Below, one piece after another: positions 1-64,000 of a stretch of 64,000 bases of DNA. Positions within the stretch are counted from its first letter, which is position 1. The number at the start of each line of letters is the position of its first letter. Source of the stretch: Chthonomonadales bacterium (lineage in GTDB: Bacteria; Armatimonadota; Chthonomonadetes; Chthonomonadales; CAJBBX01); NCBI GenBank assembly GCA_037443035.1, contig JBBIPC010000003.1:79952-143951 (forward strand), given 5' to 3'. The notes below the pieces were generated by a model, which made no database searches, had not been told where the DNA came from, and was given only the letters and a program-made list of their open reading frames with translations. A program made the position numbers and the translations under genes.

Positions 1-7
1 GACATGG

Positions 8-1408
8 TTGACGGTAACTGCCGCCGTGCTCGTAGCCCTGGTGACGGTGCACTCCATCGTGCGAGCTTGGTGGCTGGAGAGGCTGCACGAAATGGCGCGA
101 GCGACTATCCCCCACGACGAGCCGCTTCGGGCGATTCTTGGCCGTTCTCTCAAGAGTGCACAGGGCGAGGCTGTGCCAGCGTCCGAGCTCGCGGCTTATG
201 CGGGTGTGACAGCGGCCGAGCTCTTGTGGCATTGGGCCACCATTGACCACAGTGTTATCGAGGCGGCTGCTTTCTCATCCACCGAGCCGATCCACAATGG
301 ATTTGACTTCGCACAGTACATCCATGACCATTACGATAGTCTCACGGAAGCCGGCAAGCAGGGGTTCGCCGACCGGCTCATGGGCTACGTTGGCGAGCAG
401 CACGTGGCAGACCTCCTCGCTGACCATTCCCATGCCGTGACGGTGGCAGACACATCCCATCAGGCCGTCTGGGATCTCCTCGTCGATGGCCACGCTGCTA
501 ATGTGAAGACGGTCGCCGATATCGCATCTATCAAGGCCGATGCGGCTGCCCATCCGCATGTCATCTACTACGTACCCGAAGATGCCCACGGCCATGCAGC
601 AGACAATATCGTTCAGTTGGCGGGGTTCAAGCACGATGCAGCGGCCCAGGCCGTGCACGATAGCATCGATTCCGCTCACGGTGTCCTACATCACCTACCG
701 TGGGTAACCATCGGGTTCGCCGTCTACCGGAACTACAGAGCTGTGCAGCAGGGCAAAGACATCGGAGTGGCCATCCACCATACCATTGCGGAGTCCATCG
801 GACGCGGCACAGGTGTTCTCGTAGGTGCAAAGACCGGCGCAGTCATAGGCACTGCGCTCGGTGGCCCGATCGGCACGTTTCTCGGTGCTATAGTCGGAAG
901 CATCACGGGAGGTCTTCTTGGCAACGCCGTGGTGAACGCATACAAGCAACGCCCGCTCATGCATGCGCTGGAGCGTCTCGAAAACGCCCTCGAGAGGTTT
1001 GGAGCCACCTATGCCAACAGGATCGAAGAGATTCGGGCCCTTGCTCGCGCGCCTCTGCAGAGGATGGAGGATGAGCTCCGACGGATCGCCGAGACAGTGG
1101 ACCACCGAAAGCACTCCTGGCGCTGGTGGTTGTGGCCCGATTTCTATACAGTGCTGCTCGAAGAAGCCATGGCCGCAGGCGGCCGGTACCTGCAGAGAGC
1201 ACGGGAAGATGCCCAGGCCGTCGAGAGCGTGCTGAATGACGCCGTCATCACGCGCCGCTACGCCAAGCTCGGAGCCCTTATGGCCAACTGCCCCATGGTG
1301 AGAGAGCGCCTGGGCTGCGACGAGGCCGCACTGGAGGCGGTATACAACGCACGCGAAGAGGTCCTCTTCCAGCGGAAGCAGCTCAACCCAAGTCTCGGCA
1401 CTGCGTAG
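8..1408 (+). CDS. Hypothetical His-rich membrane protein with a central glycine-zipper segment and a helical C-terminal region; may be 5'-truncated by the window edge
   Basis: 466-aa ORF with coding-like codon bias. The frame stays open to position 2. It has an N-terminal hydrophobic helix (AAVLVALVTVHSIV). The pattern GEQHVADLL...WDLLVDGHAANVK is reminiscent of a PD-(D/E)xK core. The glycine zipper is GTGVLVGAKTGAVIGTALGGPIGTFLGAIVGSITGGLLG. No family recognised. Confidence 0.55.
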   Translation: MTVTAAVLVALVTVHSIVRAWWLERLHEMARATIPHDEPLRAILGRSLKSAQGEAVPASELAAYAGVTAAELLWHWATIDHSVIEAAAFSSTEPIHNGFDFAQYIHDHYDSLTEAGKQGFADRLMGYVGEQHVADLLADHSHAVTVADTSHQAVWDLLVDGHAANVKTVADIASIKADAAAHPHVIYYVPEDAHGHAADNIVQLAGFKHDAAAQAVHDSIDSAHGVLHHLPWVTIGFAVYRNYRAVQQGKDIGVAIHHTIAESIGRGTGVLVGAKTGAVIGTALGGPIGTFLGAIVGSITGGLLGNAVVNAYKQRPLMHALERLENALERFGATYANRIEEIRALARAPLQRMEDELRRIAETVDHRKHSWRWWLWPDFYTVLLEEAMAAGGRYLQRAREDAQAVESVLNDAVITRRYAKLGALMANCPMVRERLGCDEAALEAVYNAREEVLFQRKQLNPSLGTA

Positions 1409-1531
1409 CGCGGCCGTGATGCGGGCGAGATGGGCCTGCCCTCTAGGCATGTCCATGCCACGTTGTCACAGGAAGCGCACGAGGTCGGGTAACTGATCAC
1501 CTAGCCGCTAGTCTGCTACAATCGCCGTACC

Positions 1532-2974
1532 ATGTCCTCAGCCGGCATGCTTCCCGAGTGTCACACGAAAATCATCGCCACCGTCGGTCCCGCTTGCGAC
1601 GATCGCGGCGTGCTCGAACGCATGATCCTGGCGGGCATGGACGTTGCCCGTCTGAACTTCTCGCATGGGACCTTCGACGATCATGCCCGCCGAATTGCGC
1701 GCGTTCGCGAGGCGGCCCAAGCGGTCGGTCGTCGTGTCACGCTCATGGCCGATCTGCCCGGCCCGAAGATGCGCATCGGTCGGCTGGAGCCCGACGTTGT
1801 GGTCCTGCGTCGTGATGACGAGTTCACATTGACGACGCGGGACGTGGTTGGAGGACATGACGTCGCACCTGTGCCACTACCCGAGTTCCCATCGCTGGTT
1901 CATGCCGGCGACCCCATCTTCCTGAACGACGGTCTGGTTCAGCTCCGTGTGGTACGCACCACGGCGACCGACGTCCTTTGCAGGGTAGAAGTGGGGGGTG
2001 AGCTCCGATCGCGGACAGGACTGAACCTGCCGGGGCTCAGTCTTTCCATCGAGGCGTTCACCGAGGCTGACCGTGCCGCTCTCGCCTTTGCCATGGAGCA
2101 GCGCGTCGAGGCGGTGAGCCAGTCCTTCGTGGAGCGTGCCTCCGACATCGAGGCGATTCGTCAGGCTGCCCACAAGATGGGAGCAGACCCGTTCATCATC
2201 GCGAAGATCGAACGCGGAGCTGCTCTCCAACATGTTGACGATATCCTGAAGGTGGCCGACGGCATCATGGTTGCCCGCGGTGATCTTGGAGTGGAGATCC
2301 CCATCGAGCGGATCGCCTTGGTACAGAAGGAATTGGTCCGCAAGGCGAACCTGGCCGGGCGTCCGGTTATAGCTGCCACACAGCTACTCGAGTCCATGAC
2401 TTCCTCGCGTTTACCAACGCGTGCTGAGGCAACGGACGTTGCCAACGCCGTGCTGGACGGAGCTGACTGCTTGATGCTATCGGGAGAGAGTGCCGTGGGT
2501 GCGTTCCCCGTGGAGGCCGTTGCCATGCTCGCCAGCATCGCAGGTACCATCGAGGAGCTGAAGCCCTCCAATGTCGTGCGGGAGCATCTGACTCGACAGG
2601 CACGAGGATCGGAGCCCGAACTTCGTGACGTGGTGGCGGTCAGCGTGGGCGCCATGGTCGAGCAGTTCGATCCCGCGGCCATCGTCGTGCCTAGCAGAAC
2701 CGGCGCCACCGCACGAAGCATTGCCCGCTTCAGGCCGAGAGCATGGATTCTTGCCGTCAGTTCCGACGAGGCCACGTGCAGTGGTCTTCAGTTCAGCGCA
2801 GGCGTACATCCCATCTGGGAACCTGAGGAAATCAACGACTGGACCAGCTACATTCGCGACCGCATTCGCGGCAAGCTCGTGAATGGCGACCTGTTCATGC
2901 TTGCGGCGGGACCCTCGCCGTGCCATCCGGAAGCGAACCTCCGCGTCGAGGTCGTGGACCTTCGGAGCCGCTAG
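1532..2974 (+). CDS. pyk: Pyruvate kinase
   Basis: 480-aa ORF. KIIATVGPA, MDVARLNFSHG, LADLPGPKMRIG and MVARGDLGVEIP motifs are diagnostic of pyruvate kinase. Confidence 0.95.
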   Translation: MSSAGMLPECHTKIIATVGPACDDRGVLERMILAGMDVARLNFSHGTFDDHARRIARVREAAQAVGRRVTLMADLPGPKMRIGRLEPDVVVLRRDDEFTLTTRDVVGGHDVAPVPLPEFPSLVHAGDPIFLNDGLVQLRVVRTTATDVLCRVEVGGELRSRTGLNLPGLSLSIEAFTEADRAALAFAMEQRVEAVSQSFVERASDIEAIRQAAHKMGADPFIIAKIERGAALQHVDDILKVADGIMVARGDLGVEIPIERIALVQKELVRKANLAGRPVIAATQLLESMTSSRLPTRAEATDVANAVLDGADCLMLSGESAVGAFPVEAVAMLASIAGTIEELKPSNVVREHLTRQARGSEPELRDVVAVSVGAMVEQFDPAAIVVPSRTGATARSIARFRPRAWILAVSSDEATCSGLQFSAGVHPIWEPEEINDWTSYIRDRIRGKLVNGDLFMLAAGPSPCHPEANLRVEVVDLRSR

Positions 2975-4557
2975 CGGGCAAGCCGCACAACGTAAGTGCT
3001 TACGGACCTTGGGGGGATCGTATCCTGCAAGCCCGCTTGTCGCGTCCAAAGTACCTTGAACGGTCGGCAGTTCCAGGCTGTTCCGTTGCTGTCGTCCATG
3101 GTCCTCCACCCCTCCACGCTGAGAACCTTCATTGCCAGCGCCATGGGGTCGAAACTGACGGTACGCGGTTCCTTGCCATCGTGATGCACAACGATGACCA
3201 GGCGATCCCTCGTAGGCGATAGTGCCGCCACCGTCCAGAAGTCGCTGGTTTCCACGAAACGGTAACCTGGGCGGAGAAACCGGCTGTACTGCATCATGGC
3301 GTAGAACGCCTTGGAGATGATGAACTCGCCAGGTTGGTAGGTCCGGCCCTGCCACTCCATCGGTGTATCAGCAGCCGCCTGGATCAGACCGTACGTGAAG
3401 CGATACCACACGCAGTACTGTAGCGGCTCGACAGCCTGCCAGTAGACCCAGGCACTCGGCCGCAGGCGTGCGAGATCGCTGGCAATAGCCCTGGTCTGCG
3501 GTAGGGCACACCGCATGTCGTTGGGCACGTAGCCTGCGTTGTCCCATTCGCGATGGCTCACTTCCGACATCCACACAGACCCAATCCCCAGGCGCTGGCA
3601 AGCCTCTCTCAAGCGATCCTGACTCTCCCACCCGGAATAGGAGTGTACATTCACCCGGCCAATGGTCCGCTGGTCCAGCGCTCCCCTCGATGGATCCGTA
3701 AGCCACTCCAACGTGCTCAGCGCAGTCAACGCATCGTTCTCGTCGGAGCATGCAATGGTGCACCTCGATCCTTGGCGGTCCAACTCCCGACGTAGCGCCC
3801 TGAGCACGCGCGCCTGGGTTTCTGGCAGCATTCGACAGCCCTCCTGGCCATCCTTGTCAGCCCGCCACCACCAGGCTGACGGCTCGTTGAAGGGTTCCAG
3901 CGACGTGAACCGCACGCCGGCCGCCTTCTGCAGATCAGCCGCAACACGCACGAGCCAGTGGGCATACTCCTGCTCGCATTCGGGTTTCAGGTTCTCGCCA
4001 CCGTTGTCTCCGCCGTGGGTATCGCCGTTCCGGAGCATCCAGTACGGCGGAGAATTCACGAAGAGCTCGAACACGCTTGCACCGCAGCGCCTGGCTTGCC
4101 GTAGACACGCGATCTGGCCACGATCACGTTCGGGGTGGAACGTGCCATCGCGATCGAGGAGGACCTGGACTCTGCCGCCAGGTCGGAAGCGTATCGGATC
4201 GGCATCGGGCGAAGTGCCGCCGGCGTTGTAGCGGACAACGTTCAGGCCCAAGCAGTCGGGAGCACGACCGAACAGCCGGCGGCAGACCTCGCGCTGAGCC
4301 TGTTCTGGCCAGTGCTCGGTGAAAACGCTCCACCAGGACAGACTGCAGCCGAAGCCATCCCACTGTCGAATCGTGACCGACTCTGGATGGATCGTGATAG
4401 TCTCGACGCCGCCGGCAGGAACCAGCATGGGAAGCACCACCAGGGCTGCGAGCAAGGACACTCCTCTCTTGCCGTAGCGTGTTTGCGCCCTCCGCAGCCG
4501 CGGAGTTGGCCCGTGCGCACCACTTGCCTCAGAGCGCTGGATGACGAGCGAGCTCAC
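2971..4557 (-). CDS. Secreted glycoside hydrolase, GH30-like
   Basis: 528-aa ORF. The GTG start overlaps the upstream stop (GTGA at 4554-4557). It has a hydrophobic N-terminal anchor. WDGFGCSLSWW, EPFNEPSAWWW and VWMSEVS motifs fit a GH30-type TIM barrel, with a C-terminal beta-sandwich. Confidence 0.7.
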   Translation of the reverse strand: MSSLVIQRSEASGAHGPTPRLRRAQTRYGKRGVSLLAALVVLPMLVPAGGVETITIHPESVTIRQWDGFGCSLSWWSVFTEHWPEQAQREVCRRLFGRAPDCLGLNVVRYNAGGTSPDADPIRFRPGGRVQVLLDRDGTFHPERDRGQIACLRQARRCGASVFELFVNSPPYWMLRNGDTHGGDNGGENLKPECEQEYAHWLVRVAADLQKAAGVRFTSLEPFNEPSAWWWRADKDGQEGCRMLPETQARVLRALRRELDRQGSRCTIACSDENDALTALSTLEWLTDPSRGALDQRTIGRVNVHSYSGWESQDRLREACQRLGIGSVWMSEVSHREWDNAGYVPNDMRCALPQTRAIASDLARLRPSAWVYWQAVEPLQYCVWYRFTYGLIQAAADTPMEWQGRTYQPGEFIISKAFYAMMQYSRFLRPGYRFVETSDFWTVAALSPTRDRLVIVVHHDGKEPRTVSFDPMALAMKVLSVEGWRTMDDSNGTAWNCRPFKVLWTRQAGLQDTIPPRSVSTYVVRLAR

Positions 4558-6080
4558 TTCCTAGCTAGCAGCACCCAGTCGTTCGCATCCGGAATGACAA
4601 AGGTACGCTTTGCGCCGCCGGTCACCTTGATGCGGTTGGCAACCTTGCCTGTTCGTGGATCGATCCAACTGGCTGTCAGGGTGCCAGTCACCTTCTCCAA
4701 GTTCAAGGTCACGGCGTCCCCTGATGGCGAATACGCCACGTAGCACTGCCCCTCGTCCGCCAGGCAGATGCCTGTACTCGAAGCTTCCGGCACAGGACTC
4801 ATGCGCCAGTACGGCAACGACTGAATGAGATCGCCCATGACCTTCAGGAACGGAAACAGGCGCCCGGATGGCTTCGTGGCAGCACCAAGCTCGCTAAAGG
4901 TCTTGCCCACGTCACCACGACGCTGCCACCGACGTGGTGGCACGACCTCGTCGGCGTAGTTGATCTGGCCGCCGCTCAATGCTATCGTCCACGCGGCCTT
5001 TCGCATGTTATCTACGTCGAGACCCGCATCCTCCTGGTACAGGTTACCCTCCCATAGGCACTCGTGGGCCAGGATGGGTTTGGGCACGCGACGGTGGAGA
5101 CCGACGAACCATGTGTACTTCGTTGCGTTCCAGTCGGTGAGCTTGTCCTGCACCGTATGATAAGAGAACCACTCTGCCCTTTGAACCGTCACAGAGCTGG
5201 CCTTCAAGGAATGAACACTCGCGACGTGTCGGCCCGCATCTAGCTCCCTCAGACGCGCACCGACCCGGAGGATGTGCTCCTCTGAAAAGCCCTCTTCCCA
5301 TTCGGAGGTGGGCTGAAACGTCGCGTTCCAGTAACCACTCCATCGGGCCACCCAGTACCGCAAGAACAGGTCTTCGGCATCCCGCGTGGCTATCTTCGGC
5401 ATGCCATTCGTGCCACCGAAGAGGTTGAACGGGATGAGCACCATTCCACGTCTGCCCATGGCCGCAACGACGCGGTCCAGCGCCCTCCACTCAGCCAAGT
5501 TGAAGCGACGAAAGTCCGTCTTGCCTCCGGCTCCGGTCTCCCATAGGATCCTGTCGGGCGGCAAGAGATGCGGGCCGACGATCGTGTTGAAGTGCTGATT
5601 CTGCAGATACCGCAGCGTTCGGTCGAGGACCTCGGGCGACAGAGATTCGGCGTACCACAGATGAAAAGCCCGGACGTAGAAGGGTGTTCCATCGGCATGC
5701 TCGAACCATAGCGGGTTCTTCAACGACACCCGCAGTGGTCCATGCTCCCTCCCGCGGTTACAACGGAAGGCCCCGCTTCCGCCAGCAGCACCATCCGAGA
5801 ACCGAGCCTCGTACCGCCACACGCCGAGTTCGTCAGGCATGAAACGTAGTCTCCAGGTTCCGTTGCCATCGTAGAAGCCCTCGGTGGTCATCCGCTGGCC
5901 AGACGGAGCCGTGAAGACCGCATCCAACGAGACCTCTGTGAAGGGATTCGCGTAGATGCGGCTGTTGCTGAAGGCTGTCTCGAACAGCCCCCATTTCGAG
6001 ACAGACTGCTTCGGCGGCTCGGCCACCGCATGCGATGTGACCAGGGCGAGCACCGCAACGAACACCCCCCAGCCCACCAT
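4554..6080 (-). CDS. DUF5060/DUF4038-type (GH140-like) putative glycoside hydrolase
   Basis: The ORF track gives 4554..6227. I prefer Met-50 (MVGWGVFVAVLALVTSHAVA, signal-like) at 6080, which removes the overlap with 6125..6556. FTAPSGQRMTTEGFYDGNGTWRLRFMPDELGVWRY matches my memory of DUF5060. A cellulase-like region and a C-terminal beta domain follow. Confidence 0.7.
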   Translation of the reverse strand: MVGWGVFVAVLALVTSHAVAEPPKQSVSKWGLFETAFSNSRIYANPFTEVSLDAVFTAPSGQRMTTEGFYDGNGTWRLRFMPDELGVWRYEARFSDGAAGGSGAFRCNRGREHGPLRVSLKNPLWFEHADGTPFYVRAFHLWYAESLSPEVLDRTLRYLQNQHFNTIVGPHLLPPDRILWETGAGGKTDFRRFNLAEWRALDRVVAAMGRRGMVLIPFNLFGGTNGMPKIATRDAEDLFLRYWVARWSGYWNATFQPTSEWEEGFSEEHILRVGARLRELDAGRHVASVHSLKASSVTVQRAEWFSYHTVQDKLTDWNATKYTWFVGLHRRVPKPILAHECLWEGNLYQEDAGLDVDNMRKAAWTIALSGGQINYADEVVPPRRWQRRGDVGKTFSELGAATKPSGRLFPFLKVMGDLIQSLPYWRMSPVPEASSTGICLADEGQCYVAYSPSGDAVTLNLEKVTGTLTASWIDPRTGKVANRIKVTGGAKRTFVIPDANDWVLLARK

Positions 6081-6124
6081 GCCGTGCGTACCGGTGAATG
6101 GGGCTTCGGCCTGGACCTCCGGCC

Positions 6125-6556
6125 CTAGAGATGCAGGATGTTCACATCTCCCCATTTGTGCCTGAGGTACTCGGCCACTAGCCTCCGATGGCACTTGTGT
6201 GCTAGGTCCTCGCTGCAGAGCAAGCACGCCTCATTGAAACGCTCTCGATCGAGGTTCTCCACCGCGCGATCTTTCATGAGCTCGATGAATCGGGCTGCGT
6301 AGCCTGGCCAATCCACGCGCCGTTTTCGATAGTCGGTCAACAGCTCCTGCGTGGGGGCGAGATCAGGAATGTGCTCGTACCCGATCTGCAGAATGGCCTC
6401 TAGGAAGAACTCCAGGTCATCTTTCTTGGCGAAACCGGCGAGCTGCGATACGTTGTTGAGGCGAACGTCCACGATCTTGCGCACACCGGCATTGCGAAGG
6501 CGATTGAAAAAGCACCTTGCCGTGGTTCCTGTGTACCCGATGGTAAAGATGTTCAT
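6125..6556 (-). CDS. DUF488 domain protein (short subfamily)
   Basis: 143 aa. MNIFTIGYTG, VDVRLNN and CLLCSEDLAHKCHRRLVAEYL are DUF488 (YeaO-like) hallmarks. The start overlaps the upstream stop by 4 nt. Confidence 0.8.
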   Translation of the reverse strand: MNIFTIGYTGTTARCFFNRLRNAGVRKIVDVRLNNVSQLAGFAKKDDLEFFLEAILQIGYEHIPDLAPTQELLTDYRKRRVDWPGYAARFIELMKDRAVENLDRERFNEACLLCSEDLAHKCHRRLVAEYLRHKWGDVNILHL

Positions 6557-7182
6557 GCTCCAGGCCCCCTTCCCGCGTGGCGATGTCGCCGACGTGAGAC
6601 ATCATATGCGATTCTCTCAGCTTGACGAGCGTACGCTTCGGCGACGATTTCTTCCCTGCTCCTGAAGAGATCGTACTCCGGCAGTCTCTGTTCTCGCACC
6701 ATCCGTCCCACAGTATCCTCGTGCTCCTCGAGACTGCCATCGGCAAGAATGTGCACGACTCTGACGTCAAGGGACGCCATATGCCGTGCGATGAGGAGTG
6801 TACGATGGCAGGATAGGGGATCCTTCTCGGCACACATGAGCGCTGGCGTGTGTTCTCTCAATAGCTGCAGAAGACGCCGCACACCTTCCCGAAACGGAAC
6901 GCTCGCCTCGACACGGTCGTACTCGACCCTGCCATCCTCATAGCACGCTGGGTCGCGCGGTCGTCCACCTAGCTCGTCGCCGAGATAGTAATACGCAAGG
7001 CCGCTGCGTGCCAGCAAGGCGCTGAACCGCTCCCTATCGAACTGCGGGTTGTGCTGGCTGTAAGGATGCGATCGTACGTCCACGATCGCCGTAACACCAT
7101 GCCTCCGTACCATGCGGACGAAATCCTCGGCCTGGTGGTTAGAGTGTCCGACGGTGTATAGAGTGCTCAACAGCCCGCTCAT
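6553..7182 (-). CDS. DUF488 domain protein (long subfamily with C-terminal extension)
   Basis: LYTVGHSN, IVDVRSHPYS and CAEKDPLSCHRTLLIARH are DUF488 hallmarks. The ATG at 7182 is preceded by GGAGGGG. An alternative ATG at 7209 has a weaker RBS. Confidence 0.8.
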   Translation of the reverse strand: MSGLLSTLYTVGHSNHQAEDFVRMVRRHGVTAIVDVRSHPYSQHNPQFDRERFSALLARSGLAYYYLGDELGGRPRDPACYEDGRVEYDRVEASVPFREGVRRLLQLLREHTPALMCAEKDPLSCHRTLLIARHMASLDVRVVHILADGSLEEHEDTVGRMVREQRLPEYDLFRSREEIVAEAYARQAERIAYDVSRRRHRHAGRGPGA

Positions 7183-7218
7183 GGACCACCCCTCCAAAGA
7201 GGCCGGCATCGCGTATCG

Positions 7219-7971
7219 TCAGCTCTCACGTGAGGACTCGTCGCGCAACAATGCGGCAAACTCCAAGCGTAGTCGATCTACAAACTCCTTGGTCCCAAGA
7301 GCCTGCGTGACACTCTGCGACGTGATGACTGCTGCAGCGAGCTTGTAGGCGTAGCCATGGAAGGGTTCTCCAAGACTGATGCACAGCAGCGCGTCGTCCA
7401 TAGAGTACACGCTCCCCGCTTCCCAGTCTTGCTTCCGAATCTGCGGATCGGTCACCACGAGCTTGTAGTGCTCGCCACAGAGATCGAACGAGGCTCGAAT
7501 ACGTTGTTTGCTCCAGCCCCGCAGCTGTTCGTACGTGGCCTGGAGTTCCACATTCTCCGGCCGAACGAGGTACAGCGACCTCGATAAACCCCGCAGACAT
7601 TCCTCTGGCACTCGGTCATTGTACCCACCGGAGCTCGAGTCTCCGTTCAGCCACAGAGGTCCTTCGGGAGACTCGACAAGCTTCCCCAGTTCCTCGCATG
7701 TCATGTAGCCAGCCCTCCTCCAATCACCGCTGGCTATCACGTGGTTCTCGGTGTGATGGCGGAAAGGTGCGTGGGAAGCAACGGGAACCTCGACGATGTG
7801 GGAAGGCAGAAACTGCCAGTAGTAACTCGTCGGCACAGGTCCCCCAGCTTCATCTGCTACCAGCCGGATCCACGGCCCGAAGCCCTGGTCGGTGACAAGC
7901 CGACCAGCCACACACCGGCCACCGTCCCGCTTCGAGTTCGCCAGACATACCAACTTCCGGTACTCCCCCAT
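7219..7971 (-). CDS. Uncharacterised 250-aa protein with N-terminal KLVCLANSKRDGGRCVAGR motif (possibly a dual-OB type family; name uncertain)
   Basis: Clean ORF with coding-like bias on the same strand, immediately upstream of the two DUF488 genes. No enzymatic motif recognised. Confidence 0.7.
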   Translation of the reverse strand: MGEYRKLVCLANSKRDGGRCVAGRLVTDQGFGPWIRLVADEAGGPVPTSYYWQFLPSHIVEVPVASHAPFRHHTENHVIASGDWRRAGYMTCEELGKLVESPEGPLWLNGDSSSGGYNDRVPEECLRGLSRSLYLVRPENVELQATYEQLRGWSKQRIRASFDLCGEHYKLVVTDPQIRKQDWEAGSVYSMDDALLCISLGEPFHGYAYKLAAAVITSQSVTQALGTKEFVDRLRLEFAALLRDESSRES

Positions 7972-8175
7972 ACGCTACCTCCTTCGCATGCATCTCACAT
8001 CCAATGGTGTGGTCATATTCGTGCGTGCGCATTCAAGAAGAGACTCGAAGGCAGTGGGCAACAAGCGGAAGAACCGATACAGACTCCCGCGAAAGAGACT
8101 CGCGATCCATGCGGCGCCCATCTAGCGGAGCCGGTCGGAGGAAGGGGTTCGCGCAGCGACAAAAAGAGATGCGTG

Positions 8176-10008
8176 TTAGGACGAAGGAGTGCCGAGATCG
8201 AGCCGTCTGTGCCATCGGACGTGATCGCAGCGCCCGGCGGTATCCAGAGTCACATCCAGCGTGACGGCCGTTCCGGCCCGCAGCTTCTGGACCCCGAGGA
8301 CGTGCGCGGGTACGACCAGCGCGAGAGCATTGAACACTCCGCCCTCGGTTCCCTTGGCGGCAATCACCTGGACTTCGGAATCGCTGGATGTGGGCGGACG
8401 GCCAGCGCCGTACCGCACTTCGACGATCCGTAATGGCCGGCCAACTCGAAGTCGTAGCATCGCCCGGTCGCACTCTGGGACACTCCCTGACCGGTATGCG
8501 GCATCCTCGATGAAGCCCATGGAGTGAATTCCCAGGTACAGCGCCTCCGGGGTCCACGTCGCATAGAGGTCCGCTACGGGCGCGCGCGTCGAAGGCGGGA
8601 TGAAGCCCGCGTCGCGATCCCAGCGCAGCATGGCTCGCAAGTACCTGAAATCCTCGAGCGGGTCCCCATCTGCCCGAGGTATCGCATGCGGGACCGAGGG
8701 AGCGTTCCTTGCGTCGGCGTGGACCCGCTCCAGGTTCAGGTTGAGAGCGGCTTCCACCATCTCGTCGTAGGGGACGTCGTGGATATCCACCAGCCCCATG
8801 TTGTAATCTTCGCCATCCTCGCGACCGTGCGGCGGTTCGTCGTAGTACTGAAACCAGTCTGCCCCAACAACATAGGGGCGCAGGGCGAGTTCGGACAACG
8901 TGCGTGCGAATCCCCGGGCTCTCTCCCGCTGATTCGCGACTACGGGGAAGCCTGAACTGCTGTTGCGGTTTCCGCTGCGGTTCTCGGTGGCGCACATGTA
9001 GAACTCCCCGACCTGGACCGGCTTACGGCAAAGCTCGTGGAGGGTGTCGAGATAGTATCGTGCGAAGGAACCATCGATCCAATGCGGGGTCAGGTTCGTC
9101 GAAATCACATCCACATACGGACGCGCGGCCAGTACCACCTCGGGGTAGTAGAAGGACTGGTAGCGGTCGCCCAGGACTAGGCAGGCGCCCGAACACTTGC
9201 GGATGGCCGACGCCGTCACCTCGTAGTAGCGTCGGGCCAGGAGACCGAGCAGACGGCGGTGAACTCGCGCTCCATTCCCACCTGGACGGAGATACAAGAT
9301 TCCGTGATGCTCGAACTCCTCGAACGAGGAGGCCCCCTCAGGATCGAAGTCCTTTTCGAGGCGGGACCAGCATCCCCCGTAGTGCCGTCTCAGGTACGAA
9401 ACGACACGGCGCCTTTGGCCGCTTTCGGGAGGCATCCCGAGCGTCGTTTGCACAAGCACCGAGTTCCACCAGCCCAGCTCGTTGTCGGAATAGAAGCCAA
9501 GTAGTGATCTGGCTCCACGAACGTTCTCGATGGCCGCCCGTGCAGTCTCGTCCACCCTGGCAAGAACGGCCGGGTCCCACATGTCCAACCATGGTATGCC
9601 CGCCGTGGACCCAGCGTGGAGAACCGGTGCCATAGCCATTGCACCGCGGGCCTCGGCAATGAAGCTCGCGTAATCGCTCCAGCCACCGAGCGTGGTAAAT
9701 CCCCAGCTCCTCAGGCGCTCTTCTGTCGCGCGAACCCACGCGGCTTTCGTGCTGTAGTGTCGTGCGGCGCAGTACGACGGTCTCGCCGGGTTGTAGTCGG
9801 CCTCGGCCGAGCCCATGTTCACGCAGCAGACACCCAGCGAGAAAACGCGACGTCCGTCGGGCGCGACGTACCACCAGGTTTGGCCTTCTCGGCGGATGCG
9901 AAAGTTGCCCCCTTCCGGCAGGGAGGAACCTGGCTCGTGTGCACGGAGGCAGTATGCAACCATCAGCGATATGCCGATCGCTGTCAAGACTGCGGGGCTA
10001 GTTGTCAT
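8176..10008 (-). CDS. Putative glycoside hydrolase (TIM-barrel like, family unassigned) with C-terminal beta-rich domain
   Basis: The ORF track gives 8176..10143. The ATG at 10008 ([19 protein letters not shown], signal-anchor like) forms an ATGA overlap with the upstream lipoprotein stop. The FYSDNELGWW and GEFYMCATENRSG segments resemble GH42/GH50-type hydrolases. Confidence 0.65.
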   Translation of the reverse strand: MTTSPAVLTAIGISLMVAYCLRAHEPGSSLPEGGNFRIRREGQTWWYVAPDGRRVFSLGVCCVNMGSAEADYNPARPSYCAARHYSTKAAWVRATEERLRSWGFTTLGGWSDYASFIAEARGAMAMAPVLHAGSTAGIPWLDMWDPAVLARVDETARAAIENVRGARSLLGFYSDNELGWWNSVLVQTTLGMPPESGQRRRVVSYLRRHYGGCWSRLEKDFDPEGASSFEEFEHHGILYLRPGGNGARVHRRLLGLLARRYYEVTASAIRKCSGACLVLGDRYQSFYYPEVVLAARPYVDVISTNLTPHWIDGSFARYYLDTLHELCRKPVQVGEFYMCATENRSGNRNSSSGFPVVANQRERARGFARTLSELALRPYVVGADWFQYYDEPPHGREDGEDYNMGLVDIHDVPYDEMVEAALNLNLERVHADARNAPSVPHAIPRADGDPLEDFRYLRAMLRWDRDAGFIPPSTRAPVADLYATWTPEALYLGIHSMGFIEDAAYRSGSVPECDRAMLRLRVGRPLRIVEVRYGAGRPPTSSDSEVQVIAAKGTEGGVFNALALVVPAHVLGVQKLRAGTAVTLDVTLDTAGRCDHVRWHRRLDLGTPSS

Positions 10009-10325
10009 CGTCGCGGCGGTCCCCCCGGGCGTCCGCCTATCTTGCCTGCGGCTGCGAGCAGAAGCATGCGGGCCGACTGCTCGTTGCCATAGGCAAGTTC
10101 CTTGACGATGAAAGTCCGCTCCTCCTGCGTCAGCTTGCTCCAATCGCCGTCTGTGCGCTTCGCGATCTGGCTCAGCCGGTCTCCTGATTGACGTTGCTCA
10201 GGCGTCAGACCATCGCTGGATCGCTTGCAGCCAACTCCCCACAATAGGAGGCAGCAGGCTGCCGCCAGCCCAAGCTGGCGGCAGCGACTGTACCGTTTGC
10301 GCGACGCCATGACCCTAGGGAGCAT
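10005..10325 (-). CDS. Small lipoprotein (hypothetical)
   Basis: 106 aa with lipobox-like LLLWGVGC after a basic N-region. It is sandwiched between the DUF1559 gene and the GH gene with overlapping codons. An alternative start lies at 10310. Confidence 0.6.
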
Positions 10326-11139
10326 TGACGAGCCAGCGCTGGGGGTTGAGGAGATCGGCAGGACGCACGGCCTTTGCGTGACCGTCGGCGTATGCGCAGT
10401 TCGCGCCGCCCGAATGCTTGCGCCAAGCCGCAGTCAGGCGCGCATTCCAGCCCTCCGGTGGAAGGAGGACGATGCTAGTCACGAGCCAATCCGCCCAAAC
10501 CATGGACGCCGTACCCCAGCACCAATCCACCTCAGTATTGGCATAGATGCCACTGCCGCACCACCAATCGTTGACGTTCCACAAGCCCTCTATGAGCATC
10601 ACGACGTCGGCTGGCCGACCTACCGCCGCCAACGGCGTCGCGTTCTCTACGCCGCCGTACGTCACGCCCACCGGCATCAGCCCCTGGGGTGCGGTCACGC
10701 CGAATGCAGTATTCGTCCCGGAGGCATCTCGATTGAACGCGTTCACCATCAAGGACTGCATCGCAGGTCGTCGGTTCGGGCCCAGGCTCGTCTCGATGGA
10801 AGGATCGACGGAAGGCGGGTCATTCGGGCACCGGAAGATGTCTCGGTTTTTCATGTAGGGCTGGACGCACAGGACGCTGGACCAGAGATAGTGGTTGGCT
10901 GGCCAGGCGCCCCAGTTGTTCTGGTCTACGAACTCGGACTTGGGGTAGTTCTCGTCATAGTCCTGTGTGTACATCAGCACCGCCAGCGCCGTCTGTTTCA
11001 AGTTGCTCAGACAGGAGGTCTGTCGAGCCTTCTCGCGGGCCGTGGCAAAGACAGGAAAGAGGATCGCCGCCAGTATGGCGATGATCGCGATGACAACGAG
11101 CAGTTCGATGAGGGTGAAACCTCGCGCGCGTGCGCTCAT
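10315..11139 (-). CDS. Prepilin-type N-terminal cleavage/methylation domain protein, DUF1559 family (module A)
   Basis: The ATG at 11139 is preceded by AAGGAG. It has [43 protein letters not shown] and a C-terminal YADGHAK (H-X9-DG-like) motif. Confidence 0.85.
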
Positions 11140-11162
11140 GAGCTTTGCTCCTTTCTTACCGG

Positions 11163-12236
11163 TCAAATGGACCGGCTGTTGTCGACGTTGAACTCGCTCT
11201 GCGGGGACGCTCCAGAACTTGACCGTACAGTCAGTGAGACGGGCAGCCTGACCTGTGGAACTGGAATCTCTTCACCCCGCATCTGGGCCATGAGAAGTCG
11301 TGTGGCCGTCATGCCCATCTCCAGGATGGGCATGTGCACGCTAGTGAGCGGAGGGTCGGTGGTCTCGGCAAGCCACGTGTCGTCAAAACCAACCAGCGCA
11401 AGGTCGTCCGGTGCCCGCAACCCAAGCTCCTGCATCCGCTTCAGGACACCAACGGCGCAGAGGTCATTGGCCGCGAACACCGCTGTCGGGCGAACATCCG
11501 GCGGGAGGCTCAGGAGCCGGTCGAGACCTCGAACGCCGTCGGACCAGTCGAAACCAGCCTCGACGACAAACCGTTCGTCTACTTTCAGTCCGGCATCAGC
11601 CAGGGCATCTTCGTAGCCCGCCCGACGCTGCCGAGACGTCGCGATGTGCGGTGTGCCGACGAGGTGGGCGATGCGGCGATGCCCCAGTTCGATGAGGTGC
11701 TGCGTGGCGATCCGCCCACCGTGGTAGTCGTCCGCGTTTACGGAGCATTCGTCTGGCATGGGATCGTGCACGACGGTAACGTAAGGGAACTGCTTGCGAC
11801 GGCAGTGCTCCAGGAGAGAAGTGCCCGGGCGCGGGAGAACGATCACCAGGCCGTCCACTCGGGGCGACACGATGCCGCTTTCGACGGGTGTCTTGCCGTC
11901 TTCGGCGGCTGCGGTGAAGAGCAGGATGTTCTGCTGTTCGGTGATGGCCTGTTCAACGACACCGGCCATGACGCCGCGGCAGAAGGGATTCTGATCCCCG
12001 AATGCGTGGACATAGGGCAAAACCCCGCCGATGGCGCCGGCCTTCCGAGTCTTGAGCCCGCGCGCAGGGGGGGGGGGGACGTAGCCAAGCTCTCGGGCGA
12101 CGTTCCGGATTCGCTCCCGTGTCTCCCCACTGACCCGCGTGCTGGCCGATACGTTTCCACTCAGGGCCGTGGAGGCCGCTGCAATTGAGACACCGGCGGC
12201 CTTCGCAACGTCCCGTATCGTCACGCCTTTGCGCAC
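11163..12236 (-). CDS. LacI family transcriptional regulator (LacI-1)
   Basis: 357 aa. The N-terminal HTH is [23 protein letters not shown]...[12 protein letters not shown] periplasmic-binding-fold sugar sensor domain follows. Confidence 0.9.
12067..12078. repeat. G12 (C12 on the coding strand) homopolymer inside the LacI-1 hinge
   Basis: Counted directly as cgcgca-g12-acgtag. It is read on the minus strand as GTC CCC CCC CCC CCT, giving VPPPP. Confidence 0.9.
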
Positions 12237-12258
12237 CCGCGCACTCCTGGCGAAATGG

Positions 12259-12278
12259 TGATGAACCGTTTCATCACT
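12259..12278. promoter_or_regulatory. Candidate LacI-type operator, GTGATGAACCGTTTCATCAC
   Basis: 20-nt near-palindrome with 9 of 10 arm pairs and a central CG. It lies 23-42 nt upstream of the LacI-1 start codon. Confidence 0.55.
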
Positions 12279-12562
12279 GACGCCAGTATATCATGATCGC
12301 ATTCCACTGTCAAGGGCTGTTGGGCGAATCGTTGGATCCGAATGCAGGGAGCTGCTACGAGCAGAGCGGAACGGTTGGGTGAGAGTTCGCGCTATCGCAC
12401 ATACAGCGTTCTGCCACACCCGGCTCGTTCACAGCGACAGCCACCTCGACTCTGCGGTCGTTGGAGCACGGACGCTGATACTCGGCGGGAAGGATCTCTG
12501 CCGCCATTAAGCCGGCGACCGGCGCTGTCGCCCTGTGTGGCGATAAGCTGCGTCTGCCCCTC

Positions 12563-14176
12563 TTACTTCGGCTTCTTGTTCTTGGCGAACCACTCCAGCA
12601 GAAGGCGCTTGCGATCGGTCGGGGTGGGGCTTGGCTTTGTGTCGTTGCGGTCTTCGGAGTGCTCAACGCTCCAGCCGCTCCATTCGCGAAATGCGTGGTA
12701 GCTCCAGTCCCAGCCGTGTTCTTCGAAGATCTCGATGAGGTCCTTGAGGTACCGATAGGCGCTGTTGTCAGGGGCCCAGCGTATGGCGCTGAACTCGCCG
12801 ATGTAGATATGAACGCCGTATCGCTGCTGGAACTCGACAACGGGCTTCAGTGCGGCATCCAACGCCGCTCTGTCCCACTGCTTCCCCTCGATGAAACCGG
12901 GGTAGCGATACTGCCTCGTGCCGTCGTCATACACTCCCTGGTGGGTAAACGCAGACGGCAGATACATGTGCACGCTGTAGACGACGTTAGGGAGGTCGAG
13001 GGGTTGAAGCTGCTCCAGGCCTGCGGGACTACCCCACGGAGCAGGCTCGACAATGATGGCATGCTGCCTATCCACGCTGCAGATGGCACGCGCTGCCTTC
13101 TCGGCGAGCTCCTGCCAGTCCGCCAGGTCCTCTTCCACCGTCCCTTCCACGGGCTCGTTGGCCAGGTCGTAGCCCCAGACAGCGCGCGAGTTCCGATACC
13201 TCCTGGCGATGCGCTGCCAGTTCTCGACGAACTTTGCCTGACATGCAGCGTTGTTGAACAAACCCGCGTCGGATCCCGCATAGCCGCCAGATGTCACGCG
13301 ACCACCTGGCGGGGAATGGAGATCCACGACGACCTTCAGCCCGTACTTCTCGCAGAGGGGTAAGGCAGCGTCGAGCTTCCTCAGTTCGCCCTCGAGCCAG
13401 CGATCGTACGCCTCGAGATCCAGCGGTTCAGCAGCGTTCTGCGTGCCGCGCCGCACCAGTTGCCATCGGATCAAGTTGGCGTTCCATTCCGTTCCCAGAA
13501 CGCGCAAGCTCTCCGCACTGATGTCCGGGTCCACCATGACACCCCGAAGGCGGGGAAGAGTGTGTCCTTTGTACACACGGCCGCTGTTGCTTCGGGACCT
13601 CACAGGCACAGGGGGCCGCTGTACCTTCACCTGGATATCGTCGAACCACGCCTTACCGCTGACTGCCTCCAGGCCAAGGTAGAGAGTCATCTCCGTGGCG
13701 TCTCGAGGAATGTAGACTGGGAAGCTCACGCGCTGCCATTCGAACGTCCCGACACCCAGCTCCGCCTGGGGCCACTGGCGCCCGCTCTCGGCGACAATGG
13801 CGGCCATGAACTTCACTCCATTCCAAGGCTGCGGCTTCTGGCTTACGTTCTCTGCCCTCACCATACCTGTGAACATGAGCCGGCAGCCTCGCAGTCGCTC
13901 TACGCGGATCGGGATCCATGCCATGGCCGATCCTGCCGCCGAACCCTCGGAGCGGTGCACACTGAGAGACTGCGAACTGCTGTACCCGCGCTCCAAGCGC
14001 AGCGAACCGTTCCATCCCCGCAGCGCATCGGGACCTTCGAAATCGGCCCTGAAGACCACGTCGCCCTTCCTCGGAGAGTTCTGCACGTGGGAATGACATA
14101 GGGGTGCCATCGCAAGGAGACCTGCCACGAGAAGGCCTGGCCTCCAACCTCTCGCCCAACTACCTACGAACCGCAT
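12563..14176 (-). CDS. Secreted GH5 cellulase-family hydrolase with N-terminal CBM-like domain
   Basis: The ORF track gives 12563..14341. The ATG at 14176 (MRFVGSWARGWRPGLLVAGLLAMAPLC, signal-like) avoids overlap with the ABC ATPase gene. DLANEP (acid/base) and IYIGEFSAI (nucleophile) motifs are present. Confidence 0.8.
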   Translation of the reverse strand: MRFVGSWARGWRPGLLVAGLLAMAPLCHSHVQNSPRKGDVVFRADFEGPDALRGWNGSLRLERGYSSSQSLSVHRSEGSAAGSAMAWIPIRVERLRGCRLMFTGMVRAENVSQKPQPWNGVKFMAAIVAESGRQWPQAELGVGTFEWQRVSFPVYIPRDATEMTLYLGLEAVSGKAWFDDIQVKVQRPPVPVRSRSNSGRVYKGHTLPRLRGVMVDPDISAESLRVLGTEWNANLIRWQLVRRGTQNAAEPLDLEAYDRWLEGELRKLDAALPLCEKYGLKVVVDLHSPPGGRVTSGGYAGSDAGLFNNAACQAKFVENWQRIARRYRNSRAVWGYDLANEPVEGTVEEDLADWQELAEKAARAICSVDRQHAIIVEPAPWGSPAGLEQLQPLDLPNVVYSVHMYLPSAFTHQGVYDDGTRQYRYPGFIEGKQWDRAALDAALKPVVEFQQRYGVHIYIGEFSAIRWAPDNSAYRYLKDLIEIFEEHGWDWSYHAFREWSGWSVEHSEDRNDTKPSPTPTDRKRLLLEWFAKNKKPK

Positions 14177-14258
14177 AGATACCCGCCTCCTCTCCCTTCT
14201 GGCGAAGCGCTCTGCTGGGTTAGAGGCCCGACGGAGATAGCTCTTGTGACACAAGCCT

Positions 14259-15407
14259 CTAGTAGACGGCGGCCTCCGTCTGCTTGTCGAACAGGTGGCT
14301 CTTGTCCATGTCGAAGACCACCTCCAGCTCGTCACCTGCACGGGCTCGGGTCTTGCTGTCGATCATGGCGATGAGCTGGTGGCTTCCGGCCGTGAGGTAC
14401 ATCTCCACGTCATTGCCTAGCGGCTCCACAACGTCCACTCCCACCTTGACCGTGTTCCCGGCCGTCGGCTTGATGAGACCCTCCAAGTTTCGATCGTAGA
14501 TGTCCTCTGGTCGAATGCCGAAGATGCAATCCTTGCCGACTTCCGATTCGATCCGATCGCCTTTGTCGTGCGGCAGCTCCACCTGAAAGGAGCCTGCGTC
14601 GGCGATGAAACGATCACCGTCCTTCTTGACAGTTACGGGGATCATGTTCATGGCAGGCGAGCCGATGAAGCCAGCGACGAACATGTTCGCGGGATGGTTG
14701 TAGAGGTTGAGAGGCGTATCGCACTGCTGCATGACGCCAGCGTTCAGAACCGCGATGCGGTCGCCCATGGTCATTGCCTCCACCTGATCGTGAGTGACGT
14801 AGATGGTGGTGATGCCCAGGCGACGATGGAGCTTGATCAGCTCGGCACGTGTCTGCACGCGAAGCTTGGCGTCCAGGTTGGAGAGCGGTTCATCCATGAG
14901 GAACACCTTCGGCTCTCGCACGATCGCTCGTCCCAGCGCCACGCGCTGCCGCTGACCACCAGAGAGTTGCTTGGGCTTTCGCTGCAACAGACTTTCCAAG
15001 CCTAGAAGACGCGCTGCCTCGTTGACCCTCCGATCGATTTCCTGCTTGCTGAAGGCACGCCTGGTATTGAACGGCCAGGGCTTTCCGGTGGGAACCCGCT
15101 TGAGCCGCAGACCGAAACTCATATTGTCATAGACGGTCATGTGGGGATACAGCGCGTAGTTCTGAAACACCATGGCGATATCGCGATCCTTGGGCGAAAC
15201 ATCGTTCACCACGCGGTCGCCGATGAGTATTTCGCCGGAAGTCGCCTCCTCCAGGCCAGCGATCATCCTCAGAGCCGTCGTCTTGCCGCAACCGGATGGG
15301 CCGACAAGCACCAGGAATTCCTTATCCCTGATTTCCAGCGTCAGCTTATTGACCGCGATGACCTCTTTGAACTCTTTCGTGAGCTCTTTGAGCGTTACGC
15401 TTGCCAT
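14259..15407 (-). CDS. Sugar ABC transporter ATP-binding protein (MsmX/MalK/UgpC type), no adjacent permease genes
   Basis: It has Walker A GPSGCGKTT, signature LSGGQRQRVALGRA, Walker B VFLMDEPLSNLD and a C-terminal TOBE-like domain. Confidence 0.92.
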   Translation of the reverse strand: MASVTLKELTKEFKEVIAVNKLTLEIRDKEFLVLVGPSGCGKTTALRMIAGLEEATSGEILIGDRVVNDVSPKDRDIAMVFQNYALYPHMTVYDNMSFGLRLKRVPTGKPWPFNTRRAFSKQEIDRRVNEAARLLGLESLLQRKPKQLSGGQRQRVALGRAIVREPKVFLMDEPLSNLDAKLRVQTRAELIKLHRRLGITTIYVTHDQVEAMTMGDRIAVLNAGVMQQCDTPLNLYNHPANMFVAGFIGSPAMNMIPVTVKKDGDRFIADAGSFQVELPHDKGDRIESEVGKDCIFGIRPEDIYDRNLEGLIKPTAGNTVKVGVDVVEPLGNDVEMYLTAGSHQLIAMIDSKTRARAGDELEVVFDMDKSHLFDKQTEAAVY

Positions 15408-15495
15408 ATCCTTATGGCCCTCCTTGGCGCCGCCTCTCCCGTTGCGATGATGGGGCCCTCCGCTCGATGAGTCAACCCGACCGCTCGGCCCCCTC

Positions 15496-16614
15496 CTATT
15501 CTATGTTGTTCAGTTCGGCCTTCAGCAGGTCTATTCCTGCAATGTCCGTGGGATCCACTCCAGCAAGCAATGCTGCGTAGACGGAGACGAAGTCGCCGAA
15601 GTAGAGCAACGATAGCATACGCTCCATCAATGTCGTGCCCTCTGCCCACACCTCGTGTTGTTCAGCCCGATTGCCGATGACCGTTCGGAGGACGTCCACA
15701 CGCCGCGCAATGCGGGGCGTCGTCTCAGTCTCTGCCGGATCGCGAAGATACACCACCGACCATGCGTAGGACTGCTGTAGTGCCTGATCCCACCCCAGAA
15801 TCTCGTTATGGTTCTGCTCGGGCAGCACATTGGCAAATGCGTGCACCTTGGCGTTCTCGTTGAACTGGCCTTTCCAACGTACCGCTAGCACTCCGCGGTA
15901 GCCCTGCGTACCGTAGAAGATGGGGATCCGCCCATGGAGGGCGACTGCAAGTTGTTTTGCCCGATTCCTTTCGAGGAGCACCTCGCGCCTCCATTGCAGC
16001 GCGCAGGTCTCCAGCAACGGAAGGGCCTGCTCTACTGCCCGGAGGGAACAGGAGGGCTCGAGCTCGGTGCTCGCCGCGACAACGGCAAGCATCGGGATGA
16101 AGAGGTAGCCAGTCGAAGCCCTCGGTGGGCGCCCACCCGGAACTCTGCACACAGGCACGCCATCCCTGGATGCCTTTTCGGCCAGCTTGCCCCCGCTCGT
16201 CACGCACGCTAGCTTGCAGCCTCGCTGACGCGCTTGTTCGTACGCACTGAGCGTTTCCTCCGTATTGCCCGAATAGGAGGACGCTACGACCAGCGTGTCC
16301 GGGCCTGCGAAGCCCGGTAAGTCATAGTCCCTGTTCACCACCACAGGGACATGACCGCCGCTCTCCACCAGCACACGTACGAGATCGCCGCCTATGGCCG
16401 ACCCACCCAGACCCGTGATGATGATGTTGGCGGGACGAGCTGCTGGATCCAGGGTGCGGGTGAAGCTCGCAGCAATCGCCAGGGCCTCGCGACACTGCAC
16501 GGGGAACTGCTCGGTCAGACCTAGCATTCCCCTCCCATCCAGGATACGTATGGCATCAAGGTTGTCCAGAATCTGCGGCTGGACAACACGCGGGTTGCTC
16601 GAAATGTGCATCAT
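15496..16614 (-). CDS. Bifunctional phosphoglucose/phosphomannose isomerase family (SIS domains)
   Basis: 372 aa. IIITGLGGSAIGGDL and SYSGNTEETL are SIS motifs, and the length and layout fit the PGI/PMI family. Confidence 0.8.
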   Translation of the reverse strand: MMHISSNPRVVQPQILDNLDAIRILDGRGMLGLTEQFPVQCREALAIAASFTRTLDPAARPANIIITGLGGSAIGGDLVRVLVESGGHVPVVVNRDYDLPGFAGPDTLVVASSYSGNTEETLSAYEQARQRGCKLACVTSGGKLAEKASRDGVPVCRVPGGRPPRASTGYLFIPMLAVVAASTELEPSCSLRAVEQALPLLETCALQWRREVLLERNRAKQLAVALHGRIPIFYGTQGYRGVLAVRWKGQFNENAKVHAFANVLPEQNHNEILGWDQALQQSYAWSVVYLRDPAETETTPRIARRVDVLRTVIGNRAEQHEVWAEGTTLMERMLSLLYFGDFVSVYAALLAGVDPTDIAGIDLLKAELNNIE

Positions 16615-16715
16615 CTATTCCTAGTGACTCGAAGTGCGGCCCGGTGCCACGCGCACAACCGGCACATGGCTCCGGGCCTTGGCCCACAGCTGCAATGCCG
16701 GCCAAGCGAAAGGCA

Positions 16716-16970
16716 TCAGCCCTCGGCCACGAAAGACAGAAGCGCCATGTGGCGTGCTCGCTTGATGGCCTCTGCTAGCATCCGCTGGTGTTTGGCACAG
16801 GTTCCTGTGCTCCGACGTGCCACGATCTTGCCACGTTCCGTCTGGTAGCGGCGCAGCTTGGTGGCGTTCTTCCAATCGATCCGCTCGACCTTGTCTACGC
16901 AGAACGCGCAGACCTTGCGTCGAGGTCTCCTCCACTTACCAGGAGTTCGCTTCTTGGCAGGTGCTGTCAT
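16716..16970 (-). CDS. rpsR: 30S ribosomal protein S18
   Basis: 84 aa. [15 protein letters not shown]...[24 protein letters not shown]. Confidence 0.95.
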
Positions 16971-16989
16971 ATCCTATTGTTCCTCTATC

Positions 16990-17436
16990 CTAAATTGCTG
17001 CGAAGGGATCATCCTCGAGGGTGTCTTCGACAGGCTCCTCGACCGCCGGAGTCTGGCTGTGAACGTCCAATTCTGTGTCCGCGGCATCATGAGCCTCCTC
17101 GGCTAAGCCCTCCTTCGGCCTGTCTAGCCCCTGGATGCTATCGACAACCACCTCGGCCGACCAGCGGCGTGTTCCGTCCTGTGCATTCCAGGATCGGATC
17201 TGGAGGCGTCCCTCGACAGCGATGAGCCGGCCCTTCTTGAGGTAGTTGCGCGCAAAGTCCGCTTGCGTTCCCCATGCAACAAGATCGATGAAATCCGTCT
17301 CGCGCTCGTTGGTCTCCGGATTGCGTCCACGCCGATCCACGGCAATCCGCATTTTCGTCACCGGGTTGCCCTTCTGCGTATAGGATCCATCGGGGTCCCG
17401 GACAAGCCTACCGATGAGGATGACTCTGTTGAGCAT
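16990..17436 (-). CDS. ssb: Single-stranded DNA-binding protein
   Basis: 148 aa with an OB-fold N-terminus (MLNRVILIGRLVRDP...FIDLVAWG) and an acidic tail ending LEDDPFAAI. Confidence 0.93.
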   Translation of the reverse strand: MLNRVILIGRLVRDPDGSYTQKGNPVTKMRIAVDRRGRNPETNERETDFIDLVAWGTQADFARNYLKKGRLIAVEGRLQIRSWNAQDGTRRWSAEVVVDSIQGLDRPKEGLAEEAHDAADTELDVHSQTPAVEEPVEDTLEDDPFAAI

Positions 17437-17491
17437 GGCTCGCTAACTCCTTGCCGCATTGTCGCGGCGACACAGTACGGAGTTTCCCCGT

Positions 17492-17794
17492 TCACTCCTC
17501 GTCGGGGTCTAGCCGCACGATGATGTGGCGGAGGATGCTGTCATGGATCCGCAGCACGCGGTCTAGCTCGGCAGGTACGGTCTGGCCGGCCTCGAACTGC
17601 ATGAGAACGTAAGTTCCCTCCCGGCGCCCCTCGATGGGATATGCCAGAGGGCGGCGACCTTGCTCCCACAGCCCAGCTTCCGAAACGACACCGCCCATGT
17701 CCGTTACTACCTGCTTGAAACGCTCGATGATGGGTTCGAGCTCTTCGTCTGGTACATCGGGGTCAACGATGTACATCGCCTCATAGTGGCGCAC
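17492..17794 (-). CDS. rpsF: 30S ribosomal protein S6
   Basis: 100 aa (MRHYEAMYIVDP...) in the conserved rpsF-ssb-rpsR order. Confidence 0.95.
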   Translation of the reverse strand: MRHYEAMYIVDPDVPDEELEPIIERFKQVVTDMGGVVSEAGLWEQGRRPLAYPIEGRREGTYVLMQFEAGQTVPAELDRVLRIHDSILRHIIVRLDPDEE

Positions 17795-18043
17795 GATACC
17801 GTACTCCTCCCTTCGGTCAGTGGCTCCGGTCTACCCGGAGCAGGAAGTGTCATCAGCCGCATGATGCAGCCGCGCACGCCCCCCGGTGATGCCACGAACC
17901 CAGGTCATCGCCCAGCGGGACAGCAGAGTATACCCACATTCTGCCAGACAACAAGGACCCAATGCTCCTGTGGCGAATACTCCACTGTACCGCGGCCGCG
18001 GTCGGCATTCGACAGTCCAGAGTCCGTCTGGAGGGCAAGAACC

Positions 18044-19375
18044 ATGAGCCAGACCCGAGGGAGATCGTTGCGAACGCAACCCGTCAGTCGGCGCGAGTTG
18101 ATGGCAAGCGCACTAAGGACGACGGCGTCCCTTGCGTTGCCTGCCATCGTGCCGGCTTCGGCGCTGGGCAAGGGAGGCCGCAAACCGCCCAGTGAGCGCA
18201 TCGTCATGGCGTCCATCGGCGTGGGGGGCCAAGGAACCCAGCACGTGGTCGGCGGCATCTGGACGCCCACGGGAGGGCTCGTGGGCCGCGAGGATGTGCA
18301 GTATGTGGCAGCATGTGACGTGAACGCTCGGAACCTGGAGAACGCGCGGCGGCTCGTCAACGAGCGATACGGTAACCAGGACTGCAAGGTGTATCGCGAT
18401 TTCCGCGAACTGCTGGCTCGACCCGACATTGACGCCGTGCTGATCGCCACGGGTGAGCGATGGCACCCGCTCCTGACGGTTGCCGCCGCCAGGGCCGGAA
18501 AGGACGTGTACTGCGAGAAACCACTCTCCGTCACCATTCAGGAGGCCCTGGCGGTACGCGAAGCGGTCAAGCGCTACGGGATCGTCTTCCAGGTCGGCAC
18601 ACAGCAGCGTTCCAGCCGCGCTTTCCGTTTCGCATGCGAGCTTGCCAGAAACGGTTACCTCGGCGAGCTCAAGGAGGTGGTCGTAGCGGTCGGTGGACCG
18701 GTTGGGCTGTCGGATTGCCATCTACCGGCCGAGCCTGTCCCGGAATGGCTGGATTACGACATGTGGCTAGGTCCCTGCCCCTGGCGTCCGTTCAACAACG
18801 CCTATGTCTTCGGCTGGATGGGCTTTCGCGACTTCTCCGGTGGCGAGATGACGAACTGGGGCGCGCACCATTTCGACATCGCCCAATGGGGCATCGGTGC
18901 TGACAGCAGCGGTCCCGTGGAGATCATCCCACCCGATGGCAAGGATGTACGCGTAATAACCTACCGCTATCCCAATGGCGTGGTCATGACTCGCGACCCC
19001 GAACGGATGGCTAGGGAGTCGGGTCAGGGTAACGGAGTCATGTTCATTGGCACGCGTGGCAAGGTGGCCGTGTGGCGGTACGACTTGAGAACCTGGCCGG
19101 AAGGGTTGGCAAAGGTGGTCATTCGTCCCGACGAGGTACGCCTGCATGTGGCGGACAATCACCATACGGACTTCCTCGACGCCGTTCGCTCGCGCGGCAC
19201 TCCTGGTGCAGGGGTGGATGTTGCAGTGCGCTCCATCACCGTGTGTCATCTGGGCAATATCGCCTACGAGCTAGGCCGTCCCATCCACTGGGATCCCGTC
19301 CATGAGCGGTTCGTCAACGATCCAGACGCTAGCCGGCTCTTGGCCCGCCGCATGCGGCCCCCGTGGCGTTTGTAG
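18044..19375 (+). CDS. Gfo/Idh/MocA family oxidoreductase with Tat-type signal
   Basis: The ORF track starts at 17660, overlapping rpsF antisense. The ATG at 18044 is preceded by GGAGGG. It has a twin-arginine motif (SRRELMASALRTTASLALP) and Rossmann IGVGGQG. Confidence 0.85.
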   Translation: MSQTRGRSLRTQPVSRRELMASALRTTASLALPAIVPASALGKGGRKPPSERIVMASIGVGGQGTQHVVGGIWTPTGGLVGREDVQYVAACDVNARNLENARRLVNERYGNQDCKVYRDFRELLARPDIDAVLIATGERWHPLLTVAAARAGKDVYCEKPLSVTIQEALAVREAVKRYGIVFQVGTQQRSSRAFRFACELARNGYLGELKEVVVAVGGPVGLSDCHLPAEPVPEWLDYDMWLGPCPWRPFNNAYVFGWMGFRDFSGGEMTNWGAHHFDIAQWGIGADSSGPVEIIPPDGKDVRVITYRYPNGVVMTRDPERMARESGQGNGVMFIGTRGKVAVWRYDLRTWPEGLAKVVIRPDEVRLHVADNHHTDFLDAVRSRGTPGAGVDVAVRSITVCHLGNIAYELGRPIHWDPVHERFVNDPDASRLLARRMRPPWRL

Positions 19376-19386
19376 AGGAGGTGGAG

Positions 19387-21972
19387 ATGAGCCGGAAGCG
19401 TCGTCACACCTGCCTTTTCGCAGGTACCGTCCTCGTCGTTGGCACAGCTCTCCTGCTAGCCGGGTCGGCAGTCGCACAGACGGTTTCGCCGGATCTCGAG
19501 AGGCTCATGAGCGGTCTTCGCGGCTTCCACTATGGCCCGGACCGGTCGGCTCTGGACGCCGTGGCGCAGACTGTCCGAGAGGCAGTGCGCTCGCCGCAGC
19601 AGCGGCCACAAGTTGCACGGGCGCTCATGGATGTCGCCCTGTCTCCGGCTGCGGAAGAGGCCAGGCAGTTCGCGTGCAGGCAGCTTGTCTACATCGCGGG
19701 TCTGGAGCAGGTGCCGTCGCTTCTGAAACTCCTTCATGATGATGCGATGGCTCACTATGCCCTCATGGTGCTGGCCCGGATACCTGGTCGGGCTGTGGAC
19801 CACGCCATGCGCCAAGCGCTGGGCCATCTCGAGGGCAAGACACTCCTGGGCGCGGTGGACCTCCTGGGTGAGCGCCAAGACCCCGCTTCGGCTAGAGCTG
19901 TGGCCGTTTACGCACGCTCTGCGGATAACGCCCTTGCGGCGTGCGCGATGACGGCCCTGGCGCGTATCGGAACTTCTGAGGCGGACGTCTTGCTGCTCGC
20001 TGAGTACAGACGATCGCCTCCGGCACGTAAAGCGCTCTTCGCGGACGCGCTTCTGCTACGAGCAGATGCGTTGCGTCAGGCAGGCCGACGCGCGGATGCG
20101 GCCCGTTTCTATACAGCAGTGGATGCTGCCTCCCTACCGGAGACATATCGCGCCGCTGCGTGGCGTGGCAAGTTGCTCCTGCAGGGCGACGCGGGTGCGG
20201 ACGCTCTGATTGCGGCCATGGCCGGTCCTGCGAGTCGGCGTCGCAGTGTGGCGGCATCCCTTGCTCGGACGCTGGGTACCGCCGTCACTACCCGCAAGCT
20301 CGCCGGTGCTCTTCCCCGATTGCAGCCCGACAGTGCTCGCCTGCTCCTCGACGCCCTAGCAGATCGCGGCGATCGCACGGCGGTGCCCGGCGTGCTTCGC
20401 ATGCTGAAGTCACGGGATGAGCGAGTGCGGGCCAGTGCCATCCGCGCACTCGGGACCCTCGGTGGTGCGCAAGCCGTGGAACAGCTCCTCGCTGTAGCTG
20501 CGGATGCATCTGCTTCGCAGCGATCGCTAGCTGATCAGGCTTTGGCGGGTCTGCGGGGCAAGGGAGTCGATGCAATGCTAGCGCGAGCGCTGAGCAATCG
20601 GAAGGCAAGCATTCAGGCGGCCGCGCTGCGAGCACTCACCGCCCGGCGAGGCGACATGCCCATGGACAGAGTCTTGGCTCTCGCACGCTCCGGCCAGGGG
20701 GCGCTCTTCGCTGCAGCAGTGGAAGCACTGAGAGAACTCGGGCGCCCAACTGACCTCGAGCAGGTGCTACAGATGGTCCTACGTCGTCAAGAAGCGGATC
20801 GTGACCGGCTCGGGGCTGCATGGCTGGCTATTGCTCGCCGGTGCCCACCAGAGAGAAGCTCTAGTCTTCTGGAGGAACAGCTTCGAAAGGCCGGGAGCCA
20901 ACAGGAGCGGGTGGTGCTGCTGGAACTGGCGGGACAACTAGGTGGGGAACGGGCTCTTGCCCTGTTGATCAGTGCTGCTCGCGACCCTGACCCCGAAATC
21001 CAGCTTACGGCGCTGCGAGCTTTGTCCGAATGGCCCGATGCTCGACCGATGGCAATCCTGCGCGAGACAGTGCGTGCGAAGCCATCTGGCCGTCTGCGGA
21101 GCATAGCCATGCGCGGCTACGTGCGCTCGCTGGGTCTTCCTGGCGGGCCAGACCCCATGCGTGCAGCCGACCTCTATCTGGAAGCTCTTGGCATGGCGGT
21201 GAATGCCGATGAGAAGCGCATGGTACTCGCCGGTATGGCCACAGTGGGCGACAGGCGCGTCTTGGAGACCGTCATGTCACTGACCGGAAGCAGCGATCTG
21301 CGGGCCGAGGCAGAACAGGCTGCATTTTCCATATGTCGGTTGACGGCCGGTGCGTGGCCAGACGAGACACGGAGCGCACTGCAGAAGCTTGCGGCAGACG
21401 CCTCCCTTACCGAAGTGCGTCAGGGATCCCGTACTCTCCTGAACACGATGGACCGCTTCGGCGACTATGTCATGGCTTGGGAGGTATCTCCCGCATATTC
21501 CCAGGAGGGGGCTGACTTCTCTCGGCTCTTTGACGTGCCCTTCGCGCCCGAGGACCCCACGTTGGAGGCTGGAGCGGGCTGGCGCGTCATGCCTGTCGGC
21601 ACGTCGGCGGAGCAGCCCTGGCTGCTGGACCTGCTTGCCTTGCATGGAGGCGAGCAGAGGGTGGCATACCTGCGTACCGCAGTCTGGAGCGATGCGGAGA
21701 AGGACTTGGTGGCCGAGATCGGCACTGACGATGGGGTCAAAGTGTGGTGGAACGGCGAGTATGTCTACGGCAACAATACGCAACGGGCGGTGGCTCCCAG
21801 CCAGGAGAAGGTGCGCGTGCACGCGCGCCAGGGCTGGAACCGCATGCTCCTGAAGGTGACCCAGAACATCATGGGTTGGGGAGCGTGCGTCCGCTTCGCA
21901 GCTACCGACGGATCGCCTGCCACCGGTCTGCGCTATTCCTTGCCATCGTCGCTGCCCAATGGAGAGCGGTAG
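19387..21972 (+). CDS. Secreted HEAT-repeat protein with C-terminal jelly-roll-like domain
   Basis: The ATG at 19387 is preceded by GAGGAGG. It has a signal-like N-terminus and long Ala/Leu/Arg-rich HEAT-like repeats. The C-terminal segment is GTDDGVKVWWNGEYVYGNN...GWNRMLLKVTQNIMGWGACVRF. Confidence 0.75.
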   Translation: MSRKRRHTCLFAGTVLVVGTALLLAGSAVAQTVSPDLERLMSGLRGFHYGPDRSALDAVAQTVREAVRSPQQRPQVARALMDVALSPAAEEARQFACRQLVYIAGLEQVPSLLKLLHDDAMAHYALMVLARIPGRAVDHAMRQALGHLEGKTLLGAVDLLGERQDPASARAVAVYARSADNALAACAMTALARIGTSEADVLLLAEYRRSPPARKALFADALLLRADALRQAGRRADAARFYTAVDAASLPETYRAAAWRGKLLLQGDAGADALIAAMAGPASRRRSVAASLARTLGTAVTTRKLAGALPRLQPDSARLLLDALADRGDRTAVPGVLRMLKSRDERVRASAIRALGTLGGAQAVEQLLAVAADASASQRSLADQALAGLRGKGVDAMLARALSNRKASIQAAALRALTARRGDMPMDRVLALARSGQGALFAAAVEALRELGRPTDLEQVLQMVLRRQEADRDRLGAAWLAIARRCPPERSSSLLEEQLRKAGSQQERVVLLELAGQLGGERALALLISAARDPDPEIQLTALRALSEWPDARPMAILRETVRAKPSGRLRSIAMRGYVRSLGLPGGPDPMRAADLYLEALGMAVNADEKRMVLAGMATVGDRRVLETVMSLTGSSDLRAEAEQAAFSICRLTAGAWPDETRSALQKLAADASLTEVRQGSRTLLNTMDRFGDYVMAWEVSPAYSQEGADFSRLFDVPFAPEDPTLEAGAGWRVMPVGTSAEQPWLLDLLALHGGEQRVAYLRTAVWSDAEKDLVAEIGTDDGVKVWWNGEYVYGNNTQRAVAPSQEKVRVHARQGWNRMLLKVTQNIMGWGACVRFAATDGSPATGLRYSLPSSLPNGER

Positions 21973-21982
21973 TTGCGAGCGA

Positions 21983-22381
21983 CTACTTCTTCCGTTTCTG
22001 GAAGTTCAGGCTGACGGAGTTGATGCAGTACCGCTTGCCGGTAGGTTCCGGGCCGTCGTCGAAAATGTGGCCGAGGTGGCCACCGCACCGGCCGCAAAGC
22101 ACTTCGATCCGATGCATGCCGTGACTGTGGTCGTCGCGGAACTCGATTCGGGCGGAGTCGATGGCACGCCAGAAGCTTGGCCAGCCGCAGCCAGCATCGA
22201 ACTTCGTTTCGGAGCTGAACAGCTCCTGGCCACATCCAGCGCAGCAGTAGATGCCGTCGTCGCGCTTGTTCCAGTAGGCGCCTGTGAATGGTGCTTCCGT
22301 GCCCTTCTGCCGCAAGACACGGTACTGTTCGGGGGTCAGCATCGCCCGCCATTCGGCATCAGTTCTCACGAGTTTCTCCAT
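21983..22381 (-). CDS. msrB: Peptide-methionine (R)-S-oxide reductase MsrB
   Basis: 133 aa from the ATG at 22381. It has [11 protein letters not shown] and [12 protein letters not shown] zinc motifs plus the catalytic RYCINS. The upstream extension in the ORF track has no support. Confidence 0.92.
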
Positions 22382-22674
22382 CTTAGTTCGTCCTCTGTCG
22401 AGACGTCTGGATGCGCCTGTCGCGCGCCCCGGCCCAGCTGCGTAGAACCAGACACCAAGGAAGAGCGGGCCAACCATCCATAAGCAGTTCGCGTTCCGCC
22501 TCACAGGGCTTTCTACGACGGCGCCGCGTCCGCTGTTCCGACACGAATCCAGGCTGCACACCGACACAGTTGGTAACAGGGACCTTGCTGAATTAGGTCG
22601 TATATTATGGTTTGACGGCGTGCCGCAGGGCTGCCGAGCTTCACAGAACCGAATGCAGGGTGAGGAGACCGCTG

Positions 22675-25002
22675 ATGGCGCCAAACGCCCTCACGGCGTT
22701 ACTATGGTTAGTCGCAGCTGCTGCTATGGCCTTGGCTGTATCCCTGTGGATGCAGAAGGAGATGCCCGCGCGACGTCTGCTCGCGGCCCTGAGCGTCGCC
22801 ATGGCCGTTTGGTGTTTCGGCTATGGCGCCGAGCTTGGATCCGACACGCTGGCGCAGATGGAGTTCTGGACCGCCGTCCAGTACCCGGGTATCGTCGCGA
22901 TCCCACCTCTATGGCTTCTCGCAACGCTGCGCTACACGCGCACCCGACGCCTTGCCAACCCTTGGAAAGTGGTCCCCGTCTTCGTCGTATCCGTCTTGGT
23001 ATTGGTTGCGGAGTGGACGAATCGCTGGCATCATCTGTACTACGCGGCCACGTCCGCAGTACGGGAAGGCGACTATTACCTTCAACTCCTGGTCCCAGGC
23101 CCTCTCTACTTTGTCTGGCTGGTATACGCTTGGGGTGTCGTCATGCTTGGCATCGCCGTCCTGGTTCGGCACCTCATCGTGGCGCGGCGGGCCTTCGCAA
23201 CGAATCTGGTTCTCCTGATCGTCTCGGGCTTGGTGCCTCTCCTTGTGGCGATTGCGCGAGCCATGGGTGGCTCGATCTTCGGCGTTCTCGACCCCACACC
23301 GTTCGCCTTTGCACCCACCGTTGCGCTCCTCGCGGTGTTGTTGTCGCGGCGCCGCATGTTGTTCCTCCGTCCTATCGCCCGCGACATGGTCCTCGACAGC
23401 CTCGAGCATGGCCTCATGGTGGTAACCGCCGAGGGAATCATCACCGACAATAATCACGCGATGGGACGGATTGTGGGTAGGTCGGAAGACTTGGCCGGCA
23501 CGAGTGTAGTAGATCTTTTCGCAAGCGCACCTCAACTCGTGAAGGCATTCGAAACGGAGCAGCCGACCAGCCTGGAGGTGACTCTCGATCTACAGGGCGA
23601 GCCGCATATCTACCACGTTTCGATCATGGCCCACCGGAACGAGAGCTACGAACTCATCGGCAGAACGGCCATGTTCCGCGATGTCACCGAGCAACGAAAG
23701 GCCGAGGAGGCGATCCGCCAGCGGGACCGCCTCCTTACCGCCGAGGCGTTTGCGGCCCAACGACTGCTCACGGGCAGGGATATTCATATGGCCGTCAACG
23801 AGGCCATCACTGCCATTGGCCAGGCGACGGACGTGGACCGCGTCTACGTGTTCCGAAATCACACAGCGGACGACGGGGCGGTCGAACTCAGCCAACTCTA
23901 CGAGTGGGTCCGGGGAGGTGTGAGCCAGCAGATAGACAACCCGGAGCTCCAGAACCTTCCGTACTCTCGTGGCTACAGCCGGTGGTACGACCTGCTAAGC
24001 CGCGGTGAGCCAGTCATGGGGCCCGTGGAGGAGTTCCCGCCCGAAGAGCAGCCACTTCTCTTGGAGCAGGACATCGTCACCCTCCTCGTCGTTCCCATCC
24101 AAGTGTTCGGTACCTTCTGGGGTTTCATGGGCTTCGACGAGTGCCACCGACACAGGGATTGGACCGCACCGGAGATTGCCGTGCTCCGATCCACAGCCAG
24201 CGCCATTGGCTCTGCCATCGTACGCCACGAAACGGCCGAGGAGCTTCGTACGCTCAATGCGAACCTCAACCGGCTTGTGGAGGAGAAGACACGCGCTCTT
24301 TCCAATGCCTACCAGGAACTGGTGGAGTTCACAGACTCGGTGGCCCATGAGCTTCAGGGCGACTTGCAGGTTGCGCGGGAGTTCTCACGCGAACTGGGAG
24401 AGTTTCGCTGCGCAGCACTGGATGAGGAGAGCCGATCCTGTGTCGAGCACATTCGCAAAGCCGTGAGCAGTCTCGAGGAGAAACTGAAGGCAATGCGCCG
24501 CCTCCACCTGGCCACGAGCAGCGAGCTCTTGTGTGTTCCGACGGACTTGAGCAGCATCGCGCGGCGTGTGGCAATGGACAAGCAAGCTGGTCACCAGAGG
24601 CGTGTCGTCCGCTGGTCCGTCCAACCGGGACTCAAAGCCACTGCAGACCCCCGCAAGATAGAGACGCTGTTCTCTGAGCTACTGGATAACGCCTGGAAGT
24701 TCACGCAACCGCGCGACCCCGCCGTCATAGAGGTCGGCCGCGAGCTGACTTCCGACGGCGAGGCGTTCTATGTGCGCGATAATGGTGTGGGATACGATCC
24801 GCTCCTGAGCGACCGATTGTTCCGCGTCTTCTCCCGGCTGCACCCGCCCGAGGCGTTCCCCGGAAGAGGGGTCGGCCTCGCCATTGTGGCGCGGATCGTC
24901 GAGCGGCATGGGGGACGCGTCTGGGCCGTTGGCCAACCCGACCAGGGCTGCACCATCTACTTCACACTGCCTTCCGCGCCAACAGCATCCCGCGCTGCCT
25001 GA
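22675..25002 (+). CDS. Sensor histidine kinase with N-terminal 7TM sensor, PAS, GAF, HisKA and HATPase domains; no adjacent response regulator
   Basis: The ATG at 22675 is preceded by GAGGAG. There are seven hydrophobic helices. The phosphoacceptor region is [13 protein letters not shown]. The ATPase part contains [11 protein letters not shown] and GRGVGLAIV. Confidence 0.85.
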
Positions 25003-25258
25003 CGACTGGCGCCTGCCCTGGTCAGGCCGCTCAGAGCACCCGCCAACCCGCAACGTTTGCCACATGCCCTGGAACCGGGGCGACATCTGGCTCGCTTCGG
25101 TTCGACGGGACGCAGGTGGAGCGGACGTCCAACAACCCCTTCCTCCCGTGAAGAGCAGCTTCGTGCTGATTCGCTGCTTCGAGGGCAGGAGTTCGGCCGC
25201 ACACCACTGAAAGACCTAGCACAGTCTGGCACTGGCCTGAAGATGATGGAGGACTCTC

Positions 25259-26287
25259 ATGCGCCTGAACCGTTACGCCGGCAATCCGGTGCTCGCTCCC
25301 GTTCCAGGTAGCGACTGGGAAGGGCTTGTGACATGCAACCCGGGAGCCTGGTACGAGCCTGAGGAAGGCCGCGTGTATCTGCTCTACCGGGCCGCAGGAG
25401 ACGACCCTGCACATAGGATCCATCTTGGCCTCGCAGTCAGCACGGACGGCGTACGCTTCGAACGTGTTTCCGATCGGCCGGTCCTGTCGCCTAGCGGGGA
25501 CAACTGGGACGCGGGATGCATCGAAGATCCACGCATCGTGAAGATGGACGATTGGTACATCGTGACGTACGCTTCGAGACCATTTCCTCCCGGCCAGTAT
25601 TGGAAACCCGAAAACGCGGGTCCCTGGAAGCCGGCTCATCCCTCGGAACACTTCCCCTGGATTCTCCGCGAAAACGCGACCTCGACAGGGCTCGCGTTCA
25701 CACGGGATTTCCGCACATGGATCCGCGCTGGGCGCATGACGAATCCGACCGTGGACGACCGTGATGTCATCCTGTTCCCGCAGAAGATCAAGGGCCGGTA
25801 CGCCATGCTGCACCGGCCCATGGGTTGGGTGGGTCCACAGTACGGCACCGAGTACCCTGCCATCTGGATCGCGTTCTCGGACGATCTCCTGCACTGGACC
25901 GACTCGAGACTGCTGGCACGCGCAGAGTTGGCTTGGGAGAACAACAAGATCGGAGGCAATACACCCCCTGTCTGGACCCCAGAAGGTTGGCTAGTCATCT
26001 ACCATGCTGTCGGCTCCGACATGCACTACCGCCTGGGCGCCATGATCCTGGACGCCGATGATCCGACGCTCATCAAGGGGCGCGGCTGCCGATGGATTCT
26101 GCAGCCGGAGGAGTGGTACGAGATCGAAGGGTACTTCCGTGGCTGCGTGTTTCCATGTGGGAACGTGGTTATCGGCGACACGCTCTACCTCTACTACGGC
26201 GGGGCCGACAAGTACGTGGGAGTGGCAACATGCAACCTGGACGAGCTAGTCCAGTATGTCCTCCAGTGCGGGGACAGACCTGACTAG
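25259..26287 (+). CDS. GH130 family glycoside phosphorylase/hydrolase (beta-mannoside type)
   Basis: 342 aa. NPVLAP...CNPGAWY...LLYRA...GLAVSTDGVRFER...EDPRIVKMDDWYIVTY...YYGGADKYVGVA are typical of GH130. Confidence 0.85.
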   Translation: MRLNRYAGNPVLAPVPGSDWEGLVTCNPGAWYEPEEGRVYLLYRAAGDDPAHRIHLGLAVSTDGVRFERVSDRPVLSPSGDNWDAGCIEDPRIVKMDDWYIVTYASRPFPPGQYWKPENAGPWKPAHPSEHFPWILRENATSTGLAFTRDFRTWIRAGRMTNPTVDDRDVILFPQKIKGRYAMLHRPMGWVGPQYGTEYPAIWIAFSDDLLHWTDSRLLARAELAWENNKIGGNTPPVWTPEGWLVIYHAVGSDMHYRLGAMILDADDPTLIKGRGCRWILQPEEWYEIEGYFRGCVFPCGNVVIGDTLYLYYGGADKYVGVATCNLDELVQYVLQCGDRPD

Positions 26288-26306
26288 GCGCGACACCCCT
26301 TGGTGG

Positions 26307-26969
26307 TCATTCCCGCTGGGCAACCGACTGCGATTGGTAGACGAAAAACGGATGCCCGGCGTGGTCGAAGCGACGGACGAGGCAGAAGATGCCGCTGCGC
26401 AGGATGTCGTCGTGACAGACCGGATTCTTATAGATGATGGTCAGCTCTCGCGGGGCTCGTCGGAGTGAAGCCTTCAAGTGCTCCATGACCGCCTGCATGA
26501 CAGGCGAGGGAAACGGGTTGTACATGTACACGTGCGTGAACGGGTCGTAGTCGTCAAAGAGCGTCGCATCACCATGGAGGAGCTCCACCCGATCCACAGC
26601 CGCTTTCCGCAGATTCTCGGCGGCCACGACAAGGAGCTGCTCCGACAAGTCAAGGCCAACGATCTTACCGAAAGGAAACTCCGCCATTGTGAGCAGAGCT
26701 CCTCCCTTCCCACAGCCAAGATCCAAGATGCAATGTCGGCCGTGTATGTTCAGTGCCTTCAGGACACGAGCGAGGTCGGGACCTCCGGAGCACGCATGAT
26801 TGTGGGCTCGATCCGGTCGGAGGCCAAGTTGCCGCAGAGGCACAGACGTCACGTCAATGCCAGCGCGCTTCCAGCGGCGACGGTGCGATGCGCCACCGAT
26901 GACTTCCCGCAACCAGTAGCGAACCGCTGCCCTACACCCGTTCCACGCCGACCATGCACGGGAAGACAT
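26307..26969 (-). CDS. Class I SAM-dependent methyltransferase
   Basis: It has motif I (ILDLGCGKGG), and VGLDLS and LHGDA follow. Confidence 0.8.
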   Translation of the reverse strand: MSSRAWSAWNGCRAAVRYWLREVIGGASHRRRWKRAGIDVTSVPLRQLGLRPDRAHNHACSGGPDLARVLKALNIHGRHCILDLGCGKGGALLTMAEFPFGKIVGLDLSEQLLVVAAENLRKAAVDRVELLHGDATLFDDYDPFTHVYMYNPFPSPVMQAVMEHLKASLRRAPRELTIIYKNPVCHDDILRSGIFCLVRRFDHAGHPFFVYQSQSVAQRE

Positions 26970-26976
26970 GCGTGGT

Positions 26977-27852
26977 CTACTTCAGGTACTTCTCGAACCA
27001 ATCGGCCAGCACAGCAGCCTCGCTTTCGATTCCAGGCCAGCCGTGAGCCTTGCCCGACCTCACCTCGAGTTTGCACGGCACTTTCAACTCTTCCAGCTTC
27101 GCTATCAGGCGCTGGGACTGCTGGATCGGTACGAGCTGATCTGCATCGCCGTGGATGATGAGGGTAGGCGGCATGTGCTCGAGGTCGCCGTACATGGGTG
27201 AGAGCGAGCGTGCCAGTTTCTCCAGTTCGTCGGGAGGGGTCTTGTCCGTGATGCCGAACGCCGGCCAGAACACGCGAAGCATGGGAATGCTCAGAGCGGA
27301 CTGTCCGTCCTTACCGTAGTTCAAGAAATCCGTGGGTGGGAAGAGGCAGGCTATGGCCTGAACGCGGCTGGAGGCACGATCCACCGGATCTTTCGCGTCC
27401 TGTGGCCCGGGACCGCCGTACGCCCCCATCATCAAAGAGAGATGACCGCCTGCGCTGCCGCCGCAGATGCCGAGTTTGTCGGGGTTCACCCCCCACGTGG
27501 CAGCATTGGTTCGGATGAAACGCACGGCACGATGGATGTCCTCGATAATCTCCGGTAGCGTGAATTTGGGCTGGGAACCATGTACCACTTGAAACACGGT
27601 CATGCCGCGGGAAGTGAACGGTTCGGCTAGGGCGGGGTTGATGGCATCATGGTTGGAAACCCAGCCGCCGCTCACCATCCAGATCACACCGATACCGTTG
27701 GGCTTCTCCGGCTGGAACACGTCCATCGTGCAAGCCACGCCAAACTTGTGCCGATAGACGACATCGCGTATCCGCTTCTGCTCCGCTTGCACGCCTGCGG
27801 AGAGCACGAGGAGCGCGCCGAAGAGTATCCCTAGAAAGCGTCGTCTCGTCAT
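26977..27852 (-). CDS. Secreted alpha/beta hydrolase (esterase/lipase type)
   Basis: Signal-like MTRRRFLGILFGALLVLSAGVQA, nucleophile elbow GGSAGGH, and the HGDAD acid/His region. Confidence 0.8.
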   Translation of the reverse strand: MTRRRFLGILFGALLVLSAGVQAEQKRIRDVVYRHKFGVACTMDVFQPEKPNGIGVIWMVSGGWVSNHDAINPALAEPFTSRGMTVFQVVHGSQPKFTLPEIIEDIHRAVRFIRTNAATWGVNPDKLGICGGSAGGHLSLMMGAYGGPGPQDAKDPVDRASSRVQAIACLFPPTDFLNYGKDGQSALSIPMLRVFWPAFGITDKTPPDELEKLARSLSPMYGDLEHMPPTLIIHGDADQLVPIQQSQRLIAKLEELKVPCKLEVRSGKAHGWPGIESEAAVLADWFEKYLK

Positions 27853-28059
27853 GATGAACCTCCCTGAAGCCTATGGATCGTCGTTACCTTCGACGCAAGC
27901 CAGGATGTCTCCTACCAACAAGAAATGCCGCCTAGTATCGTCTGTGGTTGTAGGAGTTGCGTGGGAACGTCACGAAGGTCTTGTGCATTACGTATCGAGT
28001 CGCCGCGCATTACCGGATGTTGCGCAACGGTTGTCATCTGAGCTCGAGGAGCATAGGGC

Positions 28060-30312
28060 ATGTCCGATTCACCAAACGAGCACTTACCCCTTTCGCCAGA
28101 GGCTGAGAAGCTCTGCACCACGGCCCTTTACAAGGCCCCACACGGCTCCGATCCAAACACGCTCCAGTGGGTACTCGCCATCGCCGAGCTTTTTCCTGAC
28201 TCGCTTGCGCCATTCGTCCCCAAGGCGCAGGTTCCCAGCCTGCGGCAGAGCATCCGTGAGAGCCTCAAACATGCTGAGGGAGGACCTCTGCTGACGAAAT
28301 TGGATGTCGTCGTTGCTGCGAGTGCTCTTGCTGCCGAAGAGGGAGCCAAGGAACTCAGCGTGGCGCACATGAGCAAGGCGATCGTAGAGAAAGCACAGCC
28401 CCTGCTCGAGGAGCTGGTGTCCAAAGAGGAATCCTCGCACCCAGAAACACTGGACCTGGACACGGACGACGAGGAGGAGCCAAGTGCAGAAGGTCTACGA
28501 CCTTTCAGTCCAGCAGAAGTCTTCGCTCCGTCCCCGGAAGTCGTAATCCGCCGGAGCGAGAGGCCCTCGTCCTCTCGGCGTGCCCCGCGAGCCAGTGCGA
28601 AGCATCCGATGCTGGACCGGTTCGCCGTGGATCTCACCCAAGCGGCCAAGGATGGCAAGCTTACGCCGGTCGTGGGCAGGGAGACCGAAATTGGTCTCGT
28701 CCTCGAGACGCTCTGCAAGACTACGAAACGGAATCCTGCACTGGTGGGCCAGGCAGGCGTTGGCAAGACGGCCATTGCCGAGGGCGTTGCTATGCGCATT
28801 GCCGCAGGCGACTGCCCCGAGATGCTGCGGAACGCACGTATCTACCTCCTCCAAGCGGCCTCCCTTGTAGTTGGGATTCAGAACCCGGCCGAATATGCTG
28901 AACGCGTGCAGCAGCTCATCAAGGAAGCGTCAGACCCTGATGTGATCCTGTTCGTGGACGAATTTCACTCCGTGCTCGAGAGAGGCATGGCTTTCGAACA
29001 GGACCTTGTCACGCTGCTGAAACCTGCGCTGGCCCGAGGAGAGATCGCGTGCATCGCCGCAACGACGGACGATGAGTACCGAAGGATCGTGGAATCGGAC
29101 AGAGCACTGGCCCGGCGATTTCAAGCCATTCGTATCGGGGAAATGAGCCACAACCAGACGCTGCAGGTTCTGCGCACACATGGCGAACGCATCGGGGTGG
29201 AACGCAAGGTTGCCATTCCCGAGGAGGTTCTGGTTCGCGCCCTGGACTTGGCCGGTGACCGGATGCCGAACCGCCGGTTTCCTGACAAGGCCGTGGACGT
29301 CCTCGAGCAGGCCGTCGCCCACGCCGTCATCCGAGGCCGGGATCGCGTGGATGTTAGCGATGTAGCCGATGTCGTGGAACGGTTGACCGGCGCACCGGCC
29401 GATACAGCCGCATCCTTGGACGCTCTCGCGATGGCTCTGCGGGAGGAGCGGCTTCTCAGCCCAGATGAGGTGGAGGCGCTCATCGCGAAGCTGACCGTAG
29501 CCATGGAGGGACTGGACATCTGGCCGGAACGTCCGAACGCCGTCATCATGCTCTATGGCCCCGCCAGTGCGCTCGCAGATCGGATGAGCGCCGTGCTCGC
29601 TCGTCACCTGGCCGGCTCCGAGGACAGGGTGGTGGATATGGACTTCTCCTTCATGACGCATCCCGGCGACCTCAGCCGGCTTGTCGGAGCTGGACCCTCC
29701 TACATCGGCTACGGCGAGGAGCTGCCGATCCACGCTCTCATTCAGTACCCCTGGAGTGTCTTCCTTTGCCGCAACGTGGACCTCTGCTATCCGTCCATCC
29801 TGACTGCTCTTATCAACGCTCTCCGGCGAGGCGCGATCGTGGACGGCATGGGTAGGTCCATCCGGCTCTGCGACTGCGTAGTGCTCGTTACCGTGGGCGA
29901 CGAAAGGAGCCGTAGCCGGAGTGCTCCCATCGGGTTCGTGCCACGGGCTCCTGCGGACGACGCAGAGACTCCTATACCCGACACCGTCCGACCCGAGCTG
30001 CAGGAGCTATGCACCATCATCGTATCGAGACTCGCAGAATCGTCAACGATATCCGAGAGCTTCATCATGGAACGACTTCTGCCCGACCTAGCCAAGCGCT
30101 ACAGGGCACGTGGTCTCGAGGTGGAATTCGACAACAGCGTCGCAGCATGGGCTGCGGCGCGTTTCAAGAGCGAGCAAAACGAGCACATTCTTGGCGACAA
30201 GCTAGCGGCCGCCATCGGGCGGATCCTGAGACCTTACCTGCCCCGATCGGGCACAGTACATGTCCGGGTCGAGGCCGTGAATTCCGATCTCCGAGTCGAA
30301 GCCGTGCGCTAA
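28060..30312 (+). CDS. ClpA-like Hsp100 AAA+ ATPase with intact D1 and degenerate D2 module
   Basis: 750 aa. D1 has Walker A GQAGVGKT, Walker B ILFVDEFH and DRALARRFQ. In D2, GPASALADR replaces GPxGxGKT, FLCRNVDL replaces the hhhhDE Walker B, and TVGD replaces sensor-1 TxN. There is no M-domain. An IGF tripeptide (SAPIGFVP) sits where the ClpA IGL loop lies. Confidence 0.85.
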   Translation: MSDSPNEHLPLSPEAEKLCTTALYKAPHGSDPNTLQWVLAIAELFPDSLAPFVPKAQVPSLRQSIRESLKHAEGGPLLTKLDVVVAASALAAEEGAKELSVAHMSKAIVEKAQPLLEELVSKEESSHPETLDLDTDDEEEPSAEGLRPFSPAEVFAPSPEVVIRRSERPSSSRRAPRASAKHPMLDRFAVDLTQAAKDGKLTPVVGRETEIGLVLETLCKTTKRNPALVGQAGVGKTAIAEGVAMRIAAGDCPEMLRNARIYLLQAASLVVGIQNPAEYAERVQQLIKEASDPDVILFVDEFHSVLERGMAFEQDLVTLLKPALARGEIACIAATTDDEYRRIVESDRALARRFQAIRIGEMSHNQTLQVLRTHGERIGVERKVAIPEEVLVRALDLAGDRMPNRRFPDKAVDVLEQAVAHAVIRGRDRVDVSDVADVVERLTGAPADTAASLDALAMALREERLLSPDEVEALIAKLTVAMEGLDIWPERPNAVIMLYGPASALADRMSAVLARHLAGSEDRVVDMDFSFMTHPGDLSRLVGAGPSYIGYGEELPIHALIQYPWSVFLCRNVDLCYPSILTALINALRRGAIVDGMGRSIRLCDCVVLVTVGDERSRSRSAPIGFVPRAPADDAETPIPDTVRPELQELCTIIVSRLAESSTISESFIMERLLPDLAKRYRARGLEVEFDNSVAAWAAARFKSEQNEHILGDKLAAAIGRILRPYLPRSGTVHVRVEAVNSDLRVEAVR

Positions 30313-30363
30313 CACAGCCCATGGCCCAGATGGGCCAATTCCAACACCACGGAGGTGCACAGT

Positions 30364-30984
30364 ATGGGTACCGCAGTAACAATCGAGGTCTTGCGTCAGC
30401 ACCTGGAGGATTTCGGCTGGTCCCGCTACCGGGTGACGCCGGAACCTGGCGAACAAGAAGGACTCATTTTCACGGGCTACATCGGCGAACTCGATCGCCT
30501 TCCGCACACGGTCATCATTGACCCCATGGTGGAGAAGGGTGTGCTCCGGATTTTCTCCCCAGACGTGGCCGTCGCGCCAGTGGACAAGACGGACCCGGAC
30601 AGGCTACATGAACTCGTCTACACCGTAGCTGCGCTGAATACCCGGTCGGTGCTCGCTTCCTTCGGCTACGATCCGAGCGACGGAGAGGTCTCGATCGCCG
30701 TGGCCATGCCCATCGAAGAGAACGACATCAGCTTCGAGCAATTCAAGCGGGCCATGGAGGCTGTAATCTGGGGCATTGGCACGTACGGCAGAGGCTTGCG
30801 CGGTATTGTAGATGGCACTGCCAAGGCCAAGGATGTGCTCAGCATTGGCCAAACCGGCCCATCGCCGGCCGAACTGGAAGTGCTCAGGCAGCTCCTGGAG
30901 GCGCTTGGGGAGAGACTGGCGGAGCGTCGAGTATCCCCATCGGACGAGGACGACAGCGAGGAGGAACAACCGTCCAGGTCCTGA
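30364..30984 (+). CDS. YbjN-like (T3SS-chaperone-like fold) protein with acidic C-terminal tail
   Basis: The ATG at 30364 lies 8 nt after GGAGG. The layout and segments (LRIFSPDVAV..., AALNTRSVLASFGYDPSDGEVSIAV) resemble the YbjN family from memory. The tail is SPSDEDDSEEEQPS. Confidence 0.55.
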   Translation: MGTAVTIEVLRQHLEDFGWSRYRVTPEPGEQEGLIFTGYIGELDRLPHTVIIDPMVEKGVLRIFSPDVAVAPVDKTDPDRLHELVYTVAALNTRSVLASFGYDPSDGEVSIAVAMPIEENDISFEQFKRAMEAVIWGIGTYGRGLRGIVDGTAKAKDVLSIGQTGPSPAELEVLRQLLEALGERLAERRVSPSDEDDSEEEQPSRS

Positions 30985-31068
30985 GACTGGTGCCGTCCGG
31001 CATTACATGGCCAGGGGGCACGGTGGTCGTTCCATCCGCCGCTACTGGCGGCGCGGTTCCGGCGGTCC

Positions 31069-31149
31069 ATGGTGACCACGCAGCCACGGCGGTACATGGC
31101 GACTGGGTCGCCCAGGCGGCAAATGGTTACGACGGCGCCCAGGCGGTTG
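31069..31149. repeat. Three imperfect tandem 27-nt units (ATGG-N15-18-GGCGG-N3)
   Basis: Units lie at 31069-31095, 31096-31122 and 31123-31149. They are about two-thirds identical by hand alignment. The GGCGG-N3-4-ATGG junction recurs at 31061, 31088 and 31115. Confidence 0.7.
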
Positions 31150-31180
31150 AGTAGTCCCGATAGCCATCGGGACTACTCAA
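31147..31180. repeat. Perfect 15-bp inverted repeat / hairpin (TTGAGTAGTCCCGAT-agcc-ATCGGGACTACTCAA)
   Basis: Verified base by base. It lies between convergent genes. No U-tract on either side. Confidence 0.85.
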
Positions 31181-31295
31181 TCGCCGGCGGGGTGCACCGC
31201 CGTGCCCTGTGGCGCAGGAACAACCTGCGGCTACACGGCCTTCGGCCGTAAGGCATCAGGACATACCCTTCGCACCCAAGGACGCGCAGCGTGTA

Positions 31296-31316
31296 GCCGC
31301 CGCTGCTGGCGGCGGC
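31296..31316. repeat. GC hairpin GCCGCCGC-tgctg-GCGGCGGC
   Basis: 8-bp perfect stem, 65-85 nt downstream of the stop of the minus-strand gene 31381..34362. Confidence 0.6.
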
Positions 31317-31380
31317 ACGCACGATGATGGGTTGCCGCCGAGGTCTCCTGACCGCATGGACGCAACGAGGTGCGGCCGGC

Positions 31381-34362
31381 TCAGTGAGTGTACTTGGCTA
31401 GTCCCTGGACGAGCCTGGTCACTGTATCCCGGTACAGAGCGTCGGCAGCCTGGTCGGTGGCAGGCGGCAGGGCTGGCAATCTGCCACTGGCCTTGAGGCT
31501 CTGCCGCATTCCGGCGGCGGCGGCGCATTCGAGCGCCAGGCGAATGTGGGCTGCCTCGGTGGTATCGCCGAAACCCGCGCTGACAAGCGACGCCAGACGC
31601 TCCCGCAGCGAACCCACTGCTTCGCGCAGATCGTCCGGCGCTGCACCCTCGAGGGCTGGAACAGGATCGGGTCCATAGGCGAGGAAATCCTGGTCGGGCA
31701 CGGTACCTCCCATGCCAATGACAATCCTCGCGTCGTCGGGCAAAGCGCCCTCGCTGAGGGTGATGAACGTGCGAGAATGGCGTCGCCAGCGTTTTCCGTT
31801 GATCCAGACACCTGTCACAGGTCCTTGCCCCACGGTCGCCAGCCAGAGCCGCTTGCGGCCGAACCGGATCGGAAAGCGCTGCTCCATCTGCAAGATCGAG
31901 GGCGGCACGTGCGGAATCAGCGTAAGGGTATCTGCCCGATACACGTACTCGAATAGCCCCCTGATCATAGCGGCCGGCGGCCCGAATGCGTCGTACGTGA
32001 GGTTCAACGGCTCGCCGGGCTGGTAGACACTGTTGCCGCACTCGGTCAGTGGGTTGTCCATCCGAAAACGCCTGGCGAAGGTGAGGAGTTTCTCCATGGA
32101 TCGGCGCGCATCACTCCACCAGCCCATCCGGTAATACGCCAGTATCATCCGAGCCTCGCACGTGGACCAGTGCCCTCCGTTCACCCACGTACCAAAGGTC
32201 CACAGCCCTTCGGGCCGTTCGTACATGTCGTCATAGGACGGATAGTTCGGCAGGATAAAGGCATGGGGACGGAGCCCAGGGATGCTGGCAATCTTCGACA
32301 GTATCCGCCTCGCGAGGGCGTCGTCCACAACGCGTAGGCAAACGGCGTCGTGGTTGGGCGAGGTCTCGAGATAGCCGTGCTTGTCAGCGCCATAGACTCC
32401 GTGACGCACGCCATCGGGATCGACCGAGCGTACGAAGTAGCCCTCAGGTTCGAGGAGCGCTGCAAGCCCTCGTTTGCTCGCTACGCGCCGACGCTCGTAT
32501 AGCGCTGCCTGTTGCTTCCTGCCCGCGAGCTTCTCTAGCTCGATGAGCCGATCCAGAGCAGCGATGGTGGTAATGGAGAGGCCCGAGAGGTAGGCCATGC
32601 CGTACGTGCCGTCGGGCTTCCTCCACCCGGAATAGCTCGGCGCCAGCAGGTTTCCAGCCGGGCCTGCGAGGTACAGATTGTTCTTCGGATCTCGACGTGA
32701 TTCGAGGAAGTTCGCCGTTCGCTCCAGCTTAGGGAGGTAGCTGGCGATCGCGCCCGCATCCCTGCTGATCAACAGAAGCTCGGCCTGCATGAGCAGCCCG
32801 GCGGCAGCGAACTCCACGCCCCAGTCGTGTAGTTCCACCCGCCCATCTCCCTGCTTGGCAATGAACATGCCTGGAGCCGCGGCGTCACACAGCGCGCCGT
32901 CGGGAGGGACCCACCGGAACTCTCGGAAAGGACGGAGGGTCTTCCCATCTCCCATCTGGTCGAACCAGAGGTCCTGGGAGTTCTGAAGAAAGGACGTCAG
33001 TGGCTCCGTCAAGAACGGCAGCGCGGCGTACGTTGTGCCGTAGCTATTCTGGATCCACCACGCGTTCCACGTCGGCCCTTCCACGAACCCGTTCCATGCT
33101 GGCGTGTACAGCATAGGCAGGTTCTGATACTCGGCGTCCGGCGAGAACATCCGCCGGGCGATGTCCAGCAGCTGCAAGTACTCGACATCGCCCCTGCCTT
33201 TGAAGAATCTTCCTGCGAACGATGGTGCGCCCTGCAATGGTCTGTCCCTTCGCTCTCTCCACATGCGTTCTAGCGCATCGATCCTAGCGGTTCCCTCGCC
33301 GATGGTCGGGCATAGCCAGCCCCCTTCGTCATGCTCATTCCAGGCGTAGATCAGCATGACGCGAGCGGGACACGCAGATGGATTCGCCACGACCCAGTCG
33401 GCGGCTTCCCGGACGTGAGCAGCGAGTTCCTGGGGCGTTGGAGCCGCGTAGTAGCGGTGCATTCCTTCGCCTGCCTTCTGCCATGGTTCCCAGGGATGGG
33501 GGCGCTCGATGCGCGGACGTCTGTCCCAACCCGCCATGGCAGTAGGTACGACCTGGACCCCCAGGTAGCGCGCCTCGTTCCAGAATCGCCTCGCCACGTC
33601 GCGAAGCTCCTGGTAAGTGCTCTCGTTGCCGCCATTGCCCGGGATCGCGTAGGCACTGATGGCGTCTGCACCGATGGTCTCGGCAAGCTGGCGCGCACGC
33701 TGAGGCGTGAAATCCATCAGGACGATGTACGGATCGCCCGCACCTGCCTTCCGGACTTCCTCGCGAAAACCCTGCCACAGCTTACGCGCCTGCTCCGGCC
33801 CGCCCCATGCTTCGATATGGGCATCCTGAACAAAGCCGAGAAAGAAGAGCGGTCTGCGTCCAGCCACCCTGCAGTAGTTCGGCTCTCGCATCAGTCTGAC
33901 AAACCGCTGCATCCGCTCATGGAACGCCGTTGCGTTCCCAGCGCGACCGGCCTCCAGGATCATGGCGAAGCGAATGTCTTTCCGATGCCTGCTGGACAGG
34001 TGGAGCTTCAGCGCATCGGAAAGGGGATCCTCCGGATCGTAAGCAACGTACGCCCAATAGTCTATGCCCGCCCGCTTGGCTTCGGCAATCTCGCGATCCA
34101 CAATCGCCTGGGTGTACGGACCTATTTCGATGCGTTCGTCCGATAGGATGCGCGCGAAGAACGGAGCCCTGTGCTGGTAACGCTTGGGACTCAAGCATTC
34201 CTCGAGAACTTTCGCCACGATGCCACGGGAGCTGCCATACCACCCGTCCCAACGTATGGCGCCGACCAACGGCTTCTCCATGGCCCCAGCGCACGGGACC
34301 GACATGATGACACCAGCCATAGCGAACAGCAATGCTTCGATACGAAGGATCATGGGAACCAC
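31381..34362 (-). CDS. Large secreted two-domain protein, putative glycoside hydrolase (N-terminal TIM-like region plus C-terminal alpha/alpha-barrel-like region), family unassigned
   Basis: 993-aa ORF with a signal-like N-terminus. N-terminal segment: AIRWDGWYG...AKRAGIDYWAYVAY. C-terminal segment: RDPKNNLYLAGPAGNLLAPSY...MILAYYRMGWW...AFGPPAAMIRGLFEYVY. Confidence 0.7.
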   Translation of the reverse strand: MVPMILRIEALLFAMAGVIMSVPCAGAMEKPLVGAIRWDGWYGSSRGIVAKVLEECLSPKRYQHRAPFFARILSDERIEIGPYTQAIVDREIAEAKRAGIDYWAYVAYDPEDPLSDALKLHLSSRHRKDIRFAMILEAGRAGNATAFHERMQRFVRLMREPNYCRVAGRRPLFFLGFVQDAHIEAWGGPEQARKLWQGFREEVRKAGAGDPYIVLMDFTPQRARQLAETIGADAISAYAIPGNGGNESTYQELRDVARRFWNEARYLGVQVVPTAMAGWDRRPRIERPHPWEPWQKAGEGMHRYYAAPTPQELAAHVREAADWVVANPSACPARVMLIYAWNEHDEGGWLCPTIGEGTARIDALERMWRERRDRPLQGAPSFAGRFFKGRGDVEYLQLLDIARRMFSPDAEYQNLPMLYTPAWNGFVEGPTWNAWWIQNSYGTTYAALPFLTEPLTSFLQNSQDLWFDQMGDGKTLRPFREFRWVPPDGALCDAAAPGMFIAKQGDGRVELHDWGVEFAAAGLLMQAELLLISRDAGAIASYLPKLERTANFLESRRDPKNNLYLAGPAGNLLAPSYSGWRKPDGTYGMAYLSGLSITTIAALDRLIELEKLAGRKQQAALYERRRVASKRGLAALLEPEGYFVRSVDPDGVRHGVYGADKHGYLETSPNHDAVCLRVVDDALARRILSKIASIPGLRPHAFILPNYPSYDDMYERPEGLWTFGTWVNGGHWSTCEARMILAYYRMGWWSDARRSMEKLLTFARRFRMDNPLTECGNSVYQPGEPLNLTYDAFGPPAAMIRGLFEYVYRADTLTLIPHVPPSILQMEQRFPIRFGRKRLWLATVGQGPVTGVWINGKRWRRHSRTFITLSEGALPDDARIVIGMGGTVPDQDFLAYGPDPVPALEGAAPDDLREAVGSLRERLASLVSAGFGDTTEAAHIRLALECAAAAGMRQSLKASGRLPALPPATDQAADALYRDTVTRLVQGLAKYTH

Positions 34363-34469
34363 TCCCCTGAAGTCAGTGTCCGCTCATGCAGAAGGATCAC
34401 GGGCTGTCTTGACGGGAACATCCGTCCTATCCGTGGTGGTAGGATAACCCATACGAGGGAGCAATCTGT

Positions 34470-35756
34470 ATGGACACGAACAAGAAACTCACGCGTCGCG
34501 AACTGGTCGGTCACAGTGCCCGTCTGGCCATTCCCACCATCCTGCCGTCCGGCATCATTCCCATGCCTGGTAGACAGAGCCCGAACGACCGCATCGAGGT
34601 CGGCGTCATCGGCACCGGAGGCATGGGTCAGAACCACGTCACTCCCGATACCGTTGCCATCTGCGATGTGGACGACAACCACCTGGCCAACGCCCGCAAG
34701 CGCATCACACGAGGTGAGCCTTTCACGACGAAGGACTTCCGGCGCCTCCTGGAGCGCAAGGATGTGGATGCCGTCATCATCGCAACGCCGGACCACTGGC
34801 ACGCTCTGATGACGATCATGGCCTGCCAGGCTGGCAAGCATGTAATGAGCGAGAAACCCACGGCCCGGACCATCGCCGAAGGACGCGCCATGGTCAAGGC
34901 CGCGCGCAAGTACAACCGTGTCGTCCAGATCCACGCTCAGGGCCGGTCCAATCCAAATGCCCATCTCGCGTGCCAGTTCGTTCGCAATGGTGGTATCGGC
35001 AGAATCCGACGGGTGGACGTCTGGCATCCCGTCAACTTCAGCACGACGAGCTGGGGCGAGCCGCAGCCTGTCCCCTCCACGCTGGACTGGGACATGTGGC
35101 TTGGGCCGCTGCGCTGGATGCCCTACCATCCCGAGCGGTGCCACTTCAACTTCCGCTGGCTCATGGACTCCGGAGGCGGGTTCATACGCGACCGAGGCAA
35201 TCACGCACTGAGTATCGTCTCATGGCTCACCGACAACGACAACTACAAGGGGATCGTCACCTGCGAAGCAACCGGCAAGCGGCATCTGACCGGCTTCTTC
35301 GATGTACCCGCGACCATGGACGTGACCTGGCAATTCCGAAACCCGGATTGGACCCTAACATGGAGCCAGCCAGGCAAGCCCAACCCGCGATTCCCGGGCG
35401 ATTGGGGGGCTACGTACACGGGCGATAGGGATGACCTGGTAGTCCTCGGTGGCGATGGCGGCTGCGATACGGAGAAGAAGGCGAAGGACTTCGTGGTCCC
35501 TTCTGGCGGCATCGAGATCTACCGCAGCCCCGGACACCGCGAGAACTGGCTGGAATGCATCCGCACGGGAAAGAGGCCTGTCATGGACGTGGAAATCGGA
35601 CACCACGTCGTGACTCTGTGTATTCTGGGCAACATCGCCTGGCGTCTCGGGCGCAAGGTGACGTTCGACTTCGCTACAGAGCGGTTCATCGGCGACGAAG
35701 AGGCGAACCGGCTCATTGACGAGCCCTACCGGCCCCCGTGGAAGCTCGAGGTATGA
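34470..35756 (+). CDS. Gfo/Idh/MocA family oxidoreductase with Tat-type signal
   Basis: 428 aa with twin-arginine TRRELVGHSARLAIP and Rossmann VIGTGGMGQNH. It is a paralog of 18044..19375. Confidence 0.85.
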   Translation: MDTNKKLTRRELVGHSARLAIPTILPSGIIPMPGRQSPNDRIEVGVIGTGGMGQNHVTPDTVAICDVDDNHLANARKRITRGEPFTTKDFRRLLERKDVDAVIIATPDHWHALMTIMACQAGKHVMSEKPTARTIAEGRAMVKAARKYNRVVQIHAQGRSNPNAHLACQFVRNGGIGRIRRVDVWHPVNFSTTSWGEPQPVPSTLDWDMWLGPLRWMPYHPERCHFNFRWLMDSGGGFIRDRGNHALSIVSWLTDNDNYKGIVTCEATGKRHLTGFFDVPATMDVTWQFRNPDWTLTWSQPGKPNPRFPGDWGATYTGDRDDLVVLGGDGGCDTEKKAKDFVVPSGGIEIYRSPGHRENWLECIRTGKRPVMDVEIGHHVVTLCILGNIAWRLGRKVTFDFATERFIGDEEANRLIDEPYRPPWKLEV

Positions 35757-35767
35757 GGAGACCGAAG

Positions 35768-36238
35768 ATGATAGCGTTCATTCCTGCCTTGCTAGCCCAA
35801 CGGCCGACTGCTGCGACACTGCTGGCCGATATCCAGAGCGGAGATATCGAGATCCGGCAGCGAGCCGTCGAACAGGCTCCACTCGTCGGTACGCCCATCA
35901 TCGTTCCCCTAGGGCAGGTCATGGCAGGTACCGACCCTGCGGCCGCCAAAGCCGCTCTGGAAGCGCTACGGTGCGTTGCCCACCACGCAGCTCGTCCGGG
36001 TGCAACTGCCGAGCGCAGGAATGCTTCTCGGGAGTTGGTGAAGCTGACCCGCTCGTCGTTCCCGCGGCATGTACGCGTGGAGGCTCTCTACCTGCTGGGG
36101 TGCCTCGCAGGTTCCGAGGCAGTGCCTGCTATGGCCGCGCTCCTGCAAGACAAGGAGATTGGCGTGGAGGCTCGCATAGCGCTCGAGCGCGTCCCTGGCA
36201 CTGCAGCACGCAGAGCACTCCAGAAGGCTCGAAGATGA
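35768..36238 (+). CDS. Small HEAT-repeat protein, homologous to the N-terminal module of 19387..21972
   Basis: The ATG at 35768 lies 6 nt after GAGGAGA. An alternative ATG at 35753 forms an ATGA overlap. VRVEALYLLGCLAGSEAVPAMAALLQDKEIGVEARIALERVPG aligns with ACRQLVYIAGLEQVPSLLKLLHDDAMAHYALMVLARIPG. Confidence 0.65.
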   Translation: MIAFIPALLAQRPTAATLLADIQSGDIEIRQRAVEQAPLVGTPIIVPLGQVMAGTDPAAAKAALEALRCVAHHAARPGATAERRNASRELVKLTRSSFPRHVRVEALYLLGCLAGSEAVPAMAALLQDKEIGVEARIALERVPGTAARRALQKARR

Positions 36239-36253
36239 CGCAGTTCCACAGCC

Positions 36254-37096
36254 TCACAGGATAATCGTCCGGTTGTTCCAGATAAACACTCGGTCGTCGA
36301 GAACGAGCTGGAGCGCAGCGGCAAGAACGGTGCGCTCGACGTCGCGGCCGACTCGGACAAGATCTCGCACCGTGTAGGTGTGGTCCACGGGCAGGACGTT
36401 CTGGGCGACAATCGGTCCCTCGTCGAGCTGAGCTGTCACGAAGTGCGCGGTCGCTCCGATGATCTTGACTCCTCGTTCGAACGCCTTGCGGTAGGGGTGT
36501 GCGCCAGCAAACGCCGGTAGGAACGAGTGGTGGATGTTCACGATGCGATGCCGGTACCGCTCCACGAACTCCGGACTGAGAATACGCATGTAACGCGCCA
36601 GGACGAGGTAATCGGGTCGTAGAGGACGTAGGACTTCGAGTATCCGTTCCTCATGTTGCTCACGTGTGAGTCCATCGTGGGGGACGTACACGAACGGTAC
36701 ACCGAATCGTTCGACCAGACCCTGCAGCGTGGCATGGTTCGAGATCACGGCAGCGATGCGGGCATTCAGCTCCCCGAAGTCGTGCCGCAAGAGGAGATCT
36801 CCGACGCAGTGGTATTCCTTGGATGCGAGGATCGCGAGAACGCGCGGCCGCCTGGCGACGAGCCGTATCTGAGCCGCAACCGGCAGGCGCTCGGCCAGCC
36901 GCCGGCTCAACTCCCGCGGATCGCCGCTCCCCTCGAATACTGTGCGCATGAAGAACCGACCCGTGGCGGAATCCACGAACTCGGCGTTGGAGGTGATGTT
37001 GAACCCGGCGCGAAAGACGACGCCCGTGATCTCATGGACGAGACCTGGCCGGTCTGGACAGTGGACGAGAAGAATTCGAGCCGATCCTGTGGCCAC
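36254..37096 (-). CDS. purU: Formyltetrahydrofolate deformylase
   Basis: 280 aa with an ACT-like N-terminus and a formyltransferase core (IVNIHHSFLPAFAGAHPY...GATAHFVT..LDEGPII). Confidence 0.92.
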   Translation of the reverse strand: MATGSARILLVHCPDRPGLVHEITGVVFRAGFNITSNAEFVDSATGRFFMRTVFEGSGDPRELSRRLAERLPVAAQIRLVARRPRVLAILASKEYHCVGDLLLRHDFGELNARIAAVISNHATLQGLVERFGVPFVYVPHDGLTREQHEERILEVLRPLRPDYLVLARYMRILSPEFVERYRHRIVNIHHSFLPAFAGAHPYRKAFERGVKIIGATAHFVTAQLDEGPIVAQNVLPVDHTYTVRDLVRVGRDVERTVLAAALQLVLDDRVFIWNNRTIIL

Positions 37097-37361
37097 GATG
37101 GCTCTATCTTAGCGCAAAGTCCCCGCCTGATGCCTTACCCCGACACGTCGCTTACGGTGACGCACAAGTCACACCCACGATGCATCGCGCCTTCGACACC
37201 CGCGTCCTGCCTGTAGGGGTTGGGCCCATCCCTCGTGCGGGATTTGTCTCTCAGCCCGACGATTCATCGCCGAGCGCCCCTGAGCTGTGAGCACTGGGGC
37301 TAGCGTGCGTTGCGTTTCGGTACCGGTGCGAGGCTGCCAGGATACAAGTCCAGAGCGCCGG

Positions 37362-37392
37362 ATCCAGAGCGGGCGCCAGGCCCGCTCTGGAT
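37362..37392. repeat. 13-bp perfect hairpin ATCCAGAGCGGGC-gccag-GCCCGCTCTGGAT
   Basis: It lies 22 nt downstream of the stop of the minus-strand lipoprotein gene. An extra direct copy of TCCAGAGCG sits just upstream on the + strand. No U-tract. Confidence 0.6.
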
Positions 37393-37413
37393 GGGGTTGC
37401 GGCTCGCCGACCG

Positions 37414-37650
37414 CTACTTGCCCTGCTTCTGGGCGAACTTCTCGGATTGCTCCAGCTCTTTGCGAAGAAGCCCCAGGACCATGGCCTTCACGTTGGCCGG
37501 CATCTTCGGGTCTTTCTGTACCTTCTCGATCTCGGCTTTAACCTGATCGGGTGTCTTCACCTTCGGTGCGGGTTCCCGCGAGCAACCGAAGAGAAGTGCA
37601 CACGCGGCCAGAGCCAAGAGCGCCGTCAGCAGGCGCAGGATGCCCAGCAT
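37414..37650 (-). CDS. Small lipoprotein (module B)
   Basis: 78 aa from ATG 37650 (MLGILRLLTALLALAACALLFGC lipobox). An alternative GTG at 37671 adds MTPHRRR. The longer ORF-track start at 37992 is unsupported. Confidence 0.6.
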   Translation of the reverse strand: MLGILRLLTALLALAACALLFGCSREPAPKVKTPDQVKAEIEKVQKDPKMPANVKAMVLGLLRKELEQSEKFAQKQGK

Positions 37651-37676
37651 GCGTCGGCGATGAGGCGTCACCGGAC

Positions 37677-38519
37677 TTACGGCTGCTGCCCGCGGCATGG
37701 GGAGTCCCAGCTCGGATCGTAGAGCCAATCCTGCGGCCCGCTGTCGTACCACTTGATCATGCCAGGGAACAGGACGTTGCGACAGTAGTTGAGCTGGCCC
37801 TTGACCATGGCCTTGGCATGGCCGTCGCCGAAGACCATGTTGGCCGACTGCGTATGCCGGTAGCGAGGCAGGTAGGTATTGCACTGAGGCCATCCGGCGG
37901 CATCGCAGTTGGGGCTGGAGCCGTCGGCCTCGAACTTGGCACCCGAGTTGGGACCGGTGAAGATAGGCGGCCATGTGGCGCCACCATGCCACCAGAAGTC
38001 CTCGGTCATGCCCTCGAGGCTCCCGTTGCCGTCGGTGCCGGTTCCCACTTCCGTGACAAGGACGATCTCAGCCGGACGATTGAGATTGGCCAGACCGACA
38101 GCCCCCCAGAAATTGCCGTTGGCCATGGTGGGATAGTGGATGATGCCCGAGTGGGCGCCGTAGATCCTCTTGGCGTTGGCTCTGCTGGGACAACTGAACA
38201 GACCGCCGACCACGGTGCCATCTCCAACGGTTACCGAGCCGAGGCTACCGTTCTTGATGTAAGGCAGGATGGCCATGCGCCAGTCGGTACGACTGCCGTC
38301 GGGGTTCAGGATGGCGGCATAGGGGAAGAGCTCATCGTAGTCCTGTACATACATCATGATGGCCGTACCCATCTGCTTCATGTTGGACAGGCACGAGATC
38401 GCTCGAGCCTTCTCCCTTGCTTGGGCGAAGACAGGGAACAGGATCGCCGCCAGGATCGCGATGATCGCGATCACAACGAGCAGTTCGATCAGGGTGAAGC
38501 CCGACCGTGTTGACTTCAT
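37677..38519 (-). CDS. Prepilin-type N-terminal cleavage/methylation domain protein, DUF1559 family (module B)
   Basis: ATG at 38519. It has [49 protein letters not shown] and a C-terminal FGDGHAK. Confidence 0.85.
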
Positions 38520-38592
38520 TGTCTTGCTCCTTTCGTGGTGTGGAATGCCGATTGATGTCGGCACCGGTGGTGGGATGGGTGTAGTACGCCTC

Positions 38593-38608
38593 GCGCATTC
38601 GAACGCAT
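38593..38608. promoter_or_regulatory. Candidate LacI-2 operator O2 (minus strand ATGCGTTCGAATGCGC)
   Basis: It has a palindromic TTCGAA core and matches 12 of 16 positions of the site at 39742-39757. It lies 74-89 nt upstream of the DUF1559 start at 38519. Confidence 0.45.
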
Positions 38609-38739
38609 AAAAGGCCAAAGAGGAGGGTGTGAGAGGGTGTTCGAGACTGTTGATGACTCTAGAGAGCGCCCGCCGTCCCGGAAGGATAGTCCGAGAGCGG
38701 TTGGCGCGCCGCCCACTGGAGTTGCGCTTGGCCGAGCGG

Positions 38740-39729
38740 TCATGTGGTCTCTCCCACGCGAAACTCCACGGGCATGACCGTGACCGGTGGCACGTCTTCG
38801 CCGGCCATGAGCGCCTGCAGCGTCTCCACGGCCTTGCGCGATACCTCGGGCCAGTGTGCCAGTGTCGTGCTGAGGCACTTGGGGGTTATACGTGGGTCCA
38901 GGAGGCCGTCGAACCCCACGACTGCCAAATCCTCGGGTACGCGTATGCCGGTATGACGGCAAGCGAACATGAGATTCAATGCGGTGATATCGTTCCAGCA
39001 GCAGACGGCAGTGGGTGGAGCGGACATCCCGCGGATGGTCTCCAGGATTGGGCTGGCTTCTTCGTAACTGACGCGAAGGACAACCGGAGCGATCCCTCGC
39101 CGTCGGACCTCTTCGACGAATGTCTCCTCACGCAGGCGGGCGGATGCCAAGGGAGCCTCCGGCGCGATGAATGCCACGTTGCGGTGCCCTCGCTGATCCA
39201 CAAGATGGGCGACCGCGCCCCGCATGCCGGCCGCATCATCGCAGACCACCGTGGGAATGCCCGGCAGCGCGTCGGCAACAGCGACCACTGGCAGATGGGA
39301 CTGCCGCAACATGTCCACCAGCGGATCCTGAGGACTGGCGTGGAGCACCAGACCATCCAGCCGACCACACATCAGCTCCGCGAAACGCTCTTCGGCCGGC
39401 GTCTCCGGTGGGAAGTTGTGGAGGAGCAGGAACAGGCCCGTGCGACAGCACGTGTTCTGGAGGCTACCAATGATCTCTGCCAGGAACGCGTTGCGCGCAT
39501 CCAGGTTCCCATTGCTGCTGCAGAATCCGATGACACGGGTCCGACGCTCGCGCAGCGACCGAGCCACCGCATGAGGGCGGTAGCCCATGCGCGCTGCCTC
39601 CTCCAGAATCCGCTTTCGCGTCTCCTGGTTGTAGGTGTATCCCTCCGCATCGCTAAGCACGCGGGAAACGGTGGACTGAGACACGCCCAGCCGCCGCGCG
39701 ATCTCCCGGGCTGTCACCTTCTTCGTCAT
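38740..39729 (-). CDS. LacI family transcriptional regulator (LacI-2)
   Basis: ATG at 39729. The HTH is [22 protein letters not shown]...[16 protein letters not shown] sugar-binding domain follows. Confidence 0.9.
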
Positions 39730-39741
39730 GTCACGACCTCG

Positions 39742-39757
39742 ATGCATACGAATGCAT
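39742..39757. promoter_or_regulatory. Candidate LacI-2 operator O1 (ATGCATACGAATGCAT)
   Basis: 16-nt near-palindrome with 7 of 8 arm pairs and a central CG. It lies 13 nt upstream of the LacI-2 start, in the divergent region shared with 40026..40991. Confidence 0.5.
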
Positions 39758-40025
39758 TGTACACACCTGTGACGTCTGTGTCAAGGGCCGCGGCTAAGTT
39801 GCCGAAGCACGATTCGGCGCATCGGACCTCCTATGACCGCCGCATCCCGGACTGCCACAGCACTGCCGTGCAGGCGCGTGGCTCTGCAGCGCTCGCCCGA
39901 GCCACCTGTTCCGGTGATAGCAATCCGTCGCCACAGCCGGTCGCTTCGACCCAGTTACGGCGCCATGGGCATCGGTGCTCGATATCGAATGGGAAACGCC
40001 CAGTCGGGTATCCTCAGTGGTACTC

Positions 40026-40991
40026 ATGGCACTCGACCTCGAGTTTCTGCTTGCTCTCTCCGAAGCGCCGGCAGTGGCCACAGCGTGCGGGCCGGTGCTC
40101 AGCATCGTGCGATCATGGTTGGGCGACCAGGCTGTCCTCCACCTCTGTCCGGATTCGCACGCGCTTGTTCTCCGTCCGGCGGCTCGACTGGACCAGGTGG
40201 AAACGCTGCTCGTCGCGCATATGGACGAGGTCGGCGGCGTGGTCCTCGGTGAGGCGAATGGCGGCGGATATTACGTGCAGCACTGGGGCTGTTCCGCAGA
40301 TCGGTTCGCCACAGCGAGCCTTCAGGGCATGGACTATCTCGCTCGGACGAGCGCCGAGGCGTTCCCGGTAGATGCAGCACCCACCCCGGACGGCAGCGCA
40401 GGCTCCTTCCTACTCCATGGGGCCGGCATACGCCCCTTCCGCACCGTCTGGACATTTCAGGGGAAGGCATCCATCAGCGGTGACTTCGTCATGGGCAAAG
40501 CTTTGGACCCGCGGGCCACCCTCTTCGCGGTTCTTGCTGCTTTCGCCGAAATGGGAGACCCCGTCGTGGCTGTTCTCATGGTCATGGCTGAAGAGTGCGC
40601 CATGGATGTGGCGCAGAAGGCCGTCCGTCTCCTCCAGCGGCAGGCTCCGGGACTACGGCGGATTGTCAATGCGGACGTGCCCGACGTGACCAATCTGATA
40701 GGCGGCAGGCTCGACAGGCCAGCGATACGTATCTTCGAAGGCCGGAACATGGTGGATCCATCCTTCGGCATTCGCCTTGCAGAGAACATCACCGATGTTG
40801 ACTTTCAGCTCACTGCGTCGCTCACCGGTAGCCAGACGCCGCTCTTCAGACCGCTGGCGCCTACGGTCTCCGTTGCCTTGCCTGGCGAAGGGGTCCATAC
40901 CCCCCAGACACGCATGAGCCTGACGGGCATCCAGCGTTGCGTAGACCTCCTTTGCCGCATTGCCACGGCCGGAGTCAGCGATGACGAGTGA
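40026..40991 (+). CDS. M42-family metallopeptidase/endoglucanase-like protein (FrvX/YsdC type)
   Basis: VAHMDEVG, GKALDPRA, MAEEC, ADVPD and GVHTP align with the M42 metal-ligand motifs as I recall them. The start is uncertain (GTG 39975, GTG 40017 or ATG 40026). Confidence 0.6.
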   Translation: MALDLEFLLALSEAPAVATACGPVLSIVRSWLGDQAVLHLCPDSHALVLRPAARLDQVETLLVAHMDEVGGVVLGEANGGGYYVQHWGCSADRFATASLQGMDYLARTSAEAFPVDAAPTPDGSAGSFLLHGAGIRPFRTVWTFQGKASISGDFVMGKALDPRATLFAVLAAFAEMGDPVVAVLMVMAEECAMDVAQKAVRLLQRQAPGLRRIVNADVPDVTNLIGGRLDRPAIRIFEGRNMVDPSFGIRLAENITDVDFQLTASLTGSQTPLFRPLAPTVSVALPGEGVHTPQTRMSLTGIQRCVDLLCRIATAGVSDDE

Positions 40992-41835
40992 GACCGCCAG
41001 GCAGGTCTCGGACACGCTGCCCCCTCCGCTCGAGATCATCAACCCGAACGCTCCGCGCGGCCGCGTACGCTCCGCGCTGTTCGATTTCGACGGCACCCTG
41101 TCGCTCATTCGCGAAGGATGGCAGGGCGTCATGATCCCCTATTTCGTCGAAGAACTGCTGGCGACGCCGAACCATGAAGCACCGGCGGAGGTGGAGCGAG
41201 TCGTCCGCGAGTTCGTCGAGCGCTTGACAGGCAAGCAGACCATCTATCAGTGTCTCCAGCTTGCCGACGAGGTACAGAAGCGGGGTGGCTCGCCCAGGGA
41301 GCCGCTGGACTACAAATACGAGTACCTCCGCAGGCTCTGGCAGCGAATCGAGCACCGTGTAGCAGCTCTGAAGTCGGGCGATGCGCATCCCGACTCCATG
41401 CTGCTGCGAGGCTCTCGAGCGCTGTTGAGAGCTCTCCGCGATAGAGGGGTTACACTCTATCTGGCCAGTGGCACGGACTTGCCCTATGTTCAAGACGAAG
41501 CCGCCGCGCTCCAGATAGACCAGTACTTCGCGCCTCGCATCTACGGCGCCCTCGACGATTACAAGAGTTTCTCCAAGCAGATGGTCATCGAGAGGATCCT
41601 CCGGGAGAACGATCTCCACGGAGCCGAGCTGGTGGTCTTCGGCGATGGCTACGTGGAGATCGAGAATGGCAAGAGCGTTGGCGGCCTGGCCGTCGGGGTT
41701 GCGTCCGACGAAGCCCATCCCGGCGGCATTGACCTTTGGAAACGTAACCGCCTCATCTCGGCAGGCGCGGATGTGATCATTCGCGACTATACGAACCTCG
41801 ATGCCATACTGCAGTACCTTTTCGAGCGATCGTAG
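40981..41835 (+). CDS. HAD-superfamily hydrolase
   Basis: It has motif I (LFDFDGTLS) and a late GDG motif. The ATG at 40981 overlaps the upstream gene by 11 nt. Confidence 0.8.
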   Translation: MTSETARQVSDTLPPPLEIINPNAPRGRVRSALFDFDGTLSLIREGWQGVMIPYFVEELLATPNHEAPAEVERVVREFVERLTGKQTIYQCLQLADEVQKRGGSPREPLDYKYEYLRRLWQRIEHRVAALKSGDAHPDSMLLRGSRALLRALRDRGVTLYLASGTDLPYVQDEAAALQIDQYFAPRIYGALDDYKSFSKQMVIERILRENDLHGAELVVFGDGYVEIENGKSVGGLAVGVASDEAHPGGIDLWKRNRLISAGADVIIRDYTNLDAILQYLFERS

Positions 41836-41847
41836 AGGAGGAGAGCC

Positions 41848-43299
41848 ATGGCAACGGACGGTCGGATGTTCGACACGGACAAGCGCATTCGCCTGGGCAT
41901 CTGGGGTCTGGGCCGAGGGCTGCATCTCTCTGGCGCATGCGCCGCCTTGAACATTGACGTTGTCGCTGGCCTCGACTATAGCGAGTACATGCGCCGGCAA
42001 TTCACCGAGAAGTTCCCCGGCGCCTACGCCACCGATGATGTGGAGTCGTTTCTCAGCGCCGACTTCGATGCGGTACTCCTTGCGTCCTACCTGCCCAATC
42101 ACGCAGCCGATGCCATGGCCTGCCTCCGCGCGGGCAAGCACGTGCTCAGCGAAGTGACGGCGTTCATGACCATGGCGGACGGCGTGCGGCTCGTGGAGGA
42201 GGTCGAGAGGACAGGCCTGGTCTATCAAATGGCGGAGAACTACCCCTTTTCGCCCGAGAATCGATGGCTGGCGCGTCGTTGGCAGGAGGGGCTCTTCGGC
42301 GATCTCATGTACGGCGAGTACGAATACGTCCACGAGGTGCTCTCGCTCGCCTTCACGGACATCAACGGTGTGCCCATAGAACCCGGCTATCAGGTGCATC
42401 CATGGCGAAGCTGGCTGAACTTCCACTATTACAGCACGCACTCGCTAGGGCCCATCATGTTCATCACGAACACGCGTCCGGTGGAGGTCTGCTCGCTTCC
42501 GGGTACTGTCCGGCTGCCAGGCTATCTTATCCGGGCTGCGCAGGGCATGGGCGGTGTCGCTCCGTCGCTGTTGCGTATGTCCAACGGCGGGCTGGTGCGC
42601 AACCTCATGGGCGCCACCACCAACGACTCCCATATTCAGCGTCTCTGGGGCACTCGAGGCTCGGCGGAACAGGTGGATGGCAAGCTCAGGGTCCGTCTCG
42701 GTGGTTTCGGCAATGCTCCCAAGAGTACTGTGACGCCGAGACATGACGAGCTGGGCCGCATGGCGGCAGGGACCGGTCACGGTGGCGGCGATTTCTGGGT
42801 GCTCTATTACTTCGCCCGTCAGATTCTCGAAGGAATCCCCGGCCCGTTCGATGTCTATGCGTCTGCGGACTGCACTATCGCAGGTATACAGGCATACCGA
42901 TCCCAGGCGGAAAATGGAGCCCCCCAACCGATACCTGACTTTCGCGTACCAAGCGAACGGGAGGCCTACCGCAACGACGAGTTCCGACAACCTGCCTACG
43001 ACACACGTACCGGCGTGTTTGGCGGCGCCACAGACGATCCGCTGGCGCGTCGTTTCACAACGGTTATGCGGGATCTCATCGCTGCGACGAATGCCGTGTG
43101 TGCGCACCGGGCGTGGGCATCCATCGCGGAGGATGTGGAAGATCCCTCCTTCCTGACGACTCTCGAGGCGAACGCGGCTGCAGCACTTCCCAAACTGGAG
43201 GAAGCCAGCAAAGCGGCTCGGCAGATCATAGCCGCGTATCCCAATACGGACGGCGCCAGGGTGTTGGGCGAGATACTGAACCGGATCGGGGCTGATTAG
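41848..43299 (+). CDS. Gfo/Idh/MocA family oxidoreductase (cytoplasmic, no signal)
   Basis: 483 aa with RBS GGAGGAG. IRLGIWGLGRG is the Rossmann motif, and GKHVLSEV is typical of the family. Confidence 0.8.
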   Translation: MATDGRMFDTDKRIRLGIWGLGRGLHLSGACAALNIDVVAGLDYSEYMRRQFTEKFPGAYATDDVESFLSADFDAVLLASYLPNHAADAMACLRAGKHVLSEVTAFMTMADGVRLVEEVERTGLVYQMAENYPFSPENRWLARRWQEGLFGDLMYGEYEYVHEVLSLAFTDINGVPIEPGYQVHPWRSWLNFHYYSTHSLGPIMFITNTRPVEVCSLPGTVRLPGYLIRAAQGMGGVAPSLLRMSNGGLVRNLMGATTNDSHIQRLWGTRGSAEQVDGKLRVRLGGFGNAPKSTVTPRHDELGRMAAGTGHGGGDFWVLYYFARQILEGIPGPFDVYASADCTIAGIQAYRSQAENGAPQPIPDFRVPSEREAYRNDEFRQPAYDTRTGVFGGATDDPLARRFTTVMRDLIAATNAVCAHRAWASIAEDVEDPSFLTTLEANAAAALPKLEEASKAARQIIAAYPNTDGARVLGEILNRIGAD

Positions 43300-43374
43300 C
43301 CAGCGGTCCTCATCACTCGAAGCTGGCGACGCGAGCAGCTGATCGGTGCCAGGACGAGAAGAGGTAGATAGCAC

Positions 43375-44154
43375 TTGCGCATACTGTTCATCGGTGATAT
43401 CGTCGGGCGTACAGGACGAGAAGCGGTAGTGGCCCTTGCGCCCCAACTGCGTAACGAACTGAGCGCCGATTTCGTCATAGCCAATGCAGAGAATGCAGCG
43501 GGAGGCGTGGGGATCACTCCGGCCCTGGCAACGGATCTGCTGACTAGGGCAGGCGTGGACGTGTTGACCCTCGGCAACCATGCGTGGGCCAAGAAGGAGA
43601 TCTACCCGTACCTTCAGTCGGAGAGCCGGATCTTGAGGCCGCTGAACTATCCGCCCGGTGCTCCGGGGAGTGGATGCGGGGTCTATGAAACGACATGTGG
43701 GGTGCTGGCTGTCATCGTCTTGCAGGGGCGCGTTTTCATGGAACCGGTGGATGATCCGTTCAGGGCCGTGGACCAAGAGTTGGTGAATCTCCAGGGTCAC
43801 GCGAACGCCGTCGTAGTGGACATGCACGCTGAGGCGACGTCGGAGAAACAAGCGGTTGCATGGCACCTGGATGGGCGCGTCTCCGCTGTCATTGGCACCC
43901 ATACACATGTACAGACTGCGGACGATGGCATCCTCGAGGGGGGCACGGCGTACATTACCGATGTGGGCATGACCGGACCGACACAGTCTATTATCGGGAT
44001 GGCCCCCAAGGCCATCCTCGAGCGGTTCCGGACCAACCTGCCGGCACGCTTCGAGGCGGCAGACGGCCCAGCCGCATTACGGGCGGTGCTGGTGGACATT
44101 AATGAAGCGAGCGGGCGTGCACGGCGTATCGAGCGGATTGTGCGCTCGGCGTAG
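43375..44154 (+). CDS. YmdB-like (TIGR00282-type) metallophosphoesterase
   Basis: TTG start. Motifs are MRILFIGDIVG, ANAENAAGG, LGNHAW and GTHTHVQTAD. Confidence 0.88.
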   Translation: MRILFIGDIVGRTGREAVVALAPQLRNELSADFVIANAENAAGGVGITPALATDLLTRAGVDVLTLGNHAWAKKEIYPYLQSESRILRPLNYPPGAPGSGCGVYETTCGVLAVIVLQGRVFMEPVDDPFRAVDQELVNLQGHANAVVVDMHAEATSEKQAVAWHLDGRVSAVIGTHTHVQTADDGILEGGTAYITDVGMTGPTQSIIGMAPKAILERFRTNLPARFEAADGPAALRAVLVDINEASGRARRIERIVRSA

Positions 44155-44254
44155 TACAATAAGATGTAAGTTGAGGATAGTTCCCGCGTATCACAAAGAC
44201 GATCGGGGGACGAGAGAACAGGCTCGTGGATACAAGCCTGAACAGGAGCGAGCT

Positions 44255-45478
44255 ATGAAACGCATGTGGAGACCGTTCCTACCGGCGGGCGCATTCTTGC
44301 TGGCGCTCGGGATGCCGGGTCGTGCAGACATCGCCCTCTATGAGGGCCAGACTCCCCAGGCCTCTGGTCTGAAGCTCCTCCCCTGGGGAAGTGGCGAAGC
44401 GACCGAGAGCACCGAATACGTGTTCACAGGTATCAAGTCCATCAAGGTCAAGACCCACGGACGCTATCAGGGCGCAAGGTTGGTGCTAGAACGGCCGCTG
44501 GACCTCCGGCAGGTGGCGGCCTCACCGGCGTCGCAACTTGCCGTCACTGTCCTTGTGCCGGAACGCACGAGCACCGGCCGCTTGCGCGGAAGCCGCCTCG
44601 GACCGGGCGGCATGATGGGGCCTGGAGGCATGATCGGCCCGGGCGGCGCAGCGGGCTCTGGAGGAATGATGGGGCCGGGCGGCATGGCAGGCCCGGGCGG
44701 TCTTCGCGGCGGCCGCGGTGGTAGCATGACCGGTCCTCCTGGAATGGGTGGATCCGGCGGAATGACAGGTCCTCCCGGAATGGGTGGCTCGGGCGGCACG
44801 ACGTCTCCTGGCGGGTCTCGGAGCCAACGAGGTGGACGCGGTGGCTCGGGTGGCATGCTTGGCCCAGGAGGTCCTGGGGGAGACGGAACAGGAGGCGGTA
44901 TGCTGGGTCCCGGCGGCTCGGGCCGAGGTGCCACGTACGGCCAGGATCTGCTTGTCGAGCCGAAGCCCATCAAGAGCGTTCGCGTGGTCGTCGTCCTGAA
45001 CACCGGCAAGCAGGTGGACGTAACACTACCCCTGGAGTACACGCGGCCGAACCCGGAAGGTTGGCGGACGCTCTCCTTCCCCATCGCGGCGATCCCGGCA
45101 CTGAAGGGCGCCGAGGGGCAGATCACCGAAGTGCGCATCTTCGGTGATTCCGTCGGAACCATGTACGTCGGCGCCATCCGCGCGGTGGATGACCAGACTC
45201 CCATCCGTGTCGCGAACCTGCCGGAGCGGACCGTCGCCGTCAACGACAAGGTGACCTTCACCGCCTCTGCGGAGGCCGGCGTCTCCCAGCTCAAGTACGA
45301 ATGGACCGTACTGAAGGCTGGAGAGAAGGTGGATCCGCTGCCGGTGGATGCCGAGGGTCGGGTTTTCGAGCATAAGTTCCGCAAGAGCGGCGAGTACGAC
45401 GTACACCTGACGGTGCGAGACGTCTACGGTCTCAAGGCGCCGGCACATACCGTAACGCGCGTCCGCGTGACCATGTAG
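44255..45478 (+). CDS. Secreted protein: beta-sandwich domain interrupted by a Gly/Met/Pro/Arg-rich low-complexity insert, with C-terminal PKD-like domain
   Basis: ATG at 44255 after AGGAG. The signal peptide is MKRMWRPFLPAGAFLLALGMPGRA. GPGGM-type repeats span about aa 104-226. The C-terminal part is VTFTASAE...YEWTV...GEYDVHLTVRD. Confidence 0.8.
   Translation: MKRMWRPFLPAGAFLLALGMPGRADIALYEGQTPQASGLKLLPWGSGEATESTEYVFTGIKSIKVKTHGRYQGARLVLERPLDLRQVAASPASQLAVTVLVPERTSTGRLRGSRLGPGGMMGPGGMIGPGGAAGSGGMMGPGGMAGPGGLRGGRGGSMTGPPGMGGSGGMTGPPGMGGSGGTTSPGGSRSQRGGRGGSGGMLGPGGPGGDGTGGGMLGPGGSGRGATYGQDLLVEPKPIKSVRVVVVLNTGKQVDVTLPLEYTRPNPEGWRTLSFPIAAIPALKGAEGQITEVRIFGDSVGTMYVGAIRAVDDQTPIRVANLPERTVAVNDKVTFTASAEAGVSQLKYEWTVLKAGEKVDPLPVDAEGRVFEHKFRKSGEYDVHLTVRDVYGLKAPAHTVTRVRVTM
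44726..44797 (+). repeat. Two tandem 36-nt units encoding MTGPPGMGGSGG twice
   Basis: Units at 44726-44761 and 44762-44797 are near-identical at the protein level and differ mostly at synonymous positions. Confidence 0.85.
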
Positions 45479-45510
45479 GCCGCCGCCAGCATTCGGGAAC
45501 GTTCGTGGAC

Positions 45511-45547
45511 CCCCTCGCTGGCTTATCGGCGAGGGGTTCCTGTTTCC
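45511..45547 (+). terminator. Probable intrinsic terminator
   Basis: CCCCTCGC-tggcttatcg-GCGAGGGG followed by TTCCTGTTTCC, about 33 nt after the stop at 45478. Confidence 0.55.
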
Positions 45548-45671
45548 AGGCGGCCCTTCCTCGCGGCACCTTCTCAGGGAACGGGAAGGAACTGCCAACT
45601 GATACTACCGAATATGCCACCTGCTGATTGCTGGTCAAGCGTGACGCTAGAGTCCTCGAAGGAGGTGCACC

Positions 45672-46505
45672 ATGGCACTAGCATTGAAGGTGACGGACAG
45701 CGGCAGGACCAGGCTCTCCTCAGTGAACCCGGACTCCCACGACGGCCTGGAGCGCGAGCATGCCGAGGAGGCCATGGCTCGCCTCGGCGAGGAGCTGGGT
45801 GAACTCGCAGACCTCCTGTTCTACGCCGGCACGCATGCGCTGCTGGTCGTTCTTCAGGGACGCGACACAGCCGGCAAGGACGGCGCCATCCGACGCATCC
45901 TGCGCTATGTCAATGCCCAGAGCTGCCGGGTCGTCCCGTTCAAGGTTCCTGTTGGCCCCGAGATCGAACACGACTTCCTCTGGCGAGTCCATGCGCAGAC
46001 GCCAGGGCGGGGCAGCATCGCCCTCTTCAACCGGTCCCATTACGAGGACGTCCTTGTCGTGCGGGTCCACAACCTCGTGCCCGAGTCGGTTTGGCGTCGT
46101 CGGTACTCCCATATCAACACTTTCGAAGAGCTACTCTTGGATAGCGACACCATCCTGGTAAAGATCTTCCTGCACATCAGCAAGGACGAACAGGAGAGGC
46201 GACTTCTGGACAGAGAGAAGGAGGTGGAGAAGGCCTGGAAGCTCAACGTAGGAGACTGGGAGGAACGATCGTACTGGGACGCCTATGAGAAGGCCTACGA
46301 GGAGGTGTTCGAGCGCTGCAGCAGCAAGCGGGCGCCGTGGTACATCATCCCAGCGAACCACAAGTGGTTCCGCGATGTCGCTCTGCTAGAGACGCTGGTT
46401 CACGCCCTGCGCCCCTATCGGGACGACTGGGAGCGCCAGCTGCGGGCAATTGGCGACCAGCGCCGGCACGAACTGGAGGTTTTTCGCGCTAAGAACCACT
46501 CGTGA
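45672..46505 (+). CDS. ppk2: Polyphosphate kinase 2 family protein
   Basis: 277 aa with RBS GGAGG. It has the P-loop-like GRDTAGKDG and RSHYEDVL, FLHISKDEQ, RAPWYIIPAN motifs. Confidence 0.88.
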   Translation: MALALKVTDSGRTRLSSVNPDSHDGLEREHAEEAMARLGEELGELADLLFYAGTHALLVVLQGRDTAGKDGAIRRILRYVNAQSCRVVPFKVPVGPEIEHDFLWRVHAQTPGRGSIALFNRSHYEDVLVVRVHNLVPESVWRRRYSHINTFEELLLDSDTILVKIFLHISKDEQERRLLDREKEVEKAWKLNVGDWEERSYWDAYEKAYEEVFERCSSKRAPWYIIPANHKWFRDVALLETLVHALRPYRDDWERQLRAIGDQRRHELEVFRAKNHS

Positions 46506-46514
46506 GGCGCACGC

Positions 46515-46877
46515 ATGCCATCAGAAGACAACCACGAGCACACCCTCGACGCTGGAACGGCCCTTCGTCAGCTCGACGGGCTCACTCGCTCCGAGCGCCA
46601 GTGCAACCGCTGGGTTACGTTCGCTCTCAGGACGGTCTGTGGCATGGCAACGCTAGCACTCCTCTTGACCGGACGGCTGGGCCGCGAGCGTCCAGGCGTC
46701 GTTGTTGGCTTAGCCGTGATCCTGGGGCAGCTCTTCGGCCTCTACGCAAGTTCCGTGCTGCTAGAGCATCGCCGCCTTGGTCTGCAGTGGCGTCGACTCG
46801 TCGAGTCTCGAGCATGGACGAGACGACGGCCGTACCGGTGCTCCTGCAGATCGAGTGGACTGACCCTAGGGTTGTAG
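46515..46877 (+). CDS. Hypothetical small membrane protein (two predicted TM helices)
   Basis: Third-position GC bias supports this frame up to about 46810. It has hydrophobic segments (MATLALLLTG and VVVGLAVILGQLFGLYASSVLL). Confidence 0.4.
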   Translation: MPSEDNHEHTLDAGTALRQLDGLTRSERQCNRWVTFALRTVCGMATLALLLTGRLGRERPGVVVGLAVILGQLFGLYASSVLLEHRRLGLQWRRLVESRAWTRRRPYRCSCRSSGLTLGL

Positions 46878-47149
46878 CTGGCCGGTATGCTGTCCTCGAG
46901 CGCCTCCTGGCGCGCATGACCGACGCGGAGGGTCCAAGCCTGACCGACGCGCAGTATCGGGAACTGACGGCATTGCTGGCACCATGGACCGACGCACCAA
47001 CGACCCTGCGGAAGGTGGTTCTCGATGCCCTGGCGCGCATCTCGGACGAGCGGTCGGTCCGGTCCATGGAACGATCCGTCCAGTTGGCGGTCTGTAACTT
47101 ATCCTTACGAAACCTGGTATGCTCTTGTAGTCCTGCATCATGGTTGTGA
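46814..47149 (+). CDS. Hypothetical protein (helical), or the C-terminal part of a frameshifted gene
   Basis: Codon bias switches to this frame after about 46810. It overlaps the previous ORF by 64 nt. Confidence 0.35.
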   Translation: MDETTAVPVLLQIEWTDPRVVAGRYAVLERLLARMTDAEGPSLTDAQYRELTALLAPWTDAPTTLRKVVLDALARISDERSVRSMERSVQLAVCNLSLRNLVCSCSPASWL

Positions 47150-47187
47150 CACACCTGGCAACCATCTGCAAGTAGAAGGGAAGGACA

Positions 47188-47931
47188 ATGCAGCAATACC
47201 GCAAGCGATCAGGTTTCACCCTGATTGAGCTCCTGGTGGTCATAGCGATCATCGCAATCCTGGCCGCCATTCTGTTCCCCGTATTCGCCCGAGCACGGGA
47301 GCAAGCCCGAAAGACGGCTTGTCTCTCGAACCTCAAGCAGCTCGGTCTTGGCTTTCTCATGTACGCCCAGGACTATGACGAGCGGCTTCCTGGTGTCCGG
47401 TTCGGTGATGGCGCCGGACAGGGCTGGCCCTGGACCGTGTGGCAGGGGTCGGTGGATTGGACCGGCGTTTTCACCCATGCCGTCATGCCCTACCTCAAGA
47501 ACCGTGGTATCCTCCAGTGCCCCAGCGGCACTGAAGTAGATCGCTGGAGTGGGACGAACGGCCTTAGCTACTGCTACAACGAGTACATGTACAACCTGGA
47601 TCAGGGATGGTCCATGCTGTCCCGCGTAAGCGGCGTCCAGGTTGGCCCTTCCAACGTCTCCATGCTGTCCGAGTGCTTCTCGAGCGGCATCTACATGGAC
47701 TGGGAGGGTGGTGGACCTGCCTTGCCTGACGGCACCATCGATGGCCTGAACAGGATCCGCTACCACACGTGGAACCCTTGGATGCCGAATCACGAGGGCA
47801 CGAACCTCACCTACGTGGACGGCCATTCCAAGTTCATCGCCAAGGATGCCATCCGCAGCTACAGGATGCCGTCGGGATGGACGGACAACCGCCAGCGGCC
47901 CGTCGTGTACCCAGGTGCCACCGAGCCGTAA
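47188..47931 (+). CDS. Prepilin-type N-terminal cleavage/methylation domain protein, DUF1559 family (module C)
   Basis: [44 protein letters not shown], with a C-terminal YVDGHSK. Confidence 0.88.
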
Positions 47932-47966
47932 GCCGCGGATCCCCTGAGAATACCGGAACGATCCGC

Positions 47967-48179
47967 ATGCGCAACCGAATCCTGATGACCGCGGTGGCGG
48001 GGCTCGTCTGTCTGCTAGCAGGATGCAGCAGCAAGCCCAAGCTGACAGAGGCGGAGAAGAACACACCACCTCCACCCGGTCCGCGCGAGTATGTGCCCCC
48101 ACCGGCCGGTGCGGTACCCGGCCGGGCTGGTCGGCAGATGCCAGCGGCGCCACCGCCGACAACCACTCAGCCACGCTAG
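47967..48179 (+). CDS. Small Pro-rich lipoprotein (module C)
   Basis: 70 aa from ATG 47967. The lipobox is MRNRILMTAVAGLVCLLAGC. Confidence 0.6.
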   Translation: MRNRILMTAVAGLVCLLAGCSSKPKLTEAEKNTPPPPGPREYVPPPAGAVPGRAGRQMPAAPPPTTTQPR

Positions 48180-48323
48180 TCTCTGCGGCCCGGTTTCTGC
48201 CAGGTGGACCGGGCCGCGTTTCCCCCTGACACCCCAGCGAGCCAGTCCGAAGCCGTACGGCGCACTATCTCCACGCCTGTCCATGGGGTACCCTGACACC
48301 ACCTTGTGACTGGAGAATCGCCC

Positions 48324-49997
48324 ATGCGTTCCGATAGAGTCAAGCGTGGTCTCGATCGTGCCCCCCACCGCGGCCTTCTGAAAGCGTGTGGGCTTACCGA
48401 CGCCGACATGGACAGACCCTTCATCGGCATCGCGAACTCCTACACGGATATCGTGCCAGGCCACATTCACCTCAACCGCTTCGCCGAGGTCGTCAAGCAG
48501 GCCGTCCGCGAAGCCGGAGGCGTCCCGTTCGAGTTCAACACCATCGGGGTGGACGATGGCATCGCCATGGGCCACATCGGCATGCGTTACTCGCTTCCGA
48601 GCCGCGAGCTCATCGCTGATGCAGTGGAAACCGTCGTGGCGGCCCACTGGTTCGATGGATTGGTTTGCATCCCCAACTGCGACAAGATTACGCCCGGCAT
48701 GCTCATGGCGGCCGTACGCCTCAATGTTCCCACCATTTTCGTCACCGGCGGGCCCATGCGTGCGGGACGACGGCCTGACGGTACAACGACGGACCTCATC
48801 GGCATCTTCGAGGGCGTCGGCCAAGTCCAAGCCGGAACCATGTCGGAAGCGGAGCTCAAAGCGCTGGAAGACGTGGCATGCCCCGGATGCGGCTCCTGCG
48901 CCGGCATGTTCACGGCCAACTCCATGAACTGCCTGCTCGAGGCCATAGGCATGGCGCTGCCAGGAAATGGCACTGTTCTGGCGGATACGCAGGAAAGGCG
49001 CGATCTAGCACGGCGTGCCGGCCGGCAGATCCTGGAGCTGGTGAAGCAGGATATCAAGCCCAGGGACATCGTCACCATGGAAGCGGTAGACAACGCTTTC
49101 GCGCTGGACATGGCCATGGGTGGTTCCACGAACACGGTGCTTCACTCCATGGCCGTGGCTGTGGAAGCCGGCCTGGACTATCCGCTGGAGCGCGTGAACG
49201 CCATCTCCGAACGTATCCCGTGCATCTGCAAGGTCTCGCCGTCCAGGCCCGAAGTGCACATGGAGGATGTGGACCGCGCCGGTGGCATCTCTGCTATACT
49301 CGCGGAGTTGGCACGCAAGCCCGGTGCTCTCCATCTCGACACGCTCACGGTCACAGGGAAGACCCTGAGGGAGAACGTCGCCAACGCCGTCGTAAGAGAT
49401 CGGGACGTCATACGCTCTGTAGATCGGCCTTTCACCCCAGATGGCGGATTGGCGGTGCTGAGAGGCAATCTCGCGCCGAACGGTGCTGTCATCAAGAGCG
49501 CTGGTGTCGCTCCGGAGTGCTTCGTGTTCGAGGGTACCGCCATCGTCTTCGAATCGCAGGACGAGTGCCTCGCGGCACTCGCGAAGCGGCAGGTGCAGCC
49601 TGGCCATGTGGTCGTCATTCGCTACGAAGGCCCGTGCGGAGGTCCTGGTATGCCCGAGATGCTCTCGCCGACGAGCATGATCAAGGGGCAGGGACTGGGC
49701 ACGCAAGTTGCTCTTGTCACGGATGGGAGGTTCAGCGGTGGTACCGCTGGCATGTGTGTCGGGCATGTCAGTCCGGAGGCTGCCGATGGTGGACCGATCG
49801 CACTGGTCAAGAACGGAGACCGTATCCGCCTGGACATTCCGGCGAGGAGCATTTCCCTTCTGGTGGACGACGCCGAGCTCGCCCGACGTCGTGCAGCCTG
49901 GACCAAGCCACCGCTGAAGATCACCACAGGCTGGCTCGGTCGCTACGCGCGTATGGTCACGAGCGCCGACACTGGAGCCGTCTTGCGGCCTCGTTAG
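48324..49997 (+). CDS. ilvD: Dihydroxy-acid dehydratase
   Basis: ATG at 48324 after GGAG. Motifs are [32 protein letters not shown], and the [17 protein letters not shown] cluster-binding region. Confidence 0.95.
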
Positions 49998-50090
49998 GCC
50001 GATTGCAGGGCACGCGATCTCGTCTGCCAGCCCGCAAGGCTGGTTGACTCCGACACCGGTCATGCGGTAGAGTGTCTTCGTCCGCCGAAA

Positions 50091-50125
50091 CCCTTTTAAG
50101 TGTGCCCAGTGAGGCCGCCAAAGGG
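50091..50125 (+). promoter_or_regulatory. Probable PyrR-binding RNA hairpin in the pyr leader
   Basis: CCCUUU-UAAGUGUGCCCAGUGAGGCCGCC-AAAGGG resembles the PyrR binding-loop consensus (UUUAA...CCAGAGAGGC...AAGG) as I recall it. It lies upstream of pyrR. Confidence 0.55.
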
Positions 50126-50203
50126 CTCCGCCAGTTAGGGCGGTTTCCGGCAAGCACCATCGTCCGGGCTACCGTTGTAACCGGTCCGCGAGCGCCTGTA
50201 ACG

Positions 50204-50241
50204 CGCCTTCTCTGAGCCACCCTCGGGGAAGGCGTTTTGTT
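50204..50241 (+). terminator. Attenuator-type intrinsic terminator upstream of pyrR
   Basis: 13-bp stem (CGCCTTCTCTGAG / CTCGGGGAAGGCG, including two G-U pairs) with a 5-nt loop, then TTTTGTT. It ends about 19 nt before the pyrR start. Confidence 0.7.
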
Positions 50242-50253
50242 CAGGTGAGGTGA

Positions 50254-50811
<558 letters not shown>

Positions 50812-50840
50812 CCGGAAGTCATGAGAAGGGAACGTGCGTC

Positions 50841-51791
50841 ATGCATGATCTACTGAGCCTGCGCGAGACCAGCAAGGACGATATCCTCGGCATACTCACG
50901 ACTGCCGCCAGCCTCAAGGAGATCCTGAGACGGCAGGTCAAGAAAGTGCCCACTCTGCGCGGTCGTGTGGTCGTGACGCTTTTCTACGAGCCTTCCACAC
51001 GCACGCGTACATCCTTCGAACTCGCTGCCAAGTACATGAGCGCGGACGCCGTGAACATCAGTGTCGCCCAGTCGTCCGTCACCAAAGGGGAGTCCCTGAA
51101 GGACACGATCCGAACACTGCAGAGCGTAACCGCCAACTGCATCGTGATCCGACATTCGTCCTCGGGAGCTGCCCATCTGGCGGCCCGGTATGCGGATGTG
51201 CCCGTCATCAACGCTGGCGACGGACGCCACGAGCACCCGACCCAAGGATTGCTGGACGCGCTTACGATTGCCGAAGCGAAGCGGGCGGACAGTAGCTTCG
51301 ATTTCTCCGGTCTGCATGTGAGTATCGTAGGCGATCTCGCCCATAGCCGCGTGGCCCGGTCCAACGTATGGTGCTTGACAAGGCTGGGGGCCCAAGTGCG
51401 ATGGTGTGGCCCAGCCACACTCCTCCCGGCAGACGCAGACCGCCTGCCCATAAGCGTCCATACAGACCTCGAGGAAGGCATTCGGGATGCCGACGTCGTC
51501 ATGGTGCTTCGTCTGCAGACCGAACGGCAGGAAAAAGGCCTGTTACCGAGCCTCCGCGAGTACGCACGTGTCTGGGGGGTCAACCTACGCACCCTGCGCT
51601 GGGCGAAACCAGACGTCCTCGTCATGCATCCTGGTCCCATGAACCGTGGTGTCGAGATTTCCGCCGAGGTGGCGGATGGAGCGGGCGGTACGCGAGTTGC
51701 CATCGAGGACCAGGTCCGGAATGGGGTTGCGGTGCGCATGGCTTGCCTCTATCTGCTGATGAGCGGAGAACGAGAGGAGGAAGCGGAATGA
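50841..51791 (+). CDS. pyrB: Aspartate carbamoyltransferase catalytic subunit
   Basis: 316 aa with FYEPSTRTRTSFE, HEHPTQGLLD and HPGPMNRG. Confidence 0.95.
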   Translation: MHDLLSLRETSKDDILGILTTAASLKEILRRQVKKVPTLRGRVVVTLFYEPSTRTRTSFELAAKYMSADAVNISVAQSSVTKGESLKDTIRTLQSVTANCIVIRHSSSGAAHLAARYADVPVINAGDGRHEHPTQGLLDALTIAEAKRADSSFDFSGLHVSIVGDLAHSRVARSNVWCLTRLGAQVRWCGPATLLPADADRLPISVHTDLEEGIRDADVVMVLRLQTERQEKGLLPSLREYARVWGVNLRTLRWAKPDVLVMHPGPMNRGVEISAEVADGAGGTRVAIEDQVRNGVAVRMACLYLLMSGEREEEAE

Positions 51792-53059
51792 GGCTCGTCC
51801 TCAGAGGCGGACGGATCATTGACCCATCCCAATCCATGGATCGCGTTGCCGATGTGGTTATCGCCGACGGGGTTGTCGAAGCGATCACCGACCCCGGCGC
51901 TGTCCATGATGCGGAGGTTCGCGACGTCACCAACCTTCTCGTGACACCAGGTCTCATAGACATACACGTGCATCTTCGCGAGCCGGGCTTCGAATACAAA
52001 GAGGACATCGAGACTGGGACGCGCGCTGCAGCCGCCGGAGGCTTCACCGCTGTATGTTGCATGCCGAATACGCGTCCAGCCATAGACACACCAGCCGTCG
52101 TCAGGCAGATCATCGAGCGTGCGGATGAAGTTGGTGCAGCCCGGGTCTATCCGATCGCCTCCCTGACATGCGCCATGGCTGGCGATCAGCTTGCTGAGAT
52201 AGCTGACCTCAAGGCGGCGGGAGCCTGCGCTATCTCCGACGACGCCTTCCCCGTGCAGAACGCCGAGACCATGCGGCGCGGCATGGAATACTGCGCTCAG
52301 TTCGGCCTGACAGTCATGACCCACAACGAGGACCAAGCACTGACCCGTGGTGGTGCCATGCACGAAGGCTACACTGCCACCGTCATGGGGGTGCCGGGTA
52401 TCCCGGCGGTTGCGGAGGACATCGGCGTAGCCCGGAACATCCTGCTGGCCGCACTTACGGGCTGCCGGCTGCACCTGCTGCACCTCTCCACGGCCCGAGG
52501 CGTCGAGCTACTGCGATGGGCAAGAGAACGGGGCTGGCCTGTCACCGGCGAGACGGCACCCCACTATCTAACCCTTACCGACGATGCGTGCCTAGGGTAC
52601 GACACGAACGCCAAGATGAACCCGCCGCTGCGCACGGACGCCGATCGTCAAGCCCTTATCCAGGCGGTCGCAGATGGCGACGTGGACGCCATCGCCACCG
52701 ATCACGCGCCACACGCGCCGTACGAGAAGGAGAGGGAGTTCGATCAGGCACCGTTCGGCATCGTCGGTCTCGAGACGGCCTTCGCCCTGGTCTTCACCCA
52801 TCTCGTCTTGTCAGGCCGGTTGAGCCTCCAGCAGATGATCAGGCTCATGAGTACCGGACCAGCAGCGGTCCTAGGTCTGCCGGGTGGCACTCTGCAACCG
52901 GGATCGCCGGCGGACCTGAGCGTCTTCGATCTGGACGAGCGGTGGGTAGTCGAGCCAACGATGTTTCGCTCGAAATCCCGCAATACCCCGTTTGGCGGCT
53001 GGAAGCTGCAAGGCAAGGCGAAGTTCACCGTCGTAGGTGGTCGCATCGTTGAAGACTAG
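51788..53059 (+). CDS. pyrC: Dihydroorotase
   Basis: The ATG at 51788 forms an ATGA overlap with the pyrB stop. It has PGLIDIHVHLREPG, and DHAPH in ATDHAPHAPYEK. The 5' extension in the ORF track is unsupported. Confidence 0.92.
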   Translation: MRLVLRGGRIIDPSQSMDRVADVVIADGVVEAITDPGAVHDAEVRDVTNLLVTPGLIDIHVHLREPGFEYKEDIETGTRAAAAGGFTAVCCMPNTRPAIDTPAVVRQIIERADEVGAARVYPIASLTCAMAGDQLAEIADLKAAGACAISDDAFPVQNAETMRRGMEYCAQFGLTVMTHNEDQALTRGGAMHEGYTATVMGVPGIPAVAEDIGVARNILLAALTGCRLHLLHLSTARGVELLRWARERGWPVTGETAPHYLTLTDDACLGYDTNAKMNPPLRTDADRQALIQAVADGDVDAIATDHAPHAPYEKEREFDQAPFGIVGLETAFALVFTHLVLSGRLSLQQMIRLMSTGPAAVLGLPGGTLQPGSPADLSVFDLDERWVVEPTMFRSKSRNTPFGGWKLQGKAKFTVVGGRIVED

Positions 53060-54659
53060 AGCCGATTACATTCTCATGGCTGGCCGTGTCCTCACGATGG
53101 ATACGGAGCGGCCAGTCGTCGAGGCTGTGGCGGTGTCCGGAGATCGTATCGCTGCGGTCGGTTCACGGGCGGGTCTCCTCGCACTGGCGAGCCCCTCTAC
53201 CCGATTGCTGAATCTGGGCTCCCTTACAGTCCTGCCCGGTTTCCACGACTGTCACATGCATATCATGGGCCTGGGGGTAACTCTTCTCGCGGCGGATGTG
53301 TCCCCATCGGCCGGCGCCACCAGTGTTCCCTCGCTGCTCGACACCCTCCGGAATTGGGCGAGAGCCAATCCTGGCGAGGGCTGGGTCCGCGGTTACGGAT
53401 ACAACCAGAATGCCTTTCCTGGAGCCCGCCATGTCACCGCCGCCGACCTCGACTCGGCCTTTCCGGAGAGACCAGTGGTTCTCTTCCATGCGAGCGGTCA
53501 TGGGGCAGTCGCGAACTCCGCCGCACTTCGCGCGGCGGGGATCAGTTCTGCGACCGAGGACCCGGCCGGTGGTGTCATCGGCCGGACCGCCGACGGAACC
53601 CTGACCGGCCTGCTCTTGGAAAGCGCCATCGGTCTCGTAACGCGTGCCATCCCGCCCATGACACGTGCCGAACGGAGCGATGCCATCCTCCGCGCGTCCG
53701 ATGCACTTCTCTCCAAAGGGATAACCTCTGCTTCGGATATGGGTGTCGGTGGGGCTAGCCTCGAGGACGAGCTTGCTGCATATCGCGATGCTGCGGAACG
53801 TGGAGCAGCGATCCGGATGACCATTTGCCCCGACGCGGCCGAGCTGTGGTCACCCGATACGGTCCCCAACCGAGCGGACCTGGAGCGGGGCTTGAACTTG
53901 CCGGATGGCCTCAGGCTCGGTGCGCTAAAGCTCTTTGCCGACGGCGCGCTGACCACGCGGACGGCAGCGTTGTCGGAACCATACGTAGACGGCTCCGGAA
54001 GCGGTTTGCTACTCCACGAGCCCGACGAACTAAGAAACTACATCCGTTCCGGTCATGCCAAGGGATGGCAGGTGGCCACTCATGCCATCGGGGACCGCGC
54101 TGTAGCGCTGGTGCTGGATGCCTACGAGGAGCCTGGCCCTAGGACGTCATCACCTGATCGGATCGAGCACGCCATGCTGCTCGACTCGGGTCTCATCGCC
54201 CGTATGGCGCGTGCAGGGGTCATCGCTGTACTGCAGCCGGAGTTCCTGGCGCGACTGGGGGACGCCTACGTGCTGGGGCTCGGGGAAGAGCGTGCCTCGC
54301 GCCTGAACCCTGTGACATCGCTCATGGCGGCCGGAGTAACAGTCGCGTTCAGTTCGGACTGTCCGGTGGTGCCCGGTTCCCCGCTGGACGGAGTTCGCGC
54401 AGCCATGCAGCGCATGGCACCGTCCGGCCGCGTCCTCGGTCGCGACGAGCGATGCGACCTAGCCACCGCCCTCCAGGCCTACACCGTCGCCGCAGCCTGC
54501 GCTGTTGGGGATGAGACTGAAGTCGGCCGACTGCGCCCCGGCATGAGGGCGGACCTCGTCATCTTGACATCGCTTCCAGGTGAGGATGCCGCTGATCCGG
54601 AAGTCGTCACCGTCATGTCCGGCGGCAAGTTCGTATACGGAGAGGGCCGCCTCCTTTGA
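53037..54659 (+). CDS. Amidohydrolase-family metallohydrolase (YtcJ-like)
   Basis: 540 aa with LPGFHDCHMHIMGLG and a late HAIGDRA. The start is uncertain (GTG 53037, TTG 53049 or ATG 53076). Confidence 0.75.
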   Translation: MVASLKTRADYILMAGRVLTMDTERPVVEAVAVSGDRIAAVGSRAGLLALASPSTRLLNLGSLTVLPGFHDCHMHIMGLGVTLLAADVSPSAGATSVPSLLDTLRNWARANPGEGWVRGYGYNQNAFPGARHVTAADLDSAFPERPVVLFHASGHGAVANSAALRAAGISSATEDPAGGVIGRTADGTLTGLLLESAIGLVTRAIPPMTRAERSDAILRASDALLSKGITSASDMGVGGASLEDELAAYRDAAERGAAIRMTICPDAAELWSPDTVPNRADLERGLNLPDGLRLGALKLFADGALTTRTAALSEPYVDGSGSGLLLHEPDELRNYIRSGHAKGWQVATHAIGDRAVALVLDAYEEPGPRTSSPDRIEHAMLLDSGLIARMARAGVIAVLQPEFLARLGDAYVLGLGEERASRLNPVTSLMAAGVTVAFSSDCPVVPGSPLDGVRAAMQRMAPSGRVLGRDERCDLATALQAYTVAAACAVGDETEVGRLRPGMRADLVILTSLPGEDAADPEVVTVMSGGKFVYGEGRLL

Positions 54660-54720
54660 GGCGAGGTACCGGCTCACGCATGAGCATTGCTCACCTGCCT
54701 AGGAGGACTCTGCGACGGCC

Positions 54721-55821
54721 ATGAGAAGCCTGCTGAGCAAACCTACGCGAGCGATACTCGTGCTCGAGGATGGTTCCGTCTTCGAGGGACAGTCGTTCGG
54801 AGCCCAGGGACGTGCCTACGGCGAGGTCGTGTTCAACACGGGCATGACGGGGTACCAGGAGATCCTCTCGGACCCATCCTATGCGGGCCAGATCGTGACT
54901 CTTACCTACCCTCTCATCGGCAACTACGGCGCCAACAGTGACGACTTCGAATCCGGCCGGGTTCAGGTGGAAGGCTTCGTGGTCCGCGAGGCGTCAGAGG
55001 AGCCCAGCAACTGGCGTTCCAGAGGCACCATCCACGGCTTTCTCGAGCATCGTGGTATCGTCGGCATCCAGGGAATCGACACGCGTGCCCTCACGCGACG
55101 ACTCAGAGCGCAAGGCGTGATGATGGGCACGATTACGACCAATGAGACGCCTGCGGAAGCGCTGGACAGGGTGCGTCAGTCCCCCCGATACGCCTCCGTG
55201 GACTACGTCCGGCGGGTTTCCACGCGAGAACCCTACGAATGGCCTGCCGAAGGGGAGACCCGCTACCGCGTGGCACTCCTGGACTGCGGTGTCAAGTTCA
55301 ACATCATGCGTCATCTGGCGAAGCGGGGATGCCATGTCACCGTCTGGCCTTGCACCGCCACGGCCGAGGAGATTCTGGAGCGTCAACCCGATGGCGTCAT
55401 GCTCTCTCCGGGTCCCGGCGACCCTGCCAACCTCGGCTACCTCATCGCCACGGTACGCACCTTAGCCTATCGCATGCCCATGATGGGCGTCTGTCTTGGA
55501 AATCAGCTCGTGGGGTATGCATTTGGCAGTCGCACGTTCAAACTAAGGTTCGGACACCGTGGCAGCAACCACCCGGTGCGCGATCTCAACACTGGCCGTG
55601 TCTACATCACTTCCCAGAACCACGGCTACGCCCTGGACCCCAACGAGCTACGCGACGGCATGGAGGTGGCGCATATCAACCTCAACGACGGTACGGTGGA
55701 AGGACTGCGCCATCGCGAGCTTCCCGTCTTCACCATCCAGTACCACCCGGAGGCGTCGCCCGGCCCCCACGACAGCGCCTACTTCTTCGATCAGTTCGTC
55801 GAGCTCATGGCGAAGCGATGA
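54721..55821 (+). CDS. carA: Carbamoyl-phosphate synthase small (glutaminase) subunit
   Basis: 366 aa with LVLEDGSVFEG, the GATase nucleophile GVCLGNQL, and HPEASPGPHD. Confidence 0.95.
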   Translation: MRSLLSKPTRAILVLEDGSVFEGQSFGAQGRAYGEVVFNTGMTGYQEILSDPSYAGQIVTLTYPLIGNYGANSDDFESGRVQVEGFVVREASEEPSNWRSRGTIHGFLEHRGIVGIQGIDTRALTRRLRAQGVMMGTITTNETPAEALDRVRQSPRYASVDYVRRVSTREPYEWPAEGETRYRVALLDCGVKFNIMRHLAKRGCHVTVWPCTATAEEILERQPDGVMLSPGPGDPANLGYLIATVRTLAYRMPMMGVCLGNQLVGYAFGSRTFKLRFGHRGSNHPVRDLNTGRVYITSQNHGYALDPNELRDGMEVAHINLNDGTVEGLRHRELPVFTIQYHPEASPGPHDSAYFFDQFVELMAKR

Positions 55822-56498
55822 CACCGACCGTCGTCCGCCTATCGGAGCCAGAGCCGCCTGAGAAGCCCGCTGCCGAAGGACCGGTGTCGCAGCCGGAGCA
55901 GCGCCGTCTCCTTCGACTGCGCATCCTTCTGCCGTTTCTGTTTCTCCTCGCCTTTCTCGCCTGGGGCTTCACGACGAACTACATTCCGTCCCACTCCATG
56001 GAGCCGACGCTCCGCCCTGGAGATCACATCCTCGTCATGCGAGAATGGCTGGCCTATCCTCGTGGGCGCATACCTGCACGCGGCGATATCGTGACGTTTC
56101 TACCGCCCGACGAGGCACTCGCTCAGGAAGGTCCATCACAAGAGCCGCAGTCGCTCCGTCCGGAGGTGTGGATCAAACGTGTCATAGGTCTTCCAGGCGA
56201 GGTGATTTGGATCGTCGGTGGAAGGGTATTCATCAATGGTTCGCCAGTCCCGAAATCCTTCTACCAGGGGAGGCCCAACCTCTATCAAGAGCGCTACCCC
56301 TACGCCTCCGACATGCCACTTACCCTAGGCAATGACGAGCTGTTCGTCATCGGAGACAATCCAGAGGACAGCGACGACAGTCGGACCTGGGGACCACTCA
56401 AGCGAGACCGCATTGTCGGGAAGTTCGTGGCTGTTCTCTTCAACGAGAGTAGGTTTGGGCTCAACAGCCGCCGCGAGCAGCGCGCAGGAGGGACTTGA
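55818..56498 (+). CDS. lepB: Signal peptidase I
   Basis: The ATG at 55818 forms an ATGA overlap with the carA stop. It has a TM anchor, the catalytic Ser box SHSMEPTL, the Lys box KRVIGLPGE, and GDNPEDSDDSR. Confidence 0.88.
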   Translation: MTPTVVRLSEPEPPEKPAAEGPVSQPEQRRLLRLRILLPFLFLLAFLAWGFTTNYIPSHSMEPTLRPGDHILVMREWLAYPRGRIPARGDIVTFLPPDEALAQEGPSQEPQSLRPEVWIKRVIGLPGEVIWIVGGRVFINGSPVPKSFYQGRPNLYQERYPYASDMPLTLGNDELFVIGDNPEDSDDSRTWGPLKRDRIVGKFVAVLFNESRFGLNSRREQRAGGT

Positions 56499-58294
56499 TG
56501 GCGAGGCGCTATTGCGATCGCAGGACGTTGGCCATCCTGGCTTGCGCAGCGGTAGTTATCGCCTCTGTGGCTCTCCGTTGTTACGCGCTCCGATCCGACC
56601 CGTACCCGCGACTGGACTGGAGCGCGGGACTGCTCACAGACGAGGGGTTCTACGTCCACAACGCGCGCAATCGAGTCCTGTTTGGGCGCGAACGAACGGA
56701 TGAGTTCAACAATATGCTCCTCTCGCCCTTGCTGCACCATGCACAGGTAGCCGTCTTCCGCCTGGCAGGTGTCGGTTCCGTGCAAGCACGTAGTATCAGT
56801 GTCGTCTGTAGCCTGGCCAGCATGGTTCTACTGTGGCTCGTGTTGAAGCCTCTCTTCGGCGTATACGTGGCATGGATCGCCGTGACACTGCTGGGTCTGG
56901 ACCATGTGCACCTGCTCTACAGCCGTATGGCTCTCATGGACCCCTTCGCGGCGTTCCTGGCAGTCATGGCATTCGCGTCCTTCGCACGAGCGACGCGACT
57001 TCAGGGAAGCTTGGCGACTTCGCTCCTATGGTACGGCTTTGGCGGCGCAGTCTTGGCCTTGGCCGTGCTGAACCGGTCGCTATGCATCTATCTCGTGCCT
57101 GCGCCCTTCATTGCCCTGGCAGCCATCCACGAGCGGCCACGGAGCTATGGAGCAGTCGTCTCGGGTATGGCGGTTGTCGTGGTCTTGTGGGCGGTCCTCT
57201 GGTGGGCTCCGCATCGGGCAGAGATCGCGCACATGAACCGCTACTATCGGCTGCATCAGGTACAGCCCGCCTCGCTGGCCAAGCTCTGGGACAACCTGCG
57301 TACAGGCGCGTTCGGCGATCACCGCGGGATCGGCCCCTATCTCTTCCGTCACACCCCCGTGCCGTTCGCGCTTTGCCTCCTGTACTTGGCCGCCCTGCCG
57401 CTCGGCATGCATCCGCAGTCCGAGAAGATGCACCCTTCGGCAACGCGGACTGACCGTTCTGCGCTATTCGCCAGGGCGTATCTGGTCACGTGGCTCCTGG
57501 GGGGATGGCTCGCCTTGTCGGCCTCGAACTACTCTCCGAGCCGGTATTACGTCACTACGTACCCTGCCATGATGGCGCTGGCAGCGCTCTGCGTAGGCGA
57601 GCTGGCAGAGAGAGTGCGTCACCTGAGCGGAGCGCACGTCATGGCCCGGTTGACGCGGTCCGCCCTCGGAGGCTTCCTCCTGTTCCACACCGTCCAGACC
57701 GTCGTGCACCGAGGTGGCGTGATCGCTCCTCTGGCGACGTGGCTCGTCCTCGTATCGATTCCCATTCTGGGCGCAGTCCTTCTCTGGAGGTGGCAGGGAC
57801 GCCCGGAACCGCTCGTCAGGGCTCCGGCCGCCGCACTACTATTGGGGCTCTGGCTCCTATCTAATGGCTACTGGTTGGGGGACTGGTCGAGAGGGATCGG
57901 CTACACGCAGTTCGCCATATCGCGAGAACTCCAGCAGATGCTTCCAAAGGGCTCCGTCCTTATCGGTGATGTGGCGCCGGGGCTATGCCTGGATAACCGT
58001 CACATGGTGGTGAACGTCATACCGGGCCTGTGCAACGGAGAACGTCCTGTGGAAACGTTCCGCGGGCGTCCCAGGTTCGTAGCCATTCTCGATGGTCGCT
58101 GGAAAGAGCGGTATTGGCTCCAGCGGTACCCAGCGCTCGTGCACCCGGCGCGCAGGCTGCTCTTACGGCGGGTCCTACGGTGGGACATTGGGGTGTATCA
58201 GGTCCAGGATGCGGCTGCGACCATGGAAAACCGGCGGTGCGCAGTCCGTAACGCGTATGCGCCAAGTAGCGGAGCAGGGAGTGTGTATGCCTAG
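56495..58294 (+). CDS. Polytopic membrane glycosyltransferase, ArnT/PMT-like (GT39/GT83 type)
   Basis: 599 aa with many TM helices. The N-terminal part is [29 protein letters not shown], containing a DE-like loop. The start overlaps the lepB stop. Confidence 0.7.
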
Positions 58295-60008
58295 AGATCC
58301 GTCTATCAAGAAGGTGATGGTCATCGGTTCGGGCCCCATCGTCATCGGGCAGGCAGCCGAGTTCGATTATGCAGGTACCCAGGCATGCCGCTCGCTTCGG
58401 GAAGAAGGGGTATCCGTTGTCCTTATCAACTCCAACCCCGCGACGATCATGACCGATCTCGAGATGGCGGATCGAGTTTATATCGAGCCTCTCGCAGTGG
58501 AGTTCGCCGAACGCGTTATCGCCCAGGAACGCCCGGACGGGCTTCTCCCGACTCTGGGAGGACAGACGGGGCTGAACCTCGCGACCCAACTCGCTGAGGC
58601 TGGCGTGCTGGATCGCTACGGCGTGCGCCTCCTCGGCACCCCTCTCGACTCCATCCGTATGGCAGAGGACCGGAACGAGTTCCGAGAACTGATGCGCCGT
58701 ATCGGCGAGCCCGTACCGGAGAGCTGGATCATCGAAGACGAGGCCATGCTCCCAGACATCGCTCAGAAGGGCATCTGGCCGCTCATCATTCGTCCGGCCT
58801 ATACTTTGGGCGGCACGGGAGGCGGTATCGCTCACAATGCCGACGAGTTGTTGGAAATCGGCAAGCACGGACTTTCGGTCTCCATGCGGCATCAGATCAT
58901 GGTGGAGCGTTGCCTACTCGGCTGGAAGGAGATCGAATATGAAGTCATGCGCGACGCCAACAATACTTGCATCACCGTGTGCAACATGGAGAACTTCGAC
59001 CCCATGGGCGTGCATACGGGAGACTCCATCGTGGTGGCTCCGTCCCAGACGCTGTCGGACAAGGAATATCAGCTGCTGCGCACGGCCTCGCTGAATATCA
59101 TCCGGAGTCTGGGCATCGAAGGCGGATGCAACGTGCAGCTCGCGCTGGATCCCGACAGCTTCCAGTACTACGTGATCGAAGTGAACCCGCGCGTGTCCCG
59201 TTCTTCGGCGCTAGCTTCCAAAGCCACGGGTTATCCGATCGCACGCGTGGCCGCCAAGATCGCCATCGGGTTGCACCTCGATGAAATCCAGAACGCCGTG
59301 ACGAAGAAGACGCTCGCATGTTTCGAACCAGCGTTGGATTACTGCGTGGTCAAGATCCCCCGCTGGCCGTTCGACAAGTTCCGCCAGGCTGACCGGCGCA
59401 TCACCACACAGATGAAGGCGACGGGCGAGGTCATGGCCATCGACAGAACGTTCGAGGCCGCATTGATGAAGGCCATTCGGAGCCTGGAAATCGGAGCCTA
59501 TGGGCTTACACGCAAGCGCATGAACGAGTTGTCCGATGTCCAGCTCGAAGAGGGGCTGGCCGTCCCCACGGACGAAAGGCTGTTCATCATCGCCGAGGCC
59601 CTGCGACGCGGCATGATGGTAGAGGAAATCCAGGCCTTGTCCCGCGTGGATTCGTGGTTCCTGAGGAAGATCGAGAGACTTGTCACTATGGAAACCCGCC
59701 TCAGGCTCGATGGCCGGAAGATCGCGGCGCTTGCTGAGACGCTCGATTCCGATGACCCAGCAGCCGACCTTCTGCGCGAGGCGAAGCGCTTGGGATTCTC
59801 GGACCGACAGATTGCCGAGTGCTCAGGCTTGAGCGAACGTCATGTACGGGATGTCAGGCGGGCGTTCGGCATCCGCCCTGTCTACAAGATGGTAGATACA
59901 TGCGCTGCCGAGTTCGAAGCCGAGACGCCCTACTTCTACTCGTGCTATGAACAAGAGGACGAGTACTTGGGCAGCCTAGGGGCCGTTCAGGAAGGAGCAA
60001 GGTCATGA
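58287..60008 (+). CDS. carB: Carbamoyl-phosphate synthase large subunit, N-terminal half (carboxyphosphate ATP-grasp plus oligomerisation domain)
   Basis: ATG at 58287 after GGAGCAGGGAG. It begins [26 protein letters not shown] and ends after about 573 aa, just past ...[24 protein letters not shown]. Confidence 0.92.
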
Positions 60009-60823
60009 GCGACACAAGCCAGGCGCAGGGCTACGTCCTGGCAACGGGCGACGAAGGGAAGGACCGTCTTGGACTTGTCGATGAAGTCCACGGCGCAGAC
60101 ACACGAGCGCTCCTGAAAAAGGCCGGCATTGCTCGCGGCATGCGCGTAGCCGACATCGGCTGCGGCGTTGGACTTGTGACCTGTACTCTGGCGCAGATGG
60201 TGGCGCCTGACGGTGAGGTCGTGGGCGTGGACATCAGCCCAGAACAGATCCAAGTCGCCCAGGGATTGGCTGAGCAGAAGGGGCTCAGCAACGTGCGCTT
60301 CGTCGTGGCCAGCGCCTACGACACCGGGCTGGAGGCAGGAAGCTTCGATGCCACGTACGCACGGTTCGTCTTGATGCACCTGGCGCGACCGGCAGACGCT
60401 CTGGCCGAGATGGCGCGTCTCCTCCGACCGAGTGGCACTCTCATCGTGGAGGATGGCGACTTCACATCGCCCTATTGCGTTCCCGCGTCGCCGGCGTATC
60501 TGAGGGCATTCGAGCTGTATCGGGAGGCCGTGCGACGCCAGGGGGCTGATCCGGAGATCGGTCCCTCGCTCATCGGCATGGTGATGAAGGCCGGCTTTCC
60601 GCGACTTGGGGTAGCGGTGGTCCAGCCGATACTCAAGGAGGGTGCCGCGAAACGTCTGCCAGAGTTGACATTGCTGGAAGCGGCACCGGAGATACTGGCG
60701 GCAGGCGCTGCAACCGAAGCGGAGATTCAGGCGATCGCCGCGGAAGTCCGCCGCCTTGCCGATGACGTCACCACGGAGTTCGGCATGGCGCAGATGACTC
60801 AAGTCTGGGCGACGAAACCATGA
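60005..60823 (+). CDS. Class I SAM-dependent methyltransferase inserted between the two carB halves
   Basis: ATGA overlap with the upstream stop. It has motif I ([10 protein letters not shown]), and VGVDIS and [14 protein letters not shown] follow. Confidence 0.85.
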
Positions 60824-60866
60824 GGCGCGGTACAGCAGAATCTAGGTAAGGGGAGAAAGCAAACCC

Positions 60867-62468
60867 GTGAAACCGAAGGTCATCGTCATCGGGTCGGGTC
60901 CCATACGCATCGGACAAGGGATCGAGTTCGACTATTGCTCTGTTCACTGCGTATGGGCGCTCCAGGCGGCAGGGTACCAGGCGATCATCATCAACAACAA
61001 CCCGGAGACGGTGAGCACAGACTTCGACACTTCGGACTGCCTCTACTTCGAGCCGCTTACCGTCGAGGATGTGCTGAACATCATCGAACGGGAACAGCCC
61101 GAAGGCGTCGTCGTCCAGTTCGGTGGACAGACAGCCATCAACCTCGCCGGACCCCTGAGCGAAGCGGGCGTGCGGATCCTGGGTTCGTCGCCCGATTCCA
61201 TCAGCTTGGCCGAGGATCGGAAGCGCTTCGAGAAGGTCCTCCGGGAGCTGGGCATTCCCAAGCCGGCTGGTCGGACGGTGGAGAGCCAGGCCGAAGCCGA
61301 GGAGGTGGCCGCGGAGATCGGCTATCCCGTCCTCGTTCGGCCCTCGTGGGTGCTCGGTGGTCGGGCCATGGAGATCGTCTACAGCCGTGACGAGCTCCGA
61401 TCCTACATGACATATGTCGTGGACGTATCACCGACGGCGCCAATCCTGATAGACAAGTACGTGCTCGGACGCGAGGTGGAAGTGGATGTGATCTCGGACG
61501 GTGTGGATTGCGTCCTTCCGGGGATCATGGAGCACATCGAGCGAGCCGGCGTTCATTCCGGCGACTCCATGGCGGTCTACCCGCCGCAGAACCTGAGCCA
61601 GAATGTCATCGAGCAGATCGTAGATACCGCTACCCGTCTCTCGCGGCGCCTGGAAGTGTGCGGGCTGATGAATATCCAGTACGTTGTCAGCGATGAGACT
61701 GCTCAGGTCCTAGAGGTCAATCCCAGAGCTAGCCGCACCGTGCCGTATCTTTCGAAGATCACCGGCATCCCCATGGTTCAGGTAGCGACCTTCGCCATGC
61801 TTGGCCGCAGCCTTCGGGATCAGGGCTACAGCCCGGGTCTCCAACCTGTTCCTCCGCTCATTGCGGTGAAGGCTCCAGTCTTCAGCTTCCCTAAACTCAA
61901 AGGCGTGGACATTGGGCTAGGTCCAGAGATGAAGAGCACCGGCGAGATCATGGGCATCGAGCAGGACTACAGCAGGGCGCTCTACAAAGCCATGGTGGCT
62001 AGCGGCCTGGAGGTGCAGACGGGAGGCGCCCTACTGGCCACGATTGCCGATCACGACAAGTCGGAGTCCGCCGCCATCATCCGGGATTTCGCCGAGCTTG
62101 GCTTCCGCATTTTCGCTACGGAAGGCACAGCGCGCTTCCTCAATCAGCGAGGCATCCCGGCGACACCTGTTAGCAAGATACGCGAGAGCTCCTACAACGG
62201 TGGTCCCGCGCGTCCGGACCTGCTGGATCTAATTCGAAGCGGCCGGGTGGACCTGCTGATCAACACGCTTTCCACCGACAAGAGGACCGAACAGGAAGCG
62301 GTCCAGATACGCCGCGCGAGTGTGGAGATGGGGATTCCCTGCCTAACTTCTCTTGACACAGCACGCGCCCTTTGGATGGCACTGAAGAGCCGCGCATCTG
62401 GTAGCGCTTTCGTCTGCCTGCCTGTGGATGGTTACCTCAAGGGCATTGACATCGCTTCCAACATGTGA
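60867..62468 (+). CDS. carB: Carbamoyl-phosphate synthase large subunit, C-terminal half (carbamate-phosphorylating ATP-grasp plus MGS-like allosteric domain)
   Basis: GTG at 60867 after GGGGAGAAAG. It begins [24 protein letters not shown] and has an MGS-like end ([13 protein letters not shown]). Confidence 0.92.
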
Positions 62469-62585
62469 TAGCATAGCTATGCGCCATGGCAGCAGCCCAA
62501 GAGGTGGAGGGGCAATTCTGTTTGCCATTCTCTGTTCGGGTGGTCGCCGTGGCAGACTCCCAACCCCCCAAGGAGGGAAGCTCGA

Positions 62586-63371
62586 GTGAGAGCAAAGCAA
62601 GGATTCACCCTCATTGAGCTGCTGGTGGTCATCGCGATCATCGCGATTCTGGCAGCCATCCTGTTCCCTGTCTTCGCCCAGGCGAGAGAGAAGGCAAGGG
62701 CGATCGCGTGCCTCTCCAACACCAAGCAGATCGGCACCGCGGTGATGATGTATGCCCAGGACTGGGAAGAGGCCATCGCTCCGTGGATTAGCTGCGGCGC
62801 CGGCCAGGGCTGCGGCAACCCCACCCGCGCCGAGCGCTTGTGGACCGGCAAGCTCCAGCCGTATATCAAGAACGGCGGGCAGATCGGCCCCACCGGTCTC
62901 TTCGTGTGCCCTGGCTTCGCAGATGCCAAGTTCCTCGAGGCCGCCAACGCCGTGGACTGCGACGGCCCTGGATCGCTGGATCCCTACTACCCGCCTCTGG
63001 AGCGCTATGCGCACTACGGCTATGCCTGGCATCAGGCGAGCATGGTGGGCTCCGGCACGCAGGTGGATCCCTATTGGCAGTTCCCGGGCTCGTTCGCCTA
63101 TCCGCCCGACTATGGCCCCGTGACGCGCACTCTGGCCGAGATCAAGCGGCCCGCTGAGACTGCCATCGTGACGGATGGTCAGACCTGGGTCGGTGGCGGC
63201 TACTTCGTGATCACCTTCGGCTGCGAGGCGGCTGCCATGCACAACGGTGGTGGCAACCACACCATGCTCGATGGTCACTCCAAGTGGCTGGCCCGCAACT
63301 CCGAGCGGTATCTTGCCCAGACGTCCTCAGGCGCCTGGTACAAGCGGTACTTCTGCTTCCCGCTTGAATAG
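62586..63371 (+). CDS. Prepilin-type N-terminal cleavage/methylation domain protein, DUF1559 family (module D)
   Basis: GTG at 62586 after AAGGAGGGAAG. It has [44 protein letters not shown] and a C-terminal LDGHSK. Confidence 0.88.
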
Positions 63372-63381
63372 GCGGAGAAGC

Positions 63382-63606
63382 ATGGACTGCATCCGCCCGG
63401 TGGTCGCAAGAGTCGGTGCGCTGGCCCTGACGGCGAGCATAGCTCTCGGCATGCTCGCTCTGCCCGGGTGCAAGAAATCGGAACCCGAGCCGAGTGCGCC
63501 GGGATACTACACCGGCCCCATCAAGCCCAAGGGAGAGGTAGCTCCGGGACCCGGTGCTGGCGCCAAGCCCGGTTCCAAGCCAAGCGCAGCGACCGGCGAC
63601 CTGTAA
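63382..63606 (+). CDS. Small lipoprotein with PGYYTGP motif (module D)
   Basis: 74 aa from ATG 63382 after GGCGGAGAAG. The lipobox is LGMLALPGC. Confidence 0.6.
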   Translation: MDCIRPVVARVGALALTASIALGMLALPGCKKSEPEPSAPGYYTGPIKPKGEVAPGPGAGAKPGSKPSAATGDL

Positions 63607-63678
63607 GGGTACCGGTGAGGCCCGGACACAAGGAGGTGAACGGGCCTCGAAGCAAGAGTGCTAGTGAGGTAACGTGAG

Positions 63679-63948
63679 GTGGAGGACAAACAGAAGAAAC
63701 TCCTCCTAGTGGGTCTGTTGATTGTTCTCGCCGCGGTCCTGGCCTTTACCCTCCGCGGGGGCAAGAAGGAAAAACCGCCGCCGACTGTACCGGGCTACTA
63801 TTCCGGACCAATGCGGAACAAGAGCGATCCGACCAAGTACACTACGGAGGATAACCGAATAGCACCGACGCCACCTGGCGCATCCAACTCCGCATCATGG
63901 ACGCCCGTCCAGGTGGACAAGACCGGTCGCATCAAGGAGACCGAGTAG
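63679..63948 (+). CDS. Small N-terminally anchored protein with PGYYSGP motif
   Basis: 89 aa with a GTG start and a TM helix (LLLVGLLIVLAAVLAFTL). It shares the P-G-Y-Y-x-G-P motif with the preceding lipoprotein. Confidence 0.5.
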   Translation: MEDKQKKLLLVGLLIVLAAVLAFTLRGGKKEKPPPTVPGYYSGPMRNKSDPTKYTTEDNRIAPTPPGASNSASWTPVQVDKTGRIKETE

Positions 63949-64000
63949 GGTCGTCTTCGACAGTAACTGCGTCTGACCGTCCTCCTGCTTCCGTGCGGAT

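Follow-up and report, generated by a model that had tools for sequence, protein, structure and literature searches.

Three adjacent minus-strand genes, A, B and C, in a 64,000-nucleotide stretch of a Chthonomonadales bacterium genome (the whole of this stretch is called the window here) represent, as judged from their sequences, a typical copy of the cassette of three genes that PADLOC lists as phage defence candidate PDC-M45. The module is not new, since it already has this PADLOC entry and its domains already have Pfam models. PDC-M45 is cassette CAS_00153, one of 145 candidates proposed by Payne et al. 2024 (bioRxiv 10.1101/2024.01.29.577857), and owes its nomination to copies embedded in BREX, DISARM or type I restriction-modification loci, whereas the window copy lies between glycoside hydrolase genes. 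The two show no structural difference: protein families, order and strand are the same, and A>B>C on one strand agrees with FAM_01974>>FAM_00888>>FAM_01897 in the supplement of that preprint. Our preferred reading, to which a probability of roughly 55% is given, is that the trio encodes a DNA-targeted complex carrying out cysteine-mediated phosphoryl transfer on nucleic-acid termini, with a role in genome conflict.

Organization of the locus

An earlier note on this DNA described three open reading frames on the minus strand, and their coordinates (A 7219-7971, B 6553-7182, C 6125-6556) hold. The features discussed below are as follows.

7219..7971, minus strand: gene A, DuOB (dual OB-fold) protein of 250 aa, equivalent to PDC-M45A
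6553..7182, minus strand: gene B, putative long-form DUF488 enzyme of 209 aa, equivalent to PDC-M45B
6125..6556, minus strand: gene C, putative short DUF488 enzyme of the N3a subclade, 143 aa, equivalent to PDC-M45C
7183..7218, minus strand: A-B intergenic spacer, 36 nt after the A stop, holding the ribosome-binding site of B (GGAGG)
6553..6556, minus strand: overlap of B stop and C start, ATGA, 4 nt
7972..8175, minus strand: upstream intergenic region, presumed promoter region, with a synteny breakpoint near 8054
7900..7947, minus strand: N-terminal signature of A, C9-LANS-x6-C20-xAGR24, from invariant columns of 30 aligned homologues
6802..6834, minus strand: predicted active-site loop of B, C117-AEKDPLS-C125-H126-R127, from the AF2 model and invariant residues
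6185..6217, minus strand: predicted active-site loop of C, C114-SEDLAHK-C122-H123-R124, invariant and aligned column-for-column with the B loop by hhalign

Together A, B and C form a conserved three-gene operon. A ribosome-binding site, GAAGGAGG, precedes the ATG of gene A, and the distance from A to B, put below 40 nt in the earlier note, amounts to 36 nt with the B start at 7182. This start is likelier than the alternative ATG at 7209, which would give a protein of 218 aa (6553..7209), because GGAGG lies ∼8 nt upstream of it and homologues measure 201-209 aa. The 4-nt overlap of B and C is confirmed by coordinates and sequence, and it is kept identically in the sister locus L081. A search of the trio surroundings detected neither a sigma-70-like site nor a terminator.

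The DuOB protein

The N-terminus of A reads MGEYRKLVCLANSKRDGGRCVAGR, and HGYAYKLAAAVI occupies residues 205-216, followed by 34 further residues that the AF2 model renders as a single helix. The guess that A belongs to a 'dual-OB' family proved correct, as the protein matches Pfam DuOB (PF22557) at E 2.4e-50 and 172 bits (gathering cut-off 27) over positions 2-210 of the 210 in the model. The match to PADLOC model PDC-M45A (PDLC04653) reaches E 1.1e-56 and aligns residues 1-221 with model positions 1-228 of 230. In the AF2 model (pLDDT 91.9), two beta-barrel halves are followed by the C-terminal helix (218-249), which identifies A as a tandem-OB protein.

The folds nearest to this model in Foldseek are HIN-200, RPA70 DBD-AB, Teb1 and baculovirus LEF-3. 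HIN-200 domains (AIM2, IFI16, p202, p204) and RPA70 DBD-A/B, the top matches with probabilities up to 1.0, likewise consist of two tandem OB barrels, and theirs bind DNA; the TM-scores are only 0.27-0.35, however, and sequence identity is ∼10%. The modelled resemblance is one of fold class and is not evidence of common descent. Sequence homology of A to HIN (PYHIN) proteins was not found, nor did A match any PDB sequence even at E 10. Weak matches of A to Cas1 among PADLOC models (E ∼1e-3) were treated as noise.

Across 30 aligned homologues, C9, L10, A11, S13, G18, C20, A22, G23, R24 and also C197 are invariant, and H77 is conserved in at least 90%. HIN domains lack the N-terminal cysteine motif and the many invariant polar residues of DuOB. 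Such a number of invariant polar residues, three cysteines among them, suggests that A may exceed the role of a passive binder. The A protein of the window is without an acidic stretch that is nearly invariant across the DuOB family.

The two DUF488 proteins

The motifs by which the earlier note had recognized B (YTVGHS, IVDVRS, CAEKDPLSCHR) and C (FTIGYT, IVDVRL, CSEDLAHKCHR) as DUF488 proteins are all found, and Pfam agrees with the assignment: DUF488 (PF04343, gathering cut-off 22.2) matches B at E 2.5e-22 and 80.2 bits and C at E 1.2e-23 and 84.5 bits. In addition, C matches DUF488-N3a (PF22751) at E 2.5e-11 and 44.4 bits (cut-off 27), while B matches neither the N3a nor the N3i model and therefore falls within general DUF488 only. 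Among the DuOB and DUF488-N3 families, A and C thus exceed the cut-offs (PF22557 and PF22751) and B stands outside. [quoted passage not shown] We know of no protein of the DUF488 family, E. coli YeaO included, or of the DuOB family with a measured activity. According to a 2024 preprint, no literature exists on YeaO, and a yeaO deletion altered CRISPR spacer acquisition. YeaO has the same Pfam DUF488 domain as B and C, but is encoded by a single gene without a DuOB partner.

PADLOC models separate the two proteins clearly, with B matching PDC-M45B at 1.2e-74 and C matching PDC-M45C at 1.1e-65, against cross-matches that reach only ∼1e-8. The identity between B and C is ∼25% (hhalign probability 97.6%), whereas orthologues from other phyla share 47-55% identity with the respective protein, which makes B and C old paralogues and bears out the view that they represent two subfamilies instead of a recent duplication. 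B comprises a DUF488 core and a conserved C-terminal extension of ∼60 aa. Invariant in 30 homologues of B are GHS, DxRSxPYS, PQ, CAEKxPxxCHR, R133 and H144, and C80 is conserved in at least 90%. In C, 44 columns are invariant among 30 orthologues, including DxRLNNxSQLxGFxK and CLLCSE-x5-CHRR. Each protein keeps an invariant Cys-x7-Cys-His-Arg loop.

In the AF2 model of B (pLDDT 87.2), a strand (113-117) ends at C117 and a helix starts at 126, with H126-R127. The modelled site has the strand-Cys-loop-Arg-helix arrangement of Cys phosphatases, in the form Cx9R and not Cx5R. The top Foldseek matches are PTP-fold phosphatases (8dhi, 1rxd, 2f46, SsoPTP, laforin and KAP; probability 0.9-0.99), although the matches are weak (E 3e-3 to 5e-2, TM 0.35-0.40). 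With PTP/DSP Cys phosphatases such as PRL-1, SsoPTP, laforin, KAP and NMA1982, the model shares a Rossmann-like fold, a cysteine at a strand end (the predicted nucleophile), a phosphate-binding loop and an arginine opening the next helix; in contrast, there is no sequence similarity, and B has a second cysteine beside His-Arg. Given this second cysteine and the Cx9R spacing, the chemistry could differ from that of Cys phosphatases. PDB sequence searches with B and C, as with A, gave no match, and NCBIfam none for any of the trio proteins.

Two cysteines per loop are unusual for a simple phosphatase, and invariant cysteines occur in every component (C9, C20 and C197 in A; C117 and C125 in B; C111, C114 and C122 in C). 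Rhodaneses and tRNA selenouridine synthase also belong to the rhodanese-phosphatase superfamily. These features would fit a sulphur (or selenium) relay, in which a persulfide on the DUF488 loop is passed to the DuOB cysteines and on to DNA or RNA, the resulting thio-modification marking self or blocking invaders. Such a relay is nevertheless very improbable: no cysteine desulfurase, ATP-dependent activating enzyme or sulphur carrier is encoded in the cassette or its conserved neighbourhood, the best structural matches of B are phosphatases and not rhodaneses, and the invariant Glu two residues past the cysteine, with the arginine at the helix start, suits phosphate chemistry.

Conservation of the cassette and its variants

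Of the 80 best loci around relatives of A, which come from many phyla, 68 have the order A>B>C (6 of the other 12 end at a contig edge), and so do 46 of 57 usable loci around relatives of C. Clustering of the flanking open reading frames gave no fourth conserved gene, and the flanks vary. The conserved co-occurrence of the three families in other genomes agrees with the proposal that they form a self-contained module. All but three of the 80 best loci (77, including the 68 full A>B>C) either combine B with the N3a type or are too short or degraded to type; A is paired with C in the absence of B in only three (L068, L076 and L164).

Fusions between the components are documented for A and B (P0241) and for B and C (P0165 and P0200), each on a single metagenome contig and possibly a frameshift artefact. 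They give some support to the suggestion that the two DUF488 proteins belong to a heteromer, a suggestion which the possible artefacts and the single contigs weaken. An apparent B-C fusion frame at L115 was rejected, as only its C part matches the models.

Another type of fusion joins DuOB to a helicase. A complete RecQ helicase ends in a C-terminal DuOB domain (RecQ-RQC-HRDC-DuOB) in L022 and L044, which come from Desulfobacteraceae and a Pseudomonadota MAG; its gene, like gene A of the trio, is directly followed by a B-type DUF488 gene, but there is no N3a gene; P0371 is a truncated fusion of this kind. Together with the tandem-OB model of A, these fusions support the link to nucleic acids that the earlier note had drawn.

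In a further variant, present in L068 and L076 and on plasmids, DuOB is combined with N3a and mSLOG-DUF4326. On Klebsiella pRHBSTW-00515_4, Acinetobacter pApiAE13b and the 4.2-kb Citrobacter pRHBSTW-00697_5, DuOB comes first and an N3a-type DUF488 follows, as in the trio, but the third gene encodes mSLOG-DUF4326, another enzyme of the same clade, and the long B-type DUF488 is absent. The A protein of this plasmid variant is only ∼28-32% identical to that of the window.

The family is very patchy. A confirmed relative of A occurs in only 470 of 185,579 species genomes, and 23 plasmids carry one, some of them only 4-36 kb in size. One plasmid trio adjoins a NotI-type restriction-modification pair and a RelE/ParE gene. 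A search of 50,697 phage records gave no homologue of A, and PHROGs has no match for A or B and only weak ones for C, to phage families annotated without function.

Carriage on small plasmids raises the question of whether the module serves the mobile element itself, either by benefiting the plasmid (addiction, exclusion or protection of incoming ssDNA) or by processing nucleotides derived from NAD or ADP-ribose, chromosomal copies being domesticated or left-over cargo. The variant trio makes up ∼40% of the 4.2-kb plasmid, which is mobilisable, and others reside on plasmids of 10-36 kb in Klebsiella, Citrobacter, Salmonella and Acinetobacter. The swapped-in partner, mSLOG-DUF4326, also points this way. 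SLOG domains bind nucleotides. DUF4326 is proposed by Iyer et al. 2022 to process the ribose-linked phosphates of ADP-ribose derivatives. We regard such a service function as quite unlikely, given that A is seldom found with C in the absence of B (the three loci above), that no integrase, flanking repeat or tRNA marks the trio in the window (RNA being judged by Rfam), that the trio is stably inherited in two related genomes, and that the OB fold and the RecQ fusions suggest polymeric DNA as the target and not small nucleotides.

Composition, selection and history in this lineage

Third codon positions in the trio had been judged by eye to be less GC-rich than in the flanks. The effect is real but small, with a GC3 of 0.674 against 0.729 for 21 native genes, a shift of ∼2 sd; 4.5% of equal-size native blocks are as low. 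Among the individual genes, B is the outlier (0.633) and C is typical (0.722).

In a sister genome of ∼95% identity, the trio occupies the same site (locus L081). The alignment of the window with L081 is interrupted at 8054, where 4.5 kb (8054-12558) are extra in the window. Between the two genomes, dN/dS is 0.26 for A, 0.18 for B and 0.37 for C, values which show purifying selection on all three genes in this lineage and mark them as functional here. Of the three proteins, A has diverged most between the sister genomes; positive selection as the cause was discarded, since the dN/dS of A is 0.26 and its dS is raised too.

Horizontal acquisition, which the earlier note had thought possible, holds for the family as a whole, patchy across many phyla and present on plasmids, but a recent event at this locus is not supported: the sister genome carries the three genes at the matching position, and the shift in GC3 is only borderline. 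No flanking repeats and no Rfam RNA-family matches were found around the trio, so that a recently transferred island is not indicated by repeat borders any more than by composition or by the comparison with the ∼95% identical genome. No genome with the same flanks and without the trio was found, the next relatives of the flanking gene compared, the apiosidase-like one, being at most 65% identical and not syntenic.

Neighbouring genes and the defence context

Glycan-degradation genes flank the trio, as had been described. The flanks are glycoside-hydrolase-like, with GH30_2 and DUF5060/Apiosidase downstream and a GH5 cellulase further upstream, and no real defence gene is present among nine flanking genes in the window. 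In other genomes, 112 immediate neighbours were examined. Clear defence genes (PglX, mad6, type II/IIG restriction enzymes, AbiLi and HEC-01A) form a minority, and most neighbours are housekeeping genes. PDC-M66 also occurs among the defence neighbours seen in other genomes. A quantitative estimate of defence enrichment from PADLOC neighbour matches was rejected: a MalK-type ABC ATPase of the window matches mad3 at 1.6e-28, and since a housekeeping ATPase can do so, defence counts based on weak matches are inflated and unreliable.

Two of the 112 neighbours encode an RtcB ligase. At L153, a UvrA-like gene, assigned by eye and from its N-terminal sequence only, adjoins a solitary C gene.

Both observations, like the RecQ-RQC-HRDC-DuOB fusions with their suggestion of recombination or repair machinery, can be counted in favour of an accessory DNA or RNA repair module, in which DuOB recognizes damaged or unwound nucleic acid and the DUF488 pair heals 'dirty' termini (for example a 3′-phosphate, a 2′,3′-cyclic phosphate or a 5′ adduct) for ligases or polymerases. 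The stable residence of the trio among metabolic genes in the window and its sister genome, with the signs of purifying selection, and the lack of A homologues in phage records and PHROGs would also agree with repair. The distribution of the family argues in the other direction, as it is very patchy, has copies on small plasmids beside restriction-modification and toxin-antitoxin genes, and was first found inside BREX, DISARM or type I restriction-modification loci; moreover, neither a ligase nor a polymerase is a conserved partner. On balance, we hold a repair module to be unlikely, if less so than the relay or the service to mobile elements.

Proposed mechanism

In the preferred reading, that of a DNA-targeted complex in genome conflict, the products of A, B and C would form one complex. 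That the trio behaves as one unit is suggested by its recurrent order and the lack of a fourth conserved gene, and physical coupling by the conserved overlap of B and C and by the A-B and B-C fusions. A would bring the complex to DNA, probably to single-stranded or unwound regions or to ends; DNA as the target is suggested by the tandem-OB folds nearest to the model of A and by the RecQ fusions.

B and C would then use the cysteine at the strand end as nucleophile, the arginine holding the phosphate, as in the Cys phosphatases of the rhodanese-phosphatase superfamily. Acting at two distinct steps, they would take a terminal phosphate, or a sugar-phosphate group, off the nucleic acid or pass it on. 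Phosphatase-like chemistry of this kind is suggested by the modelled site of B, its PTP-fold matches and the alignment of the C loop with the B loop, and the mSLOG-DUF4326 variant points to enzymes of one clade being swapped as modules.

The role would most likely be in genome conflict, with phage or other incoming DNA being restricted, and not in core metabolism. An accessory or conflict character is suggested by the small share of genomes with a relative of A, the small plasmids and some defence neighbours. Against the conflict reading, the neighbours in the window are glycan-degradation genes, and elsewhere they are mostly housekeeping genes. The three families do co-occur, the GC3 of the trio does differ from that of its flanks, and no match places the proteins in a known housekeeping pathway, so that the earlier interpretation of the locus is supported, with most of its cautious claims standing.

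A more specific version of the conflict reading can only be put forward tentatively, and we would sooner doubt it than rely on it. Here, the tandem-OB protein would act as a sensor that loads two cysteine enzymes on invading DNA, and an end chemistry new to defence, whether terminal phosphates are stripped or transferred or ends are thiolated, would block ligation, replication or packaging.

Significance

The PDC-M45 trio described here illustrates well a problem already recognised as open, and does not amount to a new discovery. The window locus is one more example of the cassette, with the extra value of a lineage-specific DuOB variant and of a sister-genome comparison indicating selection. 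DUF488 is a large family across prokaryotes, and includes E. coli YeaO. Since the cassette is compact, strongly conserved and modular, and is found on easily handled small enterobacterial plasmids, it offers a tractable route to a first function for both DUF488 and DuOB. If cysteine-based chemistry on DNA ends is indeed at work, it would represent a new type of effector for bacterial conflict systems, and if the more specific sensor reading is true, the widespread DUF488/YeaO family would gain its first biochemical function.

Gene organization and family assignment

Three consecutive genes, whose positions had been called in the earlier note and were re-derived here, make up the cassette:

7219-7971, minus strand: A, 250 aa, DuOB (dual OB-fold; Pfam PF22557, E 2.4e-50 over the whole model)
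6553-7209 as longest ORF, ATG at 7182 likelier, minus strand: B, 209 aa from 7182, DUF488 (Pfam, 2.5e-22)
6125-6556, minus strand: C, 143 aa, DUF488 (Pfam, 1.2e-23)

For B, the start at 7182 is favoured by an upstream GGAGG and by homologue lengths of 201-209 aa. With this start, the A-B gap is 36 nt; the C start and the B stop overlap in ATGA. All motifs quoted in the earlier note were found in the proteins, its dual-OB guess for A agrees with the DuOB match, and both downstream genes are DUF488 members as it had proposed. C also belongs to the DUF488-N3a subclade (44 bits, cut-off 27, Pfam). The Pfam names DuOB, DUF488-N3a and N3i trace to Burroughs and Aravind 2023, who reportedly assigned some members a predicted part in processing DNA ends during virus-host conflict. 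A literature search found no measured activity for DUF488, in line with the first reading of this locus.

NCBIfam holds no model for A, B or C, and the PADLOC-DB models PDC-M45A, B and C are matched at 1e-56, 1e-74 and 1e-65, respectively. PDC-M45 is a candidate phage-defence system listed in the supplement of Payne et al. 2024 (bioRxiv 10.1101/2024.01.29.577857) as cassette CAS_00153, three consecutive families marked 'Assign as candidate PDC-M45', and it was nominated because copies are embedded in BREX, DISARM or type I restriction-modification loci. The assignment is firm: judged by these sequence matches, the cassette is an already catalogued candidate and the window copy a typical member.

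The three genes as a conserved unit

A pattern scan of 185,579 genomes, one per species, yielded a confirmed relative of A in 470. The best 80 A loci span more than ten phyla as labelled in record titles, including Chloroflexota, Acidobacteriota, Planctomycetota, several proteobacterial classes, Myxococcota, Nitrospirota and Actinomycetota. The order A>B>C on one strand is kept in 68 of these 80, and six of the other 12 are interrupted by a contig end. Starting instead from relatives of C, 80 metagenome loci were collected; among the 57 with enough upstream DNA, A precedes B and C in 46 (two with a divergent A), B and C stand without A in four, A and C occur together in one and C is alone in six. 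The co-occurrence that the earlier note had wanted surveyed is thus seen from both ends, and clustering of all flanking ORFs of the A loci revealed no further conserved gene.

Across the A loci, identity to the window proteins averages 39.5% (A), 47.1% (B) and 55.2% (C). B and C share ∼25% identity (hhalign probability 97.6%) and each is closer to its own relatives; they are therefore ancient paralogues, which upholds the view of two subfamilies without recent duplication.

Very divergent DuOB-like proteins with the motif IITDLTRF...VC[LI]AGI...EC[LI]RP lie upstream of B and C in two fetched loci (L092, 777-1508; L152, 2673-3371). The Pfam DuOB cut-off is reached by L152 alone, at 35 bits, and PADLOC models matched neither protein. 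The A family thus extends beyond what present models recognise.

Variants, fusions and plasmids

In two loci (L022, 2248-4953; L044, 12-2168), DuOB is joined to the C-terminus of a complete RecQ helicase (DEAD, Helicase_C, RecQ_Zn_bind zinc-binding, RQC and HRDC domains), with a B-type DUF488 gene next and no N3a gene; P0371 is a truncated example. In another variant, found in L068, L076 and plasmids of Klebsiella, Citrobacter, Salmonella and Acinetobacter, DuOB and an N3a-type DUF488 are followed by mSLOG-DUF4326 replacing B. Two records of 4,167 bp are the smallest such plasmids; the Citrobacter one (L082, NZ_CP056340.1) carries the DUF488 and DUF4326 genes, and its DuOB match falls where the circular record ends. 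Small Klebsiella (L083) and Acinetobacter (L084) plasmids have the same content, and on the Klebsiella one the variant trio has as neighbours a RelE/ParE toxin gene and a restriction-modification pair of the NotI family. A function in plasmid benefit or in ADP-ribose processing is regarded as quite improbable. No A homologue was found in 50,697 phage records or in PHROGs.

A is fused to B in one case (P0241) and B to C in two (P0165, P0200); these fusions are weak evidence, each being known from one metagenome contig. In L131 (549-1340), a ParB_N and HTH_ParB protein directly precedes a solitary N3a-type DUF488 gene, an arrangement of separate genes that recalls the archaeal ParB-DUF488 fusions, for which CTP binding has been reported.

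Predicted structures and conserved residues

The AF2 model of A (pLDDT 91.9) is made of two halves rich in beta-strands, with a helix at the C-terminus. Foldseek placed HIN-200 domains (p202, p204, IFI16, AIM2) first among PDB structures, then Teb1 and RPA70 DBD-AB, with probabilities up to 1.0 and TM-scores of only 0.27-0.35; among viral models, baculovirus LEF-3 and SSB-like proteins were best. These model-based matches support a tandem-OB protein of the DNA-binding class, nothing more specific, and agree with the nucleic-acid link suggested earlier. The 39 invariant columns of A (including C9, C20, C197, E75, N76, N118, D119, R131, S132, E202 and K210) appear to exceed what a passive binder would need.

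A near-invariant family stretch (consensus E-I-S-E-E-E-R-R-Y-E-D-G-x-D-P; window 7800-7860, A residues 39-57) is absent from the window's A and from P0002, a relative with 86% identity. Both have extra C-terminal tails that cannot be aligned with each other, that of the window's A being ∼30 aa long and helical in the model. Lacking the acidic-rich stretch, the window's A still has all 39 invariant positions (dN/dS 0.26).

In the B model (pLDDT 87.2), strand 113-117 ends at the invariant C117 and is followed by a loop and a helix starting at C125-H126-R127. The layout is like that of cysteine phosphatases, from which B differs in its Cx9R loop and second cysteine; the top Foldseek matches are PTP-fold phosphatases, at weak significance (E 3e-3 or worse). 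The C loop, C114-x7-C122-H123-R124, aligns with that of B in sequence, and a conserved C-terminal extension of ∼60 aa in B is absent from C. A sulphur relay is very unlikely as the function of the cassette.

Defence context

Among 112 immediate neighbours of the cassette in other genomes, some are unmistakable defence genes, namely PglX (1.9e-251), HEC-01A, mad6, AbiLi, type II and IIG restriction enzymes and a NERD+UvrD protein. Most neighbours are ordinary. Weak PADLOC matches are unreliable and ATPase components not specific alone, given that a MalK-type ABC transporter ATPase of the window (14259-15407) matches mad3 (1.6e-28), mad8 and AriA. For both reasons, defence-gene enrichment near the cassette is graded as suggestive only. 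The nine genes flanking the trio in the window include no real defence gene. An accessory end-repair module is a possible but unlikely alternative. In L118 (1571-3192), a B-C pair without DuOB directly follows a HipA_2 kinase and DUF3037 pair, PDC-M66, another PADLOC candidate.

History in this genome

Window 1-22291 has a ∼95% identical counterpart in a 33.7-kb sister contig of a public sequencing run (L081), where the trio occupies the same site and is likewise followed by the apiosidase-like and GH30 genes. This contig lacks ∼4.5 kb of the window (8054-12558), which begins 83 nt upstream of A, has no flanking repeats that could be found and contains:

8176-10143: 655-aa ORF, no Pfam or PADLOC match
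10315-11166: DUF1559/N-terminal-methylation protein

Compared between the two contigs, A has a dN/dS of 0.26, B of 0.18 and C of 0.37 (0 to 0.35 for neighbouring genes), so the trio is maintained by selection. A is the region's most diverged protein (84-87% identity versus 92-100% for other shared genes), and its dS is also raised.

The impression of lower GC3 proved right, though the shift is modest (0.674 for the trio versus 0.729 for native genes, ∼2 sd lower; 4.5% of equal-sized native blocks are as low). Homologues of the flanking gene are labelled Armatimonadota. Of the horizontal acquisition that had been proposed, a recent transfer into this genome is not supported, as the site is shared with L081 and no repeats or RNA genes were found at the trio borders; an old transfer is plausible because the family distribution is patchy.

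The apiosidase-like gene, as called in L081, begins 31 nt before the C stop on the same strand (window 6125-6155), and no terminator-like site was found. Given this start inside the end of C, the trio may be co-transcribed with the downstream glycoside hydrolase genes.

Proposed function

The observation made in the earlier note is confirmed overall and its hedged interpretation holds. In the best-supported reading, the tandem-OB protein A and the two DUF488 enzymes would form one complex directed to DNA, in which B and C, two distinct cysteine P-loop enzymes, would act on terminal phosphates, and the role of this complex would probably be one in conflict.

Follow-up and report, generated by a model that had tools for sequence, protein, structure and literature searches.

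Work on ClpA, ClpB, ClpC and Hsp104 treats the second AAA+ module (D2) as the principal motor of these double-ring proteins, and in Escherichia coli ClpA it carries out 80-90% of ATP hydrolysis and acts as the principal unfoldase, with a D2-inactive variant failing on many substrates (PMC7568338). ClpA, which forms ClpAP and works with the adaptor ClpS, is recognised by two ATP-hydrolysing modules, an (I/L/V)G(F/L) loop in D2 and the lack of an M coiled-coil domain; ClpC of Firmicutes and Actinobacteria carries a short M-domain in D1, through which it contacts its adaptors MecA or McsB. For ClpS and MecA, both known adaptors, the site of action is the N-domain/D1 entry. Among double-ring AAA+ proteins, NSF (in D2) and PEX1/PEX6 (in D1) have one ring that is catalytically inactive, and plants have the Clp-like proteins SMAX1/D53; in mycobacterial type VII secretion a cytosolic AAA+ ATPase, EccA, is found together with a substrate chaperone, EspG.

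A stretch of 64,000 nucleotides from a Chthonomonadales bacterium, referred to here as the window, encodes a 750-aa Hsp100 protein of ClpA architecture with a dead D2 (28060..30312; + strand, as for all features below), which was delineated from the ORF, HMM scores and alignments to ClpC and ClpA, and directly downstream a partner protein of 206 aa with the YbjN / type-III-secretion-chaperone fold (30364..30984), supported by Pfam, AlphaFold2 (AF2), Foldseek and conserved linkage. No description of this pair or of any dead-D2 bacterial Hsp100 was found in open-access papers and preprints; a previous sequence-only reading had not recognised the pairing as a described system. Likewise, neither a bacterial Hsp100 whose inactive D2 bears a ClpP loop nor a linkage or fusion of a YbjN-superfamily partner with a Clp-type ATPase was found in the open-access literature. 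The ATPase-partner pair is found repeatedly, in several bacterial phyla, and appears to be undescribed. The interpretation favoured here, to which we give roughly even odds (about 0.5), is that of a hexamer that draws its power from D1, docks onto ClpP and contains a pseudo-ATPase D2, and to which a cofactor of the chaperone fold binds directly as adaptor or regulator.

Comparison with characterised Hsp100 systems

Against curated models, the ATPase does not attain any Hsp100 equivalog, scoring about 295 bits compared with cutoffs of 885-1417. The two ClpA models gave 294.7 bits (TIGR02639, cutoff 993.15) and 254.7 bits (NF008263, cutoff 1350), the ClpB/Hsp104 model TIGR03346 gave 298 bits (cutoff 1232) and the ClpV/TssH model TIGR03345 gave 297.6 bits (cutoff 884.95). 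The lack of an M-domain and the presence of an IGF tripeptide also separate the protein from ClpB/Hsp104, and no type VI secretion genes were detected among the window ORFs scanned. With regard to the ClpA hallmarks, the D2 loop is present as a sequence feature (IGF), and the alignment to ClpA runs colinearly, with no insertion, over residues 165-701 (30% identity), while D1 is intact and D2 reads GPASALAD and FLCRNVDL in place of its catalytic motifs. ClpC residues 405-468, corresponding to the short M-domain, are skipped in the alignment and have no match, which confirms the earlier observation that an M-domain is absent.

Similar to E. coli ClpA, the ATPase has the order N-domain, D1 and D2 without an M-domain, an IGL/IGF loop at the same position, a D2 pore loop of GYVG type and a small cofactor gene adjoining its own; unlike ClpA, it has neither the D2 Walker A, Walker B, sensor-1 and sensor-2 motifs nor the D1 KYR, and its cofactor gene lies downstream and specifies a YbjN / type-III-chaperone fold instead of ClpS. 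ClpC is the best PDB match by both sequence and structure, carries its ClpP loop, VGF, at the corresponding position and has N-domains that are matched by the N-domain profile of the new family, and reliance on a dedicated cofactor is plausible here as well; however, the absence of an M-domain, the dead D2 and a partner unrelated to MecA distinguish the new protein from ClpC. As in NSF, PEX1/PEX6 and SMAX1/D53, one ring may keep the fold and contribute to assembly or act as a scaffold, with the work left to the other, although those proteins represent different AAA+ families with a different cell biology. EccA/EspG offers another ATPase-chaperone pair, and one Chloroflexota locus has the present pair inside a T7SS-like cluster, but EccA has a single AAA+ ring of the CbbX type and carries TPR repeats, whereas the ATPase considered here is a Clp protein.

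Domain organisation of the ATPase and state of its two rings

The ATPase gene is preceded by a Shine-Dalgarno-like GAGGAG (28046..28051) read 8 nt ahead of the ATG, and the AF2 model of its product (pLDDT 85.7) finds ClpC, ClpC1, ClpA and ClpB as Foldseek matches. The N-terminal domain (28087..28434; aa 10-125) is helical in the model with high confidence and is putatively of a divergent Clp_N type: the family profile of this region matches the N-domains of ClpC and ClpA (E values of 3e-6 to 1e-4) and some family members show weak Clp_N matches, but the 750-aa protein itself has no match to Pfam Clp_N. For the two Clp-N-like repeats proposed earlier, the confirmation is accordingly weak. A disordered linker follows (28438..28602; aa 127-181), which is acidic at first (DLDTDDEEEP) and then basic (RRSERPSSSRRAPRASAK), with pLDDT <50 for residues 127-174.

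The D1 AAA+ module (28603..29421; aa 182-454) retains its catalytic motifs. Walker A GQAGVGKT (nt 28747-28770), Walker B ILFVDEFH (nt 28945-28968), sensor-1 AATT and the RRFQ of DRALARRFQ are all invariant in 50 family sequences, and the description of D1 as canonical was correct with respect to these motifs. A substitution that had been overlooked concerns the pore-1 tyrosine, since ClpA KYR aligns with QNP in the query, and the canonical tyrosine is missing from most members of the ATPase family; therefore, the sole aromatic pore loops are located in the ring that seems unable to hydrolyse ATP. This confinement of aromatic pore loops to a non-hydrolysing D2 is an observation that speaks against the favoured interpretation.

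The D2 module (29422..30009; aa 455-650) scores 28.7 bits with Pfam AAA_2 and has a confidently predicted AF2 fold. Its Walker A position reads YGPASALADR without Lys/Thr (29554..29583), and its Walker B position reads SVFLCRNVDLCYP without Asp-Glu (29755..29793). In alignments to Bacillus subtilis ClpC and E. coli ClpA, GPTGVGKT corresponds to GPASALAD, LLDEIEKAHP to LCRNVDLCYP and the sensor-1 T(S/T)N to TVG, and the sensor-2 GAR is lost too, so that the loss of Walker A, Walker B and sensor-1 noticed at first sight persists after proper alignment to both proteins. Walker A/B, sensor-1 and sensor-2 were lost in the query and in all of its nearest homologs (120/120), and a dead D2 was found in 130 of the 139 evaluable 50%-identity cluster representatives.

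Two loops of this module have been kept. The D2 pore-1 loop GAGPSYIGYGEE (29686..29721), aligned to GAPPGYVGY, contains the aromatic stretch SYIGY, in which, across the family, G550 never varies and Y548 hardly does. The IGF tripeptide (29929..29937; aa 624-626) lies in a flexible loop of low pLDDT at the ClpP-docking position and, as had been claimed, coincides with the IGL loop of ClpA, aligning residue for residue with ClpA IGL 617-619 and ClpC VGF; G625 is invariant in the family. Among the 130 dead-D2 representatives, 117 keep a hydrophobic-Gly-Phe/Leu (h-G-F/L) tripeptide and 107 an aromatic D2 pore loop. Both the loop and the pore tyrosine have been lost in a sister long subfamily, suggesting that the loop is selected for where it persists. 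D2 is under purifying selection, with a dN/dS of 0.24 in comparison with a 95%-identical relative, the same value as for D1.

These data bear on the idea that D2 degeneration marks a decaying paralog whose neighbour is there by chance. Motif loss, and nothing more, speaks for this idea, which the conservation data already contradict: the family has hundreds of cluster representatives (1051 at E<=1e-30), D2 combines a low dN/dS with a confident fold, the neighbouring gene is conserved across clades, and fusion proteins exist. It is therefore regarded as having a negligible chance of being right.

The partner gene and its linkage to the ATPase

The 51-nt gap and the GGAGG noted earlier between the two genes were both reproduced, with the ATPase TAA at 30310-30312, the partner ATG at 30364 and the GGAGG ribosome-binding site at 30351..30355 inside the spacer. 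The partner ORF (30355/30364-30984) encodes 209 or 206 aa according to the start used, and consists of a core (aa 1-150), a clade-specific helix (aa 168-190) and a tail (aa 191-206) that is acidic as reported (SPSDEDDSEEEQPSRS). The suggested resemblance to YbjN was substantiated by a Pfam YbjN score of 23.7 bits (gathering cutoff 22) and by the AF2 model (pLDDT 82.6), for which Foldseek retrieved DR_1245, ExsC, E. coli YbjN, CesT and SicP (4h5b, 3kxy, 6vu7, 5z38 and 1jyo) with a probability of 1.00, all representing the alpha-beta-alpha type III chaperone fold. By fold and by membership in Pfam YbjN/TY-Chap1, the partner resembles YbjN, DR_1245 and the class I chaperones ExsC, CesT, SicP and SycE; it differs from all of these in the C-terminal helix and acidic tail added in the window clade, and in its linkage to a Clp-type ATPase, which in some cases amounts to a fusion. 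Neither the window nor the family loci examined contain type III secretion genes, and on this basis the partner would not count, as a functional class, among the type III secretion chaperones.

More distant partners match Pfam TY-Chap1 (1.2e-14) and YbjN (6e-9). As defined (PMC9503650), TY-Chap1 comprises chaperones that bind peptides and are related to YopN/CesT and YbjN. A direct profile-profile comparison between the window-clade and TY-Chap1-type partners was not significant (E value of 0.27), but one partner sequence (L038) matches both types by BLASTP (1e-26 to 1e-33 and 6e-7 / 8e-5), and this intermediate indicates, at the sequence level, that the two types are homologous.

Of 19 independent loci, about 17 have a YbjN/TY-Chap1 gene directly downstream of the ATPase. 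Such an arrangement, with spacings ranging from a stop/start overlap to about 200 nt, was seen in the window, L001-L004, L008-L010, L012-L015, L035 and 11 of 12 evaluable metagenome loci. The neighbour is thus conserved, as anticipated, in close relatives as well as in relatives that are only 36-39% identical, and the two genes make up a conserved module that is probably a single operon. Exceptions are two ATPase loci with no partner within 5 kb (L005/L019 and L006) and a partner homolog without the ATPase (L033). No third gene recurs near the pair among the loci compared; a histidine kinase, which appeared to be a recurring neighbour in three loci, was rejected as reflecting nothing other than shared PAS/GAF domain similarity. 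Around the pair, neither promoter nor terminator scans exceeded the shuffle expectation. A scan of a genome collection with a narrower D2 alignment recovered only three true loci and one canonical ClpA. Labelled family members belong to Armatimonadota, Chloroflexota, Eremiobacterota, Sericytochromatia and WOR-3.

P0285, a sister ATPase whose D2 is live, is followed after 5 nt by the same neighbour, implying that the pairing is older than the loss of D2 and that the partner did not arise to offset a dead ring. In addition, two natural fusions (P0203 and P0226) join a dead-D2 ATPase to a C-terminal TY-Chap1-like domain, which is attached to the ATPase C-terminus by a short linker and thus sits at the periphery of the D2 tier. 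P0137, a hybrid of partner and HATPase_c encoded on a contig of 1 kb, was set aside as a probable assembly chimera. The distance of the fused chaperone domain from the N-domain/D1 entry is an observation that runs against an adaptor role.

The geometry of the fusions could instead mean that the partner belongs to the D2 tier as a structural or regulatory subunit and that the complex, which would unfold little in a processive manner, serves mainly as a regulated cap or gate-opener of ClpP; a chaperone-fold dimer near the C-terminal small domain would then stabilise the nucleotide-free ring or gate ClpP docking. A D1 without the pore tyrosine and a D2 predicted to be incapable of ATP hydrolysis would suit such a complex, as would the identity of more than 60% among TY-Chap1-type partners across phyla when the whole ATPase is only 36-40% identical to the query, which would be expected of an obligate structural subunit. 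However, the partner is already present beside the live-D2 sister, its fold family is known to bind extended peptides, and the conserved D2 pore loop argues for a polypeptide passing through the channel, and we consider this arrangement unlikely. A mirror-tree test of ATPase-domain against partner divergence singled out no contact domain, which weighs against the favoured interpretation.

ClpP-independent export is another explanation, in which substrates held by the partner would be stripped or unfolded by the ATPase for secretion through a type VII-like (FtsK/SpoIIIE + WXG100) system, by analogy with EccA/EspG of mycobacterial ESX and with the chaperone-ATPase hand-over of type III secretion. 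The closest solved folds of the partner are indeed secretion chaperones, and in Candidatus Amarolinea dominans (L035/L036) the pair is co-directional within a cluster that starts with an FtsK_SpoIIIE protein and contains two WXG100-like small proteins (E values of 2.4e-5 and 2.5e-3). Both WXG100 matches nevertheless fall under the Pfam cutoff, the association is confined to one lineage among about 20 loci, neither the window nor the remaining loci contain an FtsK or WXG100 gene, and the h-G-F/L loop is conserved, for which we know of no role outside ClpP docking. Export is accordingly rated as quite improbable.

The absence of clpP and clpS from the window, stated previously, was confirmed by tblastn, in which E. 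coli ClpP, ClpS and ClpX had no match, and clpP, clpS and clpX were found in neither the window nor any family locus; it is consequently the loop by itself that argues for coupling to ClpP. PADLOC defence models gave no meaningful match for the ATPase or the partner, and a scan of viral contigs with the partner profile revealed no relatives, so the module is not evidently phage-borne or a defence system.

Proposed mechanism and significance

In the favoured interpretation, the 750-aa protein would form a ClpA-type double ring in which only D1 hydrolyses ATP. D2 retains the AAA+ fold and, judging from its motifs, has probably become a nucleotide-independent pseudo-ATPase that supplies both an aromatic pore loop lining the channel and the flexible hydrophobic-Gly-Phe/Leu loop used by ClpA and ClpC for ClpP docking. 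The hexamer would cap the ClpP peptidase through its IGF loops, and ATP turnover in D1 would move loosely folded or pre-unfolded polypeptides through the passive D2 channel into ClpP. The D2-inactive variant of E. coli ClpA (PMC7568338) leads one to expect that a D1-only enzyme acts solely on weak or pre-unfolded substrates. The partner is predicted to bind the ATPase directly as a dedicated cofactor, most likely as an adaptor that keeps segments of its clients extended and passes them on; alternatively, it may regulate ATPase activity or ClpP docking. Since the D2 motifs are degenerate, the neighbour is conserved and no curated equivalog applies, the initial proposal of a D1-only unfoldase with a dedicated chaperone-like partner fits the data. 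The bolder claim of an unrecognised class of ClpP caps, with a passive nucleotide-free D2, D1 as the sole source of power and an obligate adaptor of the type III chaperone fold in several mostly uncultured phyla, is put forward tentatively, the odds being somewhat against it.

The pair is also present in a metagenome-assembled genome assigned to Chthonomonas calidirosea, a named and cultured species, and experiments should therefore be feasible. The dead-D2 family runs counter to the expectation that D2 is the motor, having dropped catalysis while keeping the pore loop and the ClpP-docking tripeptide under selection, and thus offers a natural system for studying work by D1 alone, force transfer between tiers and the purpose of a pseudo-ATPase ring. 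Pairing and fusion give a testable function to one branch of the poorly understood YbjN superfamily and thereby connect a fold known from secretion chaperones with AAA+ unfoldases that lie outside secretion systems. If the bolder claim of a new ClpP cap is true, the partner would represent a new class of Clp adaptor, and the family would provide a natural test of D1-only translocation.

An ATPase with a degenerate second AAA+ ring

A 750-aa ATPase is encoded at 28060-30312 (+), with GAGGAG 8 nt 5' of its start codon, and Pfam recognizes in it AAA, AAA_lid_9 and, marginally, AAA_2. Motif equivalences were taken from HMMER alignments to B. subtilis ClpC and from BLASTP to E. coli ClpA (from NC_000913), with which the protein aligns colinearly at 30% identity (residues 165-701). 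An M-domain is missing, as the sequence-only reading had stated; nothing in the protein corresponds to ClpC residues 405-468. The first AAA+ module (D1) carries GQAGVGKT, ILFVDEFH, AATT and RRFQ, which bears out the canonical D1 described there. In the second (D2), canonical GPTGVGKT (Walker A) has become GPASALAD, LLDEIEKAHP (Walker B) LCRNVDLCYP and the sensor-1 Asn a Gly, and the sensor-2 GAR is absent; the loss of Walker A, Walker B and sensor-1, first noticed by eye, thus persisted on alignment to ClpC and ClpA. The D2 pore loop is retained (GAPPGYVGY to GAGPSYIGY), and IGF 624-626 aligns exactly with ClpA IGL 617-619 and ClpC VGF, the ClpP-docking position to which it had been assigned. 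A feature overlooked earlier is the D1 pore-1 motif, KYR in ClpA and QNP here, this position being V, H or T in most relatives.

In an AF2 model (50 homologs, pLDDT 85.7), a confident helical N-domain (residues 10-125), a disordered linker (127-174) and two confidently folded AAA+ modules were observed, together with a flexible, low-confidence loop around IGF (620-633), and Foldseek matched the model to ClpC, ClpC1, ClpA and ClpB. The two Clp-N-like repeats proposed from the sequence were only weakly borne out: the N-domain of this protein alone had no Pfam match, but the family profile matches the ClpC and ClpA N-domains (E 3e-6 to 1e-4), so that it is probably a divergent Clp_N. In NCBIfam, the protein is equidistant from ClpB, ClpV and ClpA (each ~295 bits against cutoffs of 885-1417) and therefore falls outside all curated Hsp100 equivalogs, which speaks against the possibility, named at first as a refutation, that it belongs to a characterised Hsp100 subfamily. 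Alignments and model together show a ClpA architecture with a predicted catalytic D1 and a D2 that is structurally intact yet predicted to be catalytically dead.

D2 Walker A and Walker B are degenerate in all of the 120 best homologs. Searching a D2/C-terminal-region profile against 1.84 billion cluster representatives yielded 1051 proteins at E<=1e-30; among the best 147 of these, a dead D2 was found in 130 of 139 evaluable representatives, 117 of the 130 retaining a hydrophobic-Gly-Phe/Leu tripeptide and 107 an aromatic pore loop. All dead-D2 proteins fell into one clade of a rough NJ tree, the sister group being live-D2 proteins of ~700-727 aa, and in the lineage of the window, dN/dS against the 95%-identical relative was 0.24 for D2, identical to that of D1 and of the downstream partner. 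Judged by motifs, a dead D2 characterizes the family, and selection is evident on the D2 pore loop as well as on the tripeptide that occupies the ClpP-docking position.

The 120 homologs fall into two groups, of which the short one (~710-770 aa) keeps both the GYVGY pore loop and the tripeptide loop. Long homologs (~880-980 aa; P0008-P0059 etc.) also have a dead D2, but have lost the IGF-type loop and, in the D2 pore loop, the tyrosine (GLIGS). D1 is degenerate as well (APEGTGRT, FFPDIH) in a sub-branch of the long group (P0050, P0057-P0059 and others), and hence both rings appear catalytically dead. At the sole long-group locus examined (L007:5001-7631), a YbjN gene is absent; upstream are a TelA-family gene and a gene for an unknown 230-aa protein (L007:2962-5001). 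Large N-terminal extensions occur in some family members (P0186, 1174 aa; P0181, 930 aa), and the WD40/PD40 beta-propeller-like repeats N-terminal to the ATPase in P0186 may represent an alternative substrate-recognition module.

A chaperone-fold partner linked by synteny and fusion

The partner gene (30364-30984, +; 206 aa) begins at an ATG 51 nt past the TAA stop of the ATPase, in the same frame and strand, with GGAGG 8 nt upstream, and has a marginal Pfam YbjN match, which agrees with the downstream YbjN-like gene reported at first. Its AF2 model (pLDDT 82.6) has a core with the YbjN/type-III-chaperone fold (residues 1-150), to which a helix at 168-190 and then an acidic tail are added; matches to DR_1245, ExsC, E. 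coli YbjN, CesT, SicP and SycE (Foldseek) support the fold originally suggested.

A YbjN-superfamily gene lies directly 3' on the same strand in the window, in the 95%-identical relative, in relatives at 52% and 49% identity, in Candidatus Amarolinea dominans and in three Chthonomonadales genomes, one of them a Chthonomonas calidirosea MAG. Among relatives at 36-39% identity, this place is taken by a protein of 146-174 aa that clearly matches TY-Chap1 and YbjN, so that conservation of the neighbour, which the sequence-only reading had proposed to check, extends beyond close relatives; the partner gene is directly 3' in 11 of 12 metagenome loci with sufficient downstream DNA. It was not seen within 5 kb at L005/L019 (same contig, one lineage) or L006, and the ATPase was not found near the partner homolog at L033. 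All-against-all ORF clustering of 22 loci revealed no further recurring gene. The two partner types share only ~17% identity and direct profile-profile comparison of them fails; an intermediate sequence matching both links them. A 243-aa protein on a 1021-nt contig (P0137), matching the window-type partner over residues 1-131 and a histidine-kinase HATPase_c domain over the remainder, was set aside as probably an assembly chimera because the contig is so short.

In P0203 and P0226, a dead-D2 ATPase and a TY-Chap1-like domain at its C-terminus are joined in one polypeptide (33 bits in Pfam for P0203; E 1e-11 to 1e-17 against free-standing partners by BLASTP). Each fusion was found on one contig; the two diverge strongly from one another, and likewise from partners that stand alone, which speaks against an artefact of sequencing. 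In the sister group, P0285 has an intact D2 (GPTGTGKT, LLLDEI, LGF) and a TY-Chap1 gene 5 nt downstream, which makes the partnership older than the loss of D2 catalysis. The chaperone-fold partner is tied to the ATPase by synteny, tight gene spacing and fusion.

Genomic surroundings and distribution

The absence of clpP and clpS from the 64-kb window was confirmed by search, and clpX is missing as well. The remainder consists of housekeeping and carbohydrate-active genes, and is rich in GFO_IDH_MocA oxidoreductases and glycoside hydrolases. Directly 3' of the pair is a 993-aa ORF on the opposite strand (31381-34362, -; no Pfam match at E<=1e-5). Carbamoyl-phosphate synthase is represented by its small subunit (54721-55821) and by a large subunit split over two genes (58092-60008 and 60867-62468), with a SAM-methyltransferase gene (60005-60823) between the halves. 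A DuOB (dual OB-fold) domain protein (7219-7971, -; Pfam E 2.4e-50) and three proteins with a prepilin-type N-terminal methylation motif and DUF1559 (37677-38618, -; 47188-47931, +; 62586-63371, +), which belong to a family that has expanded greatly in Planctomycetota-like genomes, are also encoded. A divergent BD-FAE/Abhydrolase_3 esterase gene upstream of the pair (26977-27852, -) is conserved in L001, L002 and L008 and restricted to close, Chthonomonadales-like relatives; it looks like local synteny and not a module component.

Labelled ATPase-family members come from Chthonomonadales/Chthonomonadaceae, Anaerolineaceae, Sericytochromatia/Tanganyikabacteria and a Hadarchaeum-labelled MAG, and labelled partner homologs from Anaerolineae, Ca. 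Amarolinea, Eremiobacterota, Abditibacteriales and WOR-3, annotated only as 'AAA family ATPase', 'ClpC' or 'YbjN domain-containing protein'. Judging by the closest homologs, the window most likely derives from Chthonomonadales. In a single lineage, a true gene for Aat (leucyl/phenylalanyl-tRNA-protein transferase), an enzyme of the N-degron pathway, lies directly 5' of the dead-D2 ATPase (L012:3305-3937, L013:3284-3937; 43% identical to E. coli Aat), recalling E. coli, where aat is near clpS-clpA. GmrSD-type restriction endonuclease and RAMP-superfamily (CRISPR-associated) genes flank the pair in one Chthonomonadales MAG (L009:416-2224, L009:5635-6978), an arrangement seen at no other locus. 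In Ca. Amarolinea dominans (L035:1-5444, L036:1-5444), the pair stands at the end of a co-directional cluster that encodes an FtsK_SpoIIIE protein and two small WXG100-like proteins, and genes for Amidase_3 and a LIM/DA1-like peptidase come after it; the FtsK_SpoIIIE and WXG100-like proteins suggest a type VII secretion-like locus, although in one lineage only.

Possible function and novelty

The reading favoured here is a hexamer of the ATPase that would dock on ClpP via IGF, with all energy coming from D1; the partner would bind the ATPase directly, serving it either as an adaptor or as a regulator. Against docking, clpP is linked to the pair in no locus; against D1 as the motor, its pore tyrosine is missing. 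ClpA engineered to lack D2 activity fails to process many substrates (PMC7568338). The expected clients of a D1-only enzyme are therefore weakly folded or pre-unfolded proteins, which a peptide-holding chaperone would provide. A regulatory or structural role of the partner is favoured at least as much as that of an adaptor, the P0203 and P0226 fusions tethering the chaperone domain at the D2 periphery, away from substrate entry.

Neither a dead, ClpP-loop-bearing D2 in a bacterial Hsp100 nor a Clp-YbjN pair was found in curated families, defence models or the searchable literature (open-access papers and preprints), in accordance with the initial impression that the pairing is not a described system. 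As the ATPase is clearly an Hsp100, the system is of a known kind; together with its partner, however, it constitutes a distinct, widespread and internally coherent Hsp100 variant with its own cofactor.
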